Shown here: positions 1-32,000 of the stretch, piece after piece | Layout of the letters: the number at the start of each line of letters is the position of its first letter | How positions within the stretch are numbered: the first letter of the stretch is position 1 | Origin: Microcystis aeruginosa NIES-843 | GTDB taxonomy: Bacteria; Cyanobacteriota; Cyanobacteriia; Cyanobacteriales; Microcystaceae | Length of the DNA: 32,000 bases | NCBI RefSeq assembly: GCF_000010625.1 | Contig: NC_010296.1 | Span: 5,250,001-5,282,000, forward strand | Direction: 5' to 3' | Translations under genes and position numbers: made by a program | Notes under the pieces: model-generated | What the model saw: the letters and a program-made list of their open reading frames with translations, nothing else | What the model was told of the DNA's origin: nothing | Databases searched by the model: none

Positions 1-655
1 AACTTGGGGAGAAAAATTAGCCCGCCAGTCTAGTTATCTAATTATCGGCGAGTGCGTGGTCGGCGGCACCACCACCGCCCTCGCCATCCTCACCGGATTG
101 GGTTATCGAGCCAACGGCAAAGTTAACAGCAGCCATCCCCAGTGCAATCATGCTCAGAAACAGTCAATAGTTGAGCAGGGATTAGCCCGAAAAGAAATTT
201 TTGATCCTTTTGAGGTAATCGCCGCCCTAGGCGATCCTCAGCAGATTTTCGTCGCTGGCATGGCCATCGCCGCCAGTGGGCAGGGTGGGGTACTCCTCGC
301 CGGAGGAACCCAAATGTTAGCCGTTTCTGCCCTAATTCAAGCTCTAGTGGCTAAATATGCCTATCCGGTTAACTGGGAAAATATCATCGTCGGCACAACT
401 CGCTGGGTAGCGGAAGATAAAACGGGGGATACGGTGGGATTAGCCCGCATGATCGGAAAATTGCCTTTATTAGCCACACAATTAGACTTTTCTGCCTCTA
501 AATACCCGGTTTTGCAAGCTTATCAACAGGGTTTTGTCAAAGAGGGAGTGGGTGCGGGGGGATGTGCGATCGCCGCTTGTTTGTACCGGAATTGGACTAA
601 TCAAGATTTGGTCAAAGCGATCGAAAATTTAATCGGGTTTCAACTAAACTGTTGA
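1..655 (+). CDS. C-terminal part of a CobT-like / UPF0284-type nicotinate-nucleotide--dimethylbenzimidazole phosphoribosyltransferase family protein; 5' end outside the window
   Basis: Frame 2 is open from base 2 (TWGEKLARQSSYLIIGECVVGGTTTALA...), so the GTG at 56 is not the real start. The GECVVGGTTTA and GVGAGGCAIA motifs are typical of this family. Stop at 653-655. Confidence 0.6.
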   Translation, partial: TWGEKLARQSSYLIIGECVVGGTTTALAILTGLGYRANGKVNSSHPQCNHAQKQSIVEQGLARKEIFDPFEVIAALGDPQQIFVAGMAIAASGQGGVLLAGGTQMLAVSALIQALVAKYAYPVNWENIIVGTTRWVAEDKTGDTVGLARMIGKLPLLATQLDFSASKYPVLQAYQQGFVKEGVGAGGCAIAACLYRNWTNQDLVKAIENLIGFQLNC

Positions 656-660
656 CTATC

Positions 661-858
661 TAGGGTTTGCGGCAAAAAGTTTTTCCAGGGGGCAGGGTGT
701 AGGGTTTTACCGATTTTCAGGTGGTCAATTACCTAATTTTCAGGGAAAAAGTCCAGGGATTTTCCCCCTGATCACTCCCATGCCAGCCACTTTGGGATTT
801 CAAAAAGGTCTAAAAGTCTTATCCAACAAGGTTTTTAGATTTATTCAGCCAACCCTAA
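661..858. mobile_element. MITE-like dispersed repeat, copy A (~198 bp), termini TAGGGTTT...AACCCTAA
   Basis: Aligns over its full length with 24373-24591. Has terminal inverted repeats and an internal hairpin at 810-838. No ORF. Sits between two convergent genes. Confidence 0.7.
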
Positions 859-901
859 ATACGCGGGCAGCTTATGAGAGAAAATAGTGACCAGCAGATT
901 T

Positions 902-1888
902 CTAGTCAATAATTAGGGCTATTTTCCCCGTCACCGAACCAGTTTCTAGCAGTTGATGGGCGCTGATAGCTGCCGCTAAAGGGAAGGTTTGGGAGAGATG
1001 AATAGTTAACTTTTTCTCGTCAATTAAACGCGCCCCTTGTCTGAGAATTTCTGTTTGATATTTTTGCGCTTCTGGCAGTCCCATCAAAGCCGGGGTTAAC
1101 ATTAATTCTAAACTAATCCGCAAATTGCGATCGCGCGCTTCCTTCCAGCTGCCCGTAGGTTCCAAAATCGTCACCATATCGCCGTACACTCGCACCGCTC
1201 GGCAAGTTTGGCCAAAAGTTTCCCCTCCCACCGTATCAAAAGCGACATCTACTCCTTTCCCTGCGGTTTGTTGAAGTATCGCCGAGACAAAATCGGTTTG
1301 TTTGTATAAAATCGGGTAATCTGCCCCTAATTGCCGCACTAAACGCTCTTTATCGCTATTTCCCACCGTCGTATAAACTTTAGCCCCCTTCAGTTTCGCC
1401 AATTGAATCGCGACATGACCAACACCCCCGGCCCCGCCATGGATAAGTACGCTTTGTCCCGACTGAAGACGGGCGCGATCATAGAGTGCTTCCCAAGCGG
1501 TGATTAAAACTAAAGGTACAGCGGCCGCCTCGGCAAAAGAAAGAGATTTCGGCTTGTGGGCTAGATAATCCGCCTCGATCAGGGCATATTCGGCATAATT
1601 TCCCGTGCCGGCCTTGCCCAGTCCGCCGTTACAAAAGTACACTTCATCCCCGGGGCGAAAATCCTGCACCGCCGCCCCAACGGCCTCGACAATTCCCGCC
1701 CCGTCACAGCCCAAAATGGCCGGCATTTGCTCGGGGTAAAAAGTGCCGCGTTTACGAATTTTTGTATCAATAGGGTTGACACCAGCGGCTTTTAATGCTA
1801 ATAAAACCTGATGCGGTTGACTAATTTTCGGGGTGGGGACTTCCTGAAGCTGTAGGACATCCACGGCGGTCATGAGGATAGCTTTCAT
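902..1888 (-). CDS. Zinc-type alcohol dehydrogenase superfamily (MDR) NADPH:quinone oxidoreductase-like protein
   Basis: 328-aa ORF with an MDR fold pattern: GVNPID, GxDxAGxV, and the GGAGGVG nucleotide-binding motif (LIHGGAGGVGHVAIQLAK). Confidence 0.8.
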   Translation of the reverse strand: MKAILMTAVDVLQLQEVPTPKISQPHQVLLALKAAGVNPIDTKIRKRGTFYPEQMPAILGCDGAGIVEAVGAAVQDFRPGDEVYFCNGGLGKAGTGNYAEYALIEADYLAHKPKSLSFAEAAAVPLVLITAWEALYDRARLQSGQSVLIHGGAGGVGHVAIQLAKLKGAKVYTTVGNSDKERLVRQLGADYPILYKQTDFVSAILQQTAGKGVDVAFDTVGGETFGQTCRAVRVYGDMVTILEPTGSWKEARDRNLRISLELMLTPALMGLPEAQKYQTEILRQGARLIDEKKLTIHLSQTFPLAAAISAHQLLETGSVTGKIALIID

Positions 1889-1893
1889 TCTAT

Positions 1894-2409
1894 CTATTCG
1901 GGATTAACCCACATTAATGTCTGACCGAATTCTACCGGTTCACCGTTAGCGACGGCGATTTCGACGATTTGCCCGGCCACCTCCGCTTCGATTTCATTCA
2001 TCAACTTCATCGCTTCGATGATACAGACCGTTTGTCCGACACGGATCCGATCGTTTTTTTCCACGAAAGAGGGTTCATCGGGAGCAGCAGCGCGATAAAA
2101 AGTGCCGACCATGGGAGAGGTAATCGCCAGCCATTTTTTATCCATAGCGGCGGCCACGGGTTCGGCAGTGGGGGTTTCTGGGACCGGGGTGGGACCTGCG
2201 GCTACCACTGGAGCGGCGACCGGGGCAGTCACCACCGGCAAGGGAGCGGCGAGAGGCCCAAGGGCAGTATTAACGGTTCCTTTGCGGATATTTAGCTCTA
2301 AATCTGCACTTTTCAGGCTAAATTCACTGATATCCGTTGCTGCCAATGTTTTGATCAGTTCTCGAATTTCGTTGTAATCAATAGTCACCGCTCTGAAATC
2401 CCCTCGCAA
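1894..2409 (-). CDS. accB: Acetyl-CoA carboxylase biotin carboxyl carrier protein
   Basis: Biotinylation motif EAMKLMNEIEAE, Ala/Pro-rich linker, and position downstream of efp. The ORF-track start at 2409 is TTG. A GTG at 2388 (VTIDYNEIRELI, GAGGGG 11 nt upstream) is an equally plausible start. Confidence 0.9.
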   Translation of the reverse strand: MRGDFRAVTIDYNEIRELIKTLAATDISEFSLKSADLELNIRKGTVNTALGPLAAPLPVVTAPVAAPVVAAGPTPVPETPTAEPVAAAMDKKWLAITSPMVGTFYRAAAPDEPSFVEKNDRIRVGQTVCIIEAMKLMNEIEAEVAGQIVEIAVANGEPVEFGQTLMWVNPE

Positions 2410-2554
2410 ATAAAAAGCAACAAATCCAAATTCGCACCCACCAAACTATCGATTTTTCCCATCTAGCGGCTAAGTTTTGGGAAACAGGCTCAGAAACACT
2501 GGCTTTAGTCCTAAACCCGTCCCTAAGCCCTCATTTCTGGGCTTCTCATCACAA

Positions 2555-3112
2555 TTATTCCCGTCCCAGATAGGAACCATCCCGGGTGTCCACTTTGATC
2601 CTTTCACCGATAGAAATAAACAGGGGAACCATCACCTGCGCTCCCGTTTCTACGATCGCCGGTTTCGTGCCACCGGTGGCCGTATCTCCCTTGACTCCTG
2701 GATCCGTATCGGTGATTTCCAAGATTACCGAAGTGGGCAATTCTATGTCTAACACTTGATCATTCCAAAAGAGAATATTGACTTCCATTCCTTCTTTCAG
2801 ATACTTGGCTCGATCGCCCATTTGTACCGGGGTGAGAGTTGCTTCCTCAAAAGTCTCCATGTCCATGAAGACAAACTGATCGCCTTCTTTGTAGGTGTGC
2901 TGCATGGTGCGCTTTTCGATCGTGGCTGAGGGCAAGGTTTCCCCCGCCCGGAACGTCCGTTCTACCACGTTGCCGGTCTGAACATTTTTTAACTTGGTTC
3001 GCACGAAGGCCGATCCCTTGCCCGGTTTAACGTGCAGGAATTCCACCACCCGCCAGACAGAGCCATCTATCTCGATGGTCGTGCCACTCCGAAAGTCGTT
3101 ACTCGAAATCAT
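2555..3112 (-). CDS. efp: Translation elongation factor P
   Basis: [17 protein letters not shown]...[16 protein letters not shown] is a canonical EF-P N-terminus. The upstream 37 codons of the ORF (to 3223) are an artefactual extension. 185 aa from the ATG at 3112. Confidence 0.95.
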
Positions 3113-3335
3113 GAAATGCTGTTTAGGCCAAGAAAGATCAACATTCCATTTTACATACTTCCTGTACCCGAAAAAACTTTTTTCCCGTCCGTACAGGTAA
3201 GGGGGAGGTGGGAGGTGGGGCAAGCAAGGGACAAAAGCTAATCACTTAAGTACCTAATAGCATTTTTCACCCTGAAACCTCGATTTTTAGTACAATATTA
3301 CTGCAATACTAAAAGCAGTGAACAAATAAACAGCG

Positions 3336-4823
3336 ATGATCACCGGCGAATTAAAATCCAAAATAGATAAACTTTGGACAACCTTCTGGAATAACGGCAT
3401 TAGTAACCCGCTTTCGGTAATCGAGCAGATTTCCTATTTACTCTTCATCAAGCGCCTAGATGACCTAGAACTGGCTAAGGAGCGTAGGGCCCAACGATTA
3501 GGCGAAAATCTCGAAAATCCCACCTTTACCCCCAGCCAACAGCATATCCGTTGGTCCCGCTTCAAAAATATCGATGATGCCGAGACAATGCTCCAGATTG
3601 TCCGGGATGAAGCGTTTCCCTTTATCAAAGATATGGGACAGTTTTCTAGGGGTAGCACCTACGCTAAACACATGAAGGACGCGGTGTTTCTCATCGCGTC
3701 TCCGGCGCTGCTGGGGACAGTAATCGAGCAAATTGAAAAAATCCCCATGGAGGATCGGGACACCAAAGGCGACCTTTACGAGTATATGCTCTCGAAACTG
3801 AGTACAGCCGGGACTAACGGACAGTTTCGCACGCCGCGCCATATTATCAAAATGATGGTGGAGTTATTAGCGCCGGGACCCCGGGAAGTTATCTGTGATC
3901 CGGCCTGTGGCACAGGAGGCTTTTTAGTAGCGGCTGCCGAGTATGTGCGGGAGTTAAAGGACAGCGAGGGGGGACGTTTGCTCCATGAACGCGGCAACCT
4001 AGAGCATTTCAATAACCAAATGTTCCACGGTTTTGATTTCGATGCCACGATGTTACGCATCGGCAGCATGAACCTGATGTTACACGGTATCGAGCAGCCG
4101 ATTATCGAGGCCCGGGATTCCCTATCGGAGGATCACGCCGGGGTAGAGGATAGTTTTACCATGATTCTGGCTAATCCACCGTTTAAGGGTTCGGTGGAGA
4201 AGTCCACTATTGCCAAGGATTTATCGAAAATCATCGACACCACTAAAACCGAGTTATTATTCATGGCCCTGTTTTTGCGCTTGCTGAAGACGGGGGGAAA
4301 AGGTGCGGTAATTGTGCCGGATGGGGTGCTATTTGGCTCGTCCAAGGCCCATAAGGACATCCGCACCATCTTGGTAGAAGAACATAAGCTAGAGGGGGTG
4401 ATATCGATGCCGTCGGGGGTGTTTAAACCTTACGCGGGGGTATCTACCGCAATCCTGATTTTTACGAAGCTGGGGGTAAGGGAAAAGGGGACTGACTTCG
4501 TTTGGTTTTATGACATGGTGGCGGATGGTTTCTCTCTCGATGATAAGCGCCAACCGATTGCCGATAATGATATCCCGGACTTGCTGCGCTGTTGGCAGCA
4601 ACGCGACTCCGCTAAGGATACCAACCGCCAAGGGAAGGCGTTTTTTGTGCCTCGCGAGGAGATTCAGGCCAATGCTTATGATCTATCAATTAACCGCTAT
4701 AAGGAGATAGAGTACGAGGAAGTGAGCTATGAGCCGCCGAAGGTGATTTTACAGAAGTTAAGGGCTTTAGAGGCTGATATTCGTCAGGATTTGGACGCAT
4801 TAGAGGAGATGTTAGGAGATTAG
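3336..4823 (+). CDS. hsdM: Type I restriction-modification system methyltransferase subunit (N6-adenine)
   Basis: HsdM_N-like N-terminus, AdoMet motif DPACGTGGF, catalytic motif ILANPPFKG. Followed by hsdS and hsdR on the same strand. Confidence 0.95.
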   Translation: MITGELKSKIDKLWTTFWNNGISNPLSVIEQISYLLFIKRLDDLELAKERRAQRLGENLENPTFTPSQQHIRWSRFKNIDDAETMLQIVRDEAFPFIKDMGQFSRGSTYAKHMKDAVFLIASPALLGTVIEQIEKIPMEDRDTKGDLYEYMLSKLSTAGTNGQFRTPRHIIKMMVELLAPGPREVICDPACGTGGFLVAAAEYVRELKDSEGGRLLHERGNLEHFNNQMFHGFDFDATMLRIGSMNLMLHGIEQPIIEARDSLSEDHAGVEDSFTMILANPPFKGSVEKSTIAKDLSKIIDTTKTELLFMALFLRLLKTGGKGAVIVPDGVLFGSSKAHKDIRTILVEEHKLEGVISMPSGVFKPYAGVSTAILIFTKLGVREKGTDFVWFYDMVADGFSLDDKRQPIADNDIPDLLRCWQQRDSAKDTNRQGKAFFVPREEIQANAYDLSINRYKEIEYEEVSYEPPKVILQKLRALEADIRQDLDALEEMLGD

Positions 4824-4826
4824 GAG

Positions 4827-5150
4827 ATGAAAAATCTACAGCTAGAGGTTATTCTGCGGGAGATAAAAGATTATTTCCATCTGCTCTATCAAAACCAATT
4901 ACAGAAAATCGTCCTTTACGGTTCCCAAGCACGGGAAGATGGACGGGAAGATTCTGATATCGATCTTTTGGTCATTCTTTCTGGTGTGGTGGATCCTTAT
5001 CAGGAAATTGACCGCACGAGTGAATTTATCGCTAGGCTTTGCCTTGATTATAATGTGGTTGTTTCCCGTCATTTTATCTCTGCGGCAAAGTTCCAGAGCG
5101 GAGATAATCCATTTCTTGACAATATACGGCGCGAAGGGGTTACGCTATGA
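4827..5150 (+). CDS. Nucleotidyltransferase-domain protein (MNT-type, antitoxin-like), no intact HEPN partner
   Basis: GSQAREDGREDSDIDLLV matches the minimal nucleotidyltransferase GS...D.D motif. Starts 3 nt after the hsdM stop. Its stop overlaps (ATGA) only a 21-codon ORF (5147-5212). Confidence 0.8.
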   Translation: MKNLQLEVILREIKDYFHLLYQNQLQKIVLYGSQAREDGREDSDIDLLVILSGVVDPYQEIDRTSEFIARLCLDYNVVVSRHFISAAKFQSGDNPFLDNIRREGVTL

Positions 5151-5177
5151 GCGATGATTGCATTGGTAGTTTTGCTC

Positions 5178-5230
5178 AACCGAAAGGATATTTGATTTAT
5201 GCTGAGAAATAAGATTTGTCGGCATTTAGA
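5178..5230 (+). repeat. Junction repeat R1 (AACCGAAAGGATATTTGATTTATG.TGA.AAATAAGATTTGTCGGCATTTAGA)
   Basis: Same unit recurs at 5373-5440, 5578-5621 (internally deleted) and 5937-6014. Its right half resembles the last ~30 nt of hsdM (4787-4815). Confidence 0.85.
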
Positions 5231-5242
5231 TTCCAAGAGAGT

Positions 5243-5269
5243 GGTGGGTTACGCTATCGCTAACCCACC
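5243..5269. repeat. Short palindromic repeat GGTGGGTTA-N9-TAACCCACC
   Basis: 9-bp perfect inverted arms. Related GGGTTA/TAACCC hairpins occur at 5301-5362, 5506-5567 and 30806-30870. Confidence 0.7.
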
Positions 5270-5282
5270 CTACCCATTGAAG

Positions 5283-5370
5283 GGAGAAGAGTTCATAGTA
5301 GGGTGGGTTAGACGGCAACAATCTAGGCGTTAAAGTCAATCTAACAATCCGTCGTAACCCACCGCTTTAG
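5283..5370. mobile_element. 88-bp MITE-like element, copy 1 (GAGAAGAGTTCATAGTAGGGTGGGTTAGACGG...CCGTCGTAACCCACCGCTTTAG)
   Basis: Identical by eye to 5488-5575. Long internal inverted repeat GGTGGGTTAGACGG / CCGTCGTAACCCACC. Confidence 0.8.
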
Positions 5371-5372
5371 TC

Positions 5373-5440
5373 CACCGAAAGGATATTTGATTTATGTTTG
5401 AAAATAAGATTTGTCGGCATTTAGAGGGGATGTGATGACT
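5373..5440 (+). repeat. Junction repeat R2, ending in GATGTGATGACT (first two codons of an MNT2-like gene, then broken by repeats)
   Basis: Matches R1 over ~53 nt. Matches the R3/MNT2 start (5591-5621) up to ATGACT, after which the similarity stops. Confidence 0.85.
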
Positions 5441-5487
5441 AGAATAGAAGCGCCATTCGATCCCCCCCAACCCCCCTTAAAAAGGGG

Positions 5488-5575
5488 GGAGAAGAGTTCA
5501 TAGTAGGGTGGGTTAGACGGCAACAATCTAGGCGTTAAAGTCAATCTAACAATCCGTCGTAACCCACCGCTTTAG
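5488..5575. mobile_element. 88-bp MITE-like element, copy 2
   Basis: Identical by eye to 5283-5370. Preceded by the hairpin CCCCCCTTAAAAAGGGGGG (5471-5489). Confidence 0.8.
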
Positions 5576-5577
5576 TT

Positions 5578-5621
5578 AACCGAAAGGATGTTTGTCGGTA
5601 TTTAGAGAGGATGTGATGACT
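5578..5621 (+). repeat. Junction repeat R3 (short form) leading into the MNT2 start codon
   Basis: AACCGAAAGGATG-TTTGTCGGTATTTAGAGAGGATGTGATGACT. Lacks the central ~26 nt of R1/R2. Confidence 0.8.
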
Positions 5622-5927
5622 GTAACGACAAAGCAACAGGTAATTAGTCTGCTAGAGCAAAATCAAGCCGAATTACGGCGATTGGGAGTTAGTCGCTGTG
5701 GTTTGTTCGGATCTTTTCGGACAGAGCAGACGACAGAGAAGAGCGATGTGGATATTTTGGTGGTGTTTCAACCCGGGATGAAGACATTTAATAATTTTAT
5801 GGATTTATGTTTCTTTTTGGAGGACTTGTTTGATCGGAGTGTGGATCTGGTTACACCTGAGTCGTTGAGTCCTTTTTTTGGACAACGAATTCTCGATGAG
5901 GTGGAATATGTCCCCTGTAGTTCGTGA
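5616..5927 (+). CDS. Nucleotidyltransferase-domain protein (second MNT-type gene, a different subfamily from 4827-5150), no HEPN/DUF86 partner
   Basis: GLFGSFRTEQTTEKSDVDILVVF plus VDLVTPESL. ATG at 5616 with GAGAGG upstream; the ORF-track start at 5592 is TTG. No partner ORF follows before hsdS. Confidence 0.8.
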   Translation: MTVTTKQQVISLLEQNQAELRRLGVSRCGLFGSFRTEQTTEKSDVDILVVFQPGMKTFNNFMDLCFFLEDLFDRSVDLVTPESLSPFFGQRILDEVEYVPCSS

Positions 5928-5936
5928 GTTTTAGTC

Positions 5937-6014
5937 AACCGAAAGGATGTTTGATTTATGTTTGAAAATAAGATTGATCTGGTTTTACGCGCGTTAAAGG
6001 AGATGTTGGGATGA
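5937..6014 (+). repeat. Junction repeat R4 plus an hsdM-3'-end-like relic that overlaps the hsdS start
   Basis: Left part matches R1/R2. The 18-codon ORF 5958-6014 (MFENKIDLVLRALKEMLG*) resembles the HsdM C-terminus (...DLDALEEMLGD*). It ends in an ATGA overlap with the hsdS ATG at 6011. Confidence 0.7.
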
Positions 6015-7198
6015 AGGATTGGCCATCTGTCGCACTAGGCGATATTTTTGAAATTGCTCGTGGTGGTTCGCCAAGACCGATTCAGAATTTTCTGACAGAA
6101 GAACCTGACGGTGTAAACTGGGTAATGATTGGTGATGCTTCGGATAGTTCAAAATACATTACACACACTAAAAAGCGCATTTTGAAGACTGGTGTTAAGA
6201 ATTCACGCATGGTCTATCCGGGTGATTTTTTACTTACGAATTCCATGAGCTTTGGCCACCCTTATATCATGAAAACATCTGGTTGTATTCATGATGGATG
6301 GCTTGTTTTAAGTAATAAAAAAGGTGTTATTGATCAAGATTATTTTTATCATCTACTAGGTTCTGATCTAATATATGCAGAGTTTTCCCGTCTTGCTTCT
6401 GGTTCAACTGTAAAGAACTTAAATATTGAGATAGTTAAAGGGATTAAGGTATCGCTCCCACCCCTCGAAGAACAGCGAAGAATTGCGGCAATTTTAGATA
6501 AAGCAGATGGGGTGCGACGCAAGCGCAAAGAGGCGATTCGGTTGACTGAGGAGTTGTTAAAATCGACTTTCCTAGAGATGTTCGGTGATCCTGTTACTAA
6601 TCCGAAAGGGTGGGAGGTGAAGCGTCTCGGTGAAATATGTACAAATTTTCAAAACGGAATAGGAAAAAATAGTGAACACTATGGTCATGGCTCTAAGGTT
6701 GCAAACATATCTGACTTGTACGAATGGCATCGTTTCATTCCAGAAAAGTATTCACTTCTCGACGTAACTCCAAAAGAGATTGAAAAATATAGTCTCATGA
6801 GAGGAGATCTGCTATTTGTACGTTCTTCAGTAAAGCGTGAAGGGGTTGCTGTATGTTCTGTTTATGATTCTGATGAGATTTGCCTTTTCAGTTCATTTAT
6901 GATCCGAGTCAGGCCGAGGACAGACCTGATTAATCCAGAGTTTTTATCTTTAATGCTTAGAACTCCACCGATGAGAAATAGACTGATTTTAGGTTCTAAC
7001 ACATCTACAATCACTAATATTTCACAGCCAGGATTATCCAAAATTGAGGTCGTTGTTCCTCCTATCAAGACACAAAATCTAATTACAAAAGTTACGAAAA
7101 ATATCGAAGAATCTGTTCGGTGTCATCTTCAGGCGCTTGAACAATCCGAAAATCTCTTTAATTCCCTTTTACAAAGAGCATTTAGGGGGGAACTGTAG
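6011..7198 (+). CDS. hsdS: Type I restriction-modification specificity subunit
   Basis: Two variable target-recognition halves separated by a conserved central helix (LPPLEEQRRIAAILDKADGVRRKRKEAIRLTEELLKSTFLEMFGDP). Conserved C-terminal helix (LFNSLLQRAFRGEL). Confidence 0.9.
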   Translation: MKDWPSVALGDIFEIARGGSPRPIQNFLTEEPDGVNWVMIGDASDSSKYITHTKKRILKTGVKNSRMVYPGDFLLTNSMSFGHPYIMKTSGCIHDGWLVLSNKKGVIDQDYFYHLLGSDLIYAEFSRLASGSTVKNLNIEIVKGIKVSLPPLEEQRRIAAILDKADGVRRKRKEAIRLTEELLKSTFLEMFGDPVTNPKGWEVKRLGEICTNFQNGIGKNSEHYGHGSKVANISDLYEWHRFIPEKYSLLDVTPKEIEKYSLMRGDLLFVRSSVKREGVAVCSVYDSDEICLFSSFMIRVRPRTDLINPEFLSLMLRTPPMRNRLILGSNTSTITNISQPGLSKIEVVVPPIKTQNLITKVTKNIEESVRCHLQALEQSENLFNSLLQRAFRGEL

Positions 7199-7418
7199 CC
7201 ATGGCAGCCGGCGGATTACTGCCATAATCTTGTGGGAAATGCCATTAAAAAAGACCGTTGGACAATTAACCAAGATTCCTATCATCTCACACTGTCACGC
7301 GGGAAAACCCTAGATAAAATAACCGAACTTGCTGTTTTTTTATATAACTGTTAAACAATAATCAGGTAAAATATAGAGATAGCCAAAACTTTGGGGATAA
7401 TAGACTGGGGAGCGCAAT

Positions 7419-10400
7419 ATGGACTCAAACTTCTCCTTCCTGCGAGATCAATTCCCGACAATCTACGATCATGCCAGCCAAGCGGAGGGATTAGTCTTCA
7501 GTAACCCCCGGGCCAGTTGCTTCTATACCCGTTTTGTCCTAGAACAAATGGTCTGCTGGCTCTATGAAAACGACCCCTACCTGCAACCGCCCCGGGACAA
7601 TAGCCTAGGCGCTCTCATCCACGAGCAAACCTTTAAAGATAACCTTAAACCTGGACTTTTCGGCAAAATTCGCACCATCCACAAAGTCGGCAACAACGCC
7701 GCCCACGATACCAGCCCCATCAGTGAACGGGACTCCCTGCACCTGATCGAGGAACTATTTCATCTCACCTACTGGCTGGTGCGCTACTATGGGCAGAATG
7801 GGCGAGAATTGGGCGATATTCGCTTCGATCGCCAGAAGATACCCCCGGCCGCACCCCCCGCTCCCAAACAACTGCAAGACCTGGAAAAACGCCTGTCCCA
7901 AAGCGATGCCCTGCGCCAATTGGCCGAAGCAAAACAGCGCCAAACCGAGGCCGAACTGGCAGCCGCTAGGGCCGAACGGGATGCCCTCCTCGCCCAAAAT
8001 CAAGCGATCGCTGACCGGCACGACTACAACGAAGCCGACACCCGCCGCTACCTGATCGATGTACTACTCCAAGAAGCCGGCTGGGATACCAAAGCCCCCA
8101 ACGCCACAGAGTTCGAGGTGTGGGGGATGCCCATCCAACAAGCGGGGGATACTGGGCGCGGTTTCGTCGATTATGTACTATGGGGCGACGACGGCAAACC
8201 CCTCGCCCTCGTGGAGGCAAAACGCAGCAGCAAAAGCCCCGACAGCGGCCAAAATCAGGCCAAACTCTACGCCGACTGCTTAGAAAAAGACTACAACCAA
8301 CGCCCCGTTATTTTCTACAGCAACGGCTATGAAACCTATCTCTGGGATGATCTCACCTATCCCCCCCGTCCCGTCCTCGGTTTCCTGCGAAAAACCGAGC
8401 TAGAACGGCTAATTTTCCGCCGTTCCCACCGTAAACGCCTCAGCAACACCGCCATTAACGAGGATATTGTCGGCCGTCCCTACCAGAAAGAGGCCATCCG
8501 CCGCATTACCGAAACCTTTGAAGAAAAGTGCGCCCGTAAGTCCCTGTTGGTTATGGCCACGGGAACCGGTAAAACCCGAACTGCGATCGCATTGGTGGAA
8601 CTGCTCAAGAGTGCCAATTGGGTAAACCGAGTCCTGTTTCTGGCCGATCGCAATGCCCTATTAAAGCAAGCCTATCGAGCCTTTCAGCGTCATCTACCCA
8701 GCGTTACCGTCCTGCATCTGACCCGCAGCAAGGACGTGACGGGGGCTAACGTCCTCTTCTCCACCTATCAAACCATGCTCAACGCCATCGATCGCATGGA
8801 TGCAGAGGGGCGAATCTTTGGGGTGGGTTATTTTGACCTAGTGATCGTCGATGAGGCCCATCGCTCCATTTATCAGAAATACGGCGAAATATTCGATTAT
8901 TTCGATGCCCTGCTGGTGGGGCTAACTGCCACGCCGCGCTCGGAAATAGACCGGGACACCTACCGCATTTTCCAGCTACCCCAGGGCGTGCCTACCTTCG
9001 CCTACGAGTTAAATGATGCCGTTAGGGATGGCCACCTCGTCCCCCCCAAGGGCGTTACTGTGCCGTTTAAGTTTCTGCGTACTGGGGTTAAATACAGTGA
9101 GCTAACCCCACAGGAGCGGCTAGACTACGAGGAGAAGTTCCGGGACGAGGAAAGCGGCGAACTACCGCAGGCAATTAACGCAGCTGCCTTTAATGACTGG
9201 TTGTTCAATATCGACACCGTGGATCAAGCATTAGAATTATTGATGCAACGGGGGCTAAAGGTCAACAGTGGCGATCGATTGGGTAAAACGATTATTTTTG
9301 CCCGTAATCACCGACACGCCCAATGTATCTGCGATCGCTTTAACAGTAACTATCCTCACTACAAAGGTCATTTCGCCAAAATTATTGACAGTCACGACAA
9401 TTACGCCCAGAGTCTGCTCGATGACTTCAGCGAAGCCAACAAAGAACCGATTTTGGCCGTCTCGGTGGATATGCTCGATACCGGCGTAGATGTGCCGGAA
9501 GTGGTCAATTTGGTGTTTTTTAAGCCCGTATTCTCCCGGGTGAAGTTCAATCAGATGATCGGGCGCGGGACCCGTCTCTGTCAGGATTTGTTTGGGACTG
9601 GCAACCATAAAACCGAGTTTCTGGTCTTTGACCTCTGCGGGAATTTCGAGTATTTCGAGCAGGATATCGATGAAACAAGCCAGAAAATACCCGAAAGCCT
9701 CACCAGTCGCCTAGTTAAACATCGCCTCGAGTTGGCAACCCGCCTCGCTCCCTCCAAGCCAAGCGCGACACCTAGGGCAAGAGAGCAGTCCTCTACTTAC
9801 AAAGTCGAGCGGGCCGGCGACCTATACACGAGTTTGCTCGATGCACTCCATCAACACATCGCCACCATGCCCCGGGATAATTTCCTCGTGCGTCGTCGCT
9901 TGCCGCAGGTGGAGACCTTTAGTCAGCGTCAGCGTTGGAACAACCTGAGTCAGGAGGACGCGGCCACCATTGCCGACTGCTTGGCCGGTTTACCCAATAG
10001 TCTGCCCAATGAGGATCCCCTGGCCAAGGAATTCGACCTTCTCTGCGTGAAACTGCAATTAGCCATTCTCAAGGCCGACCGTAGTTATGAGCGATTGCGG
10101 GACAAAGTGCGGGATATTCTCGGTCAACTGGAGACTAAGCCCGATATCCCGATGATTAAGGGACAATTGGCCTTTATTCGCGAGGTGCAGGACGAAAGCT
10201 GGTGGACCGGCGCAACGCCGTCAATGGTGGAGGGGATTCGGGTGCGTGTCCGGGATCTGGTCAAGTTTATTGATCGCCAAAAGCAGCAGATCGTGATCAC
10301 CGATTTTGTCGATGAGATGGGGGAGGTGCAGATTGTCGATATTCCCACCCATCAGACCGGTTTTAGTCGCGAACAGTATCGCCGGAAAGTGGAGGCCTAT

Positions 10401-10865
10401 ATCCGTCAGCATCAGGATCACCTTGCGATCGCTAAGTTGCGGCGCAATCTCCCCCTAACGGAGACGGATTTATCTGCCCTAGAGGAGATGCTATTTTCGG
10501 CCGCAGAAATTGAGAGCCGTCAGCGTTTTGAGGAGGTTTTTGGCCAGACAAAAAGCCTCAAGCTCCTGATCCTGGAAATCGTCGGACTTGATCCCGCAGG
10601 GATCCGCGTAGCGGCACGCCAGGCGGCTAAACAAGCTTTTGCCCGTTATTTGCAGGGGACAAACTTCTCGGCCAATCAAATCCGTTTTATCGAAAATATC
10701 ATCGATATGCTCGCTAAAAACGGAGTTATCAATCCGGGGGCGCTCTACGAGCCTCCTTTTACTGATAACCATCCCGAAGGGCTAGATGGGATGTTTAATG
10801 ATGGGGAAGCTGATCGGATCGTCTCGATTTTGCGATCGTTTAATGAGTCCGTTGATGCGGTCTAA
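7419..10865 (+). CDS. hsdR: Type I restriction enzyme R subunit with an N-terminal DUF4145-like domain and a coiled-coil extension
   Basis: PD-(D/E)XK nuclease motif (GFVDYVLW...LVEAKRS). Helicase motifs I MATGTGKT, II VIVDEAHRS, III GLTATP. EcoEI-R-like C-terminal region. 1148 aa. Confidence 0.95.
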   Translation: MDSNFSFLRDQFPTIYDHASQAEGLVFSNPRASCFYTRFVLEQMVCWLYENDPYLQPPRDNSLGALIHEQTFKDNLKPGLFGKIRTIHKVGNNAAHDTSPISERDSLHLIEELFHLTYWLVRYYGQNGRELGDIRFDRQKIPPAAPPAPKQLQDLEKRLSQSDALRQLAEAKQRQTEAELAAARAERDALLAQNQAIADRHDYNEADTRRYLIDVLLQEAGWDTKAPNATEFEVWGMPIQQAGDTGRGFVDYVLWGDDGKPLALVEAKRSSKSPDSGQNQAKLYADCLEKDYNQRPVIFYSNGYETYLWDDLTYPPRPVLGFLRKTELERLIFRRSHRKRLSNTAINEDIVGRPYQKEAIRRITETFEEKCARKSLLVMATGTGKTRTAIALVELLKSANWVNRVLFLADRNALLKQAYRAFQRHLPSVTVLHLTRSKDVTGANVLFSTYQTMLNAIDRMDAEGRIFGVGYFDLVIVDEAHRSIYQKYGEIFDYFDALLVGLTATPRSEIDRDTYRIFQLPQGVPTFAYELNDAVRDGHLVPPKGVTVPFKFLRTGVKYSELTPQERLDYEEKFRDEESGELPQAINAAAFNDWLFNIDTVDQALELLMQRGLKVNSGDRLGKTIIFARNHRHAQCICDRFNSNYPHYKGHFAKIIDSHDNYAQSLLDDFSEANKEPILAVSVDMLDTGVDVPEVVNLVFFKPVFSRVKFNQMIGRGTRLCQDLFGTGNHKTEFLVFDLCGNFEYFEQDIDETSQKIPESLTSRLVKHRLELATRLAPSKPSATPRAREQSSTYKVERAGDLYTSLLDALHQHIATMPRDNFLVRRRLPQVETFSQRQRWNNLSQEDAATIADCLAGLPNSLPNEDPLAKEFDLLCVKLQLAILKADRSYERLRDKVRDILGQLETKPDIPMIKGQLAFIREVQDESWWTGATPSMVEGIRVRVRDLVKFIDRQKQQIVITDFVDEMGEVQIVDIPTHQTGFSREQYRRKVEAYIRQHQDHLAIAKLRRNLPLTETDLSALEEMLFSAAEIESRQRFEEVFGQTKSLKLLILEIVGLDPAGIRVAARQAAKQAFARYLQGTNFSANQIRFIENIIDMLAKNGVINPGALYEPPFTDNHPEGLDGMFNDGEADRIVSILRSFNESVDAV

Positions 10866-10890
10866 GAGTAAGCGCGGATGAAGAAATAAA
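10839..10890 (+). repeat. 52-bp direct repeat, copy A (covers the last 8 codons and stop of hsdR plus 25 nt)
   Basis: TTTAATGAGTCCGTTGATGCGGTCTAAGAGTAAGCGCGGATGAAGAAATAAA. Matches 16680-16731 at 50 of 52 positions. Confidence 0.95.
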
Positions 10891-10893
10891 AGC

Positions 10894-11772
10894 ATGAAAA
10901 CTGACACGATTTTTTATCAACTCTTTCAATCATTCCCCTCTATCTTCTTTGAATTAATTCAACTCCCTATCAGCGAAGCGAATAACTACCGCTTTGACTC
11001 AGTGGAAGTCAAACAACTTTCCTTTCGTCTTGATGGAGTCTTTCTGCCTCAAAATAATCACCCCCAGACTCCTATCTACTTCTGTGAGGTACAATTTCAA
11101 GAAGATGAGGCTTTTTATCAGCGCTTTTTCACCGAAATATTCTTATATCTCAGTAAAACTGACTTAACCAATGATTGGCGGGGTGTGATTGTCTATCCTA
11201 ACCCTCAAGTAGAAACCGATAAAGTTCAACGCTATCGGGAACTTCTCAACTCCGAGCGAGTGAGACGGATTTATCTGAATGAATTAGAAAACATTCCTCA
11301 AACTTCGATTGGTTTAGCTACAGTCCAATTAATCACCCTATCTAAAGCAAAAGCGATTGATAGCACCCGAAAATTAATCCAAAGAGTGCGGCAAGAATTA
11401 ACCCCCGACCAAAAACCGCAAGAACTCTTACAATTAATAGAGACGATTCTCGTTTATAAGTTACCGCTTCTCAATCGTCGGGAGATAGAAACTATGTTTA
11501 GTTTAGATGAATTAAAACAGACTCAGTATTTTCAAGATGTGCGCGAAGAAGCGCGTCAGGAAGGTCGTCAGGAAGGCATTGAGCAAGGCATTGAGCAAGG
11601 CATTGAGCAAGGCATTGAGCAAGGCATTGAGCAAGGTATTGAGCAAGGCAGACTAAACAAAGCACTAGAGGCGGTCCCTCGTTTGTTAGCCTTAGGGTTA
11701 AGTGTTGAGCAAGTCGCATCCGCGTTAGAGTTAGAGGTTGAACAGGTTAGAGCTATACAAAACGGGACATAA
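10894..11772 (+). CDS. Rpn (YhgA-like)/DUF2887-type PD-(D/E)XK recombination-promoting nuclease/putative transposase family protein, tandem copy 1 (292 aa, 6 GIEQ repeats)
   Basis: N-terminus MKTDTIFYQLFQ, a putative nuclease core (RLDGVF...IYFCEVQFQ) and a C-terminal helix-rich tail after a QEGR/GIEQ linker. Family assignment is by pattern recognition only. Starts 28 nt after the hsdR stop. Confidence 0.75.
   Translation: MKTDTIFYQLFQSFPSIFFELIQLPISEANNYRFDSVEVKQLSFRLDGVFLPQNNHPQTPIYFCEVQFQEDEAFYQRFFTEIFLYLSKTDLTNDWRGVIVYPNPQVETDKVQRYRELLNSERVRRIYLNELENIPQTSIGLATVQLITLSKAKAIDSTRKLIQRVRQELTPDQKPQELLQLIETILVYKLPLLNRREIETMFSLDELKQTQYFQDVREEARQEGRQEGIEQGIEQGIEQGIEQGIEQGIEQGRLNKALEAVPRLLALGLSVEQVASALELEVEQVRAIQNGT
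11575..11646 (+). repeat. In-frame 12-bp tandem repeat GGCATTGAGCAA x6 (encodes GIEQ)
   Basis: Six contiguous units; the last one reads GGTATTGAGCAA. Confidence 0.95.
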
Positions 11773-11835
11773 AAAAATGTGATCGCCTTGTGAAATAAAA
11801 GCATGAAAACTGACACGATTTTTTATCAACTCTTT

Positions 11836-13053
11836 AGACCTCTTGCATAATTTTTTTATGGTATAATATAAGGTTTTGCTTTTTTCTCAATTCTTAGATT
11901 GAAGTGGAAAAAAGAATAAAATGTGATCTTAGGTCAGGAAATCATCTATAATTTTGCTATGTTTATTAGCAAAATTATGGATTATCAAAACTTATCAGAT
12001 GAACAATTCAAACGCCGTTTCGGTGTGTATAAACAAACCTATAGAAAGATGGTAGAATCAGTAAAAAGTGTTGAAGCCGACTCTAATTCACCATCTAAAA
12101 GGGGACCGAAACCTAAACTATCTATAGAAGAACAAGTTTTAGTAACGTTAGAATATTGGCGAGAATATAGAACATATTTTCACATTGGTACAAGCTGGGA
12201 ACTATCAGAATCAACTATATGTCGGATTGTAAATAAGACGGAAAAAATGCTTTTACAATCGGGAAACTTCCGTTTAAAAGGAAAAAAAGCTTTACTCAAT
12301 CAAGCAGAGATACCGGTCATAACGGTAATGGATGTAACGGAAACTCCCATTGAACGCCCCCAAAAGAAACAGAAAGATTTTTTTTCGGGTAAAAGAGGTT
12401 ATCATACTTTAAAATCCCAATTAGTAGCTGATCAAAATACAAAGGAAATTATCTGTGTCTTTTGTGGGAAAGGTAGAGGTCATGATTTTAGTTTATTTAA
12501 AAAAAGTCGAGTTCGTTTTCATCCTTTAACTACCAGCATAGAAGACAGTGGTTATCAGGGAATAGCTGCATACCATAGTAATAGTTATACACCGAAAAAG
12601 AAATCGAAAAATAGAAAATTAACAGAGTTAGAAAAAGAGTATAACAAGGCTTTAGCCAAAGAAAGGATTATCATTGAACATATAAATAGGAAACTCAAAA
12701 TCTTTAAAATCTTATCCTGTAAATATCGGAATCGTCGTCGAAGATATAGTTTAAGAGTTAACTTGTTGGCGGCTATTTATAACTGTGAGTTAGGGATAGG
12801 TATAGCAGCTTCTTAAAAGTTGCCTAAAGATTAATCAAGTCAAGGAGAATTTATTCTCAATTTTTATAATTGAGATAGTTTGTGCCGCTTAAATAAAGAG
12901 GTTTTGATAACCAAATTAAAGCAGCTCTAAAGAGTTTTGAGTTAAAAGTTAAACTTCAAGTTTTCATTCAGGACAAATGTACTGATTAACTAATTTTTTG
13001 GGGAAAATTAGTTAACCCATCATTATAACATATAATTAATTTGCAAGAGTTCT
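11836..13053 (+). mobile_element. Insertion sequence (~1218 bp), IS5/Harbinger-like DDE family
   Basis: Imperfect terminal inverted repeats AGACCTCTTGCATAAT... / ...ATTTGCAAGAGTTCT. Flanked by duplicated TTT (11833-11835 and 13054-13056). Single transposase ORF. AT-rich. Confidence 0.85.
11977..12816 (+). CDS. IS5/Harbinger-like DDE transposase (HTH plus DDE_Tnp_4-like domain)
   Basis: Candidate DDE residues in MDVTETPIERP, IEDSGYQGI and RIIIEHINRKLKIFKIL. N-terminal HTH region (RGPKPKLSIEEQVLVTLEYWREYRTY). ATG at 11977 is preferred over the GTG at 11923. Confidence 0.85.
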   Translation: MDYQNLSDEQFKRRFGVYKQTYRKMVESVKSVEADSNSPSKRGPKPKLSIEEQVLVTLEYWREYRTYFHIGTSWELSESTICRIVNKTEKMLLQSGNFRLKGKKALLNQAEIPVITVMDVTETPIERPQKKQKDFFSGKRGYHTLKSQLVADQNTKEIICVFCGKGRGHDFSLFKKSRVRFHPLTTSIEDSGYQGIAAYHSNSYTPKKKSKNRKLTELEKEYNKALAKERIIIEHINRKLKIFKILSCKYRNRRRRYSLRVNLLAAIYNCELGIGIAAS

Positions 13054-13848
13054 TTTCAATCTTTCCCCTCTATCTTCTTTGAATTAATTCAACTCCCTAT
13101 CAGCGAAGCGAATAACTACCGCTTTGACTCAGTGGAAGTCAAACAACTTTCCTTTCGTCTTGATGGAGTCTTTCTGCCTCAAAATAATCACCCCCAGACT
13201 CCTATCTACTTCTGTGAGGTACAATTTCAAGAAGATGAGGCTTTTTATCAGCGCTTTTTCACCGAAATATTCTTATATCTCAGTAAAACTGACTTAACCA
13301 ATGATTGGCGGGGTGTGATTGTCTATCCTAACCCTCAAGTAGAAACCGATAAAGTTCAACGCTATCGGGAACTTCTCAACTCCGAGCGAGTGAGACGGAT
13401 TTATCTGAATGAATTAGAAAACATTCCTCAAACTTCGATTGGTTTAGCTACAGTCCAATTAATCACCCTATCTAAAGCAAAAGCGATTGATAGCACCCGA
13501 AAATTAATCCAAAGAGTGCGGCAAGAATTAACCCCCGACCAAAAACCGCAAGAACTCTTACAATTAATAGAGACGATTCTCGTTTATAAGTTACCGCTTC
13601 TCAATCGTCGGGAGATAGAAACTATGTTTAGTTTAGATGAATTAAAACAGACTCAGTATTTTCAAGATGTGTGCGAAGAAGCGCGTCAGGAAGGCAGACT
13701 AAACAAAGCACTAGAGGCGGTCCCTCGTTTGTTAGCCTTAGGGTTAAGTGTTGAGCAAGTCGCATCCGCGTTAGAGTTAGAGGTTGAACAGGTTAGAGCT
13801 ATACAAAACGGGACATAAAAAAATGCGATCGCCTTGTGAAATAAAAGC

Positions 13849-14667
13849 ATGAAAACTGACACGATTTTTTATCAACTCTTTCAATCTTTCCCCTCTATCT
13901 TCTTTGAATTAATTCAACTCCCTATCAGCGAAGCGAATAACTACCGCTTTGACTCAGTGGAAGTCAAACAACTTTCCTTTCGTCTTGATGGAGTCTTTCT
14001 GCCTCAAAATAATCACCCCCAGACTCCTATCTACTTCTGTGAGGTACAATTTCAAGAAGATGAGGCTTTTTATCAGCGCTTTTTCACCGAAATATTCTTA
14101 TATCTCAGTAAAACTGACTTAACCAATGATTGGCGGGGTGTGATTGTCTATCCTAACCCTCAAGTAGAAACCGATAAAGTTCAACGCTATCGGGAACTTC
14201 TCAACTCCGAGCGAGTGAGACGGATTTATCTGAATGAATTAGAAAACATTCCTCAAACTTCGATTGGTTTAGCTACAGTCCAATTAATCACCCTATCTAA
14301 AGCAAAAGCGATTGATAGCACCCGAAAATTAATCCAAAGAGTGCGGCAAGAATTAACCCCCGACCAAAAACCGCAAGAACTCTTACAATTAATAGAGACG
14401 ATTCTCGTTTATAAGTTACCGCTTCTCAATCGTCGGGAGATAGAAACTATGTTTAGTTTAGATGAATTAAAACAAACTCAGTATTTTCAAGATGTGCGCG
14501 AGGAAGCGCGTCAGGAAGGTCGCGAGGAAGGTCGTCAGGAAGGCAGACTAAACAAAGCACTAGAGGCTGTCCCTCGTTTGTTAGCCTTAGGGTTAAGTGT
14601 TGAGCAAGTCGCATCCGCGTTAGAGTTAGAGGTTGAACAGGTTAGAGCTATACAAAACGGGACATAA
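13849..14667 (+). CDS. Rpn/DUF2887-type nuclease, tandem copy 3 (272 aa, 0 GIEQ, one extra EGRE/EGRQ unit)
   Basis: Near-identical to copy 1 outside the linker, which reads QEGREEGRQEGRLNK. Confidence 0.75.
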   Translation: MKTDTIFYQLFQSFPSIFFELIQLPISEANNYRFDSVEVKQLSFRLDGVFLPQNNHPQTPIYFCEVQFQEDEAFYQRFFTEIFLYLSKTDLTNDWRGVIVYPNPQVETDKVQRYRELLNSERVRRIYLNELENIPQTSIGLATVQLITLSKAKAIDSTRKLIQRVRQELTPDQKPQELLQLIETILVYKLPLLNRREIETMFSLDELKQTQYFQDVREEARQEGREEGRQEGRLNKALEAVPRLLALGLSVEQVASALELEVEQVRAIQNGT

Positions 14668-14697
14668 AAAAATGCGATCGCCTTGTGAAATAAAAGC

Positions 14698-15564
14698 ATG
14701 AAAACTGACACGATTTTTTATCAACTCTTTCAATCTTTCCCCTCTATCTTCTTTGAATTAATTCAACTCCCTATCAGCGAAGCGAATAACTACCGCTTTG
14801 ACTCAGTGGAAGTCAAACAACTTTCCTTTCGTCTTGATGGAGTCTTTCTGCCTCAAAATAATCACCCCCAGACTCCTATCTACTTCTGTGAGGTACAATT
14901 TCAAGAAGATGAGGCTTTTTATCAGCGCTTTTTCACCGAAATATTCTTATATCTCAGTAAAACTGACTTAACCAATGATTGGCGGGGTGTGATTGTCTAT
15001 CCTAACCCTCAAGTAGAAACCGATAAAGTTCAACGCTATCGGGAACTTCTCAACTCCGAGCGAGTGAGACGGATTTATCTGAATGAATTAGAAAACATTC
15101 CTCAAACTTCGATTGGTTTAGCTACAGTCCAATTAATCACCCTATCTAAAGCAAAAGCGATTGATAGCACCCGAAAATTAATCCAAAGAGTGCGGCAAGA
15201 ATTAACCCCCGACCAAAAACCGCAAGAACTCTTACAATTAATAGAGACGATTCTCGTTTATAAGTTACCGCTTCTCAATCGTCGGGAGATAGAAACTATG
15301 TTTAGTTTAGATGAATTAAAACAAACTCAGTATTTTCAAGATGTGCGCGAAGAAGCGCGTCAGGAAGGTCGCGAGGAAGGCATTGAGCAAGGCATTGAGC
15401 AAGGCATTGAGCAAGGCATTGAGCAAGGTATTGAGCAAGGCAGACTAAACAAAGCATTAGAGGCGGTCCCTCGTTTGTTAGCCTTAGGGTTAAGTGTTGA
15501 GCAAGTCGCATCCGCGTTAGAGTTAGAGGTTAAACAGGTTAGAGCTATACAAAACGGGACATAA
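14698..15564 (+). CDS. Rpn/DUF2887-type nuclease, tandem copy 4 (288 aa, 5 GIEQ)
   Basis: Near-identical to copy 1. The 30-nt spacer upstream contains a HIP1 site (GCGATCGC). Confidence 0.75.
   Translation: MKTDTIFYQLFQSFPSIFFELIQLPISEANNYRFDSVEVKQLSFRLDGVFLPQNNHPQTPIYFCEVQFQEDEAFYQRFFTEIFLYLSKTDLTNDWRGVIVYPNPQVETDKVQRYRELLNSERVRRIYLNELENIPQTSIGLATVQLITLSKAKAIDSTRKLIQRVRQELTPDQKPQELLQLIETILVYKLPLLNRREIETMFSLDELKQTQYFQDVREEARQEGREEGIEQGIEQGIEQGIEQGIEQGRLNKALEAVPRLLALGLSVEQVASALELEVKQVRAIQNGT
15379..15438 (+). repeat. In-frame 12-bp tandem repeat GGCATTGAGCAA x5
   Basis: Five contiguous units inside copy 4. Confidence 0.95.
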
Positions 15565-15594
15565 AAAAATGTGATCGCCTTGTAAAATAAAAGC

Positions 15595-16437
15595 ATGAAA
15601 ACTGACACGATTTTTTATCAACTCTTTCAATCATTCCCCTCTATCTTCTTTGAATTAATTCAACTCCCTATCAGCGAAGCGAATAACTACCGCTTTGACT
15701 CAGTGGAAGTCAAACAACTTTCTTTTCGTCTTGATGGAGTCTTTCTGCCTCAAAATAATCACCCCCAGACTCCTATCTACTTCTGTGAGGTACAATTTCA
15801 AGAAGATGAGGCTTTTTATCAGCGCTTTTTCACTGAAATATTCTTATATCTCAGTAAAACTGACTTAACCAATGATTGGCGGGGTGTGATTGTCTATCCT
15901 AACCCTCAAGTAGAAACCGATAAAGTTCAACGCTATCGGGAACTTCTCAACTCCGAGCGAGTGAGACGGATTTATCTGAATGAATTAGAAAACATTCCTC
16001 AAACTTCGATTGGTTTAGCTACAGTCCAATTAATCACCCTATCTAAAGCAAAAGCGATTGATAGCACCCGAAAATTAATCCAAAGAGTGCGGCAAGAATT
16101 AACCCCCGACCAAAAACCGCAAGAACTCTTACAATTAATAGAGACGATTCTCGTTTATAAGTTACCGCTTCTCAATCGTCGGGAGATAGAAACTATGTTT
16201 AGTTTAGATGAATTAAAACAAACTCAGTATTTTCAAGATGTGCGCGAAGAAGCGCGTCAGGAAGGTCGCGAGGAAGGCATTGAGCAAGGCATTGAGCAAG
16301 GCATTGAGCAAGGCAGACTAAACAAAGCACTAGAGGCTGTCCCTCGTTTGTTAGCCTTAGGGTTAAGCGTTGAGCAAGTCGCATCTGCGTTAGAGTTAGA
16401 GGTTAAACAGGTTAGAGCTATACAAAACGGGACATAA
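15595..16437 (+). CDS. Rpn/DUF2887-type nuclease, tandem copy 5 (280 aa, 3 GIEQ)
   Basis: Near-identical to copy 1. Last unit of the array, followed by a ~240-nt unique tail. Confidence 0.75.
   Translation: MKTDTIFYQLFQSFPSIFFELIQLPISEANNYRFDSVEVKQLSFRLDGVFLPQNNHPQTPIYFCEVQFQEDEAFYQRFFTEIFLYLSKTDLTNDWRGVIVYPNPQVETDKVQRYRELLNSERVRRIYLNELENIPQTSIGLATVQLITLSKAKAIDSTRKLIQRVRQELTPDQKPQELLQLIETILVYKLPLLNRREIETMFSLDELKQTQYFQDVREEARQEGREEGIEQGIEQGIEQGRLNKALEAVPRLLALGLSVEQVASALELEVKQVRAIQNGT
16276..16311 (+). repeat. In-frame 12-bp tandem repeat GGCATTGAGCAA x3
   Basis: Three contiguous units inside copy 5. Confidence 0.95.
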
Positions 16438-16679
16438 TCTCCTTATGTCCTCATGTCTAGGATGTCCTGTTATACTAAATCCTGTTTGATTTGATTGATT
16501 CAAGCTAATGTTATGGCTAATACTGGGAAAAGTTAAGATTTATACCCCATAGATGAGCGATTAAAAGCAATAATCTCCGCCATTCTACCCCCCCGAATTT
16601 GTCAAGTATTCTCCGTTTTTTATTGATGAATACGGAAAAAGCCCATCAGGGAGAGACTGGAAGGGTTAGAAAGTTGAGA

Positions 16680-16731
16680 TTTAACGAGTCCGTTGATGCG
16701 GTCTAAGAGCAAGCGCGGATGAAGAAATAAA
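16680..16731 (+). repeat. 52-bp direct repeat, copy B (relic of the hsdR 3' end; overlaps the real 3' end of tauE on the minus strand)
   Basis: TTTAACGAGTCCGTTGATGCGGTCTAAGAGCAAGCGCGGATGAAGAAATAAA. It still reads FNESVDAV* in the hsdR sense. The tauE stop (CTA, 16703-16705) lies inside it. Confidence 0.95.
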
Positions 16732-17461
16732 TGGCCATCAGTAGCAGAAAAATATAAAAAGTAATCCGCACCAATCGATCCGGTAATTTCGGTAAAAAAC
16801 GAGTGGTTACTTGTACACCTAGGGAACCACCGATACCTAAAATAATCCCTTGTAGATAAAGAATATGACCGGCTTGGGCATGAGCGAAACAGGCGGCGAT
16901 CGAATTGAGTAAAACCACACCTAAACTGGTGACAATGGCGATTTTGATCTTTTCTGCCAAAAAAATCATTTGTAGTGGCACCATGATCGCCCCACCGCCA
17001 ATTCCGAAAATACCGGCTAGAAATCCAGCGATTCCTCCGGTTAGCAGACAGGCTAGATTAGGATGCAATCTAATGGCAGAAACTGACTCTTTTTGGCTTA
17101 AATTTTGCTTGAGATTGGTTAAATAGATATTGAGCAGTAAAAAACAACCAAAAGCCGCTTCTAGGAGGTGTTTGGGGCTATATTTGACCAGATAGACCCC
17201 GATAAATGCCGTAAAAATCCCGGGTAAACCTAAGAGGAGAACTCGCTGCCATTTCAGGGAACCTAATCGCCAATTTTGGATCGTACCCCCTAGGGAAGTG
17301 AAAACGATCGCTAAACTGCTGGTAGCCACCGATTCCCCGTAACTGTAGCCCAAATTTAACAGGATCGCCACGGAGATAGTGCCACCCCCAATACCGAATA
17401 AACCCGCTAATAAGCCCGAAAAAACGCCTGTTATCAGTAAAATCAAGTAATTGTCTGCCAT
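16703..17461 (-). CDS. TauE/SafE family sulfite-exporter-like membrane protein
   Basis: 252 aa, multi-TM, with duplicated GLFGIGGG / GIFGIGGGAIMVP motifs typical of the family. Confidence 0.85.
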   Translation of the reverse strand: MADNYLILLITGVFSGLLAGLFGIGGGTISVAILLNLGYSYGESVATSSLAIVFTSLGGTIQNWRLGSLKWQRVLLLGLPGIFTAFIGVYLVKYSPKHLLEAAFGCFLLLNIYLTNLKQNLSQKESVSAIRLHPNLACLLTGGIAGFLAGIFGIGGGAIMVPLQMIFLAEKIKIAIVTSLGVVLLNSIAACFAHAQAGHILYLQGIILGIGGSLGVQVTTRFLPKLPDRLVRITFYIFLLLMAIYFFIRACS

Positions 17462-17524
17462 TATCTTCGGTTCATGGCCTTGAAGGGTCTGAATTTGCTA
17501 TTATACATAGGACTTACTGAAAAA

Positions 17525-17596
17525 GTAAGGGCGAAGCATTCGGATAGAAAATCTACGGTTTCAGCGATAGTTTATGCCCGAATGCTTCGCCCCTAC
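17525..17596. mobile_element. 72-bp MITE-like hairpin element (GTAAGGGCGAAGCATTCGG...CCGAATGCTTCGCCCCTAC)
   Basis: 19-bp terminal inverted repeats with one mismatch. Lies in the leader of the lipid kinase gene and creates the spurious N-terminal extension of ORF 17474-18604. Confidence 0.75.
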
Positions 17597-17716
17597 AGGA
17601 CTTGCACCTGTTTCGCAAAACCAGCCACTAAAACCCTTACCTCGTCTATATTTCACATTTATTCAGCAACTCCTAATTACATAACCTTTATCCCGGCACT
17701 GCTGAGAAACTTACCT

Positions 17717-18604
17717 ATGACTAAAAGAGCTTTACTACTAATTAATCGTCACTCGCGCAAGGGTAAAGAAAACTTTGCTCAAACTGTCGAGCTGCTCAAT
17801 CATTGGGATTTTGAAATTATCAGCGTCCCTTTGAAAAAGGTAGAAGATATACCTTTTTTGATGGAAAAATATCGCTCTAATATTGATTTAGTTATCGTCG
17901 GTGGTGGCGATGGGACTCTTAATGCTATGGTGGATGTGTTGGTAGAAACTCAACTGCCTTTAGGCATTATACCTTTGGGAACGGCTAATGATTTAGCCCG
18001 GACTTTAGGGATACCGAATTCTATTGCCGAAGCCTGTCGAATTATTGCGGAAGGTAATTTAAAATATATCGATCTAGGTTGGGTAAATAATAAATACTTT
18101 TTCAACGTGGCTAGTTTAGGATTAAGTGTGAAAATTACCCAAAAACTGAACAAGGGTTTAAAGCGACGTTTGGGGATTTTGGCCTACGCTTGGACAGCCC
18201 TACAGTTATTAAGTAAAACTCGTCCTTTTACCGCTATGATCGGTATTGATGGCCAAAATATCAAAGTTAAAACCCTACAAATAGCGATCGGAAATGGTCG
18301 TTATTATGGGGGAGGAATGCCGATCGCTCATGATGCCCAAATCGACGATCAAAGATTAGATTTATATAGCCTAGAAATTGAACACTGGTGGCAAATTTTC
18401 CCGCTTTTGTGGACATTACCGCGAGGACAACAGGGTTTATTATCTTGGGTGAGAACTCTTAACGGCAAAGAAATTCAAATTCAGACTCGTAAACCCCATA
18501 GTATTAACACCGATGGCGAAATTACTAGCACTACTCCCGCCATGTTTCGAGTTATTCCGGCGGTCTTAGGAGTCTATATTCCCCGTCAGGAAACACAATT
18601 TTAA
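17717..18604 (+). CDS. YegS/BmrU-type lipid kinase (diacylglycerol kinase catalytic domain)
   Basis: MTKRALLLINRHSRKG start, VIVGGGDGTLN motif, PLGTANDLARTLG motif. The ATG at 17717 is preferred because upstream codons run through a MITE. Confidence 0.8.
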   Translation: MTKRALLLINRHSRKGKENFAQTVELLNHWDFEIISVPLKKVEDIPFLMEKYRSNIDLVIVGGGDGTLNAMVDVLVETQLPLGIIPLGTANDLARTLGIPNSIAEACRIIAEGNLKYIDLGWVNNKYFFNVASLGLSVKITQKLNKGLKRRLGILAYAWTALQLLSKTRPFTAMIGIDGQNIKVKTLQIAIGNGRYYGGGMPIAHDAQIDDQRLDLYSLEIEHWWQIFPLLWTLPRGQQGLLSWVRTLNGKEIQIQTRKPHSINTDGEITSTTPAMFRVIPAVLGVYIPRQETQF

Positions 18605-18606
18605 AA

Positions 18607-19692
18607 TTAACGAAAAGGAGGAGAATACAATAAACCCCCCTTTGTCCAAAGATTATTTAAACCTCGATCGAGTTGCAGGGGTTTACCGATTTCACGATCA
18701 TAAATTTCACCGTAATTACCCACCTGTTTTAAGACTCTTTGGGCAAAATCATTGGGTAAACCCATATCTTCGCCTAACTTCTCATCGATACCCAAAAAGC
18801 GCCGAATACTGGGGTCTTTGCTGTCGGCAAAAGTGGCAATATTTTGGGAGTTAATCCCGAATTCTTCCCCTTGAATTAAACTAAAAACGATCGAGCGGAC
18901 GGCATTCGACCAAGCGGGATCACCATCGGCCACGGCCGGGGCCAAGGGTTCCTTAGATATTACCACTTCTAATAATTGATGATCCTGTGGTCGGGGAAAA
19001 ACCGAGCGCCGGGCCACCAATTGGGAGCGATCGGAGGTGACAGCCTGACAACGCCCCGCCTGATAAGCTGTATATAAGGCCTCCACATCATCGGAAACGA
19101 TCGGTTTATAACCTTGCACTGCCGCTTTTGCCATGGCATCGGCCAGATTTTGTTCTGTGGTGGTTCCCGATAGCACACAAATGGACTTTCCGCTCAAATC
19201 TTCTAATTTCTTAACATTACTGGCTTTCGTGGCCATAATTCCTTGACCATCATAGAAAACCGGGGTGATAAACTCCATCCCCAGAGCGGTATCCCGGTTA
19301 ATCGTCCAGGTGGTGTTGCGACTGAGGATATCCACTTCTCCCGTCTGTACGGCAGTAAATCTCTCTTGGGGGCTAAGTTTACGATATTCGACTTTGGAGG
19401 GATCATCAAAGAGAGCAGCCGCAATAGCTCGGCAAATTTGCACATCTAAGCCCGAATATTCGCCTTTTTCATTAACAAAGCTAAACCCCGGCACTTCTCC
19501 GTTAATGCCACAAATTAACTTACCGCGATTTTTCACCGTTTGCAAGCGGTCAGCACTGGGACTATTTGCAGTGTTAGAACTAGAATTCGGTTGATTTTCC
19601 GTCCCACAGGCAGTAATTAGCAGTAACAGCAGGGACAATGCACAAAAACGCCACTTTAGCATAGATATTCTCTGAAAAATTTTTTTAGTCAC
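18607..19692 (-). CDS. Amino-acid ABC transporter periplasmic substrate-binding lipoprotein (AapJ/BztA/NatF-like)
   Basis: Signal peptide with lipobox LLLITAC and an SBP type 3 pattern. An alternative start at 19662 (MLKWRF) is possible. Confidence 0.8.
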   Translation of the reverse strand: MTKKIFQRISMLKWRFCALSLLLLLITACGTENQPNSSSNTANSPSADRLQTVKNRGKLICGINGEVPGFSFVNEKGEYSGLDVQICRAIAAALFDDPSKVEYRKLSPQERFTAVQTGEVDILSRNTTWTINRDTALGMEFITPVFYDGQGIMATKASNVKKLEDLSGKSICVLSGTTTEQNLADAMAKAAVQGYKPIVSDDVEALYTAYQAGRCQAVTSDRSQLVARRSVFPRPQDHQLLEVVISKEPLAPAVADGDPAWSNAVRSIVFSLIQGEEFGINSQNIATFADSKDPSIRRFLGIDEKLGEDMGLPNDFAQRVLKQVGNYGEIYDREIGKPLQLDRGLNNLWTKGGLLYSPPFR

Positions 19693-19698
19693 TTAACT

Positions 19699-20439
19699 TT
19701 AGCTGAAAGACCAGAGCAAGCTTAACAGTATAGCTACGATCGCACCGATAACCGTATTGATCACATTGACCAATTCATTAGTTAACCACAGAAAGCGAGT
19801 TTGTAGAGTAGCACCGATGAGACTTTCGATATTGGTGGCGATAAATGCCGCAATTACGCACCATAACACACCAAGAAGATCGATCGCACCGATACCCCAT
19901 GCTAACAGGGAAATCGCCGTGGCTGCCAGCAAACCGGCGAGCGTTCCCTCTAAACTAACAGCCCCTTCTGTTCCCCGGGGGACGGATTTAAAATTAGTGA
20001 TTAGATAAGTAGTTTTACCATAAGCTTTGCCCACCTCACTGGCAGTAGTATCGGCTAATTTGGTGCTAAAACTAGCCACATAAGCGAGTATTAAGAGGTA
20101 ATCCCAGGGAGAAGCGGCAAAAAGACTTAGGATAGCGCAAATTGCCCCCGCTAAAGCGGAACCCCAGACATTTTCAGGACCGCGCACCCCCGCTCTTTTT
20201 TCGGCAATTCCCTCCGCTTCCTTGCGCGCTAAACCGATGCGGGTGACAGTAGAACCGACGAGGAAATAGAATAAAACAATTAGATAACCGCGCCATCCCA
20301 AGCTTCCCCAGACAATTACCCCTAAAACCCAAGCATGGAGATAACCCATCCGAGTTAAGAGCTTTTTTGGGGCAATTGCAGCGATTCCGAGGAGGACGGT
20401 ATTGAGAAGAACAGCGACGAGCCAAGGATTAGTTAACAT
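19699..20439 (-). CDS. DUF92/TIGR00297-family integral membrane protein (the family that includes VTE6-type phytyl-phosphate kinase)
   Basis: 246 aa, polytopic. GVRGPENVWGSALAG and GAVSLEGTLAGLLAA segments are typical of the family. Recognised by eye only. Confidence 0.6.
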   Translation of the reverse strand: MLTNPWLVAVLLNTVLLGIAAIAPKKLLTRMGYLHAWVLGVIVWGSLGWRGYLIVLFYFLVGSTVTRIGLARKEAEGIAEKRAGVRGPENVWGSALAGAICAILSLFAASPWDYLLILAYVASFSTKLADTTASEVGKAYGKTTYLITNFKSVPRGTEGAVSLEGTLAGLLAATAISLLAWGIGAIDLLGVLWCVIAAFIATNIESLIGATLQTRFLWLTNELVNVINTVIGAIVAILLSLLWSFS

Positions 20440-20483
20440 AGTATCTGGGCAAGTTTACATCCCCCATTGTATCGATCGAGTTC

Positions 20484-21188
20484 ATGAAAACTAATCAACC
20501 TTATCAACCTCTTTTACTGCGAATTCTGCACGGATTCACGGGAATTGCCCTCATTGCCGCCATGGTTACGGCCTATTGGACCTATGATACTTTTGACGGT
20601 CGTTGGTTAAAACTGCCCTTACCAGAATATCAAGAAATTGAAAGTATTCATGGCACTTTTGGCCTCTATACCCTGATTATCTTTCCCGTTTTTGCTATCT
20701 ATGCTTTTCGTCGGGGCAACAAAAGATTAATTCAAAGTGATTCTCTTAACAAATTAACCCAATTTGGTAAGCCGATTTGGTGGTATAGTCTCCATCGTTT
20801 AGTCAATACTTTGACTCTTTTTGCCCTAACTTTTGCCTTGTATAGTGGTCGGATGATGGATTCCAAATGGCTACCGGAAGGGGAATTAAATCACTTTTGG
20901 TATTATGCCCATTTGCTCAGTTGGTTAATTATGGCAGTATGTCTGATCCTGCACCTGCTCATGACTGCTAAAGTGGGGGGGGTTCCCCTATTATTATCTA
21001 TCCTTAAATGGCGTTTTCGTGAACAAGATAGCCCGAAATTATGGTTATCTCAATTACGTCAATGGGGGTTAAGTTTGCGTCTAGCTAAGATTTTTCAGTG
21101 GCTACAATCTCTTAACTTATATAAAATTTTAGAAATTGTTGTTTTACTGGCTATTATAGCAGCTTGGATTGTTCCCAAGTTTGACTAG
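20484..21188 (+). CDS. Hypothetical membrane protein, possibly cytochrome b561-like
   Basis: About 5 TM helices with conserved-looking His residues in helices (LRILHGFTG, SIHGTFG, LHRLVN, YAHLLSW...LHLL). Weak assignment. Confidence 0.4.
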   Translation: MKTNQPYQPLLLRILHGFTGIALIAAMVTAYWTYDTFDGRWLKLPLPEYQEIESIHGTFGLYTLIIFPVFAIYAFRRGNKRLIQSDSLNKLTQFGKPIWWYSLHRLVNTLTLFALTFALYSGRMMDSKWLPEGELNHFWYYAHLLSWLIMAVCLILHLLMTAKVGGVPLLLSILKWRFREQDSPKLWLSQLRQWGLSLRLAKIFQWLQSLNLYKILEIVVLLAIIAAWIVPKFD

Positions 21189-21202
21189 ATCTAAGGGAGC
21201 AA

Positions 21203-21442
21203 CTACCAGAGCGGATCGGAGTATAAATGAACGGTTAAAGAATCTCGATCGCCGGGGATACCAGTAATACAACTGCAAATTTGAGTACCATCATCTAATT
21301 CTACCTCGCAAGCGTGACAGGAACCCATTAAACAGCCGGTAGGAATGTCAATTCCTGCTTTTTTGGCTACATCTAATAATAGTTCTCCAGTTTCCGCTTC
21401 TATGATGATATCATCGGGTAAAAAACGCACTGCAATAGTCAT
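21203..21442 (-). CDS. Small 2Fe-2S ferredoxin-like protein
   Basis: 79 aa with Cys pattern C-x4-C-x2-C...C (PTGCLMGSCHACEV...ICSCI). Starts 10 nt after the cobQ stop on the same strand. Confidence 0.7.
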   Translation of the reverse strand: MTIAVRFLPDDIIIEAETGELLLDVAKKAGIDIPTGCLMGSCHACEVELDDGTQICSCITGIPGDRDSLTVHLYSDPLW

Positions 21443-21451
21443 AATTTCTCC

Positions 21452-22927
21452 TTACAAATGAGCAAAAATAGGTTGAAGATTTAAATGTTCTTCCAATAAA
21501 TTAGCCATATTATCTAGGGTTATTTCTCTTTGTTCGCAATAGTTAGCAATTCCCGTAGGCAAAGATAATAAACCGCGACGCTGACGCAGATGATTTAACC
21601 AAGTTCTTCGCCAAGAACCATTATCAAAGATACCATGTAAATAACAGCCCCAAATTGAGAGAGAATCATTGACAATTCCCAGACTAGCATCTTCCTCGAA
21701 CATTTTTTGATAACCTGATTCACTTTCCCATTGGCTTATTCCCTGGTGAATTTCGTATCCCATTACTGGTAAACCCCCTTGGGGATAATTAGATAAAACT
21801 TGTCGTTGACGGGTAATTTTTTCGGCAGTAATTACCGTTTTTAAGGGCAGTAAATTTAAGCCAGCTGCCTCACTTTCGGGACCTTCTCGATGGTCAGTAT
21901 CCAGGATTAATCGCCCTAACATTTGCAAACCACCACAGATGCCAAAGATAATACCTCCCCTTTGGTGATAGGCTTGTAATTGATTAGCCATACCACTTTG
22001 ATTAAGAGCAATTAAATCAGCAACAGTGGTTTTAGAGCCGGGGATAATTACCCCATCGGGATCACCTAAAGATTCCTGTAATTCTAGATAACGTACATTG
22101 ACCGTTGCTTCGCCACAGAGAGGGTCAAAATCAGTAAAATTAGCGATATGAGGCAGACGAATGACAATGATATTTAGTTCAGCTTTGGGTTTTTGGGCGG
22201 GGCGATCGAGTAAACTGAGAGAATCCTCGGCACTTAAAAAGATATCACTATAGGGAAGAACTCCCAACACGGGAATTTTTGTATAATCTTCTAGCCAAGT
22301 AATCCCCGAATCTAAGAGGGATTTTTGTCCGCGAAATTTATTGATCACAATACCTTTAATTAAAGCTCTTTCCTCCGGTTCTAATAATTCTAACGTACCG
22401 ACGACGTGAGCAAAAGCCCCCCCGCGATCAATATCCACCACTAAAATAGTAGCGGCATCGAGATATTTAGCCACCCGCATATTAGTTAAATCGCGATGTT
22501 TGAGATTTATTTCCGCCGGACTTCCCGCACCTTCACAGACAACTAGATCAAATTCTGCCGATAATTTAGCTAAAGATTCTTTAATTGCTTGCCAACCTTG
22601 CTCAAAATAATTCTGATAATAATCCACTGCCGTGGTGACACCCACAGCCTTGCCTTTAATAATCACCTGAGAGGTCATATTTCCCTGGGGTTTTAATAAA
22701 ATTGGGTTCATTTCTACCCGGGGAATTGTCCCCGCGGCCCATGCTTGCACCGCCTGGGCGTGACCCATTTCTCCCCCTCCGGCGGTAACATAGGCATTAA
22801 GGGCCATATTCTGACCTTTAAAGGGTGTTACCTGCCAGCCTTTCCGGTTGAATAAACGACATAAAGCCGCAGTTAAAAAAGATTTACCCGCGTGGGAGGT
22901 TGTCCCCACTGCCATAATTGCTTTCAT
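21452..22927 (-). CDS. cobQ: Cobyric acid synthase
   Basis: 491 aa with an N-terminal P-loop-like GTTSHAGKS and a C-terminal glutamine amidotransferase domain (GICGGLQMLG ... YLHG). Confidence 0.95.
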   Translation of the reverse strand: MKAIMAVGTTSHAGKSFLTAALCRLFNRKGWQVTPFKGQNMALNAYVTAGGGEMGHAQAVQAWAAGTIPRVEMNPILLKPQGNMTSQVIIKGKAVGVTTAVDYYQNYFEQGWQAIKESLAKLSAEFDLVVCEGAGSPAEINLKHRDLTNMRVAKYLDAATILVVDIDRGGAFAHVVGTLELLEPEERALIKGIVINKFRGQKSLLDSGITWLEDYTKIPVLGVLPYSDIFLSAEDSLSLLDRPAQKPKAELNIIVIRLPHIANFTDFDPLCGEATVNVRYLELQESLGDPDGVIIPGSKTTVADLIALNQSGMANQLQAYHQRGGIIFGICGGLQMLGRLILDTDHREGPESEAAGLNLLPLKTVITAEKITRQRQVLSNYPQGGLPVMGYEIHQGISQWESESGYQKMFEEDASLGIVNDSLSIWGCYLHGIFDNGSWRRTWLNHLRQRRGLLSLPTGIANYCEQREITLDNMANLLEEHLNLQPIFAHL

Positions 22928-22957
22928 CTAGTTTTTTTATTGAGTATTTTCAGTTAA

Positions 22958-23020
22958 CTGATAACTGATAACTGATAACTGATAACTGATAACTGATAAC
23001 TGATAACTGATAACTGACAC
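22958..23020 (+). repeat. Heptamer tandem repeat CTGATAA x8 plus one degenerate unit
   Basis: Eight perfect contiguous units at 22958-23013, then CTGACAC. Lies between the 144-aa ORF stop and the cobQ start. Confidence 0.95.
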
Positions 23021-23029
23021 CCGACAGCA

Positions 23030-23464
23030 TTAAAAAGAAAACCAACGTTGCAGAGTATTTAAAAATCTTTGCCAGAAAGTGGGTTGAGGGAAAAAGTCCC
23101 CTTGGGGTTGCCATTTTTCTATTAATTTCCTCCCTAAAGGAGTGAGACGAAAACTATCGGTTATCCCCTGTCCATCTACTTCGCGCCGCAAAATTCCCAC
23201 TTTAATCAACCAGAGAAGATAGCTTTCCGCTGCCGCTTCCGTCAGCAGTCTGGAAGTATAACCTTTTTCTAAACCCCCAGCACCCGGAATGCTTAAAAGT
23301 GATACACTTCGCTCAAGCATAGCGGCGAATAGGGTGACACGGAAAGGAGAACAACAGAGGGCGCGTTCGGCCCTAGTGATGGTAGCATCAGGATAATTGA
23401 TGGCGGTAACGGTGGCAGTCGATAGGCTCATAGATTCCGATCGTTTAGCTATGGATAAACTCAT
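23030..23464 (-). CDS. Conserved hypothetical protein (144 aa)
   Basis: Long ORF with normal-looking composition and no recognised motif. Two possible MSLS starts 11 codons apart. Confidence 0.55.
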   Translation of the reverse strand: MSLSIAKRSESMSLSTATVTAINYPDATITRAERALCCSPFRVTLFAAMLERSVSLLSIPGAGGLEKGYTSRLLTEAAAESYLLWLIKVGILRREVDGQGITDSFRLTPLGRKLIEKWQPQGDFFPQPTFWQRFLNTLQRWFSF

Positions 23465-23546
23465 TGTTACATTAATTCTGCGTCAACCCCTGTCAACCCC
23501 AATCACCGATAAAATAGGGATGAAGTGTTAAGTAGCTTGAGTGTTT

Positions 23547-23849
23547 ATGCAGTCTCCCGAACCGTTCGATACTAAATATACCCCAGAGGAAGTGGAAGTG
23601 GAAATCGAAACCGACGATTTTCCCCCCGTTGCTACCCCGGTTAGTTTCGCTGCCACTCTCGAAAAAGTGAAAACTTGGTACGGCAGCCTGTCCACACCGG
23701 CACAGGTAGTCGTGGCAGTGGCGGGGGTTTTTGTGGCTCTTTCGATTTTAACGGCGATTTTACGCCTAGTCAGCGCAGTTTTAAGCGCTTTAATCCTTGC
23801 CGCTATCGTTTATCTCATCTATCGTTACATCCTCAAACCGAAATTTTAG
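23547..23849 (+). CDS. Hypothetical small membrane protein (acidic N-terminus, C-terminal TM pair)
   Basis: ATG at 23547; the track start at 23541 is GTG. Hydrophobic stretch VVVAVAGVFVALSILTAILRLVSAVLSALILAAIVYLIY. Confidence 0.5.
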   Translation: MQSPEPFDTKYTPEEVEVEIETDDFPPVATPVSFAATLEKVKTWYGSLSTPAQVVVAVAGVFVALSILTAILRLVSAVLSALILAAIVYLIYRYILKPKF

Positions 23850-23904
23850 TCGGTCATGCACATTTTCTGTTCAATGTCAAGAGTTTAATTGATAAAAAAA
23901 ATTT

Positions 23905-24360
23905 ATGGAAGAAGCGGACACCAGAGATATCTTAGGGGAAAATGTGGCTAAGTTGGGACTGGCCCAGATCCAGCGTCATCTATTTCTCTGCTGCGATCAG
24001 ACTAAGCCAAAATGTTGTGACAAGGAAGAAGGGTTAGAAGTATGGGATTATTTAAAGAAGCGGTTAAGTGAATTACAACTCGATCGCCCTAGCGCCGACC
24101 GTCCTGGCTGTATTTTTCGCACTAAAGCCAACTGTTTGCGGGTTTGTAGCCAGGGTCCGATTTTATTAGTGTACCCGGAAGGGGTCTGGTATGGAAGGGT
24201 AAACAAGGAAGCGATCGAAAGAATTATCCAAGAACACCTAATCGGTAATCAAATCGTCACCGAATATGCTTTTCTTCGCCACGATTTACCGGCAATTTCT
24301 CTGAACTGTCCAGAAGAAGAACCCGAAACAATAGAGGAAAACAGGGTTAAAACTAGCTGA
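23905..24360 (+). CDS. Thioredoxin-like [2Fe-2S] ferredoxin-domain protein
   Basis: Cys clusters LFLCCDQTKPKCC and CLRVCSQGPILLVYPEGVWYG are typical of this family. Confidence 0.75.
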   Translation: MEEADTRDILGENVAKLGLAQIQRHLFLCCDQTKPKCCDKEEGLEVWDYLKKRLSELQLDRPSADRPGCIFRTKANCLRVCSQGPILLVYPEGVWYGRVNKEAIERIIQEHLIGNQIVTEYAFLRHDLPAISLNCPEEEPETIEENRVKTS

Positions 24361-24372
24361 AACACAATTAAT

Positions 24373-24591
24373 TAGGGTTTGCGGCAAAAAGTTTTTCGTG
24401 GGGGCAGGGTGTGGGGTGTGGGGTGTGGGGTGTAGGGTTTTACCGATTTTGAGGGAGTCAATTACCTAATTTTTAGGGAAAAAGTCTCAGAATTTTCCCC
24501 CCAATCACTCCAATGGTCGGCACTTTTTGAGAGAAAAAAAGTCTAAAAACCTTGTTGGATAAGGTTTTTAGATTTATTCAGGAAACCCTAA
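24373..24591. mobile_element. MITE-like dispersed repeat, copy B (~219 bp), same family as 661-858
   Basis: Same TAGGGTTT...AACCCTAA termini. Carries three extra GGGGTGT heptamers (24413-24433) and a perfect 11-bp-stem hairpin at 24543-24571. Confidence 0.75.
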
Positions 24592-24664
24592 CTACCTGTT
24601 GCCTCTTGCCTGTCGATCCTTTGTCCGTCTCCATTCCCCCAACCCTGTAGCCCAGAAAATAGCG

Positions 24665-25345
24665 ATGAAAGAGACCAACAAAGACAATAAACAACTTTTA
24701 TTAATCGACGATGACCCGAATTTAATACTTTTGGTGAAGGATTATCTAGAGTTTCGTGGTTATAGGGTGACAACCGCAGAAAACGGTCCCGAAGCCCTAG
24801 AAATCCTCGAACGCGGGGCAAATACTGCCAAAGCAGCAGAAATCCCCGATATGATTATCTGTGATCTGATCATGCCAGAAATGGACGGTCATGCTTTCCT
24901 CGAAAAAATTCGTCAGGACAGTCGTTTTAGTTGCATTCCCGTGATCTTTCTCTCCCCTAAAGGTCAAAGTCAGGACAAGATAACAGGTTTAATCACCGGG
25001 GCCGATGTCTATATGGTCAAACCCTTTGAACCGGAAGAATTAGTGGCCCGGGTGGAGTCTTCCCTTAAACAAGCGGGCCGGTTGCTGAAACGCAGCACCC
25101 GCATCCATTCCCCGGATGTCACCCCTGTTCAAGTCCAGGGTAATGTGGAATTAACCCCAACGGAATTAAAAGTAGTACAATTGGTCGCCCAGGGACTGGC
25201 TAATCGGGAAATCGCCGCAAAACTCAATGTTAGTCAACGGACAATCGAAAGCCATGTGTCGAATATGCTTCATAAAACCGGTCTTCATAATCGCACGGAA
25301 TTGAGCCAGTGGGCGATCGAAAGTAATAAGCTGTTGACTATCTAG
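24665..25345 (+). CDS. NarL/LuxR-family two-component response regulator (receiver plus LuxR HTH), no adjacent histidine kinase
   Basis: LLLIDDD acidic pocket, phospho-acceptor context MIICDLIMPEMDG, VYMVKPF. C-terminal LTPTELKVVQLVAQGLANREIAAKLNVSQRTIESHVSNM. The ATG at 24665 is preferred; the TTG at 24599 lies next to the MITE. Confidence 0.9.
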   Translation: MKETNKDNKQLLLIDDDPNLILLVKDYLEFRGYRVTTAENGPEALEILERGANTAKAAEIPDMIICDLIMPEMDGHAFLEKIRQDSRFSCIPVIFLSPKGQSQDKITGLITGADVYMVKPFEPEELVARVESSLKQAGRLLKRSTRIHSPDVTPVQVQGNVELTPTELKVVQLVAQGLANREIAAKLNVSQRTIESHVSNMLHKTGLHNRTELSQWAIESNKLLTI

Positions 25346-25407
25346 AGCTTGCTGAAAAACTTTTTTAGCATACCCTCAATAGTCAACAGCTTATCAGGGG
25401 TTAGGTC

Positions 25408-25433
25408 AGGTGATTGTCAACTCACCTTTTTTT
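25408..25433 (+). terminator. Candidate rho-independent terminator of the response regulator gene
   Basis: Hairpin AGGTGA-TTGTCAAC-TCACCT followed by six further T residues. About 60 nt downstream of the stop. Confidence 0.55.
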
Positions 25434-25437
25434 GGCA

Positions 25438-25842
25438 TTAAAAATCCCTGAGATTGTCCTGGGCTGCTAGTTGCGATCGCTCTTTTTCCATGGACAATTC
25501 CGTTTCCAATTCTTGGCTGAGGAAATAGTTGAGGAAAGTTCGGATAATAGCGATGAGGGCGAGTTGTGCCAAGGCTTCTATAGTAGGTGTGACGGTAGTA
25601 GCCACGATGTCTCCACCTAACTGAAACTCTAGGGCTAAAGATAGCCAAGTACCGAAACGAATGCGAATTTGATTGAAGGAAAAAGGGGGAAGACTGCGAC
25701 GGTGACGATTAGACTGCCAAGCTAATTGTAGGGTTTTAATTAATCCGATCACCACACAAGCGATCGAAATACTTTCTAGGCAAAACTTGATGATTGCCAC
25801 GGCAGAGATCAAGCCTGTTTCTAAAGTTGCTAAAAATTCCAT
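25438..25842 (-). CDS. DUF1622-family membrane protein
   Basis: LALEFQLGGDIVATTV...IAIIRTFLNYFL resembles DUF1622. The ATG at 25842 (MEFLATLETG) is preferred over the TTG at 25875. Confidence 0.65.
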   Translation of the reverse strand: MEFLATLETGLISAVAIIKFCLESISIACVVIGLIKTLQLAWQSNRHRRSLPPFSFNQIRIRFGTWLSLALEFQLGGDIVATTVTPTIEALAQLALIAIIRTFLNYFLSQELETELSMEKERSQLAAQDNLRDF

Positions 25843-25906
25843 ACCCAACAGATACCCTCTTATCCGATCAACCAACCTACCATCTAAGGAAGTTTGTCCA
25901 ATGGCA

Positions 25907-25935
25907 GTTAGAACAGGTTTCTCGCCTGTTCTAAC
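25907..25935 (-). terminator. Stem-loop 11 nt downstream of clpP (possible terminator or RNA-stabilising hairpin; no U-tract)
   Basis: Perfect 11-bp arms GTTAGAACAGG / CCTGTTCTAAC with a 7-nt loop. Confidence 0.35.
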
Positions 25936-25946
25936 CTCTGACTGAC

Positions 25947-26546
25947 TTAAGCCGGTCTTCCCTCCACCACCTTATCAATTAAACCGTAGGCGACAGCTTC
26001 CTCGGCGGAGAGGAAATAATCGCGGTCCGTGTCTTTTTCGATGCGTTCGATGGTTTGTCCGGTGCGATTAGCCATAATTTCGTTTAATTGCTGGCGAATA
26101 CGCAGGATTTCCTTAGCTTCAATGTCGATATCCGTCGCTTGCCGGCGCCCGGTTCCGCCCATGGGTTGGTGAATCATAATCCGCGCATGGGGAAGGGCGA
26201 GACGCTTACCCGGACTACCGGAAGCCAGTAAAAATGCCCCCATAGAGGCCGCTAATCCCACACAGATAGTCACCACTTCCGCTTTGATGTACTGCATGGT
26301 GTCGTAGATGGCCATACCGGCGGTAACGGAACCCCCCGGCGAGTTGATATAGAGATAGATGGGTTTAGTGGGGTCTTCCGAGTCGAGATAAAGCATTTGG
26401 GCCACAAGGGCATTGGCTAACCCGTCGGTGACTTCCTGCCCCAAAAAAAGAATGCGTTCCACCGAAAGACGGCTGTAAATGCTAATCCACTGTTCGTATT
26501 GGCTACCAGGCAGACGGTAGGGAACTTTTGGCACACCGATAGGCAT
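25947..26546 (-). CDS. clpP: ATP-dependent Clp protease proteolytic subunit (ClpP3-type, partner of ClpR)
   Basis: [15 protein letters not shown]-terminus, catalytic Ser context [11 protein letters not shown], His in IMIHQP. Immediately downstream of clpR. The track start at 26558 is TTG. Confidence 0.95.
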
Positions 26547-26581
26547 AATTGGTAACAACTCCTGCTAATTTGTAATAAATC

Positions 26582-27268
26582 TTAACTAACTTGGGCGAGG
26601 GGTTTCGGTAGTTCCTTGCGACTTTCGAGAACGCGATCGATTAATCCGTAGTCTTTCGCCTGTTGTGGGGTGAGATAGAAGGTGCGATCCATATCTTTCG
26701 CCAGTTTTTCGGTGGTTTGACCCGTATTTTTCGAGAAAATTTCCAACATCGTCTGTTTGTTGGCGATTACTTCTTTGGCGCGAATCTGGATATCGGTGGC
26801 TTGTCCTTGCGCCCCAGTGCGATTTTGGTTGAGAACAATGGTAGCGTGGGGTAAGGAGGCGCGAAAACCCTTGGTTCCTGCGGAAAGAATCATCGCTGCA
26901 GTTCCCATGGCCTGTCCGATACAGATAGTATGAACGGGAGGTTTAATGTAGTTGAGGGTGTCACAGATGGCGAAAGCTTCGGTTTCGTAGCCGATCGCGT
27001 CCCCCGTGTACCAGGATGTGCCGGTAGAGTTGATATAGAAGAAAATCGGTTTTTCGGGATCGTCAAATTGCAGGTAGAGCAGTTGAGCGATAATTAATTC
27101 CGTCACGTCCACCCCGACATTGCGCTTGACATCATCGGAGGAAAATAAGGGCAACCCCAGATAGACAATTCTCTCTTTGAGCAGGAGAGATTCTAAGTCC
27201 GGTGGTGGTGTCCGATAGGCTGCATCCCCATAATAGGCAGTTTGTACCGCTTTAATCACTGAGTTCAT
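26582..27268 (-). CDS. clpR: ClpR, a ClpP-like non-catalytic subunit
   Basis: ClpP fold, but the catalytic Ser position reads GQAMGTAAMIL (no Ser). The clpR-clpP3 gene order is typical of cyanobacteria. Confidence 0.9.
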   Translation of the reverse strand: MNSVIKAVQTAYYGDAAYRTPPPDLESLLLKERIVYLGLPLFSSDDVKRNVGVDVTELIIAQLLYLQFDDPEKPIFFYINSTGTSWYTGDAIGYETEAFAICDTLNYIKPPVHTICIGQAMGTAAMILSAGTKGFRASLPHATIVLNQNRTGAQGQATDIQIRAKEVIANKQTMLEIFSKNTGQTTEKLAKDMDRTFYLTPQQAKDYGLIDRVLESRKELPKPLAQVS

Positions 27269-27435
27269 CGAGTTTTTCCGTCATACACAGTATCCTGCTT
27301 TTGATTTTAACGTAATCGGGTTGACCGATTGCGTGGGGGTATTTTTAGCTAGGTTCGTCCCCAAGAATCTCTCATCGACTGCTAGAAAATTGACATCTCC
27401 CCGTTCTCAAGAGATGGGAATTCTCATCGGTGATC

Positions 27436-27540
27436 CTAAATCTGGTTATTAAAAACTGATTATTTATTCCCCCTTTTGCCTATTCCCTGTTGCACGAGTG
27501 CCTGTCCTTATAAGTAGCCTATAATCAACGGATTTTGTAT
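27436..27540 (+). mobile_element. ~100-bp MITE-like repeat, left copy (CTAAATC...CAACGGATTTTGTAT)
   Basis: About 90% identical by hand alignment (9 mismatches, one 7-nt indel) to the reverse complement of 30683-30780. Its own short terminal inverted repeats are CTAAATCC.GTT / AAC.GGATTTAG. Confidence 0.8.
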
Positions 27541-27946
27541 GACTAGAAGCGGGTTGAAACTGGACTTCTACTCGATTACGATATATTTTAGAAAGCCTGA
27601 CTAACTTATATTGTTGAGGCATCGTCAAAGATACTCTATCCACCTTATCTAGAGAAACCGCCGGAACGGGCAACACCAGAACAAATGTCAAATCCTGTCA
27701 TCAGCTGCCCGCGCATTTAAATTGCTTGTTCAGATGAGGCACTCTTGCACTCTTGCAACAGTAAAAGGATTGAGGGAGATGTAGCTCATCTAAGGATAGG
27801 CGGTTAAGATGCGTCTTAGCTTACCCAACTTCACGGCGGGTTAATGGTAAGTGTTCAAAGTTAATCGGTCTGATTTTCCCCTGAGTAAGGAAGATTTATC
27901 GAAACTAAGTAGCTGGTTATAATTAAATTAAAAATGGATTTTAAGT

Positions 27947-28036
27947 TCGATCCCCCCTTAATCCCCCCTTGATAAGGGGGGTGCCGATCCCCCCTTAGTC
28001 CCCCCTTTAATCCCCCCTTGATAAGGGGGGTGTCTG
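27947..28036 (+). repeat. Two tandem ~45-bp C/G-run units, each with a CCCCCCTTGATAAGGGGGG hairpin
   Basis: Hairpins at 27963-27981 and 28012-28030. Related CCCCCCTTAAAAAGGGGGG at 5471-5489. Ends 45 nt upstream of the 744-aa ORF. Confidence 0.85.
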
Positions 28037-28080
28037 ATAATTTTTAACGCCTACCTACTTATCACAAACAGTGCTAACCC

Positions 28081-30315
28081 ATGAATCATATTTTTTCTGC
28101 TATTGATTTTCAGGCAATTAAAAATAACCCTAACTTTAAGGAAGACAGCGTTAGAGAAGTGATTATTTTGCCTCTTTTAACAAGTTTGGGCTACCAAGAG
28201 AATAATATCGAAAGAAGTAAAACCCTACGGCATCCCTTTTTAAAGGTTGGCAGTAAAAAACGTCCGATAAATTTAATTCCTGACTATGTTCTCAAAGTTA
28301 ATCAAAGTTATGCTTGGGTATTAGAGGCTAAAAAACCAACGGAAAATATCTACGAAGGTGATTCAGTAGAACAGGTCTATAGTTATGCGAGTCATCCTGA
28401 AATCAGAAGTAATTATTTTGCTCTTTGTAATGGCCTAGAATTTAGTTTATTTAAGACCCTCGATACCAGTACACCTATCTTATATTTTTCTCTTGATGCA
28501 ATTGCCGATAGTTGGCAAGAGTTGACCCAGTATTTAGCGCCAGATAGATTTCAAGTGGGGAAAAGTTTTACCTATCAAAACCATTCCCCAATCAGTCGCA
28601 AAACTTTTGACTACTCAAGTCGTCCCTTATTAGAACCAATTGAGGTAAAAAAACAACAAGCTAAAAGACATTTTGGTGTCCATGGATATTTTACTAAACA
28701 AGCATGGAATGTGGTGGCAGAATATATTAAAAACTTTAGTCAACCGGGAGATGTCATTCTTGATCCTTTTGGCGGTAGTGGAGTGACGGCAATTGAAGCT
28801 TTAATGAATAACCGCAAAGCGATTAGTATTGATATTAACCCTCTGGCTATTTTTCTTGTTAATTCTTTAATTAGTCCCGTTGATTTTGATGATTTAAGTC
28901 AAGCTTTTGAACGAGTTAAATTAGCCTACCAAGAGCGAGAACCGCAAACCAAAGAAGCAATAACAAAGGCACTCAATACCTATCCCTATCCCCAAGGCTT
29001 GAAACTGCCTAAAGGTTCTGATGTAGCTACTGTTGAACAGTTATTTAGTAACAAACAATTAGCTCGACTAAGTTTATTAAAACATTTGATTAAACAAGAA
29101 CTAAACGAGAATATTAGGGAGTCTTTATTGTTAATGTTTTCTGGCTTATTAACTAAAGCTAATTTAACTTATCATAACAATAATCAAAGACCTGCATCTG
29201 GACAAGGAAATGCTTCAGCTTTTCAATATTACCGTTATCGCATAGCACCTAATCCTAAAGATATTGATTTAATTACCTATTTTGAATTGAGATTTAAAAA
29301 GATAGTTGCTGCTAAAAAGGAGATGACGTATTTTATTAATAAAAATACCATCAACTATGCCAAAATTGTTAAAGGAACAGCGACAGACTTAAGTTTTATT
29401 GAAAATGAAAGCGTTGATTATATTTATACCGATCCTCCCTACGGAAAGAAAATTCCCTACTTAGATTTATCAATAATGTGGAATGCTTGGTTAGATTTAG
29501 AAGTGACGGAAAAGGACTATCAATTAGAAGCTATTGAAGGTGGAACAATCCAAAAAAGTAAACAGGAATATAATCAATTAATTGCCCAAAGTATTCGAGA
29601 AATGTATCGAGTTTTGAAATTTGAGCGATGGTTATCCTTTGTCTTTGCTCACAAAGATCCTGAGTTTTGGCATTTAATTTTAGATACCGCAGAAAGTTGC
29701 GGATTTGAATATGTGGGAGCAGTGCCACAAAAAAATGGCCAAACTAGCTTTAAAAAGCGGCAAAATCCCTTTACAGTTTTATCAGGACAGTTAATTATTA
29801 ATTTTCGGAAAGTTCCTACTCCCAAAGCAGTAATGAAAGCTAACTTAGGCATGGATATAACCGAGATTGTCATGCAAACTGTTGAAGGAATTATTGCTAA
29901 AAATGATGGGGCAACCCTAGAACAAATTAACGATGAATTGATTATTAAAGGTTTGGAATTAGGGTTTTTAGATTTACTAGCAAAGGAGTATTCAGACTTG
30001 ACTCCAATTTTGTTAGATAATTTTGATTATGAGGAAAAAACTGAATTATATACCATCAAAAAAGACAGTAAGTTTAAGTCAAAAATCGATGTTAAATTGA
30101 GAATTAAATACTATTTGATTAGCTATTTGAGAAGGATGGAAAGAGATAATAAAAGCTCTAGTTTCGATGATATTGTTTTTAATATATTACCTCTGTTAAA
30201 AAATGGCACAACTCCCGAAAATCAGACGATTCTAAGCGTCCTCGAAGATATTGCCCAGAGAGTTGGTGATGATAACTGGCGCTTAAAACAAGAAGGACAA
30301 TTGAGTTTATTTTAA
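28081..30315 (+). CDS. Single-polypeptide fusion: HsdR-N-like PD-(D/E)XK nuclease domain, DNA N6A/N4C methyltransferase (motif I before DPPY) and a C-terminal domain of unknown function; candidate type IIG-like R-M enzyme
   Basis: Nuclease motif IPDYVL...WVLEAKKP (D68, E82, K84). AdoMet motif GDVILDPFGGSGVTAIEA (aa ~223-240) followed by SIDINP. Catalytic motif DYIYTDPPYG (aa 446-455). AT-rich by eye relative to its neighbours. Confidence 0.75.
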   Translation: MNHIFSAIDFQAIKNNPNFKEDSVREVIILPLLTSLGYQENNIERSKTLRHPFLKVGSKKRPINLIPDYVLKVNQSYAWVLEAKKPTENIYEGDSVEQVYSYASHPEIRSNYFALCNGLEFSLFKTLDTSTPILYFSLDAIADSWQELTQYLAPDRFQVGKSFTYQNHSPISRKTFDYSSRPLLEPIEVKKQQAKRHFGVHGYFTKQAWNVVAEYIKNFSQPGDVILDPFGGSGVTAIEALMNNRKAISIDINPLAIFLVNSLISPVDFDDLSQAFERVKLAYQEREPQTKEAITKALNTYPYPQGLKLPKGSDVATVEQLFSNKQLARLSLLKHLIKQELNENIRESLLLMFSGLLTKANLTYHNNNQRPASGQGNASAFQYYRYRIAPNPKDIDLITYFELRFKKIVAAKKEMTYFINKNTINYAKIVKGTATDLSFIENESVDYIYTDPPYGKKIPYLDLSIMWNAWLDLEVTEKDYQLEAIEGGTIQKSKQEYNQLIAQSIREMYRVLKFERWLSFVFAHKDPEFWHLILDTAESCGFEYVGAVPQKNGQTSFKKRQNPFTVLSGQLIINFRKVPTPKAVMKANLGMDITEIVMQTVEGIIAKNDGATLEQINDELIIKGLELGFLDLLAKEYSDLTPILLDNFDYEEKTELYTIKKDSKFKSKIDVKLRIKYYLISYLRRMERDNKSSSFDDIVFNILPLLKNGTTPENQTILSVLEDIAQRVGDDNWRLKQEGQLSLF

Positions 30316-30682
30316 ATCCAGTGGCAGCACACTTTGTTCTTTTTGTCAAAAAAACTTTCTTTTTGCAACAAAACTACACAATTAATTGATCAACGGGTTG
30401 GCTTAAAAAAGGCTCTTTAACTGCCAGTTGTTGCTGTTGCTGAATAGGTGAGTGTAGATTTAGCAAGGGTTTTCAGGATCACCAGACAGCTAAAAAACCA
30501 AAAAAGCACAGAACGTCCCATCATTTCATACTGCGAAATTATACCATAATCGCTGGAAGTATTGCAACCTCGTAAACAAATGAGAATTATTTTCAATAAA
30601 TTCTTAAGAAAAGATAAATATTGCGAAGTGTAAATTTTAATATGCTCAACTATTAAAGCTTGTTTGATATAAAAAACTTATA

Positions 30683-30780
30683 ATACTAAATCCGTTGAGT
30701 ATAGGCTACATATCAGGACAGGCACTCATGCAAGAGGCAAAAGAGGGAATAAATAATCAGTTTTTAATAACTGGATTTAG
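30683..30780 (-). mobile_element. ~100-bp MITE-like repeat, right copy, inverted relative to 27436-27540
   Basis: Its reverse complement aligns with 27436-27540 end to end. Confidence 0.8.
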
Positions 30781-30805
30781 TATAAGTAGGGAGGCACAAT
30801 TATTT

Positions 30806-30870
30806 GTAGGATGGGTTAGCGGTAGCGTAACCCATGCGGGCGTTGGGTTTCATGCTTCAACCCAACCTAC
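30806..30870. mobile_element. 65-bp palindromic MITE-like element (GTAGGATGGGTT...AACCCAACCTAC)
   Basis: 12-bp terminal inverted repeats (11 of 12 match). Two internal GGGTT/AACCC hairpins. Related to the 5243-5269 and 5298-5362 repeats. Confidence 0.7.
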
Positions 30871-30939
30871 TGATCACTGATTACTGATAACTGATCACTG
30901 ATTACTGATGACTGATTACTGATGACTGATTACTGATGA
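30870..30939 (+). repeat. Heptamer tandem repeat CTGATNA x10
   Basis: Ten contiguous units. Only position 6 varies (C,T,A,C,T,G,T,G,T,G). Same unit and orientation as 22958-23020. Lies just 3' of adk. Confidence 0.95.
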
Positions 30940-30952
30940 TCTGAGAGAAACT

Positions 30953-31519
30953 TTAAACAGGAGTCACAACTGCTGTTAGAGCGGCAGTAACCGCGTCCAT
31001 CGGTTGATTACCGTCGATATGGTTAAGAGTGCCTTTTTGACCGTAATAATCTAAAACGGGGGCAGTTTGGTCGATATAAACCTGTAGGCGACGGGAGATC
31101 GTTTCTTTAGTATCATCTTGACGACCCCGTTGCATGAGACGCTCAATTAAGACCGTATCTGGTACAGCCAAATTGACCACAAATGTGTAACTATCGGCCA
31201 ATTCTTCCAGTAATGCGTCTAAAAAGCTCGCCTGTGCCACCGTGCGGGGAAACCCATCAAGAATCCAACCCTTAGCACTGTCAGGCTGTTTTAAACGTTC
31301 CTGAATTAAACCTAATAACAACTCATCGGGGACTAATTCGCCCTTTTCCACATAAGCTTGTGCTTGTTGACCAAGTTCTGTCTTCTCTGTAATTGCTTGA
31401 CGTAAAATTTCACCGGTAGAAATATGGGGAATCGTCAGAGATTCCGCTAATTTTGCCGCTTGAGTACCTTTTCCCGATCCGGGCGGTCCCAAAAATATCA
31501 CACCGATCCGTTTGCTCAT
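30953..31519 (-). CDS. adk: Adenylate kinase
   Basis: P-loop GPPGSGKGTQ, the short-lid type. Located downstream of secY as in the spc-type ribosomal cluster. Confidence 0.95.
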   Translation of the reverse strand: MSKRIGVIFLGPPGSGKGTQAAKLAESLTIPHISTGEILRQAITEKTELGQQAQAYVEKGELVPDELLLGLIQERLKQPDSAKGWILDGFPRTVAQASFLDALLEELADSYTFVVNLAVPDTVLIERLMQRGRQDDTKETISRRLQVYIDQTAPVLDYYGQKGTLNHIDGNQPMDAVTAALTAVVTPV

Positions 31520-31589
31520 GGATTAAATATAGGGTTTTAAGGGTAAAAATAACCAGTAACCGGTAAAAGGTCACTGGTTAACTATCTAA

Positions 31590-32000
31590 CTACTTTTTAA
31601 TCATGTCCTCATAGCGTTGAGACATGACATAGGTTTGAATTTGTTTCGCAGTATCGATCGCCACCCCCACCAGAATTAACAGGGAAGTTGCCCCCAAACC
31701 GCGAAAAGTGGTGACACCGGTGGCGCTTTCTACTACAGTCGGCACAGTAGCCACCAAACTTAAAAAGAGAGCGCCCAAAAGGGTGAGACGATTCAGCACC
31801 CCTTCCAGATAATTAGTAGTAGCGGTTCCTGGTCGAATCCCCGGAATACTGGCCCCCATTTTTTTCAGGTTTTGGGACATATCCTTGGGGTTAACGATCA
31901 GGGAAGCGTAGAAGAAACTAAAACCGAGAATTAGTAAGCTATAAAAAGCCACATAACCCCAACTATCGGGACGCAGAGCATTAACCAACTGAACTAAAAC
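31590..32000 (-). CDS. secY: Preprotein translocase subunit SecY, C-terminal part; 5' end outside the window
   Basis: ...NLKKMGASIPGIRPGTATTNYL...LLILVGVAIDTAKQIQTY is the canonical SecY C-terminus. The frame stays open to the window edge. Confidence 0.95.
   Translation of the reverse strand, partial: VLVQLVNALRPDSWGYVAFYSLLILGFSFFYASLIVNPKDMSQNLKKMGASIPGIRPGTATTNYLEGVLNRLTLLGALFLSLVATVPTVVESATGVTTFRGLGATSLLILVGVAIDTAKQIQTYVMSQRYEDMIKK

Follow-up and report, generated by a model that had tools for sequence, protein, structure and literature searches.

The interval between hsdM and hsdS in the type I restriction-modification (R-M) operon of Microcystis aeruginosa NIES-843 is, quite likely, a variable slot for toxin–antitoxin (TA) genes, from which the HEPN and HepT toxin genes have been deleted, in which the MNT nucleotidyltransferase genes have been kept, and where an amplified relic of the hsdM tail now leads hsdS. 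By its domains, the locus is a Microcystis type I R-M operon in the order hsdM-hsdS-hsdR, with predicted activity and predicted co-transcription. Its genes, in coordinates of the window (the whole 32 kb stretch of DNA that was analysed), are as follows:

3336–4823, + strand: hsdM, 495 aa; Pfam N6_Mtase (PF02384, 2.4e-65) and HsdM_N (PF12161, 5e-19); PADLOC MTase_I (3e-189)
4827–5150, + strand: MNT1, 107 aa, MntA-like antitoxin type, intact; Pfam Polbeta and NTP_transf_2; PADLOC PDC-S09 (7e-40)
5616–5927, + strand: MNT2, 103 aa, intact, different from MNT1; Pfam NTP_transf_2 (2e-12); PADLOC PDC-S09 (6e-35)
6011–7198, + strand: hsdS, 395 aa, two recognition domains; Pfam Methylase_S (PF01420, two stretches)
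7419–10865, + strand: hsdR, 1148 aa, intact; Pfam ResIII, Helicase_C, EcoEI_R_C, HSDR_N and DUF4145

Pfam detected both the N6 adenine methylase domain and the N-terminal domain of HsdM, as well as a helicase motor and a nuclease N-terminal region in the one unbroken 1148-aa reading frame of HsdR. HsdS carries two target-recognition domains with conserved regions between them, a structure that recurs across alleles. The gene calls and Pfam matches bear out the preliminary description of the DNA, which had placed the hsdM stop (4823) and the hsdS start (6011) well apart with two MNT genes in the gap. Consensus scans of 4823–6011 found neither a promoter nor a terminator. Compared with the C-termini of 120 orthologues, most of which end in ...MLG*, HsdM has one extra residue (...EEMLGD*), and it is the last ~45 nt of hsdM (4779–4823) that the relics in the junction resemble.

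How variable is this junction among strains? We observed at least 11 structural alleles in other Microcystis strains, with zero, one or two MNT genes, and all alleles of the series adjoin an HsdM at least 96% identical to that of the window. MNT genes are absent from L015 and L028; MNT2 alone is present in L023, L024 and L041, MNT1 alone in L034–L038, and both in the window, L032 and L033. Furthermore, an intact MNT1-HEPN pair was found in L031 (HEPN of 128 aa; PF05168, 3.2e-15), and intact MNT2-HepT pairs in L030 (HepT PF01934, 4.4e-28), L039 and L020. The alleles predicted in the preliminary description, with 0, 1 or 2 cassettes or with intact MNT-HEPN pairs, were thus all found. The breakpoints differ from allele to allele and coincide with microhomologies of 5–16 nt rather than a fixed core site, the deletions carry short direct repeats at their ends and not site-specific joints, and the orientation of genes and repeated units is never inverted.

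As previously described, the window has no intact HEPN gene in the junction, and the adjacent toxin gene is absent for MNT1 and MNT2 alike. Two remnants of toxin genes are nevertheless present:

5147–5212, + strand: 21-codon stub, whose first 11 nt (5147–5157, ATGAGCGATGA) are the start of the HEPN gene of L031, by breakpoint comparison
5908–5934, + strand: HepT/DUF86 remnant MSPVVREF*, 8 codons; an intact HepT gene overlaps the MNT2 end in L030

MNT1 had been described as followed only by a 21-codon, ATGA-coupled stub; the stub is real, but its beginning is a remnant of HEPN, and its remainder is hairpin-element and unit sequence fused to it. MNT2, said to be followed by nothing, in fact has the 8-codon HepT remnant overlapping its end. 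The HepT deletion in the window is bounded by a GTTTT repeat, and L024 keeps a longer HepT remnant. The first 16 nt of MNT1 are identical to the start of a HigA-like gene that precedes MNT1 in other alleles; the window is without this gene and carries a direct repeat of 16 nt at the breakpoint.

The MNT genes, on the other hand, are unbroken in all alleles that have them. The catalytic motif GS...DxD can be read from both translations (YGSQAREDGREDSDIDL in MNT1, FGSFRTEQTTEKSDVDI in MNT2), and both match PF01909 and PF18765; the scores for the NCBIfam MntA equivalog (31.8 and 44.3 bits) are under its 60-bit cutoff, and the HepT equivalog score is likewise under cutoff. Among 10 alleles, the variant codons of MNT1 comprise 10 synonymous and 2 non-synonymous ones, and the variation of MNT2 is mostly synonymous except at the C-terminal junction codons; the ratio of non-synonymous to synonymous change is ~0.06 for MNT1 and ~0.18 for MNT2. 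As judged from this codon variation, MNT1 and MNT2 are under purifying selection.

The recurring unit reported earlier, AACCGAAAGGATRTTTG, has just four matches in the 32 kb window, where 0.02 would be expected; they lie at 5178, 5373, 5578 and 5937. The four copies are as follows:

5171–5235, + strand: U1; left half intact, right half cut short at ...CATTTAGA, where it meets a small hairpin
5366–5437, + strand: U2; its mini-ORF MFENKICRHLEGM* ends in TGATG and overlaps an ATGACT stub (5435–5455)
5571–5618, + strand: U3; 22-nt internal deletion, immediately 5' of MNT2
5930–6013, + strand: U4, the hsdS leader; SD-like left half and ATG, then ~40–55 nt of hsdM-tail relic

The 18-codon mini-ORF in U4 (5958–6014, MFENKIDLVLRALKEMLG) does have the ending ...LKEMLG*, and its stop shares an ATGA with the hsdS start codon. 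The relic in U4 holds the hsdS ribosome-binding site AAGGAG, which is kept ~8 nt from the ATG in every hsdS-proximal copy of the unit. The stub after U2 continues into the next element; its reading as a truncated MNT start could not be upheld, as only ATGACT is common with MNT2.

Does the unit descend from the hsdM 3' end? The right half had been said to match it in general, which holds for U4 and U2 on their own (local scores of 29 and 25, each above all 1212 background windows) but not for U3 and U1 (16 and 14, not significant on their own); the right end of U1 is lost. The detectable relic is confined to the right 40–55 nt of the unit, and an alignment test found no significant similarity of the left ~45 nt to the hsdM tail. 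Compared globally with the hsdM tail, the whole unit scores 40, whereas shuffles score 16.8 ± 5.2 and none of 2000 reaches 40. By blastn, the hsdM tail and the hsdS leaders of many alleles are 79–85% identical over 32–43 nt. The U4 mini-ORF peptide has its best score at the extreme C-terminus of HsdM in 98 of 111 orthologues, most of which end in ...LE.MLG*, and leader peptides in general are placed there in 98–107 of the 111.

Three hairpin elements lie among the units:

5240–5273, strand unassigned: small hairpin (GGTGGGTTACGCTATCGCTAACCCACC) with inverted repeats, which also starts the leader in L045
5282–5371, + strand: partial copy of hairpin element H, a direct repeat of 5487–5577 (108-nt repeat at 97% identity)
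5456–5577, + strand: full leader element, a C6/G6 palindrome followed by hairpin H with its 14-bp stem

The latter two had been called paired MITEs. The 108–122 nt repeat is real, but the label is not borne out for want of dispersal: the window has no other full copy. The inverted repeats are internal (the 14-bp stem) rather than terminal, and the boundaries merge with the unit, so that a target-site duplication was not definable. In an exact-match scan of 241 million metagenome records, the 28-nt core of the hairpin element occurs 37 times on 30 contigs. In most occurrences the unit, or a point variant, comes next; among the others, one runs off the contig end and two abut a HepT remnant beside another copy. 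In none of the 37 is the core free of the unit or away from the hsdS leader region, and it is therefore not a dispersed MITE, a family that would have many gene-independent copies. An exact-match scan of 185,579 species genomes likewise showed the unit to be specific to R-M junctions and not a dispersed family. Its 22-mer matched 15 stretches, 11 of them in Microcystis, at 1–3 per genome and each just upstream of hsdS; the complete FBCC-A1114 chromosome has 2. The four matches outside Microcystis are RBS-plus-ATG regions of unrelated genes.

Short pieces do occur elsewhere: the C6/G6 palindrome is also found in the flanks of L033 and L023, and a 29-nt hairpin-like match lies at 30806–30834 of the window. 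Such pieces, together with the inverted repeats in the element, are what a genome-wide repeat or MITE family that landed at the junction by chance, unconnected with hsdM, would lead one to expect. Given the confinement of unit and hairpin core to hsdS in the exact-match scans and the significant similarity to the hsdM tail, we regard this account as largely refuted and the least credible of those considered here.

The leader also precedes an orphan hsdS at a second, distant locus adjoining a NUDIX gene, and in total it precedes hsdS in three genomic contexts, one of them with an hsdS of another family (L045). By blastn, the central conserved region of hsdS (6455–6616) and its 3' end and flank (7137–7278) are common to the orphan hsdS genes. 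Clustering revealed at least 16 by 16 types of recognition domain, which reassort at the central conserved region, and recognition-domain halves are common to the operon and orphan loci at 96–99% nucleotide identity. This exchange of hsdS halves is seen between strains; neither inverted hsdS copies nor a linked recombinase was found.

Could the unit and hairpin have been kept and copied as a functional leader, that is, as a portable region for translation initiation or coupling or as a 5' regulatory RNA, irrespective of the gene downstream? The constant spacing of AAGGAG and ATG in the hsdS-proximal copies, the RBS-plus-ATG-like left half, whose sole non-Microcystis matches are true RBS/start regions, and the recurrence before hsdS in three contexts all speak for such a role. 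However, many leader copies, at the operon and the orphan locus alike, have a broken mini-ORF (TTATAAGGAG, or MF*), so that translational coupling via the mini-ORF cannot be essential. Furthermore, no Rfam family matches the leader element or hairpin, the folding of 5456–6020 is only mildly better than that of shuffles (z = -2.2), the unit copies are too alike for covariation tests, and the consensus scans found no promoter-like site in the junction. A functional leader is therefore possible but on balance unlikely; it is compatible with the explanation that we prefer and does not exclude it.

Related cyanobacteria have either a compact ATGA overlap of hsdM and hsdS or other inserted genes, and one of the latter loci has clearly duplicated its own hsdM tail. 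The compact form, a 4-nt overlap, is found in L084 (...GGGATGA) and in PCC 7367 (L085, ...GCGATGA), and genes for Uma2, DUF29 or a DUF2283 pair occupy the slot in other cyanobacterial orthologues. In L072, two small genes are inserted together with a 36-nt copy of that locus's own hsdM tail, which overlaps the hsdS start (31 of 36 identical, score 47, reached by none of 872 background windows). In L081 and L082 the relic is weaker (DFDKLEEILG*), and the start codon that it overlaps is GTG. The orthologous loci L074 and L079 have inserts and no hsdM-tail relic, which indicates that the tail duplication is not universal.

On the TA-slot explanation, hsdM and hsdS would ancestrally have overlapped as ...MLG* ATGA. 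As the hsdS ribosome-binding site would then lie within the last codons of hsdM, an insertion would spare both genes only if the tail stood on both sides of it; one copy would complete hsdM and the other would become the hsdS leader, now the relic in U4. The insert would have been a block of TA-type genes: the HigA-like gene, MNT1-HEPN and MNT2-HepT. The leader with its hairpin element may later have been copied inside the junction, to positions 5' of MNT2 and 5' of the short stub, and the unit repeats, along with shorter ones, may have served as substrates for ordinary recombination and slippage, giving rise to the alleles across the population. The window would be a reduced allele, with the HigA-like gene gone, HEPN cut to 11 nt and HepT to 8 codons, and the MNT genes, hsdS and hsdR intact. 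A TA module can tolerate losses in this order, with the toxin going first. The anatomy, the series of alleles, the toxin remnants, the homology of the relic, its specificity to the locus and the purifying selection on MNT1 and MNT2 are shown by the data; the need to preserve the ribosome-binding site, the mechanism of recombination and the polarity of the events, deletion or insertion, are inferred, the last from parsimony and the remnants.

The preliminary description had proposed repeated insertion or duplication of an hsdM end plus cassette, followed by loss of the HEPN halves. This interpretation is supported: duplication and loss agree with the allele series and the remnants, although four independent insertions fit less well. 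Such insertions would have brought the MNT1 block, the MNT2 block and the stub gene each from another type I locus with its own hsdM 3' end. The stop codon of each complete unit does overlap the start codon behind it, as TGATG at MNT2 and the stub and as ATGA at hsdS, the right halves of the units fall into two sequence types, (a) and (b), and the tail duplication arose separately in L072, all as this scenario would predict. On the other hand, type (a) resembles a type (b) that has undergone internal deletions, and unit and hairpin were amplified jointly as ~205-nt blocks; L033 has as many as 5 units, and a spacing of 205 nt is visible in the window. Finally, a roughly common left boundary and a common left half that is not hsdM-like characterize all Microcystis units, which independent illegitimate joins would not reproduce and which favours one relic amplified later. 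Independent insertions thus appear improbable.

The array of small promoterless genes, each with a repeated element ahead of it, the hairpins formed by the repeats and the presence/absence polymorphism delimited by them also recall a dedicated cassette system (integron, shufflon or invertase), in which a site-specific recombinase would act on the unit or hairpin. However, no Pfam-scanned reading frame of the 32 kb window has a recombinase or integrase domain, and inspection of the window and of related loci revealed no tyrosine or serine recombinase. Moreover, the variable, microhomologous breakpoints and the constant orientation do not suit such an enzyme, and the hairpin, read by eye, is without the attC order of R''/R' core sites. 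We consider such a system very improbable, and the junction does not fit an integron or other site-specific cassette array.

A bolder reading, offered tentatively and rated slightly below a functional leader, is that the hsdM-tail relic and hairpin leader form a portable module of homology and translation initiation without a dedicated recombinase, which would capture and shed defence or TA cassettes at the hsdM/hsdS overlap and shuttle hsdS alleles from the operon to a storage locus by the NUDIX gene and back. The orphan MNT genes would then be retained as functional single genes that act in defence, as in PDC-S09, or confer immunity to HEPN toxins encoded elsewhere. If this were true, a cassette system without a recombinase would make a type I R-M locus diverse in its specificity as well as in its accessory genes.

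How does the junction compare with known systems? In type VII MntA-HepT modules, the MNT antitoxin reportedly AMPylates and so neutralises the HEPN RNase toxin. The Microcystis genes resemble these modules in domain families, gene order and overlapping start and stop codons, and other strains have intact pairs at the junction, with the RDRLIH (Rx4H) motif in HepT. The window differs in that both toxin genes are deleted and antitoxin-type genes alone remain, under purifying selection; the MntA and HepT equivalog scores are below cutoff. Small accessory genes are also familiar in type I operons: the anticodon nuclease gene prrC lies in the E. coli prr/hsd locus, and rlo genes are located in the hsd loci of Campylobacter jejuni. 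The Microcystis operon likewise embeds small defence or TA-type genes, but their position is exactly the overlap of hsdM and hsdS, a duplicate of the hsdM tail forms the hsdS leader, and the allele series resolves stepwise decay. Anantharaman et al. (2013, PMC3710099) describe HEPN clades that are linked with R-M operons. Full-length matches of MNT1 (7e-40) and MNT2 (6e-35) to PADLOC PDC-S09, a single-gene nucleotidyltransferase candidate, indicate that stand-alone MNTs of this type already figure in catalogues of candidate defence genes; here, one can trace how the genes came to stand alone, by loss of the partner toxin at the site, and a defence role is a candidate one.

Shuffling of hsdS is known from SpnD39III of Streptococcus pneumoniae and the phase-variable loci of Mycoplasma pulmonis, and recognition domains move in Helicobacter pylori. 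Microcystis similarly has more than one hsdS per genome, with common flanks and central region, and reassorts recognition-domain halves at the central conserved region; it differs in having no inverted hsdS and no linked recombinase, in the distance of the second hsdS, by the NUDIX gene, and in that exchange is seen only between strains and not within a culture. Integron gene cassettes and the minimal mobile elements of Neisseria are small genes gained and lost at one fixed site. The Microcystis slot likewise has a single fixed position with repeated or conserved sequence on its borders, but it has no integrase and no attC, its joints show microhomology, and its repeat originates in the 3' end of the gene next to it. 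We view the junction as a real and well-explained variant of a known theme, accessory or TA genes embedded in R-M operons.

Two minimal nucleotidyltransferase (MNT) genes and a series of repeats occupy the 1.19 kb that separate the hsdM stop from the hsdS start. The genes listed here carry the expected Pfam domains.

Features of the hsd operon and its hsdM/hsdS junction (window coordinates)
3336-4823, hsdM
4827-5150, MNT1
5171-5235, unit copy U1
5282-5389 and 5487-5594, 108-nt direct repeat
5366-5437, unit copy U2
5571-5618, unit copy U3
5616-5927, MNT2
5930-6013, unit copy U4, the hsdS leader
6011-7198, hsdS
7419-10865, hsdR

HsdM and HsdS are identical to those of M. viridis NIES-102 (AP019314.1) and of several metagenome contigs. 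The otherwise identical NIES-102 allele (loci L001, L008 and L040, AP019314.1) has a ~1.25 kb IS630-type element (DDE_3 and HTH ORFs) within the first hairpin element of the junction, and its hsdR is broken into several ORFs, while that of the window is intact. The whole operon occupies one of two chromosomal settings, depending on the strain: downstream of efp-accB (the window and L034-L037) or downstream of glmS and a 100-aa/DUF2283 gene pair (L030-L033, L038 and L039). No recombinase gene is encoded in the window, and promoter and terminator scans of the junction gave no signal, the counts being those of shuffles.

The recurring unit noted in the preliminary description was recovered: matches to the motif AACCGAAAGGATRTTTG in the 32 kb window are confined to 5178, 5373, 5578 and 5937 (4 observed vs. 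0.02 expected). U4 holds an 18-codon ORF, MFENKIDLVLRALKEMLG*, the stop of which overlaps the hsdS ATG as ATGA. Could the unit be a genome-wide repeat? An exact-match scan of one genome per species (185,579 species) located the 22-mer CCGAAAGGATRTTTGATTTATG in 15 stretches. Microcystis accounts for eleven of them, with 1-3 in each genome and only 2 in the complete FBCC-A1114 chromosome, and all eleven lie immediately upstream of an hsdS; the four non-cyanobacterial matches are ribosome-binding-site-plus-start regions of unrelated genes. This distribution argues that the unit is not a genome-wide repeat.

The 108-nt repeat had been labeled a MITE. Across 241 million metagenome records, the 28-nt core of its hairpin element has 37 exact occurrences on 30 contigs. 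In most cases the unit itself or one of its point variants comes next, one occurrence runs off the contig end, and two adjoin a remnant of a HepT toxin gene beside another copy; none of the 37 is free of the unit or outside hsdS leader regions. Consequently, the MITE reading was rejected: within the limits of exact-match scanning, the hairpin element is junction-specific and not dispersed. Inspected by eye, the hairpin also failed as an integron attC site, with GTTRRRY and RYYYAAC in the wrong order and an integrase absent. A known RNA family was dropped as well, an Rfam search of the junction having returned no match at E <= 1.

The proposed origin of the units from the hsdM 3' end held for two of the copies. 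We aligned each unit locally with the last 100 nt of hsdM, with 1212 further 100-nt windows from the sequence as the background. U4 (score 29) and U2 (score 25) were above all 1212 windows; U3 (16) and U1 (14) fell inside the background range. When the hsdM tail was compared by blastn with all fetched loci, the hsdS-proximal leader was matched in many strains (79-85% over 32-43 nt). Ungapped matching of the leader peptides placed them best at the very C-terminus of HsdM in 98-107 of 111 orthologues, and the variants FSNEIRQVLDVLEGILG (L071) and FRNEIRQGLDVLRGML (L015) are particularly near the family consensus ...EIRxDLDxLExMLG*. Most orthologues are 492-494 aa long and end in ...MLG* or ...LLG*; Microcystis HsdM is one residue longer at this end (...MLGD*).

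The entire 85-nt unit scored 40 against the tail compared with 16.8 ± 5.2 for shuffles, and 0 of 2000 shuffles reached it. The left 45 nt alone, on the other hand, scored 6, where shuffles averaged 9.7, and is not significant. This ruled out collinearity of the ~85-nt unit with the terminal ~93 nt of hsdM (PPKVIL... to QPKGCLI...). Because the left half is not significant alone, the demonstrable hsdM-tail relic comprises only the right 40-55 nt. The left half consists of a Shine-Dalgarno-like sequence and an ATG.

We then compared the alleles of this junction that adjoin an HsdM with 96% or more identity to that of the window. At least 11 structural forms were found, and the predicted alleles with 0, 1 or 2 MNT genes are all among them.

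Gene content between hsdM and hsdS in Microcystis loci
L031: HigA-like gene (130 aa), MNT1, intact HEPN toxin gene (PF05168, 128 aa), unit, MNT2, HepT remnant, hairpin, unit
L030, L039, L020: HigA-like gene, MNT1, MNT2, intact HepT gene (PF01934, 115 aa), hairpin, unit, stub, hairpin, unit
L032, L033: like the window
L034-L038: MNT1 only
L023, L024, L041: MNT2 only, preceded by a truncated HigA-like gene
L015, L028: no MNT gene

The intact MNT-HEPN pairs that had been anticipated are thus present, as MNT1-HEPN in L031 and as MNT2-HepT in L030, L039 and L020; Pfam confirmed both toxin families (PF05168 HEPN and PF01934 HepT). The suggested loss of the HEPN halves is borne out by remnants of HEPN and HepT genes beside both MNT genes in the window. 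The stub, a short ORF after MNT1, opens with the 11 nt ATGAGCGATGA that begin the HEPN gene of L031, and continues into the hairpin element without its stem. Behind MNT2 lies the HepT residue ATGTCCCCTGTAGTTCGTGAGTTTTAG (5908-5934, MSPVVREF*), with a GTTTT repeat at the deletion joint; in L024, the HepT remnant is ~22 codons. Furthermore, L028 is L024 without the segment between two unit copies, and the hsdM-MNT1 joint of the window is the L030 sequence without the segment between two ATGAAAAATCTACAGC copies. These results suggest that the "orphan" state of MNT1 and MNT2 is secondary. The ATGAAAAATCTACAGC sequence is the first 16 nt (MKNLQ) of both the HigA-like gene and MNT1 (window 4827-4842; L030 4612-4627 and 5001-5016), and therefore either gene can adjoin the hsdM stop directly. 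The shared start could stem from duplication during insertion or from convergence.

The orphan MNT genes are apparently not decaying. Their reading frames are open in all nucleotide alleles (10 of MNT1 and 11 of MNT2). MNT1, which lacks a cis HEPN in 9 of 10 alleles, shows 10 synonymous vs. 2 non-synonymous codon states (ratio ~0.06). For MNT2, the states number 14 vs. 9, most of the non-synonymous ones lying in four C-terminal codons rebuilt by deletions. Both genes give full-length matches to the PADLOC single-gene candidate PDC-S09. The 130-aa gene upstream of MNT1 (L030 4612-5004) has no Pfam or NCBIfam match, its HigA matches in the PDB are weak (E ~0.01), and its product corresponds to residues 1-120 of PD-Lambda-2_B (5.5e-35), a PADLOC model of 402 aa. 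We therefore dropped a firm HigA assignment and named the gene HigA-like only.

The full leader, consisting of a C6/G6 palindrome, the hairpin and the unit, also stands ahead of an orphan hsdS located downstream of a NUDIX hydrolase gene in six Microcystis genomes (L017, L018, L021, L022, L025 and L026, e.g., L026 5007-6925), with no hsdM nearby in any of the six. Besides the leader, this locus shares with the window the hsdS central conserved region (6455-6616, 94-99%) and the hsdS 3' end with 80-230 nt of the downstream flank. The 18-codon ORF is interrupted in many leader copies at both loci and is not supported as a conserved translational-coupling ORF; an A/G polymorphism in leader copies yields a second ORF overlapping it.

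Could the leader serve in the exchange of hsdS genes? The 50-odd hsdS copies contain at least 16 types of the first recognition domain (TRD1) and at least 16 of the second (TRD2) in many combinations. Recognition-domain halves are common to operon and orphan loci across strains, and three domain types are present at both kinds of locus with 96-99% nucleotide identity and breakpoints in the central region. L045 (36-3719; also L043) provides a third genomic context: here the hairpin-unit leader, with its relic of the hsdM tail, stands before a 374-aa hsdS that belongs to another family and has other conserved regions, directly behind a different, 728-aa hsdR-like helicase gene. Sharing of the leader by these contexts argues that it supplies the upstream homology arm when hsdS is replaced, as the hsdM tail would do in a compact operon.

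Outside Microcystis, the same junction is either compact or interrupted by other genes.

The hsdM/hsdS junction in other cyanobacteria (HsdM identity to the window)
L084 (78%): canonical 4-nt overlap (...GGGATGA)
L085, Thalassoporum PCC 7367 (76%): canonical 4-nt overlap (...GCGATGA)
L072 (86%): 61-aa gene and DUF2283-like gene; copy of its own hsdM tail, 36 nt, 31/36 identical, score 47, 0/872 background
L081, L082 (86%): Uma2 gene; weak relic DFDKLEEILG* over a GTG start (background 17/872 and 5/506)
L077 (84%): Uma2 gene behind hsdM; contig without hsdS
L074, Leptolyngbya PCC 6406 (81%): four small genes including an MNT2-like MNT
L079, L080, Prochlorothrix (78%): DUF29 gene

The inserts of L072, L074, L077, L079 and L081 are unrelated small genes (Uma2, DUF29, an MNT2-like MNT, and a 61-101 aa protein with a DUF2283 protein), and the overlap is thus a recurrent insertion point in this HsdM family. 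A relic beside hsdS was not detected in L074, L079 and L080. The resident HsdM tails are often altered (...MLYM*, ...LLKP*, and ...MLGD* in Microcystis). With the own-tail copy of L072, tail duplication has arisen more than once. A hairpin upstream of hsdS in L074 (GGGTTACGCTAACGC...CCCAACCTAC) resembles the small hairpin at window 5240-5273.

How might such junctions form? In compact operons, the final codons of hsdM include the Shine-Dalgarno sequence of hsdS (GGAG/GAGG), and an insertion at the overlap would spare both genes only with a short tail sequence on each side. Since both genes need tail sequence, we infer that surviving insertions carry a duplicated tail. One candidate route to the duplication is the single-crossover integration of a circular intermediate bearing tail and cassette; an alternative candidate is homology-facilitated illegitimate recombination. 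The duplicated overlap (hsdM end and hsdS ribosome-binding site) would then serve as a recombination substrate, and the allele series stems from later unit-by-unit, hairpin-by-hairpin and microhomology events. Such repeat and microhomology events are shown by the breakpoints; we infer their polarity from parsimony and remnants. The toxin would be lost first, and the antitoxin-type gene is retained under purifying selection, an order consistent with the logic of toxin-antitoxin modules.

Elsewhere in the window, the long duplication reported at the hsdR end proved to be an array of five tandem DUF2887 gene copies (PD-(D/E)XK/Rpn-like family) directly behind hsdR (10884-16440). The copies are spaced ~825-900 nt apart, are 99-100% identical over 300 nt and differ in their number of 12-nt GGCATTGAGCAA (GIEQ) repeats; an IS5-type DDE transposase gene (11923-12816) lies between copies 1 and 2. 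A 744-aa ORF (28081-30315) combines an HSDR_N-like nuclease region with N6_N4_Mtase/D12-type methyltransferase motifs and is possibly a fused restriction-methylase, which would be a second restriction-modification (R-M) element of the window. Upstream of the adenylate kinase gene, a heptamer-like repeat run (CTGATTA/CTGATCA/CTGATGA, 30900-30960) lies beside a GGATGGGTTAGC...GTAACCCAT hairpin.

The junction offers a sequence-level picture of accessory defense genes entering and leaving a type I R-M operon while the operon survives, and its Microcystis alleles record, as a natural time course, how toxin-antitoxin genes decay. The two-locus hsdS arrangement may widen the restriction specificity of a cyanobacterium that forms blooms and faces heavy phage pressure. 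Accessory genes inside R-M operons (prrC and the rlo genes) and the shuffling of hsdS recognition domains are already known. Linkage of HEPN and MNT genes to R-M operons is also documented: PF05168 HEPN genes cluster with such operons, and R-M systems have ties to at least 16 clades of HEPN proteins (PMC3710099). Three aspects appear to be new: the exact anatomy, in which a duplicate of the hsdM tail serves as the hsdS leader and was later amplified; the resolved decay series, in which MNT genes are retained; and the leader common to the operon and the orphan hsdS locus. Current understanding is thereby refined, not overturned.

Follow-up and report, generated by a model that had tools for sequence, protein, structure and literature searches.

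A type I defence module with an rpn array

The window, the whole 32,000-nucleotide stretch of Microcystis aeruginosa NIES-843 DNA that was analysed, contains an array of rpn genes directly downstream of a type I hsdMSR restriction-modification system, which is a defence-island location, followed by a tauE/safE-family gene (Table 1). In all strains with this exact HsdM, efp lies directly upstream of hsdM. Nucleotidyltransferase-like ORFs sit between hsdM and hsdS, and the G+C content of hsdR is 53–59% versus about 40% in the flanks. In other strains (designated here by L numbers), Fic and other rpn paralogues occur at the same site, which is a variable defence-island hotspot in Microcystis.

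Table 1. Features from hsdM to tauE, with positions in the window
Feature	Position	Strand	Evidence or remark
hsdM, type I restriction-modification methylase	3336–4823	+	NCBIfam hsdM/MAD2 matches; left end of defence module
hsdS, specificity subunit	6011–7198	+	Pfam Methylase_S
hsdR, 1148 aa, EcoAI/EcoEI type	7419–10865	+	Pfam ResIII, EcoEI_R_C, HSDR_N
Copy A of 52-bp repeat	10839–10890		Real hsdR end (FNESVDAV*) and opposite-strand relic of tauE end
Left junction microhomology (A)GAAATAAA	10882–10890		Common to tauE 3' end and native rpn upstream sequence
rpn unit 1, 292 aa, DUF2887/TIGR01784	10894–11772	+	Most four-residue repeats of the five
rpn unit 2, interrupted	11803–13818	+	5' part 11803–11835, 3' part 13054–13818; sequence reading and repeat families
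IS5-family insertion sequence	11836–13053	+	NCBIfam transpos_IS5_4 4e-60, Pfam DDE_Tnp_4; transposase ORF 11923–12816
rpn unit 3, 272 aa	13849–14667	+	Pfam match
rpn unit 4, 288 aa	14698–15564	+	Pfam match
rpn unit 5, 280 aa	15595–16437	+	Unit retained beside tauE in most strains
Native rpn 3' flank, 8-bp hairpin 16430–16450	16438–16489	+	Same flank behind rpn units in L015, L023
S, remnant of PEP-CTERM gene promoter and 5' region	16490–16667	-	Homology to other strains
Right junction sequence AGAAAGTTGAGA	16668–16679		Alternative allele in other strains: AGAA only
Copy B of 52-bp repeat	16680–16731		Real tauE end (YFFIRACS*) and relic of hsdR end
tauE/safE-family membrane protein gene	16703–17461	-	Pfam TauE 1e-47; stop CTA 16703–16705

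The block enclosed by the two repeats comprises five DUF2887/rpn units, one of which is split by an IS5-family element, and a 178-bp remnant of a PEP-CTERM promoter. Every intact unit matches TIGR01784 (1e-44) and PF11103 (DUF2887, 4e-84) and thus carries the N-terminal PD-(D/E)XK Rpn nuclease domain. The number of GIEQ/QEGR four-residue units, 0–7 and encoded by 12-nt repeats, is all that distinguishes the five copies; the tract of these units begins about 21–25 residues after the internal methionine M201 (MFSLDELKQT...), the published range being 8–20 residues. Stand-alone rpn fragments that start just upstream of the MFSLDELK methionine are present in L015, L023 and L058 and may hint at the small C-terminal protein that, in RpnL/RpnS systems, is translated on its own and neutralises the long form. 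Since the units are near-identical and separated by a constant 30-nt spacer, and since strains have between 1 and 5 of them, the array was built by tandem amplification. The amplified copies are best read as RpnL/RpnS-type toxin–antitoxin genes, set apart from one another by nothing but their four-residue repeat counts. According to the initial annotation, a single sequence precedes every rpn start and the block is an Rpn array throughout; the former holds for four of the five starts, which are preceded by GAAATAAAAGC, while the fifth (15595) has AAAATAAAAGC, and the latter has to be revised to five rpn units, the IS5-family element and a last 242 bp that are not Rpn.

Imperfect terminal inverted repeats (AGACCTCTTGC... 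at one end, ...GCAAGAGTTCT at the other) bound the IS5-family element, which is accompanied by a 3-bp duplication (TTT) and interrupts unit 2, so that this unit begins at 11803 and continues from 13054. A 98.6% identical copy of this element is located elsewhere in L022. The last 242 bp of the block (16438–16679) consist of the rpn 3' flank, the PEP-CTERM promoter remnant S and 12 nt of junction sequence. S is 82–84% identical to the region directly upstream of a PEP-CTERM gene in L007 (4021–4204), L015 (10782–10971) and L021. The PEP-CTERM gene itself has been deleted in the present strain; in L015, L021 and L040 it is complete, with rpn on one side and copy B on the other. Owing to this homology and to the full gene inside the block in these three strains, the block is to be regarded as ordinary chromosome of mixed content and not as a discrete element.

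The direct repeats and their junctions

Copies A and B are direct repeats, identical at 50 of 52 positions, with a spacing of 5841 bp and 5789 bp between them. A search for the 52-mer with up to three mismatches returned no further site in the window, and 100 shuffles gave no match at all. One intact gene end is kept by each copy, so that the direct repeats regenerate the 3' ends of the target genes. As for the two differences, copy A has TAC (Tyr) at the position of the tauE TGC (Cys), and copy B has AAC where hsdR reads AAT, both encoding Asn. The relic CTA of copy A occupies 10862–10864 and the hsdR stop TAA 10863–10865.

HsdR homologues from other genera share a conserved ...RSFNE[ST]VD... 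motif that matches the FNESVDA part of the 52-mer, and the left half of the repeat is therefore true hsdR sequence. Most of these proteins extend about 6–9 residues beyond this point, whereas the Microcystis HsdR ends in ...SVDAV* and so lacks roughly the last 6–9 codons (C-termini of 120 homologues). The right half originates from tauE, as is evident from the tauE ORF itself and from L020-type strains, in which the relic is absent and only 4 nt beyond the tauE stop are common with other strains. Given the hsdR origin of the left half, it is soundly inferred that hsdR and tauE once met tail to tail and that this junction was duplicated in the repeats. The initial annotation had described the repeats and their 50/52 match, assigned one real gene end and one relic to each copy, and proposed an ancestral convergent junction of the two genes; the coordinates are correct, the assignment was confirmed, and the proposal is supported by the HsdR motif and by the L020-type strains.

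At the left junction, the partners match over 8–9 nt, (A)GAAATAAA, and the microhomology that had been suspected there is real, with an 8-nt overlap. GAAATAAA also begins the rpn-specific homology in three other contexts, namely the inter-unit spacer, the X flank of L040 and the U flank of L007. In L040, an unrelated flank (gttcaGAAATAAAAGC) precedes rpn at the same boundary. Overall, rpn-specific homology starts at one position, RAAATAARAGC-ATG, in four different left contexts, and the ends of these four flanks upstream of rpn coincide to within about 2 nt. A second type of left junction, A2, switches at AGCGCG and repeats 38 nt. The right junction has a weak match of at most 4 nt and 4–12 nt of extra sequence. 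Each junction exists in two alleles across the strains, which diverge precisely at the junction and not at random positions. With the left junction falling within GAAATAAA and the A2 switch at AGCGCG after 38 nt, the junctions look like products of illegitimate recombination.

The comparison between strains reveals extensive variation around these junctions. Copy A is structured as in the window in L001, L002, L018 and L022–L024, and the hsdR relic of copy B is present in about 31 of the approximately 34 Microcystis tauE ends examined. L022–L024 have hsdR, copy A and rpn without tauE; conversely, L007, L031 and L040 have rpn and copy B without hsdR or copy A. The order in L040 is X, rpn, PEP-CTERM, S', copy B and tauE, i.e., the rpn/PEP-CTERM segment still adjoins tauE there but has another left flank. 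An rpn remnant whose protein is only 48% identical lies beside tauE in L020, and L037 has an Rpn-like C-terminal fragment there, judged by eye from motifs and not by profile. Some polymorphisms (GGTYTAA, CAG vs GAG) are common to copies A and B across strains. Different species-level Microcystis lineages (L018 and that of the window) each have the copy A/copy B pair, and the insertion event is therefore old.

Origin of the repeats

No terminal inverted repeats pair the two block ends, and Pfam and NCBIfam scans of the window ORFs (27 of the 28 with 120 aa or more, among them all between hsdM and tauE) detected no recombinase, integrase or excisionase, only the IS5 DDE transposase. None of about 34 tauE ends or 14 hsdR ends showed an empty site, and the predicted empty site, used as a gapped pattern, had 0 matches in metagenome contigs. 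The close rpn homologues that were traced (three look-ups) are all located at the present locus, and no donor copy of the rpn/PEP-CTERM segment was identified at an unlinked locus. Furthermore, flanking repeats exceed 14 nt at none of four other cyanobacterial DUF2887 loci, and copies at multiple loci with a duplication of constant length were not found, the repeat here being 52 or 38 nt depending on the strain. The initial annotation had interpreted the 52 bp as a target duplication revealing how rpn genes move, and had proposed to search for empty sites in relatives and for long repeats at other Rpn/DUF2887 loci. This interpretation is not supported, as the block is mixed, inverted repeats and a recombinase are lacking and a 38-nt variant exists. 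The outcomes that it had listed as contrary, i.e., no empty sites together with unrelated flanks and other Rpn loci devoid of long repeats, are largely those observed, considering the missing empty site, the strain-variable flanks and the four loci without long repeats.

A true target-site duplication, in which an Rpn-dependent staggered cut of about 52 nt would be followed by insertion of an rpn cassette and fill-in, is distinctly improbable. It would account for the precise flanking of the block by direct repeats, the identical start of rpn homology in four left contexts and the gathering of distinct rpn paralogues beside tauE (the L020 remnant and the L037 fragment), and Kingston et al. raise autonomous or homing-like movement as a possibility (PMC5350276). 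However, the block includes a PEP-CTERM promoter remnant or, in other strains, the whole gene, the left junction displays a microhomology that is needless for a staggered cut, and the alternative junction repeats 38 nt only. The lack of terminal inverted repeats and of an empty site, the single locus of the traced homologues and the four DUF2887 loci without long repeats argue in the same direction. In addition, published comparative work reports no target-site duplications around rpn genes, attributing their arrays to tandem duplication, and no autonomous PD-(D/E)XK transposases (PMC10400941).

A two-step rearrangement in cis is also unlikely, if somewhat less so. The rpn/PEP-CTERM segment would initially have preceded the restriction-modification genes; duplicated in tandem, the stretch from the rpn leader to the tauE tail would have yielded copy A, with its junction at AGAAATAAA, and deletion of the second restriction-modification copy save its last 27 nt would have left copy B. 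Tandem duplication is clearly active at the locus, the copy A junction is exactly what microhomology-mediated tandem duplication would give, and the L040 order is the expected product if two segment copies later recombined. Nevertheless, this course requires at least two events and the later loss of the upstream copy; strains with this HsdM all have efp immediately before hsdM, and no trace of S or rpn was found upstream of hsdM. Highly improbable is the integration of a circular molecule via the 52-bp sequence, either by an integrase (attL/attR) or by a Campbell-type crossover, with the block carrying the junction copy. Islands that integrate into the 3' ends of genes restore the gene end and are then flanked by direct repeats of tens of bp, a size that would fit here, the minimum length for RecA-mediated recombination is near 52 bp, and the polymorphisms common to copies A and B could reflect exchange. 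These polymorphisms are few, however, and could be due to chance, integrase and excisionase are absent in or near the block, and no empty attB-like site was found. Moreover, a circle with the 52-mer presupposes an existing duplication, and would thus explain the spread of the repeats but not their origin.

With modest confidence, we favour the explanation that the repeats are an old segmental duplication of the point where a 3'-truncated type I hsdR met tauE, generated by one RecA-independent, microhomology-mediated insertion. A chromosomal segment carrying an rpn toxin–antitoxin gene and a neighbouring PEP-CTERM gene with its promoter would have been joined at this point in a one-off illegitimate event, with the left joint placed in the (A)GAAATAAA match of the tauE tail to the rpn leader. 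The simplest mechanism would be a replicative template switch or a staggered break that was filled in: synthesis may have been primed on the rpn leader by a 3' end in the tauE tail, run through the segment and come back 44–52 nt upstream, which would duplicate the junction and leave both ORF ends intact. Subsequently, rpn would have been amplified in place by tandem duplication with the 30-nt spacer between units, the PEP-CTERM ORF lost by deletion and unit 2 hit by the IS5-family element, and homologous recombination among the rpn copies would have reshuffled copy number and outer flanks between strains. We infer the sequence of events, the mechanism of template switching and whatever part the Rpn nuclease may have had in the break and, since no empty site was found, also the direction and single-step nature of the insertion. 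Published work is consistent with this explanation: Rpn proteins have been proposed to supply substrates for the microhomology-mediated assembly of islands (PMC5350276), and rpn arrays are traced to tandem duplication, with no target-site duplications (PMC10400941). The missing donor at another locus and the weak microhomology of the right junction count against it.

Two further points weigh against the favoured explanation: as the alleles of both junctions differ exactly there, recurrent events or repeated remodelling may have taken place at the site, and the four left flanks ending at one position could mean that rpn has a defined mobile boundary. These two features would also be expected if the enzyme repeatedly breaks and rejoins DNA at the border of its own gene. 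The 52-bp and 38-bp repeats would then record an Rpn-nuclease-promoted insertion, in which a nick in the tauE tail primes via GAAATAAA and returns about 50 nt upstream. We consider this quite unlikely, less so than a target-site duplication and more so than the rearrangement in cis; if true, rpn genes would spread in a homing-like, microhomology-guided manner that leaves long duplications of variable length.

Comparison with known systems

Genes of the rpn family are labelled putative transposases, and published surveys report neither inverted repeats nor target duplications for them. The present locus is a rare case of an rpn-containing insertion whose two junctions are both legible at single-nucleotide resolution, and these point to microhomology-mediated joining rather than transposition, in agreement with the biochemical primer-template switching proposal. 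It also offers a clean natural rpn array whose copies differ only in the four-residue repeat number, which in E. coli sets the specificity of toxin–antitoxin pairing. For now, this single old event at a single locus makes a useful anecdote and a lead that can be tested, not a new mechanism.

The array resembles the intragenic RpnL/RpnS toxin–antitoxin systems, which act against phages (Zhong et al. 2023, PMC10400941), in its N-terminal PD-(D/E)XK Rpn domain (here TIGR01784, DUF2887), its internal methionine (here M201) followed by a four-residue repeat tract, its tandem-duplication array and its position beside a type I restriction-modification system. The present genes, however, belong to a cyanobacterial DUF2887 branch known here from sequence and form one array of five near-identical copies with 0 to 7 repeats, and the block is flanked by a 52-bp duplication, whereas target-site duplications are not reported in that paper. 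The junction microhomology also fits the template switching proposed for RpnA-stimulated RecA-independent recombination, where Rpn cleavage products would prime the joining (Kingston et al. 2017, PMC5350276). That study differs in that it concerned E. coli PF04754 YhgA-like proteins and measured conjugational recombination, not rpn gene insertion.

As in transposase target-site duplications, direct repeats of the target lie immediately on either side of the inserted block. Such duplications are usually 2–14 bp compared to 52 bp (or 38 bp) here; terminal inverted repeats and defined ends are missing, one locus is involved and the junction has microhomology, and the Rpn enzyme fold is not known for autonomous transposition. 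The regenerated target gene ends and direct repeats of tens of bp recall genomic islands at the 3' ends of genes (attL/attR), from which the locus differs in having no integrase, a very small block and no empty attB in relatives. Finally, MMBIR/FoSTeS-type template switching and RecA-independent bacterial duplications differ in that the event here is old, so that intermediates are lost, and in that no donor template was identified; they share with it a one-off nature, a junction microhomology of 4–9 nt, short extra junction sequence and the duplication of a few tens of bp at the return point.

The duplicated gene ends

The two 52-bp sequences that flank the rpn block, copy A and copy B, lie where the initial annotation had placed them, match at 50 of 52 positions, and show the spacing and the stop-codon overlap that it had described. 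They are the only two sites in the window that match the 52-mer with at most 3 mismatches, and no such match occurred in 100 dinucleotide-preserving shuffles. Copy A contains the end of the hsdR ORF, while copy B contains the end of the tauE ORF. The copies differ by a synonymous change in the hsdR half (AAT/AAC) and by TAC/TGC in the tauE half, where the relic has Tyr for Cys. Gene conversion between the copies was considered, and the shared polymorphic sites, 2 in all, were too few to call it.

A homologue search with the last 259 HsdR residues revealed that the motif ...RSFNE[ST]VD... is conserved in the best 120 homologues, which come from many cyanobacterial genera and metagenomes, and this identifies the left half of the 52-mer as genuine hsdR sequence. 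Most of these homologues extend about 6-9 residues past the motif and Microcystis HsdR ends in ...RSFNESVDAV*, so the gene has lost a few terminal codons at its meeting point with tauE. At three loci of other Microcystis strains (L020, L032 and L034, the L020 type) the tauE end is the same and divergence begins 4 nt past the tauE stop, which marks the position of the old fusion. That hsdR and tauE once met tail to tail with overlapping stops can be soundly inferred from the sequences, and the structural part of the earlier reading, the duplication of this junction, stands.

Several other features of the restriction-modification genes were observed. The G+C content of hsdR (7400-10400) is 53-59%, as opposed to ~39-44% in hsdS and the surrounding genome, and hsdR may have an origin different from its M and S partners. 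Two nucleotidyltransferase-like (NTP_transf_2/Polbeta) ORFs (4827-5150 and 5592-5927) lie between hsdM and hsdS, together with a repeated unit of ~205 bp (repeats at ~5176-5594 and 5930-5986) that is present in about six tandem copies in another strain (L023, 1539-2745). In addition, a 744-aa ORF with N6/N4 DNA methylase and HSDR_N-like nuclease domains (28081-30315) represents a second restriction-modification-type gene ~11 kb from the array.

Positions of the genes, repeats and block components in the window
Feature	Position	Length	Source or remark
hsdM	3336-4823		Pfam/NCBIfam
hsdS	6011-7198		Pfam/NCBIfam
hsdR, EcoAI/EcoEI type	7419-10865		Pfam/NCBIfam
Copy A	10839-10890	52 bp	
DUF2887/TIGR01784 Rpn genes	starts 10894, 13849, 14698, 15595		Pfam/NCBIfam
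IS5-family element	11836-13053	1218 bp	imperfect terminal inverted repeats, TTT 3-bp duplication
IS5-family transposase	11923-12816		Pfam/NCBIfam
Rpn ORF, 5'-truncated	13132		Pfam/NCBIfam
Repeat-bearing 3' regions of rpn	11494-11772, 13624-13818, 14449-14667, 15298-15564, 16195-16437		
Native rpn 3' flank with hairpin		52 nt	directly past last rpn unit
S	16490-16667	178 nt	followed by 12 nt, then copy B
Copy B	16680-16731	52 bp	
tauE	16703-17461		minus strand

Content and junctions of the block

The block holds five rpn units separated by a spacer that is constant at 30 nt, as read from the junctions in the sequence. Unit 2 starts at 11803 and is interrupted after 33 nt by the IS5-family element, which appears to have been active recently because another strain (L022) holds a 98.6% identical copy at another place as well as a partial copy. 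One of the L022 copies truncates hsdR. The proteins of all five units are identical apart from the count of a four-residue repeat (GIEQ/QEGR, 0 to 7 units), and this tract starts ~21-25 residues past an internal methionine, M201 (MFSLDELKQT...). In other strains, a sequence 82-84% identical to the segment S immediately precedes a gene for a PEP-CTERM protein, and at three loci (L015, L021 and L040) the entire PEP-CTERM gene separates copy B from the rpn genes. What lies in the block is therefore ordinary chromosomal DNA that includes rpn, and not a discrete rpn element.

Two alleles were found at each junction, and all four combinations of them are seen across strains. At the left junction, 52 nt are repeated in allele A1, which ends in ...GATGAAGAAATAAA-AGC-ATG, whereas in allele A2 the 38 repeated nucleotides are followed by TA[C/G]TGCTATAAAATAA[A/G]AGC-ATG, the same sequence as at the end of a 149-nt flank (U) found in two other strains. 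The right junction reads ...GGGTTAGAAAGTTGAGA-TTTAAC... in B1 and ...GGGTTAGAA-ATTAAC... in B2. The tauE-derived half ends with GAAATAAA, and the rpn-specific leader starts with the same letters, which indicates that the left junction is a microhomology crossover and that the target was truly duplicated over 44-52 nt. With the preceding A, GAAATAAA forms a 9-nt match with the L040 flank; the same left boundary recurs in the inter-unit spacers (ccttgtGAAATAAAAGC) and in L040 (gttcaGAAATAAAAGC), and it is shifted by one base in U (ctatAAAATAAGAGC). The A2 junction lies at another short match, AGCGCG. At the right junction no more than TTAA is shared, and 4-12 nt of junction sequence are present. 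No terminal inverted repeats were found at the block ends, and no integrase was found in the window by Pfam/NCBIfam. In L058 (6080-6110) the A2-type junction is a perfect 16-nt palindrome (TAGTACGCGCGTACTA) directly past the hsdR stop, and the L003 version has 14 nt and one mismatch.

The tauE site in other strains

Complete genomes, species representatives and metagenome contigs supplied the ~34 tauE ends and 14 hsdR ends of the survey, and empty sites were looked up with the exact TauE, HsdR, HsdM and neighbouring lipid kinase proteins, in species-representative genomes and at all 13 metagenome tauE ends. The empty site that the initial annotation had predicted, with hsdR directly against tauE, was seen at none of these ends, and a gapped pattern written to span the junction of such a site had 0 matches in the metagenome collection. 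One locus that gene calls suggested to be empty (L010) carries the usual relic and S. Apart from the three L020-type loci, every tauE end is accompanied by the hsdR relic, and each of the 14 hsdR ends is followed by copy A-type sequence and then by rpn. Strains have 1 to 5 rpn copies between the repeats, and their outer flanks also vary. L007 and L031 have, without hsdR, the order tauE, copy B, S, rpn, U, a second copy of S and the PEP-CTERM gene; L040 has an unrelated gene, rpn, PEP-CTERM, S, copy B and tauE; and in L022-L024, which are without tauE, the hsdR, copy A and rpn units adjoin DUF3067 and efp, a gene that in the window is found upstream of hsdM. Since the copy A/copy B pair is present in separate species-level lineages (L018 and the window), the event must be old. 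In strain QQWB01 (L052, 4934-5288), the hsdR 3' end is broken ~50 nt before copy A by an insertion of ~355 bp that resembles a MITE, a short non-coding mobile element.

The flank U (L007 3872-4020) starts with ATTAATCAGT next to the S counterpart, resembling the left end of copy B, and its end next to rpn reads AGCGCGTAGTGC..., AGCGCGTAGTGCTATAAAATAAGAGC, of which AGCGCGTAGTGCTATAAAATAAGAGC is identical to the A2 junction. If copies A and B underwent unequal crossover, U could be the resulting hybrid 52-mer, now decayed and carrying a small palindromic insert; the ends fit, and the alignment tests were not significant (local p = 0.15, anchored p = 0.014). Strain CP086723 (L002, 13768-14315) has a third, decayed hsdR end with copy A inside the array, whose stretches of 10-30 nt alternate with parts of the rpn 3' region in a frameshift-rich assembly. 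Either repeated template switching or an error in the assembly consensus would account for this mosaic, which was left out of the evidence.

All close Rpn homologues that were traced (at least 94% identity) are at this one locus, and the next relatives are single Crocosphaera genes, 68-72% identical, in unrelated housekeeping contexts. A flank comparison of the window, L018 and four single-copy DUF2887 genes (two Crocosphaera loci, Gloeothece PCC 7424 and Aphanothece) retrieved the 52-nt repeat of the window (E = 2e-21) and a 45-nt repeat in L018; around the four single-copy genes no repeat longer than 14 nt was found. Different rpn paralogues are present at the same site beside tauE in other strains, and the 3' flank of tauE appears to be a hotspot where rpn and defence genes collect. 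In L020 (9483-9980), a paralogue with a 48% identical protein lies beside tauE and adjoins a Fic gene, and in L037 (8549-9154 in window orientation, with the stored locus reverse-complemented) a C-terminal fragment that has QEGR repeats was recognised by eye as Rpn-like. That rpn was the original neighbour of tauE was rejected, since the L020 remnant is a different paralogue and the closest orthologues, those of Crocosphaera, are in unrelated contexts.

Origin of the duplication and related systems

Of the accounts considered, the best supported has one illegitimate event, long ago, where hsdR and tauE met within a defence-island hotspot. A segment with rpn and PEP-CTERM genes would have joined in via microhomology, with ~50 bp duplicated and both genes keeping their ends. 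Later, rpn would have been amplified in tandem, the PEP-CTERM ORF lost, the IS5 element inserted and the arrangement reshuffled through recombination. A replicative template switch would account in one step for the microhomology, the junction sequence and the duplication, and staggered-break fill-in would explain them equally well. RpnA is a nuclease whose products are able to prime joining via primer-template switching, and a role in microhomology-mediated island assembly has been proposed for it (Kingston et al. 2017, PMC5350276); that an Rpn nuclease made the initiating nick here is a conjecture.

The repeats had also been read as a possible footprint of Rpn movement. Such a dedicated mechanism of mobility, in which a long stretch of target is duplicated, is not supported by the block content, the junctions or the other rpn loci. 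A site-directed, Rpn-linked process retains a small probability, given that strains vary exactly at each junction, that four unrelated left flanks end at one place, and that other rpn paralogues accumulated next to tauE. However, the ordinary chromosomal content marked by S, the microhomology at the left junction, the lack of terminal inverted repeats and integrase, and the flanks of the four other DUF2887 loci all argue against Rpn mobility, as does a published survey in which rpn genes are without inverted repeats or target-site duplications, regions that contain rpn have variable ends, and arrays arise from tandem duplication (Zhong et al. 2023, PMC10400941). It is possible that the rpn block and the restriction-modification genes were tandemly duplicated and then partly deleted, but no trace of S or rpn was found upstream of hsdM. 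Integration of a circle through the 52-mer remains as a further alternative to the single illegitimate event, although it would explain spread and not origin, and no recombinase is present.

In terms of known systems, and judged on the defining features that were examined, the flanking repeat is neither a transposon target-site duplication nor an att duplication, and its behaviour is that of a scar left by microhomology-mediated rearrangement. The window genes are Rpn family members, and in sequence they share with the RpnL/RpnS toxin-antitoxin systems the domain, the internal methionine, the variable four-residue repeat tract and the location in a defence island. Stand-alone rpn 3' fragments that start just upstream of the MFSLDELK start occur in other strains (L015 11656-11874 and 11935-12165; L058 7868-8086; L023 9764-9960); each would be an orphan copy of what is putatively the antitoxin part, and their repeated retention suggests selection. 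In E. coli, the number of four-residue repeats decides which of the long Rpn forms a given short form neutralises, and for this reason the array may encode five non-interchangeable putative toxin-antitoxin pairs. The locus is a new and well-resolved example of things of known kinds.

Follow-up and report, generated by a model that had tools for sequence, protein, structure and literature searches.

The closest described relatives of the genes reported here are the Rpn proteins of Escherichia coli (RpnA-E) and the plasmid protein RpnP2. In E. coli, Zhong et al. (2023, PMC10400941) described an intragenic antitoxin, RpnS, and found by a KGIE insertion experiment that the four-amino-acid repeat number sets the specificity of RpnL-RpnS pairing, RpnL being blocked only by RpnS of equal repeat number. 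The number of these dodecamer repeats varies among strains, and phage protection by Rpn proteins was reported (PMC10400941). According to that paper, rpn arrays arise by tandem direct duplication and rpn genes are enriched in defence islands. A commentary proposed that repeat variation insulates paralogous copies, preventing inhibition in trans (PMC10400984).

The window analysed here, 32,000 nt of Microcystis aeruginosa NIES-843, holds an array that the initial annotation took to be an undescribed arrangement. Because tandem arrays, variable four-aa repeats and defence-island enrichment had all been reported by Zhong et al. (2023, PMC10400941), this kind of array was already known, and the NIES-843 array is clearly a new example of an arrangement known since 2023 and does not represent a novel type of system.

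Organisation of the array

Between hsdR and tauE, the NIES-843 assembly contains five DUF2887/Rpn units head to tail on the plus strand, four of them intact genes and one (copy 2) interrupted by an insertion sequence (IS). Copy 1 (10894-11772) is an intact ORF of 292 aa with eight four-aa units (RQEG x2, IEQG x6); its 12-nt tract, located with a tandem repeat finder, covers 11573-11650, and a GGGAG at 11480-11484 precedes the internal Met201 ATG at 11494. Copy 3 (13849-14667, 272 aa, intact, internal Met ATG 14449) has three units (RQEG REEG RQEG), and its protein is identical to one at the same locus of M. viridis NIES-102. Copy 4 (14698-15564, 288 aa, intact, internal Met ATG 15298) has seven (RQEG REEG IEQG x5), and copy 5 (15595-16437, 280 aa, intact, internal Met ATG 16195), which adjoins tauE and is kept in nearly all strains, has five (RQEG REEG IEQG x3).

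Copy 2, which with its IS spans 11803-13818, begins with 11 codons (11803-11835) that are 100% identical to the starts of the other copies; its 3' part (13054-13818) carries a single unit (RQEG), an R-to-C change 5' of the repeat and a still intact internal Met ATG at 13624. The IS5-family element between them (11836-13053, plus strand, 1,218 bp) encodes a transposase (11989-12816, plus strand; NF033581 IS5 family, 203.9 bits; Pfam DDE_Tnp_4, DDE_Tnp_1 and HTH_Tnp_4), ends in 12-bp inverted repeats, AGAcCTCTTGCA and AGAaCTCTTGCA, that match at 11/12 positions, and is flanked by a 3-bp target duplication, TTT (11833-11835 and 13054-13056). Deletion of the IS in silico gives an intact 264-aa ORF, and thus the array consists of four intact genes and one whose interruption is recent; none of the other strains compared has the element at this locus.

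Recounting the GIEQ unit (GGCATTGAGCAA) gave 6, 0, 0, 5 and 3 occurrences in copies 1-5 and an additional EGRE/EGRQ unit in copy 3, just as initially annotated; the four-aa units total 8, 1, 3, 7 and 5, and perfect 12-nt tandem repeats reach 6.5 copies (tandem repeat finder). All inter-copy spacers are exactly 30 nt and identical in sequence, and 28 nt separate the hsdR stop (10865) from the start of copy 1 (10894), both in agreement with the earlier description. Apart from the repeat tract, differences between copies amount to 0-4 nt over the 648-nt 5' part and to 1-5 nt over the 129-nt 3' tail. The earlier picture of five near-identical tandem units of 825-910 bp thus holds for their number and likeness, but not for copy 2, which the IS splits. 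No promoter-like or terminator-like signals above chance were found in the array.

Family, internal start and C-terminal domain

The array protein matches PF11103 (DUF2887) with E = 4.5e-84 and TIGR01784 with 153.5 bits (cutoff 52.1), a score similar to that of E. coli RpnA (160.9 bits), which bears out the family assigned by the initial annotation. Residues D47, E65 and Q67 vary little or not at all among 97 homologs, giving the D…E-x-Q nuclease motif shared with RpnA-E and RpnP2; the E-x-Q variant was previously reported for DUF2887/YhgA (PMC3045609). Judged by sequence, the array genes are Rpn/DUF2887 genes of the PD-(D/E)XK type, although they belong to a cyanobacterial DUF2887 branch (PF11103) and not to Pfam PF04754. 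The array protein can be aligned with E. coli and plasmid Rpn proteins solely via the HMM of the family and via the C-terminal tail, direct alignment with RpnA being limited to that tail (hhalign, RpnA residues 250-290, E = 0.01), and Foldseek E-values for the nuclease domain were 0.05 or worse and not significant.

Met201 is invariant in 97/97 homologs. A GGAG/GAGG lies 9-10 nt upstream of the internal Met in 73 of 76 regex matches from the fetched loci and the window, the other three not being family members. The Glu codon at -4 is GAG in 70/73 sequences, compared with 292/1,145 Glu codons elsewhere in these genes (Fisher p = 2e-35); this points to a GGAG ribosome-binding motif before Met201 with conservation at synonymous sites. 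The layout in E. coli rpnA, aagGAGagtttaATG, is the same, and mutating it abolished RpnAS (PMC10400941). On this sequence evidence, Met201 with its GGAG motif bears the hallmark of RpnS, the intragenic antitoxin described by Zhong et al. (2023). The 12-nt tract starts 17-18 residues past Met201, in the long first helix of the C-terminal domain, in accordance with the rule for Rpn proteins that repeats lie 8-20 residues past the internal start (Zhong et al. 2023, PMC10400941). RpnA-E and RpnP2 likewise have an internal ribosome-binding site and a Met shortly ahead of a long helix; the small product of the array genes, starting 17-18 residues before the repeats, is predicted to have 64-92 aa, compared with 49 aa for RpnAS.

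In the structural models the repeats fall within a single long helix, after which comes a helix-turn-helix (copy 5 AlphaFold2 model, mean pLDDT 80.6). The highest-probability Foldseek match is 7TH0, the similarly three-helix, helix-turn-helix-like E. coli RpnA-S (probability 0.94; E-value 1.2, not significant), with a target-normalised TM-score of 0.80 and an rmsd of 1.4 Å over 44 columns at 30% identity. The initial annotation had the repeat as a linker between a nuclease-like domain and a C-terminal tail; a tract inside the long first helix of a domain with the RpnS antitoxin signature speaks against a passive linker. The units themselves (QGIE/RQEG) resemble the KGIE of E. coli RpnC in being four-aa, strain-variable in number, and composed of a single hydrophobic residue together with charged residues or Gly.

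Zhong et al. cite the TAEL repeats of HsdS as an analogy (PMC10400941). As in the EcoR124I and EcoR124II HsdS, the array has an in-frame 12-nt (four-aa) helix repeat, whose number in HsdS determines spacing and specificity; the TAEL repeat sets the spacing of DNA half-sites, whereas the array repeat would set the register of the helix interface between RpnL and RpnS. This window's own hsdS gene has no part in the likeness. The tract also resembles the GxxxG-type helices of FliH and YscL in being helical, variable in length and with Gly at every fourth residue; the repeat region gave weak matches to FliH models at E = 5e-9 to 6e-7, far below cutoffs, and 'flagellar assembly protein H' is the annotation of several homologs. 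These are misannotations; homology is absent outside the low-complexity helix and, to our knowledge, Microcystis has no flagellum. Gamma-delta resolvase and other serine recombinases also have a long helix that leads into a small helix-turn-helix (Foldseek matches 2r0q and 1gdt, with which the PADLOC label 'putative invertase' agrees), a likeness of DUF2887 noted in 2010 (PMC3045609), but the PD-(D/E)XK catalytic domain of the array proteins is unrelated.

Setting of the locus and variation among strains

Upstream, and outside the array, lies a type I R-M operon (3336-10865, plus strand) with hsdM (3336-4823; Pfam N6_Mtase/HsdM_N), two MNT-like nucleotidyltransferase genes (4827-5150 and 5592-5927; NTP_transf_2), hsdS (6011-7198; Methylase_S) and hsdR (7419-10865; ResIII/EcoEI_R_C); PADLOC called REase_I (595.8 bits) and PDC-S09 in this region. 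Downstream, a tauE/safE-family membrane protein gene (16703-17461, minus strand; PF01925, E = 1.4e-47) is the conserved right anchor of the locus, the exact protein being found in many Microcystis assemblies. While the array does adjoin the R-M operon, as first noted, a functional tie between them is not supported, in view of two contigs (L007 and L096) in which the array has a different left neighbour and R-M genes are absent, and of NIES-102, CP086723 and L104, where hsdR is broken and the array retained. The position after hsdR probably reflects defence-island clustering, as around RpnA-E and RpnP2, and not a functional operon.

A 52-bp direct repeat brackets the array. The left copy (10839-10890, plus strand) comprises the final 24 coding nt of hsdR, its stop codon and 25 nt downstream, ending 3 nt before the copy 1 ATG, and 50 of its 52 nt are identical to the right copy (16680-16731, plus strand), which overlaps the 3' end of tauE. 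The non-coding tail past copy 5 (16438-16679, plus strand) contains an element of ~180 bp with 84% identity to one upstream of the gene in contigs without R-M. Zhong et al. report no target-site duplications for rpn genes, in contrast to this flanking repeat.

Across strains and contigs, the locus carries 1, 2, 3, 3, 4 or more, and 5 copies, with repeat alleles of 1-10 units across Microcystis; the polymorphism that the initial annotation proposed looking for is thus present. The 30-nt junction is common to all Microcystis arrays compared. Within each of these, the intact copies all differ in repeat number, except in CP086723, where the array is rearranged and two copies both have 2 units. A paralogous Microcystis pair has 1 vs 8 EGRQ units and three other amino-acid changes in the shared regions, while the two copies of a Sphaerospermopsis array are identical. 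The published rpn arrays are likewise head-to-tail, with a constant junction, no target duplication between copies and copies that differ in repeat number; the Microcystis array differs in being traceable across strains, from 1 to 5 copies and 1 to 10 units, with a constant distal copy.

The IS in copy 2 and the disrupted internal copies of CP191409 and CP086723 suggest that extra copies may be dispensable.

Interpretation

We consider the region to be probably an array of toxin-antitoxin or anti-phage modules of the Rpn family (DUF2887 subfamily). The present data show the family membership, the catalytic residues, the internal-start signature, the C-terminal fold and the polymorphism in copy and repeat number. 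Every gene would encode a full-length, RpnL-like PD-(D/E)XK nuclease and, most likely, from the internal ribosome-binding site and Met201, a small RpnS-like C-terminal protein. The latter would dimerise with the same domain of the full-length protein and keep its nuclease inactive, and the 12-nt repeats would extend the long helix with which this shared domain begins. By analogy with E. coli, copies with 8, 1, 3, 7 and 5 units would serve as modules insulated from one another and not as added dosage; toxicity, antitoxin function, inter-copy insulation and defence against phages are all extrapolated from E. coli and plasmid Rpn proteins. The array probably expanded through unequal homologous recombination, starting at a single ancestral duplication junction, with copies gained and lost between strains.

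Unequal crossing-over of a repeat-bearing gene could also have produced the array neutrally, its multiplicity having no selected function and the extra copies being lost. In favour of this are the IS in copy 2, a MITE-like (small non-coding) insert of ~195 bp in the middle copy of CP191409, the fragmented or frameshifted internal copies of CP086723, the upstream family-gene remnants at L085, L067 and L068 in other cyanobacteria, and the spread of 1-5 copies with only the tauE-proximal one constant. We nonetheless find this explanation unlikely: four copies retain full ORFs with all catalytic and internal-start features, intact copies within an array differ in precisely the property that was decisive in the E. 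coli experiments, and tandem pairs have arisen independently in other family members. Microcystis genomes have many IS and MITE-like elements and hsdR itself is disrupted in three strains, so that a single IS insertion says little about selection. It would be far more surprising if the locus were a slippage-driven contingency locus, as the initial annotation also suggested, with the GIEQ tract often changing length within a clone and so switching or tuning the protein. Perfect 12-nt repeats and many tract lengths in the population fit this idea, but a 12-nt unit never loses the reading frame and gives no on/off switching, and distinct unit types (RQEG, REEG, REQG, IEQG) among copies and alleles point to inter-allele recombination over simple slippage. 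In 10 of 11 independent contigs, from different strains and samples, the copy next to tauE carries 5 units, which favours change over the time in which strains diverge and not over that of cultures.

We give equally little credence to a mobile element, in which an Rpn 'putative transposase' inserted repeatedly or as a cassette and the 52-bp repeat around array and tail is a target-site duplication. Flanking direct repeats do occur at 7 of 65 family loci compared with 0.22% of control intervals, and at L012, L032 and L084 they include the end of the neighbouring host gene, as expected of a duplicated target. Yet these repeats measure between 36 and 224 nt and their distance to the gene varies, three of the seven are what is left of older tandem copies, the left junction is 36 or 52 nt depending on the strain, and no terminal inverted repeats were found. 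All junctions are the same 30 nt without duplication between copies, and the array therefore stems from tandem duplication and not from repeated insertion. We know of no autonomous PD-(D/E)XK transposase. Zhong et al. found no evidence of rpn transposition (PMC10400941). That repeat mis-assembly expanded a single or fewer copies is barely credible: short-read contigs with the exact hsdR do end 3-47 nt past its stop, where the repeat begins, and the region is therefore hard to assemble, but every copy has its own linker allele and SNPs, one has an IS with target duplication, chromosome-sized assemblies of other strains have 2-4 or more copies, and one metagenome contig crosses two junctions.

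Among the three ideas in the initial annotation, a library of length variants is closest to what is already known. New here are the occurrence of the array also without R-M genes, and its bracketing by a direct repeat of a kind enriched around relatives elsewhere. Also new is that both copy number and repeat number vary at one locus among Microcystis strains, with differing repeat numbers among the intact copies of one array.

Organisation of the array

The gene hsdR (7419-10865, plus strand) is followed on the same strand by five head-to-tail gene copies, here called c1 to c5. Both the ORF list and the raw sequence bear out the initial annotation on this point, as well as on the 28-nt gap between hsdR and c1 and on the sequence and length (30 nt throughout) of the spacers between copies. 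The first copy, c1 (10894-11772), encodes 292 aa with 8 repeat units; c2 (11803-13818) has 1 unit and is split by an insertion sequence (IS); c3 (13849-14667) encodes 272 aa with 3 units, c4 (14698-15564) 288 aa with 7 units, and c5 (15595-16437), which adjoins tauE, 280 aa with 5 units. Each unit is a 4-aa (12-nt) repeat; the IEQG type, earlier counted under the name GIEQ as occurring 6, 0, 0, 5 and 3 times in c1 to c5, does occur in these numbers, and the 12-nt tracts are reported by Tandem Repeats Finder. The array described earlier is thus real, but the IS5-family element that splits c2 had been overlooked.

Apart from the repeat tract, there are few differences among the copies: 0-4 over the 648 nt of the 5' part and 1-5 over the 129 nt of the 3' tail. 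The four spacers, equal in length, have 2 variable positions among them. With tracts of 1-8 units vs 2-9 differing positions in the other 777 nt compared, the repeat tracts of the window copies evolve much faster than the remainder of the gene. A promoter and terminator scan gave nothing above chance and found no plus-strand terminator in the array; it speaks neither for nor against co-transcription of the array with hsdR. An AAAATAA element ~10 nt before each ATG is a candidate promoter of the single copies. No Rfam RNA family was found in the window.

The IS5-family insertion is 1,218 bp long (11836-13053) and interrupts c2 after codon 11. Its transposase (11989-12816) contains DDE_Tnp_4/HTH_Tnp_4 domains and matches NF033581 at 203.9 bits, while its ends carry 12-bp terminal inverted repeats (AGAcCTCTTGCA/AGAaCTCTTGCA) with a 3-bp target duplication, TTT. 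Precise removal of the element in silico restores an ORF of 264 aa, which indicates that the insertion is recent; other strains lack the element at this locus.

Several further features were observed in the window. Two nucleotidyltransferase genes (MNT-like; PADLOC PDC-S09) lie between hsdM and hsdS at 4827-5150 and 5592-5927, and an ORF for HEPN, the usual partner domain, was not found for them in the window; in the gap between them (5199-5544) a short element occurs twice, each time encoding 'MTLTPRLLPSNPPYYELFS' on the minus strand. Intergenic sequence holds two heptamers repeated in tandem, perfectly or nearly so: TAACTGA nine times (22955-23017) and TACTGAT ten times (30868-30937). A 744-aa ORF at 28081-30315 combines matches to N6_N4_Mtase/D12-class methyltransferases with a weak HSDR_N-like stretch, and may be a second, fused restriction-modification-type gene.

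The array protein and the Rpn family

The predicted match to Rpn/DUF2887 profiles was obtained: residues 3-202 of the array protein align with positions 1-200 of the 200 in PF11103 (DUF2887; E = 4.5e-84, 281.9 bits), and TIGR01784, 'Rpn family recombination-promoting nuclease/putative transposase', scores 153.5 bits (cutoff 52.1), with E. coli RpnA reaching 160.9 bits on the same model. Close homologs carry this same name at NCBI. Of 97 homologs, the most distant at 53% identity, all have D47 and E65, and 96 have Q67; the spacing of these residues is D-18-ExQ, compared with D63-19-E82xQ84 in RpnA. This D…E-x-Q variant of the PD-(D/E)XK core was described for DUF2887/YhgA in 2010, as were a long helix and a helix-turn-helix at the C-terminus (PMC3045609).

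An AlphaFold2 model of the full-length protein, built from 58 sequences (mean pLDDT 80.6), predicts an alpha/beta N-domain with high pLDDT, a single long helix (211-254) that holds the repeats, and then two short helices. Foldseek searches with this model gave weak matches, all to PD-(D/E)XK nucleases, at E = 0.05 or worse. Searches of PDB sequences with phmmer and with profiles did not find Rpn, the matches being limited to a designed helix-turn-helix repeat and SIRV1 ORF55, both in the tail of the protein; when the family alignment was compared by hhalign with E. coli RpnA as a single sequence, likewise only the C-tail aligned (RpnA 250-290, E = 0.01). The predicted kinship between the nuclease domains of the array protein and RpnA thus runs through TIGR01784 only. 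PADLOC, which has no Rpn model, returned a weak 'putative invertase' match to the protein tail.

Two names in use for such genes can be set aside. We reject the transposase label for these genes. Several homologs (protein records P0053, P0060, P0062 and P0070 of our set) are publicly annotated as 'flagellar assembly protein H'; this is a misannotation, because the repeat helix, with Gly at every fourth residue, weakly matches FliH models, as it does in the window copies too.

A predicted internal start

In the framework of Zhong et al. 2023 (PMC10400941), an rpn gene contains a second gene: its full-length product, RpnL, is a DNA endonuclease with toxic activity, which is bound and blocked by RpnS, a small protein made from an internal start. 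Production of RpnS and neutralisation of RpnL were shown there only for E. coli and C. difficile proteins. The C-terminal domain common to both products carries 4-aa (dodecamer) repeats in its long first helix, and RpnL is blocked only by RpnS of equal repeat number, a KGIE insertion in RpnC being the case in point (PMC10400941).

In the array family the candidate internal start is Met201, which is present in 97/97 homologs and would yield small proteins of 64-92 aa in the window copies. A regular expression for the region around it, run over the fetched loci of other genomes and the window, gave 76 distinct hits, 73 of them family members; all 73 have GGAG/GAGG 9-10 nt upstream of the Met codon, while the 3 hits without the motif are non-family sequences. 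The Glu codon at -4 is GAG in 70/73 family sequences vs 292/1,145 (25.5%) of the remaining Glu codons of these genes (odds ratio 68, Fisher p = 2e-35), and the motif is kept even where the amino acid before it differs. Such constraint on synonymous sites is expected of a conserved internal ribosome-binding site. The same layout of ribosome-binding site and Met is seen in E. coli rpnA, aagGAGagtttaATG, where mutating these positions abolished RpnAS (PMC10400941). Judged from the nucleotide sequences, the signature of an internal start is present in the cyanobacterial DUF2887 branch.

The repeats start 17-18 residues past Met201, a distance that falls within the 8-20-residue range given by Zhong et al. 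(PMC10400941), and fall in a long helix in both models, the full-length one (211-254) and the C-terminal one (11-38). The latter, of the putative 64-aa product of c2 (pLDDT 72.5), is predicted to form a long helix followed by a helix-turn-helix. Its highest-probability Foldseek match is 7TH0, E. coli RpnA-S, with a probability of 0.94 and a non-significant E-value of 1.2 (rmsd 1.4 Å over 44 columns at 30% identity; target-normalised TM-score 0.80); comparable scores were obtained for other small helix-turn-helix domains. With this support, the C-terminal domain may have the three-helix fold of RpnAS.

The same locus in other strains

A look-up of the exact tauE protein (minus strand, 16703-17461) recovered the Microcystis chromosomes AP019314.1 (M. 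viridis NIES-102), CP191409.1 and CP086723.1, and many bloom metagenome contigs. We counted the 4-aa units between 'EEA' and 'RLNK' and ordered the arrays from hsdR to tauE. The window reads 8, 1 (IS-split), 3, 7, 5; assembly GCA_003389435.1 (L104) reads 1, 7, 5; NIES-102 reads 3, 5; CP191409 reads 2, 1, 5, its 1-unit copy bearing a MITE-like (small non-coding) insert of ~195 bp; CP086723, with a rearranged array, reads 2, 2, 1, 5; and the metagenome contigs L096 and L007 read 2, 5 and 5, respectively. A scan for the inter-copy junction recovered seven further metagenome contigs, one of which (L099) spans two junctions, with alleles of 2, 4, 5, 6 and 10 units. Unit counts thus range from 1 to 10 across strains and metagenome contigs. 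The cross-strain comparison proposed in the initial annotation therefore does reveal polymorphism, in copy number and in unit number alike, while the 30-nt junction is common to the window, the other strains and the seven contigs. The exact c1 protein gave no match in a look-up, and the exact hsdR protein was found only on short contigs that end where the array starts.

On L007 and L096 the sequence to the left of the array is a PEP-CTERM gene and a repeated element in place of hsdR. Elsewhere the array is present beside a damaged hsdR: in NIES-102 the gene is in fragments, in CP086723 an IS605-type element splits it, and in L104 it carries an insert of ~350 bp. The array is not tied to the restriction-modification (R-M) genes. 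The R-M system is decaying in several strains and the array persists; small inserts and IS605/TnpB or IS630-type elements were observed in hsdR or internal rpn copies of other strains (L104 ~1700-2060; contigs L001 ~12573-12761, L002 16364-17407 and L011 5293-9969).

Direct repeats flanking the array

The array and its 243-bp tail are bracketed by a 52-bp direct repeat (10839-10890 and 16680-16731), identical at 50/52 nt. This repeat holds the 3' ends of hsdR (plus strand) and tauE (minus strand), whose stop codons overlap inside it, and because the 52 bp are duplicated, both genes are intact beside the array. NIES-102 and L104 differ at the left junction, where the repeat stops after its first 36 nt and is fused at AGCGCG to upstream sequence known from L007, the contig lacking R-M genes. 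Look-ups of exact tauE and DAGK showed the tail on every contig reaching past tauE, and did not find an empty site with hsdR abutting tauE. The tail (non-coding, 16438-16679) also holds an element of ~180 bp (…CCCCCCCGAATTTGTCAAGTATTCTCCGTTTTTTATTGATGAA…), which occurs with 84% identity upstream of the gene in the R-M-less contigs (4021-4204 in L007, and at the start of L096) and may be a dispersed Microcystis repeat.

In 65 family loci from other cyanobacteria we looked for direct repeats that score 55 bits or more and lie on both sides of the gene, no further than 1 kb from it; intervals of the same length elsewhere in these loci served as control. Bracketing repeats were found in 7/65 loci vs 5/2,269 control intervals (0.22%; binomial p = 1.6e-10, a rough value since control positions overlap). 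In the seven loci (L012, L032, L042, L067, L068, L084 and L085) the repeats measure 36-224 nt and their positions vary. Those of L085, L067 and L068 are remnants of earlier tandem copies; those of L012 (189 nt), L032 (40 nt) and L084 (47 nt) hold the end of a neighbouring host gene, as in the window.

A joint proposal can be made in which the entry of rpn units into new sites duplicates ~36-190 nt of the target, and the array is then kept as RpnL/RpnS pairs that do not cross-react; as a whole we regard this proposal as unlikely. Under its first part, the copied stretch of target would be long and variable and would often span the end of a neighbouring gene, so that both neighbours stay intact; the cases cited for it are the 52 bp of the window with the ends of hsdR and tauE, and L012, L032 and L084. 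If true, it would contradict the lack of target duplications at rpn genes as published by Zhong et al. (PMC10400941), and it would point to a mechanism of insertion that the Rpn nuclease may itself initiate. The second part would explain why the intact copies of one array all differ in repeat number.

Probable origin and proposed function of the array

The initial annotation held that the arrangement was undescribed; this does not stand, since the accompanying commentary (PMC10400984) and Zhong et al. (PMC10400941) already cover it. In that paper, rpn arrays are attributed to tandem duplication, with one common junction and no target duplications between copies (PMC10400941). The window copies are alike in all these respects: head-to-tail, with one junction and no target duplications between them. 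Every junction, in the window as in other strains, is the same 30 nt, which points to one ancestral duplication. The unit duplicated would have begun ~30 nt before the ATG and ended exactly at the stop codon, and copies would then have been gained and lost by unequal homologous recombination. Changes in the tracts involve units of the RQEG, REEG, REQG and IEQG types; that several types change suggests recombination between alleles besides slippage. Tandem same-strand pairs or arrays of family members are present in 6/80 loci fetched from other genomes. A further array, in another genus, was observed in a Sphaerospermopsis MAG (L014, 9755-12045): it comprises at least 3 family copies in tandem, of which two are identical, includes an assembly gap and adjoins a WD40-repeat gene of 1,431 aa.

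Self-transposition does not explain the array, as it leaves the identical junctions unaccounted for, inverted repeats bracketing the unit or the array were not found, and the left junction differs among strains. An assembly artefact is unlikely given the polymorphic arrays at the same locus in other strains and contigs. The idea, raised in the initial annotation, that slippage makes this a contingency (phase-variable) locus is unlikely: the 12-nt unit lies inside the ORF and the frame is kept at all tract lengths, while the distal copy next to tauE is stable across strains, with 5 units in 10/11 contigs.

Since repeat number sets the pairing of RpnL and RpnS in E. coli, the simplest functional reading would be that the five copies are separate, mutually insulated toxin-antitoxin or defence modules rather than extra dosage; the commentary expects that, where there are multiple copies, repeat variation will stop inhibition in trans (PMC10400984). 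No two intact copies within one Microcystis array have an equal unit count, although, since these arrays have common ancestry, the pattern does not amount to a statistical test. In a different Microcystis strain (L012), an unrelated pair of paralogues has 1 and 8 EGRQ units, with 3 further amino-acid changes in the shared regions. Both agree with insulated modules. The main rival is a neutral or decaying amplification, favoured by the variable copy number and by the IS and MITE-like insertions that internal copies bear. Type I R-M genes and PDC-S09-type nucleotidyltransferases lie upstream of the array, which is also found without them; published rpn genes cluster with defence genes, and plasmid-borne Rpn gives protection against phage (PMC10400941). 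A role of the array against phage is putative, with its neighbourhood as the basis.

Significance

While the kind of arrangement is known already, what is added here is the evidence for an internal start in the cyanobacterial branch, the polymorphism at a single locus and the flanking repeats. For annotation, the tandem copies are real, and the genes are neither transposases nor FliH. Because of the strong synonymous-site signal for the internal start, the gene-within-gene Rpn toxin-antitoxin model may be extended to the large DUF2887 branch, which counts hundreds of copies in bloom-forming and filamentous cyanobacteria. One chromosomal locus lets array size and repeat number be traced across natural Microcystis strains, and its five natural alleles bear on questions left by Zhong et al. 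and the commentary, namely dodecamer expansion, the insulation of paralogues and copy-specific phages.

What the first reader, a model, noticed from the sequence alone, without database searches (positions are those of the whole stretch)
28081..30315. Stand-alone 744-aa fusion of an HsdR-N-type nuclease domain with a permuted DPPY methyltransferase: candidate single-chain R-M or defence enzyme
The N-terminal ~130 aa carry an apparently intact PD-(D/E)XK signature (PDYVL ... LEAKK), of the kind found at the N-terminus of type I R subunits. Next comes an AdoMet-binding block (HGYFTKQAWNVVAEYIKNFSQPGDVILDPFGGSGVTAIEA...SIDINP). About 210 aa later lies the catalytic TDPPYG motif. This motif I to insert to motif IV order is alpha-like. 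A ~180-aa C-terminal region has no motif I recognise. There is no separate endonuclease, specificity or helicase gene nearby. The gene is visibly more AT-rich than its neighbours. It sits between the clpR and adk housekeeping genes amid MITEs, consistent with horizontal acquisition.
Basis: partly seen in the sequence, partly recalled or inferred. Interest (0 to 1): 0.65.

Follow-up and report, generated by a model that had tools for sequence, protein, structure and literature searches.

The report
Stand-alone nuclease–methyltransferase fusion enzyme gene
This Microcystis gene encodes one protein that joins a DNA-cutting domain to a DNA-methylating domain with a swappable target-recognition insert, so it is most likely a self-contained restriction-modification (anti-phage) enzyme from a widespread but, as far as I could find, biochemically untested family.

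Summary
The protein has five parts. (1) An N-terminal HsdR/BpuSI-type PD-(D/E)xK nuclease with D68, E82, K84 and a QxxxY motif. These are invariant in 77/77 orthologues (position 82 is D or E), and the domain's dN/dS is 0.04-0.20. (2) A poorly conserved, low-confidence linker. (3) A PF01555-related methyltransferase whose motifs X-I-II and III-IV(DPPY)-VIII are split by an insert. (4) That insert (aa ~256-435) is hypervariable and replaced by recombination between otherwise near-identical genes, so it is the target-recognition domain. (5) A C-terminal tandem winged-helix module. The methyltransferase layout matches that described for BREX type-3 PglXI/BrxXI. The gene stands alone in 80 genome loci from about 15 phyla. 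It is present or absent at the same adk-clpR site in different Microcystis genomes and is AT-rich relative to its hosts. Sister proteins lack the N-terminal nuclease and instead carry a C-terminal NmeDI_C restriction-endonuclease module. The best reading is a single-chain (type IIC/IIG-like) restriction-modification enzyme on an unusual methyltransferase chassis. Cleavage, methylation and the recognition site are all untested.

The parts
28081..30315 (+). Complete gene for the 744-aa nuclease-methyltransferase fusion protein
   Evidence: ORF; homologues
28081..28560 (+). N-terminal PD-(D/E)xK nuclease domain (aa 1-160) of HsdR_N/BpuSI type. Helix-1 E21; D68 (28282-28284); E82 (28324-28326); K84 (28330-28332); QxxxY motif Q98/Y102 (28372-28386)
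   Evidence: Pfam HSDR_N above gathering score. Profile hit to RM.BpuSI 3S1S at E 0.002 with motifs aligned. hhalign to the window's own HsdR, probability 81%, E 1e-5. PADLOC REase_MTase_IIG E 3e-7. Residues invariant in 77/77 orthologues, position 82 being D or E and kept in distant homologues. dN/dS 0.04-0.20
28561..28665 (+). Variable linker (aa 161-195), probably flexible, between the nuclease and the methyltransferase
   Evidence: pLDDT 28-38 in the model; lowest conservation of any segment (51% close, 21% distant); highest entropy
28666..28845 (+). Methyltransferase motifs X-I-II (aa 196-255): HGYFTKQ (motif X), DPFGGSG (motif I, 28762-28782), SIDIN (motif II)
   Evidence: Matches the C-terminal part of PF01555 (positions 159-213) and the motif X-I region of RsrI/CcrM/MboIIA; near-invariant
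28846..29385 (+). Nested hypervariable insert (aa ~256-435), read as the target-recognition domain
   Evidence: Lies between core strands 2 and 3 in the model. In pairs with 88-96% identical scaffolds it is only 50-55% identical. 54 clusters at 75% identity among 77 sequences. Its dS is 2-2.5 times that of the scaffold in the three pairs with unsaturated scaffold dS. Same position as the TRD described for BrxXI
29386..29814 (+). Methyltransferase motifs III-VIII (aa 436-578), including the catalytic DPPY (aa 451-454, 29431-29442)
   Evidence: PF01555 positions 1-50 and RsmD/Trm14/UPF0020 motif III-IV matches; PADLOC PglXI E 1e-41 over aa 314-576; DPPY invariant 77/77
29815..30312 (+). C-terminal tandem winged-helix module (aa 579-744), probably DNA-binding
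   Evidence: Domain model pLDDT 81.9, pTM 0.73, two helix-helix-helix-strand-strand units. The listed Foldseek PDB matches are overwhelmingly winged-helix domains, with weak E-values of 0.04-0.4. dN/dS 0.008-0.12. No Pfam or PADLOC match
27383..30323 (.). About 2.9-kb segment present in this strain and absent from empty-site Microcystis genomes. The left edge lies between 27315 and 27383. The right edge coincides with the stop codon
   Evidence: blastn against empty sites L095 and L099 and occupied sites L091 and L094

Best explanation
The gene encodes a self-sufficient single-chain restriction-modification enzyme, type IIC/IIG-like in REBASE terms. Shown by sequence comparison: (1) an N-terminal HsdR/BpuSI-type PD-(D/E)xK nuclease with all catalytic motifs; (2) a methyltransferase related to PF01555 and built like BREX type-3 PglXI/BrxXI; (3) a hypervariable insert nested after core strand 2 that is exchanged as a cassette; (4) a C-terminal tandem winged-helix module. 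Inferred mechanism: the nested insert, probably helped by the winged helices, reads a specific DNA sequence. The DPPY methyltransferase then methylates a base in that sequence on host DNA, most likely N6-adenine. When the site is unmethylated, as on incoming phage or plasmid DNA, the nuclease cuts the DNA. Because the nuclease hangs on a variable ~35-residue linker, cutting is probably at a short distance from the site, as in other single-chain enzymes with N-terminal nucleases. New specificities arise when the insert is replaced by recombination on a strongly conserved chassis. The gene is an accessory, horizontally acquired element in Microcystis.
For: Nuclease: Pfam HSDR_N above threshold. 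The best PDB sequence hit of the domain profile is the type IIG enzyme RM.BpuSI, aligned through D/ExK/QxxxY. hhalign aligns the same residues to the window's own HsdR. The best PADLOC hit is REase_MTase_IIG. QxxxY is a functional HsdR/RecB-family motif (abstract of PMC2475608). D68, K84, Q98 and Y102 are invariant in 77/77 intact orthologues and position 82 is always D or E; the motifs persist in 38-48%-identical homologues. Nuclease dN/dS is 0.04-0.20. Methyltransferase: motifs X, I and DPPY are invariant or nearly so; PglXI match E 1e-41; the nested-TRD layout matches that described in PMC12839542. Specificity diversification: the insert is decoupled from the scaffold (96% against 53% identity) and its dS is 2-2.5 times higher. 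Two copies in contigs binned to one MAG differ mainly in the insert. Autonomy: no recurrent neighbour in 80 loci from about 15 phyla. Module swapping: sister proteins lack the N-terminal nuclease, carry a C-terminal NmeDI_C module instead, and are also stand-alone. R.NmeDI is a characterised enzyme that cuts at a distance from its site. Accessory status: presence/absence at the adk-clpR site; AT-rich relative to flanks in 36/40 loci.
Against: No biochemical or methylome evidence was available for any member. The recognition site, the methylated base and any cleavage are all inferred. The methyltransferase part matched no PADLOC type IIG model among the 25 best families listed, so the type IIG similarity I could show rests on the nuclease domain only. 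The full-length structure model is mediocre (pLDDT 66.7) and its fold search gave only generic Rossmann hits. An enzyme with restriction and modification in one chain, scattered between housekeeping genes with synonymous sites saturated between phyla, is also compatible with a non-defence role. I could not query REBASE, so a characterised member may exist.
Confidence: 0.65

Rival explanations
1. It is a solitary (orphan) DNA methyltransferase. The HsdR-like N-terminal domain would then not act as a restriction nuclease and would serve instead as a DNA-binding, nicking, repair or regulatory module.
For: The gene sits alone between housekeeping genes in many genomes. The chassis is under very strong purifying selection with saturated dS between phyla, as for long-resident genes. 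Inactive REase folds used as sensors are reported in related BREX/BR systems (PMC12839542).
Against: All nuclease catalytic residues including QxxxY are invariant, whereas the inactive REase domains described have degenerate motifs. Hypervariable, recombining specificity inserts and two differently specified copies in contigs binned to one MAG are typical of restriction systems and not of orphan methylases. Relatives replace the domain with another restriction-endonuclease module and do not simply lose it. The gene is accessory in Microcystis.
Confidence: 0.2
2. It is one component of a multi-gene system whose partners are unlinked. Examples would be working with the type I HsdM/S/R encoded at 3336-10865 in this window, or acting as the methylase of a BREX/BR-like system.
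For: The methyltransferase core is closest to PglXI and DUF1156 methylases, which work inside multi-gene systems. A type I R-M system lies 17 kb away in the window.
Against: No pglZ, brxC, DUF499, helicase, hsdS or hsdM gene recurs within 5 kb in 80 loci; the largest neighbour cluster is generic ABC ATPases in 8 loci. Contexts in Sphingobacteriales, Cyanobacterium DS4, Nitrospirae and Planktothrix are all housekeeping genes. The protein carries its own nuclease, TRD and DNA-binding module.
Confidence: 0.07
3. It is an RNA (m2G-type) methyltransferase, as some automatic annotations state (RsmD, Trm11).
For: JGI names several homologues RsmD or Trm11. Weak matches to UPF0020, RsmD and Trm14 occur around motifs III-IV. 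The Foldseek top hits of the poor full-length model are Trm11 and MnmM.
Against: The motif X-I block (HGYFTKQ...DPFGGSG) matches PF01555 DNA methylases and RsrI/CcrM/MboIIA. The strongest matches are DNA methylases of defence systems (PglXI 1e-41, MTase_II models). Fusion to a DNA nuclease and winged helices, plus a hypervariable recognition insert, makes no sense for a conserved rRNA or tRNA target.
Confidence: 0.03

Closest known systems
Type IIG/IIC single-chain restriction-modification enzymes with N-terminal PD-(D/E)xK nucleases (RM.BpuSI, PDB 3S1S; also the MmeI and Eco57I families)
   Same: One polypeptide with the nuclease at the N-terminus followed by a methyltransferase and recognition elements, and no ATPase or helicase. 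The nuclease domain is homologous to that of BpuSI with aligned D/ExK/Qxx(x)Y residues and to the PADLOC type IIG model. Specificity is diversified on a conserved scaffold.
   Different: From my own knowledge, the characterised type IIG enzymes use a gamma-class N6_Mtase/Eco57I/MmeI-type methyltransferase with a C-terminal TRD. Here the methyltransferase is PF01555-related, the TRD is nested after core strand 2, and a tandem winged helix lies at the C-terminus. Among the PADLOC families listed, type IIG similarity rests on the nuclease domain only.
BREX type-3 methyltransferase PglXI/BrxXI and the DUF1156 'BR' methyltransferases (PMC12839542)
   Same: Best PADLOC match (E 1e-41, aa 314-576) and a weak NCBIfam DUF1156_antiphage match. 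The layout is the same: TRD inserted after core strand 2 and HTH/winged-helix domains after the methyltransferase core.
   Different: Those enzymes are about 900-1000 aa, lack a nuclease, have three C-terminal HTH-like domains, and work inside multi-gene loci (PglZ, BrxC or DUF499, helicase). This protein is 744 aa, has two winged helices and its own N-terminal active-looking nuclease, and is encoded alone.
Type I restriction subunit HsdR (e.g. EcoR124I; the window's own HsdR at 7419-10865)
   Same: Same nuclease family (Pfam HSDR_N), with motifs I-III and QxxxY aligned.
   Different: There is no SF2 translocase, no HsdM/HsdS partners and no ATP-binding motifs. The nuclease is fused directly to a methyltransferase.
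Sister clade: the same methyltransferase chassis with a C-terminal NmeDI_C module (e.g. P0278 Planktothrix, P0279 Microcystis)
   Same: Homologous over aa ~180-744 (35-43% identity), including the nested insert and winged helices. Also stand-alone.
   Different: These proteins lack the N-terminal HsdR-type nuclease. They carry a ~190-aa C-terminal domain with an invariant E...(Q)ID...FExE...RF pattern, classified as Pfam PF27126 NmeDI_C.

Membership tests
Type IIC/IIG restriction-modification enzymes | Nuclease and methyltransferase domains in one polypeptide | tested here: met
   HSDR_N at aa ~20-128 and N6_N4_Mtase motifs at aa 195-254 and 445-519 in one 744-aa ORF
Type IIC/IIG restriction-modification enzymes | Catalytically competent nuclease motifs | tested here: met
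   D68, K84, Q98 and Y102 invariant in 77/77 orthologues, position 82 always D or E; aligned to BpuSI and HsdR catalytic positions
Type IIC/IIG restriction-modification enzymes | Own sequence-recognition element (TRD), with no separate S subunit needed | tested here: met
   Nested hypervariable, recombining insert at aa 256-435; no recurrent hsdS-like neighbour. This is inference from variation, not binding data
Type IIC/IIG restriction-modification enzymes | No ATP-dependent translocase | tested here: met
   No helicase or ATPase family matched in Pfam, NCBIfam or PADLOC
Type IIC/IIG restriction-modification enzymes | Site-specific cleavage at or near the site, and an effect of AdoMet on cleavage | not testable with these tools
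   Requires biochemistry
Type IIC/IIG restriction-modification enzymes | Gamma-class (N6_Mtase/Eco57I/MmeI-type) methyltransferase, as in the characterised members (typical rather than formally defining; my own knowledge) | tested here: not met
   No N6_Mtase, Eco57I or MmeI_Mtase Pfam hit; the domain is PF01555-related and PglXI-like
BREX type-3 PglXI/BrxXI methyltransferase | Methyltransferase with TRD nested after core strand 2 and C-terminal HTH-like domains | tested here: met
   (two winged helices here, against three HTH-like domains described)
BREX type-3 PglXI/BrxXI methyltransferase | Encoded in a BREX locus with pglZ, brxC, brxHII and others | tested here: not met
   No such genes next to the gene in the window or in the 80 loci
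Type I HsdR | HSDR_N nuclease followed by an SF2 helicase motor (ResIII/Helicase_C) | tested here: not met
   Nuclease present, motor absent. The window's genuine HsdR shows both
Pfam PF01555 (beta-class N6/N4 DNA methyltransferases) | Linear order motif IV...VIII-TRD-X-I | tested here: not met
   The order here is X-I-II-[insert]-III-IV...VIII. The profile's C-terminal part matches before its N-terminal part

The most novel reading that the evidence does not exclude
This gene would represent an uncharacterised class of modular single-chain restriction-modification enzymes spanning many phyla. The class would be built on the BREX type-3 (PglXI/BrxXI) methyltransferase chassis. It would have a cassette-like nested TRD that is exchanged by recombination. 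It would also have interchangeable cleavage modules: HsdR-type at the N-terminus or NmeDI_C at the C-terminus. If so, it links BREX-type methylases to classical restriction enzymes in evolution and offers a large natural library of new specificities on one conserved scaffold.
Probability: 0.4. Interest if true: 0.6.

Novelty: new variant of a known kind. Interest (0 to 1): 0.5.

Why it matters
If the enzyme works as inferred, it widens the known design space of single-chain restriction-modification enzymes. It would combine a different methyltransferase class, an internal recognition cassette and a choice of two cleavage modules. The chassis is very conserved: 82-84% identity in the methyltransferase core among close orthologues from many phyla, and dN/dS of about 0.03-0.08. 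The recognition insert varies freely, with at least 54 types among 77 genes. The family could therefore be mined or engineered for new DNA specificities, as was done for the MmeI family. It would also explain some unassigned methylation motifs in bloom-forming cyanobacteria and in Bacteroidota, and would add to the strain-to-strain differences in phage and DNA-uptake barriers in Microcystis.

Tried and rejected
(1) The full-length AlphaFold model from 39 close homologues had mean pLDDT of only 66.7. Its Foldseek PDB search gave generic Rossmann methyltransferases (Trm11, MnmM), with BsaXI and DrdV only at low probability. It was not useful for classification.

(2) I considered whether the 108-nt inverted repeat bracketing the gene marks a mobile cassette, and rejected this. 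The right arm is also present in empty-site genomes, and both this repeat and the C-rich element are dispersed Microcystis MITEs.

(3) No target-site duplication was seen at the indel junctions.

(4) Plasmids and phages as carriers: no close homologue in PLSDB or INPHARED, only methyltransferase-core relatives below 30% identity. Only 2 IMG/VR contigs carry the gene.

(5) A stand-alone copy of the N-terminal domain on a Nostoc plasmid has no adjacent methylase, so it is uninformative.

(6) The group-2 C-terminal module matched nothing in PDB sequences or the local Pfam copy. Its identity came only from precomputed newer Pfam hits.

(7) Promoter, terminator and Rfam scans around the gene found nothing above chance.

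(8) Literature searches for a Microcystis methylome, MADS mad2 and the BpuSI paper failed through database time-outs. Statements about BpuSI beyond the alignment rest on my own knowledge.

(9) REBASE could not be queried.
Full report
**Observation.** The ORF at 28081-30315 (+) is real: 744 aa with an ATG start. PDYVL is at aa 67-71, LEAKK at 81-85, FGGSG at 230-234 and TDPPYG at 450-455. The gene is AT-rich, with GC 0.337 against 0.447 for the rest of the window. It lies between a Clp-protease-family gene and adk.

Pfam reports HSDR_N above its gathering score. It also reports a split N6_N4_Mtase match in which the profile's C-terminal part (motifs X-I) precedes its N-terminal part (motif IV). 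This confirms a permutation relative to beta-class methylases.

**N-terminal domain.** Four independent comparisons place it with HsdR-type and type IIG nucleases:
- Pfam HSDR_N scores 32 bits on the isolated domain.
- A profile of diverse N-terminal domains has RM.BpuSI (3S1S), a single-chain type IIG enzyme, as its best PDB sequence hit. The E-value is 0.002 and the alignment runs through D, ExK and Q..SY.
- hhalign against the window's own type I HsdR gives probability 81% and E 1e-5, with the helix-1 E, DY, EAK and Q...Y aligned.
- The best PADLOC family is REase_MTase_IIG, at E 3e-7.

The QxxxY motif is characteristic of HsdR/RecB-family nucleases (abstract of PMC2475608). D68, K84, Q98 and Y102 are invariant in 77 of 77 intact orthologues, and position 82 is always D or E. 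All 27 representative clusters that carry the domain keep the (D/E)AK and QxxxY motifs. This includes full-length homologues of only 38-48% identity. dN/dS for the domain is 0.04-0.20.

**Methyltransferase.** Motif X (HGYFTKQ) and motif I (DPFGGSG) match beta-class DNA methylases such as RsrI, CcrM and MboIIA. DPPY is invariant.

The model and HMM matches give the order strand 1, strand 2, a ~170-aa insert, then strand 3 directly followed by strand 4 and DPPY. This is not the classical alpha order, in which the TRD follows motif III.

The best PADLOC family is PglXI, the BREX type-3 methylase (E 1e-41). NCBIfam gives a weak DUF1156_antiphage match. A 2026 comparative study describes exactly this layout for BrxXI/PglXI and the DUF1156 'BR' methylases: the TRD is nested after core strand 2, and HTH-like domains follow the core (PMC12839542).

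**The insert is the specificity element.** Among 77 orthologues the methyltransferase core is 82-84% identical to the window protein, but the insert only 59%.
- Pairs with 88-96% identical scaffolds have inserts only 50-55% identical (L053/L080, L037/L080, L033/L057).
- Two copies on separate contigs binned to one Prevotellaceae MAG are 89-94% identical in the nuclease, motif III-VIII and C-terminal domains, but 51% in the insert.
- The variable block runs from about aa 255 to 435.
- In the three such pairs where scaffold dS is not saturated, the insert's synonymous divergence (dS 1.4-1.7) is 2-2.5 times that of the scaffold (0.57-0.75). The insert therefore has a separate genealogy and was replaced by recombination.
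- Single-linkage clustering at 75% identity gives 54 insert types among 77 sequences.

A conserved chassis with exchangeable recognition cassettes is the pattern of restriction systems. It is not the pattern of housekeeping orphan methylases.

**C-terminal region.** A domain-only model built from 64 diverse sequences is confident (pLDDT 81.9, pTM 0.73). It shows two helix-helix-helix-strand-strand units. The listed Foldseek matches are overwhelmingly winged-helix domains: Rpc5 tandem WHD, cullin WH-B, ADAR1 Z-beta, IdeR/DtxR/Fur, PadR and Rok. Their E-values are weak, at 0.04-0.4. I read this region as a tandem winged-helix module, probably DNA-binding, parallel to the HTH-like C-terminus of BrxXI. 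The fold class is reasonably supported; the function is inferred.

**Autonomy and distribution.** Full-length homologues of 65-97% identity occur in 80 retrieved genome loci (259 species hits). By record titles these span about 15 phyla: Cyanobacteria, Bacteroidota, Nitrospirae, Planctomycetes, Spirochaetes, Chloroflexi, Acidobacteria, Elusimicrobia, several proteobacterial classes and others. Clustering all neighbouring ORFs within 5 kb finds no recurrent partner. The largest cluster is generic ABC ATPases, in 8 loci. Annotated contexts in three phyla are unrelated housekeeping genes. All 77 full-length copies that could be translated have no internal stop codon. Between phyla dS is saturated while dN is about 0.2. 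The high protein identity therefore reflects strong constraint (scaffold dN/dS 0.03-0.08) and not only recent transfer.

**Status in Microcystis.** Genomes with the same ClpR protein show the gene between adk and clpR in some (L091, L094) and adk directly next to clpR in others (L095, L099). The segment that differs is about window 27383-30323. Its right edge falls at the stop codon, and no target-site duplication is visible. The flanking 108-nt inverted repeat and the C-rich element are dispersed MITEs that also occur at unrelated sites, so they are not the vehicle. In 36 of 40 loci the gene is more AT-rich than its flanks. Close homologues are absent from sequenced plasmids and phages. In one 31-kb IMG/VR contig the gene lies beside a large serine recombinase.

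**Sister architecture.** An exhaustive search found many ~760-830-aa relatives that match aa ~180-744 from their own N-terminus. They lack the HsdR-type domain and carry an extra ~190-aa C-terminal module with invariant E...(Q)ID...FExE...RF. Precomputed hits name this module Pfam PF27126 NmeDI_C. R.NmeDI is a characterised type II endonuclease that cuts at a distance on both sides of its site (PMC2095814). These proteins are also stand-alone and also occur in Microcystis. The same chassis thus carries a restriction-endonuclease-type module at one end or the other. This is hard to explain unless the fusion's purpose is cleavage coupled to methylation.

**Interpretation.** The best-supported reading is a single-chain, type IIC/IIG-like restriction-modification enzyme (confidence about 0.65).
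- Shown: the domain identities, intact motifs, purifying selection, autonomy, cassette-like TRD and accessory status.
- Inferred: methylation of a specific motif (probably m6A, given DPPY and the PglXI relationship), cleavage of unmodified DNA, and cutting at a distance through the flexible linker.

The rivals are less likely:
- An orphan methylase with a non-restriction N-terminal domain (0.2).
- A component of an unlinked multi-gene system (0.07).
- An RNA methylase, as some automatic annotations state (0.03).

**Comparison with known systems.** The protein works like a type IIG enzyme and shares their nuclease. Its methyltransferase, however, is not the gamma-class domain of the characterised type IIG families. 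It is the PglXI/BrxXI type, yet the gene is not in a BREX locus. It is therefore best described as a new variant of a known kind. I could not query REBASE and several literature searches failed, so a characterised member cannot be excluded.

**Score.** Interest is 0.5. The finding is solid and coherent, with a clear experimental path and some value for enzyme discovery. Nuclease-methylase fusions as such would not surprise a specialist.

Noticed in passing
window 3336-10865: A complete type I restriction-modification system: hsdM (3336-4823), hsdS (6011-7198, two Methylase_S domains) and hsdR (7419-10865, DUF4145+HSDR_N+ResIII+EcoEI_R_C). The strain therefore carries at least two restriction systems within 32 kb.
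   Followed up: partly
window 10894-16437: A tandem array of five DUF2887 paralogues directly downstream of hsdR (10894-11772, 13132-13818 truncated at the N-terminus, 13849-14667, 14698-15564, 15595-16437). It is interrupted by a DDE transposase (11923-12816) in the most AT-rich part of the window. The same HsdR-DUF2887 association appears in another Microcystis genome (L092).
   Followed up: no
window 27908-28059: A 152-bp C-rich repeat element containing CCCCCCTTGATAAGGGGGG twice, ending 21 nt upstream of the start codon. It is absent from the otherwise collinear Microcystis loci with the gene (L091, L094), and no copy was found in any other gene-carrying Microcystis locus retrieved (L010, L011, L068). 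It could alter the gene's expression in this strain.
   Followed up: partly
window 27433-27540 and 30683-30783: Two copies of a 108-nt MITE in inverted orientation bracket the gene (84-88% identity). The right copy is also present in empty-site genomes and further copies occur at unrelated loci, so the bracketing is coincidental.
   Followed up: yes
window 30868-30940: A heptamer tandem repeat (ACTGATN)n, about 10 units, in the intergenic region just upstream of the end of adk.
   Followed up: no
L099 6901-6955 (empty adk-clpR site): The empty site in one Microcystis genome holds a different small palindromic element (TTAGTGTCA...TGACACTAA). The intergenic spot thus appears to be a hot spot for small insertions.
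   Followed up: no
P0271-P0319, L102, L104: A sister family with the same methyltransferase chassis, a C-terminal NmeDI_C (PF27126) module and no N-terminal nuclease. It is stand-alone and also abundant in Microcystis (P0279, 220 member sequences) and Planktothrix.
   Followed up: partly
L107 725-5255: In a 31-kb IMG/VR contig the orthologue (66% identity) lies immediately downstream of a 543-aa large serine recombinase/integrase. Integrative elements may therefore occasionally carry the gene.
   Followed up: partly
L007 8657-9187: In a Nitrospirae MAG a separate 176-aa HSDR_N_2 protein is encoded about 400 bp downstream of the orthologue on the opposite strand. A Nostoc plasmid (L100 4328-5203) encodes a stand-alone protein 44% identical to the N-terminal domain.
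   Followed up: no
one search hit table: Many homologues are automatically named '16S rRNA G966 N2-methylase RsmD' or 'tRNA G10 N-methylase Trm11' by one source. These names are almost certainly mis-annotations driven by the shared DPPY/Rossmann motifs.
   Followed up: partly
(PADLOC mad2, PDLC04134): The N-terminal nuclease region weakly matches the N-terminal part of the MADS methyltransferase mad2 (E 0.023), and the full protein matches mad2 at 1.7e-13. mad2 may share a nuclease-like N-terminus plus methylase layout. The literature check failed through time-outs.
   Followed up: no
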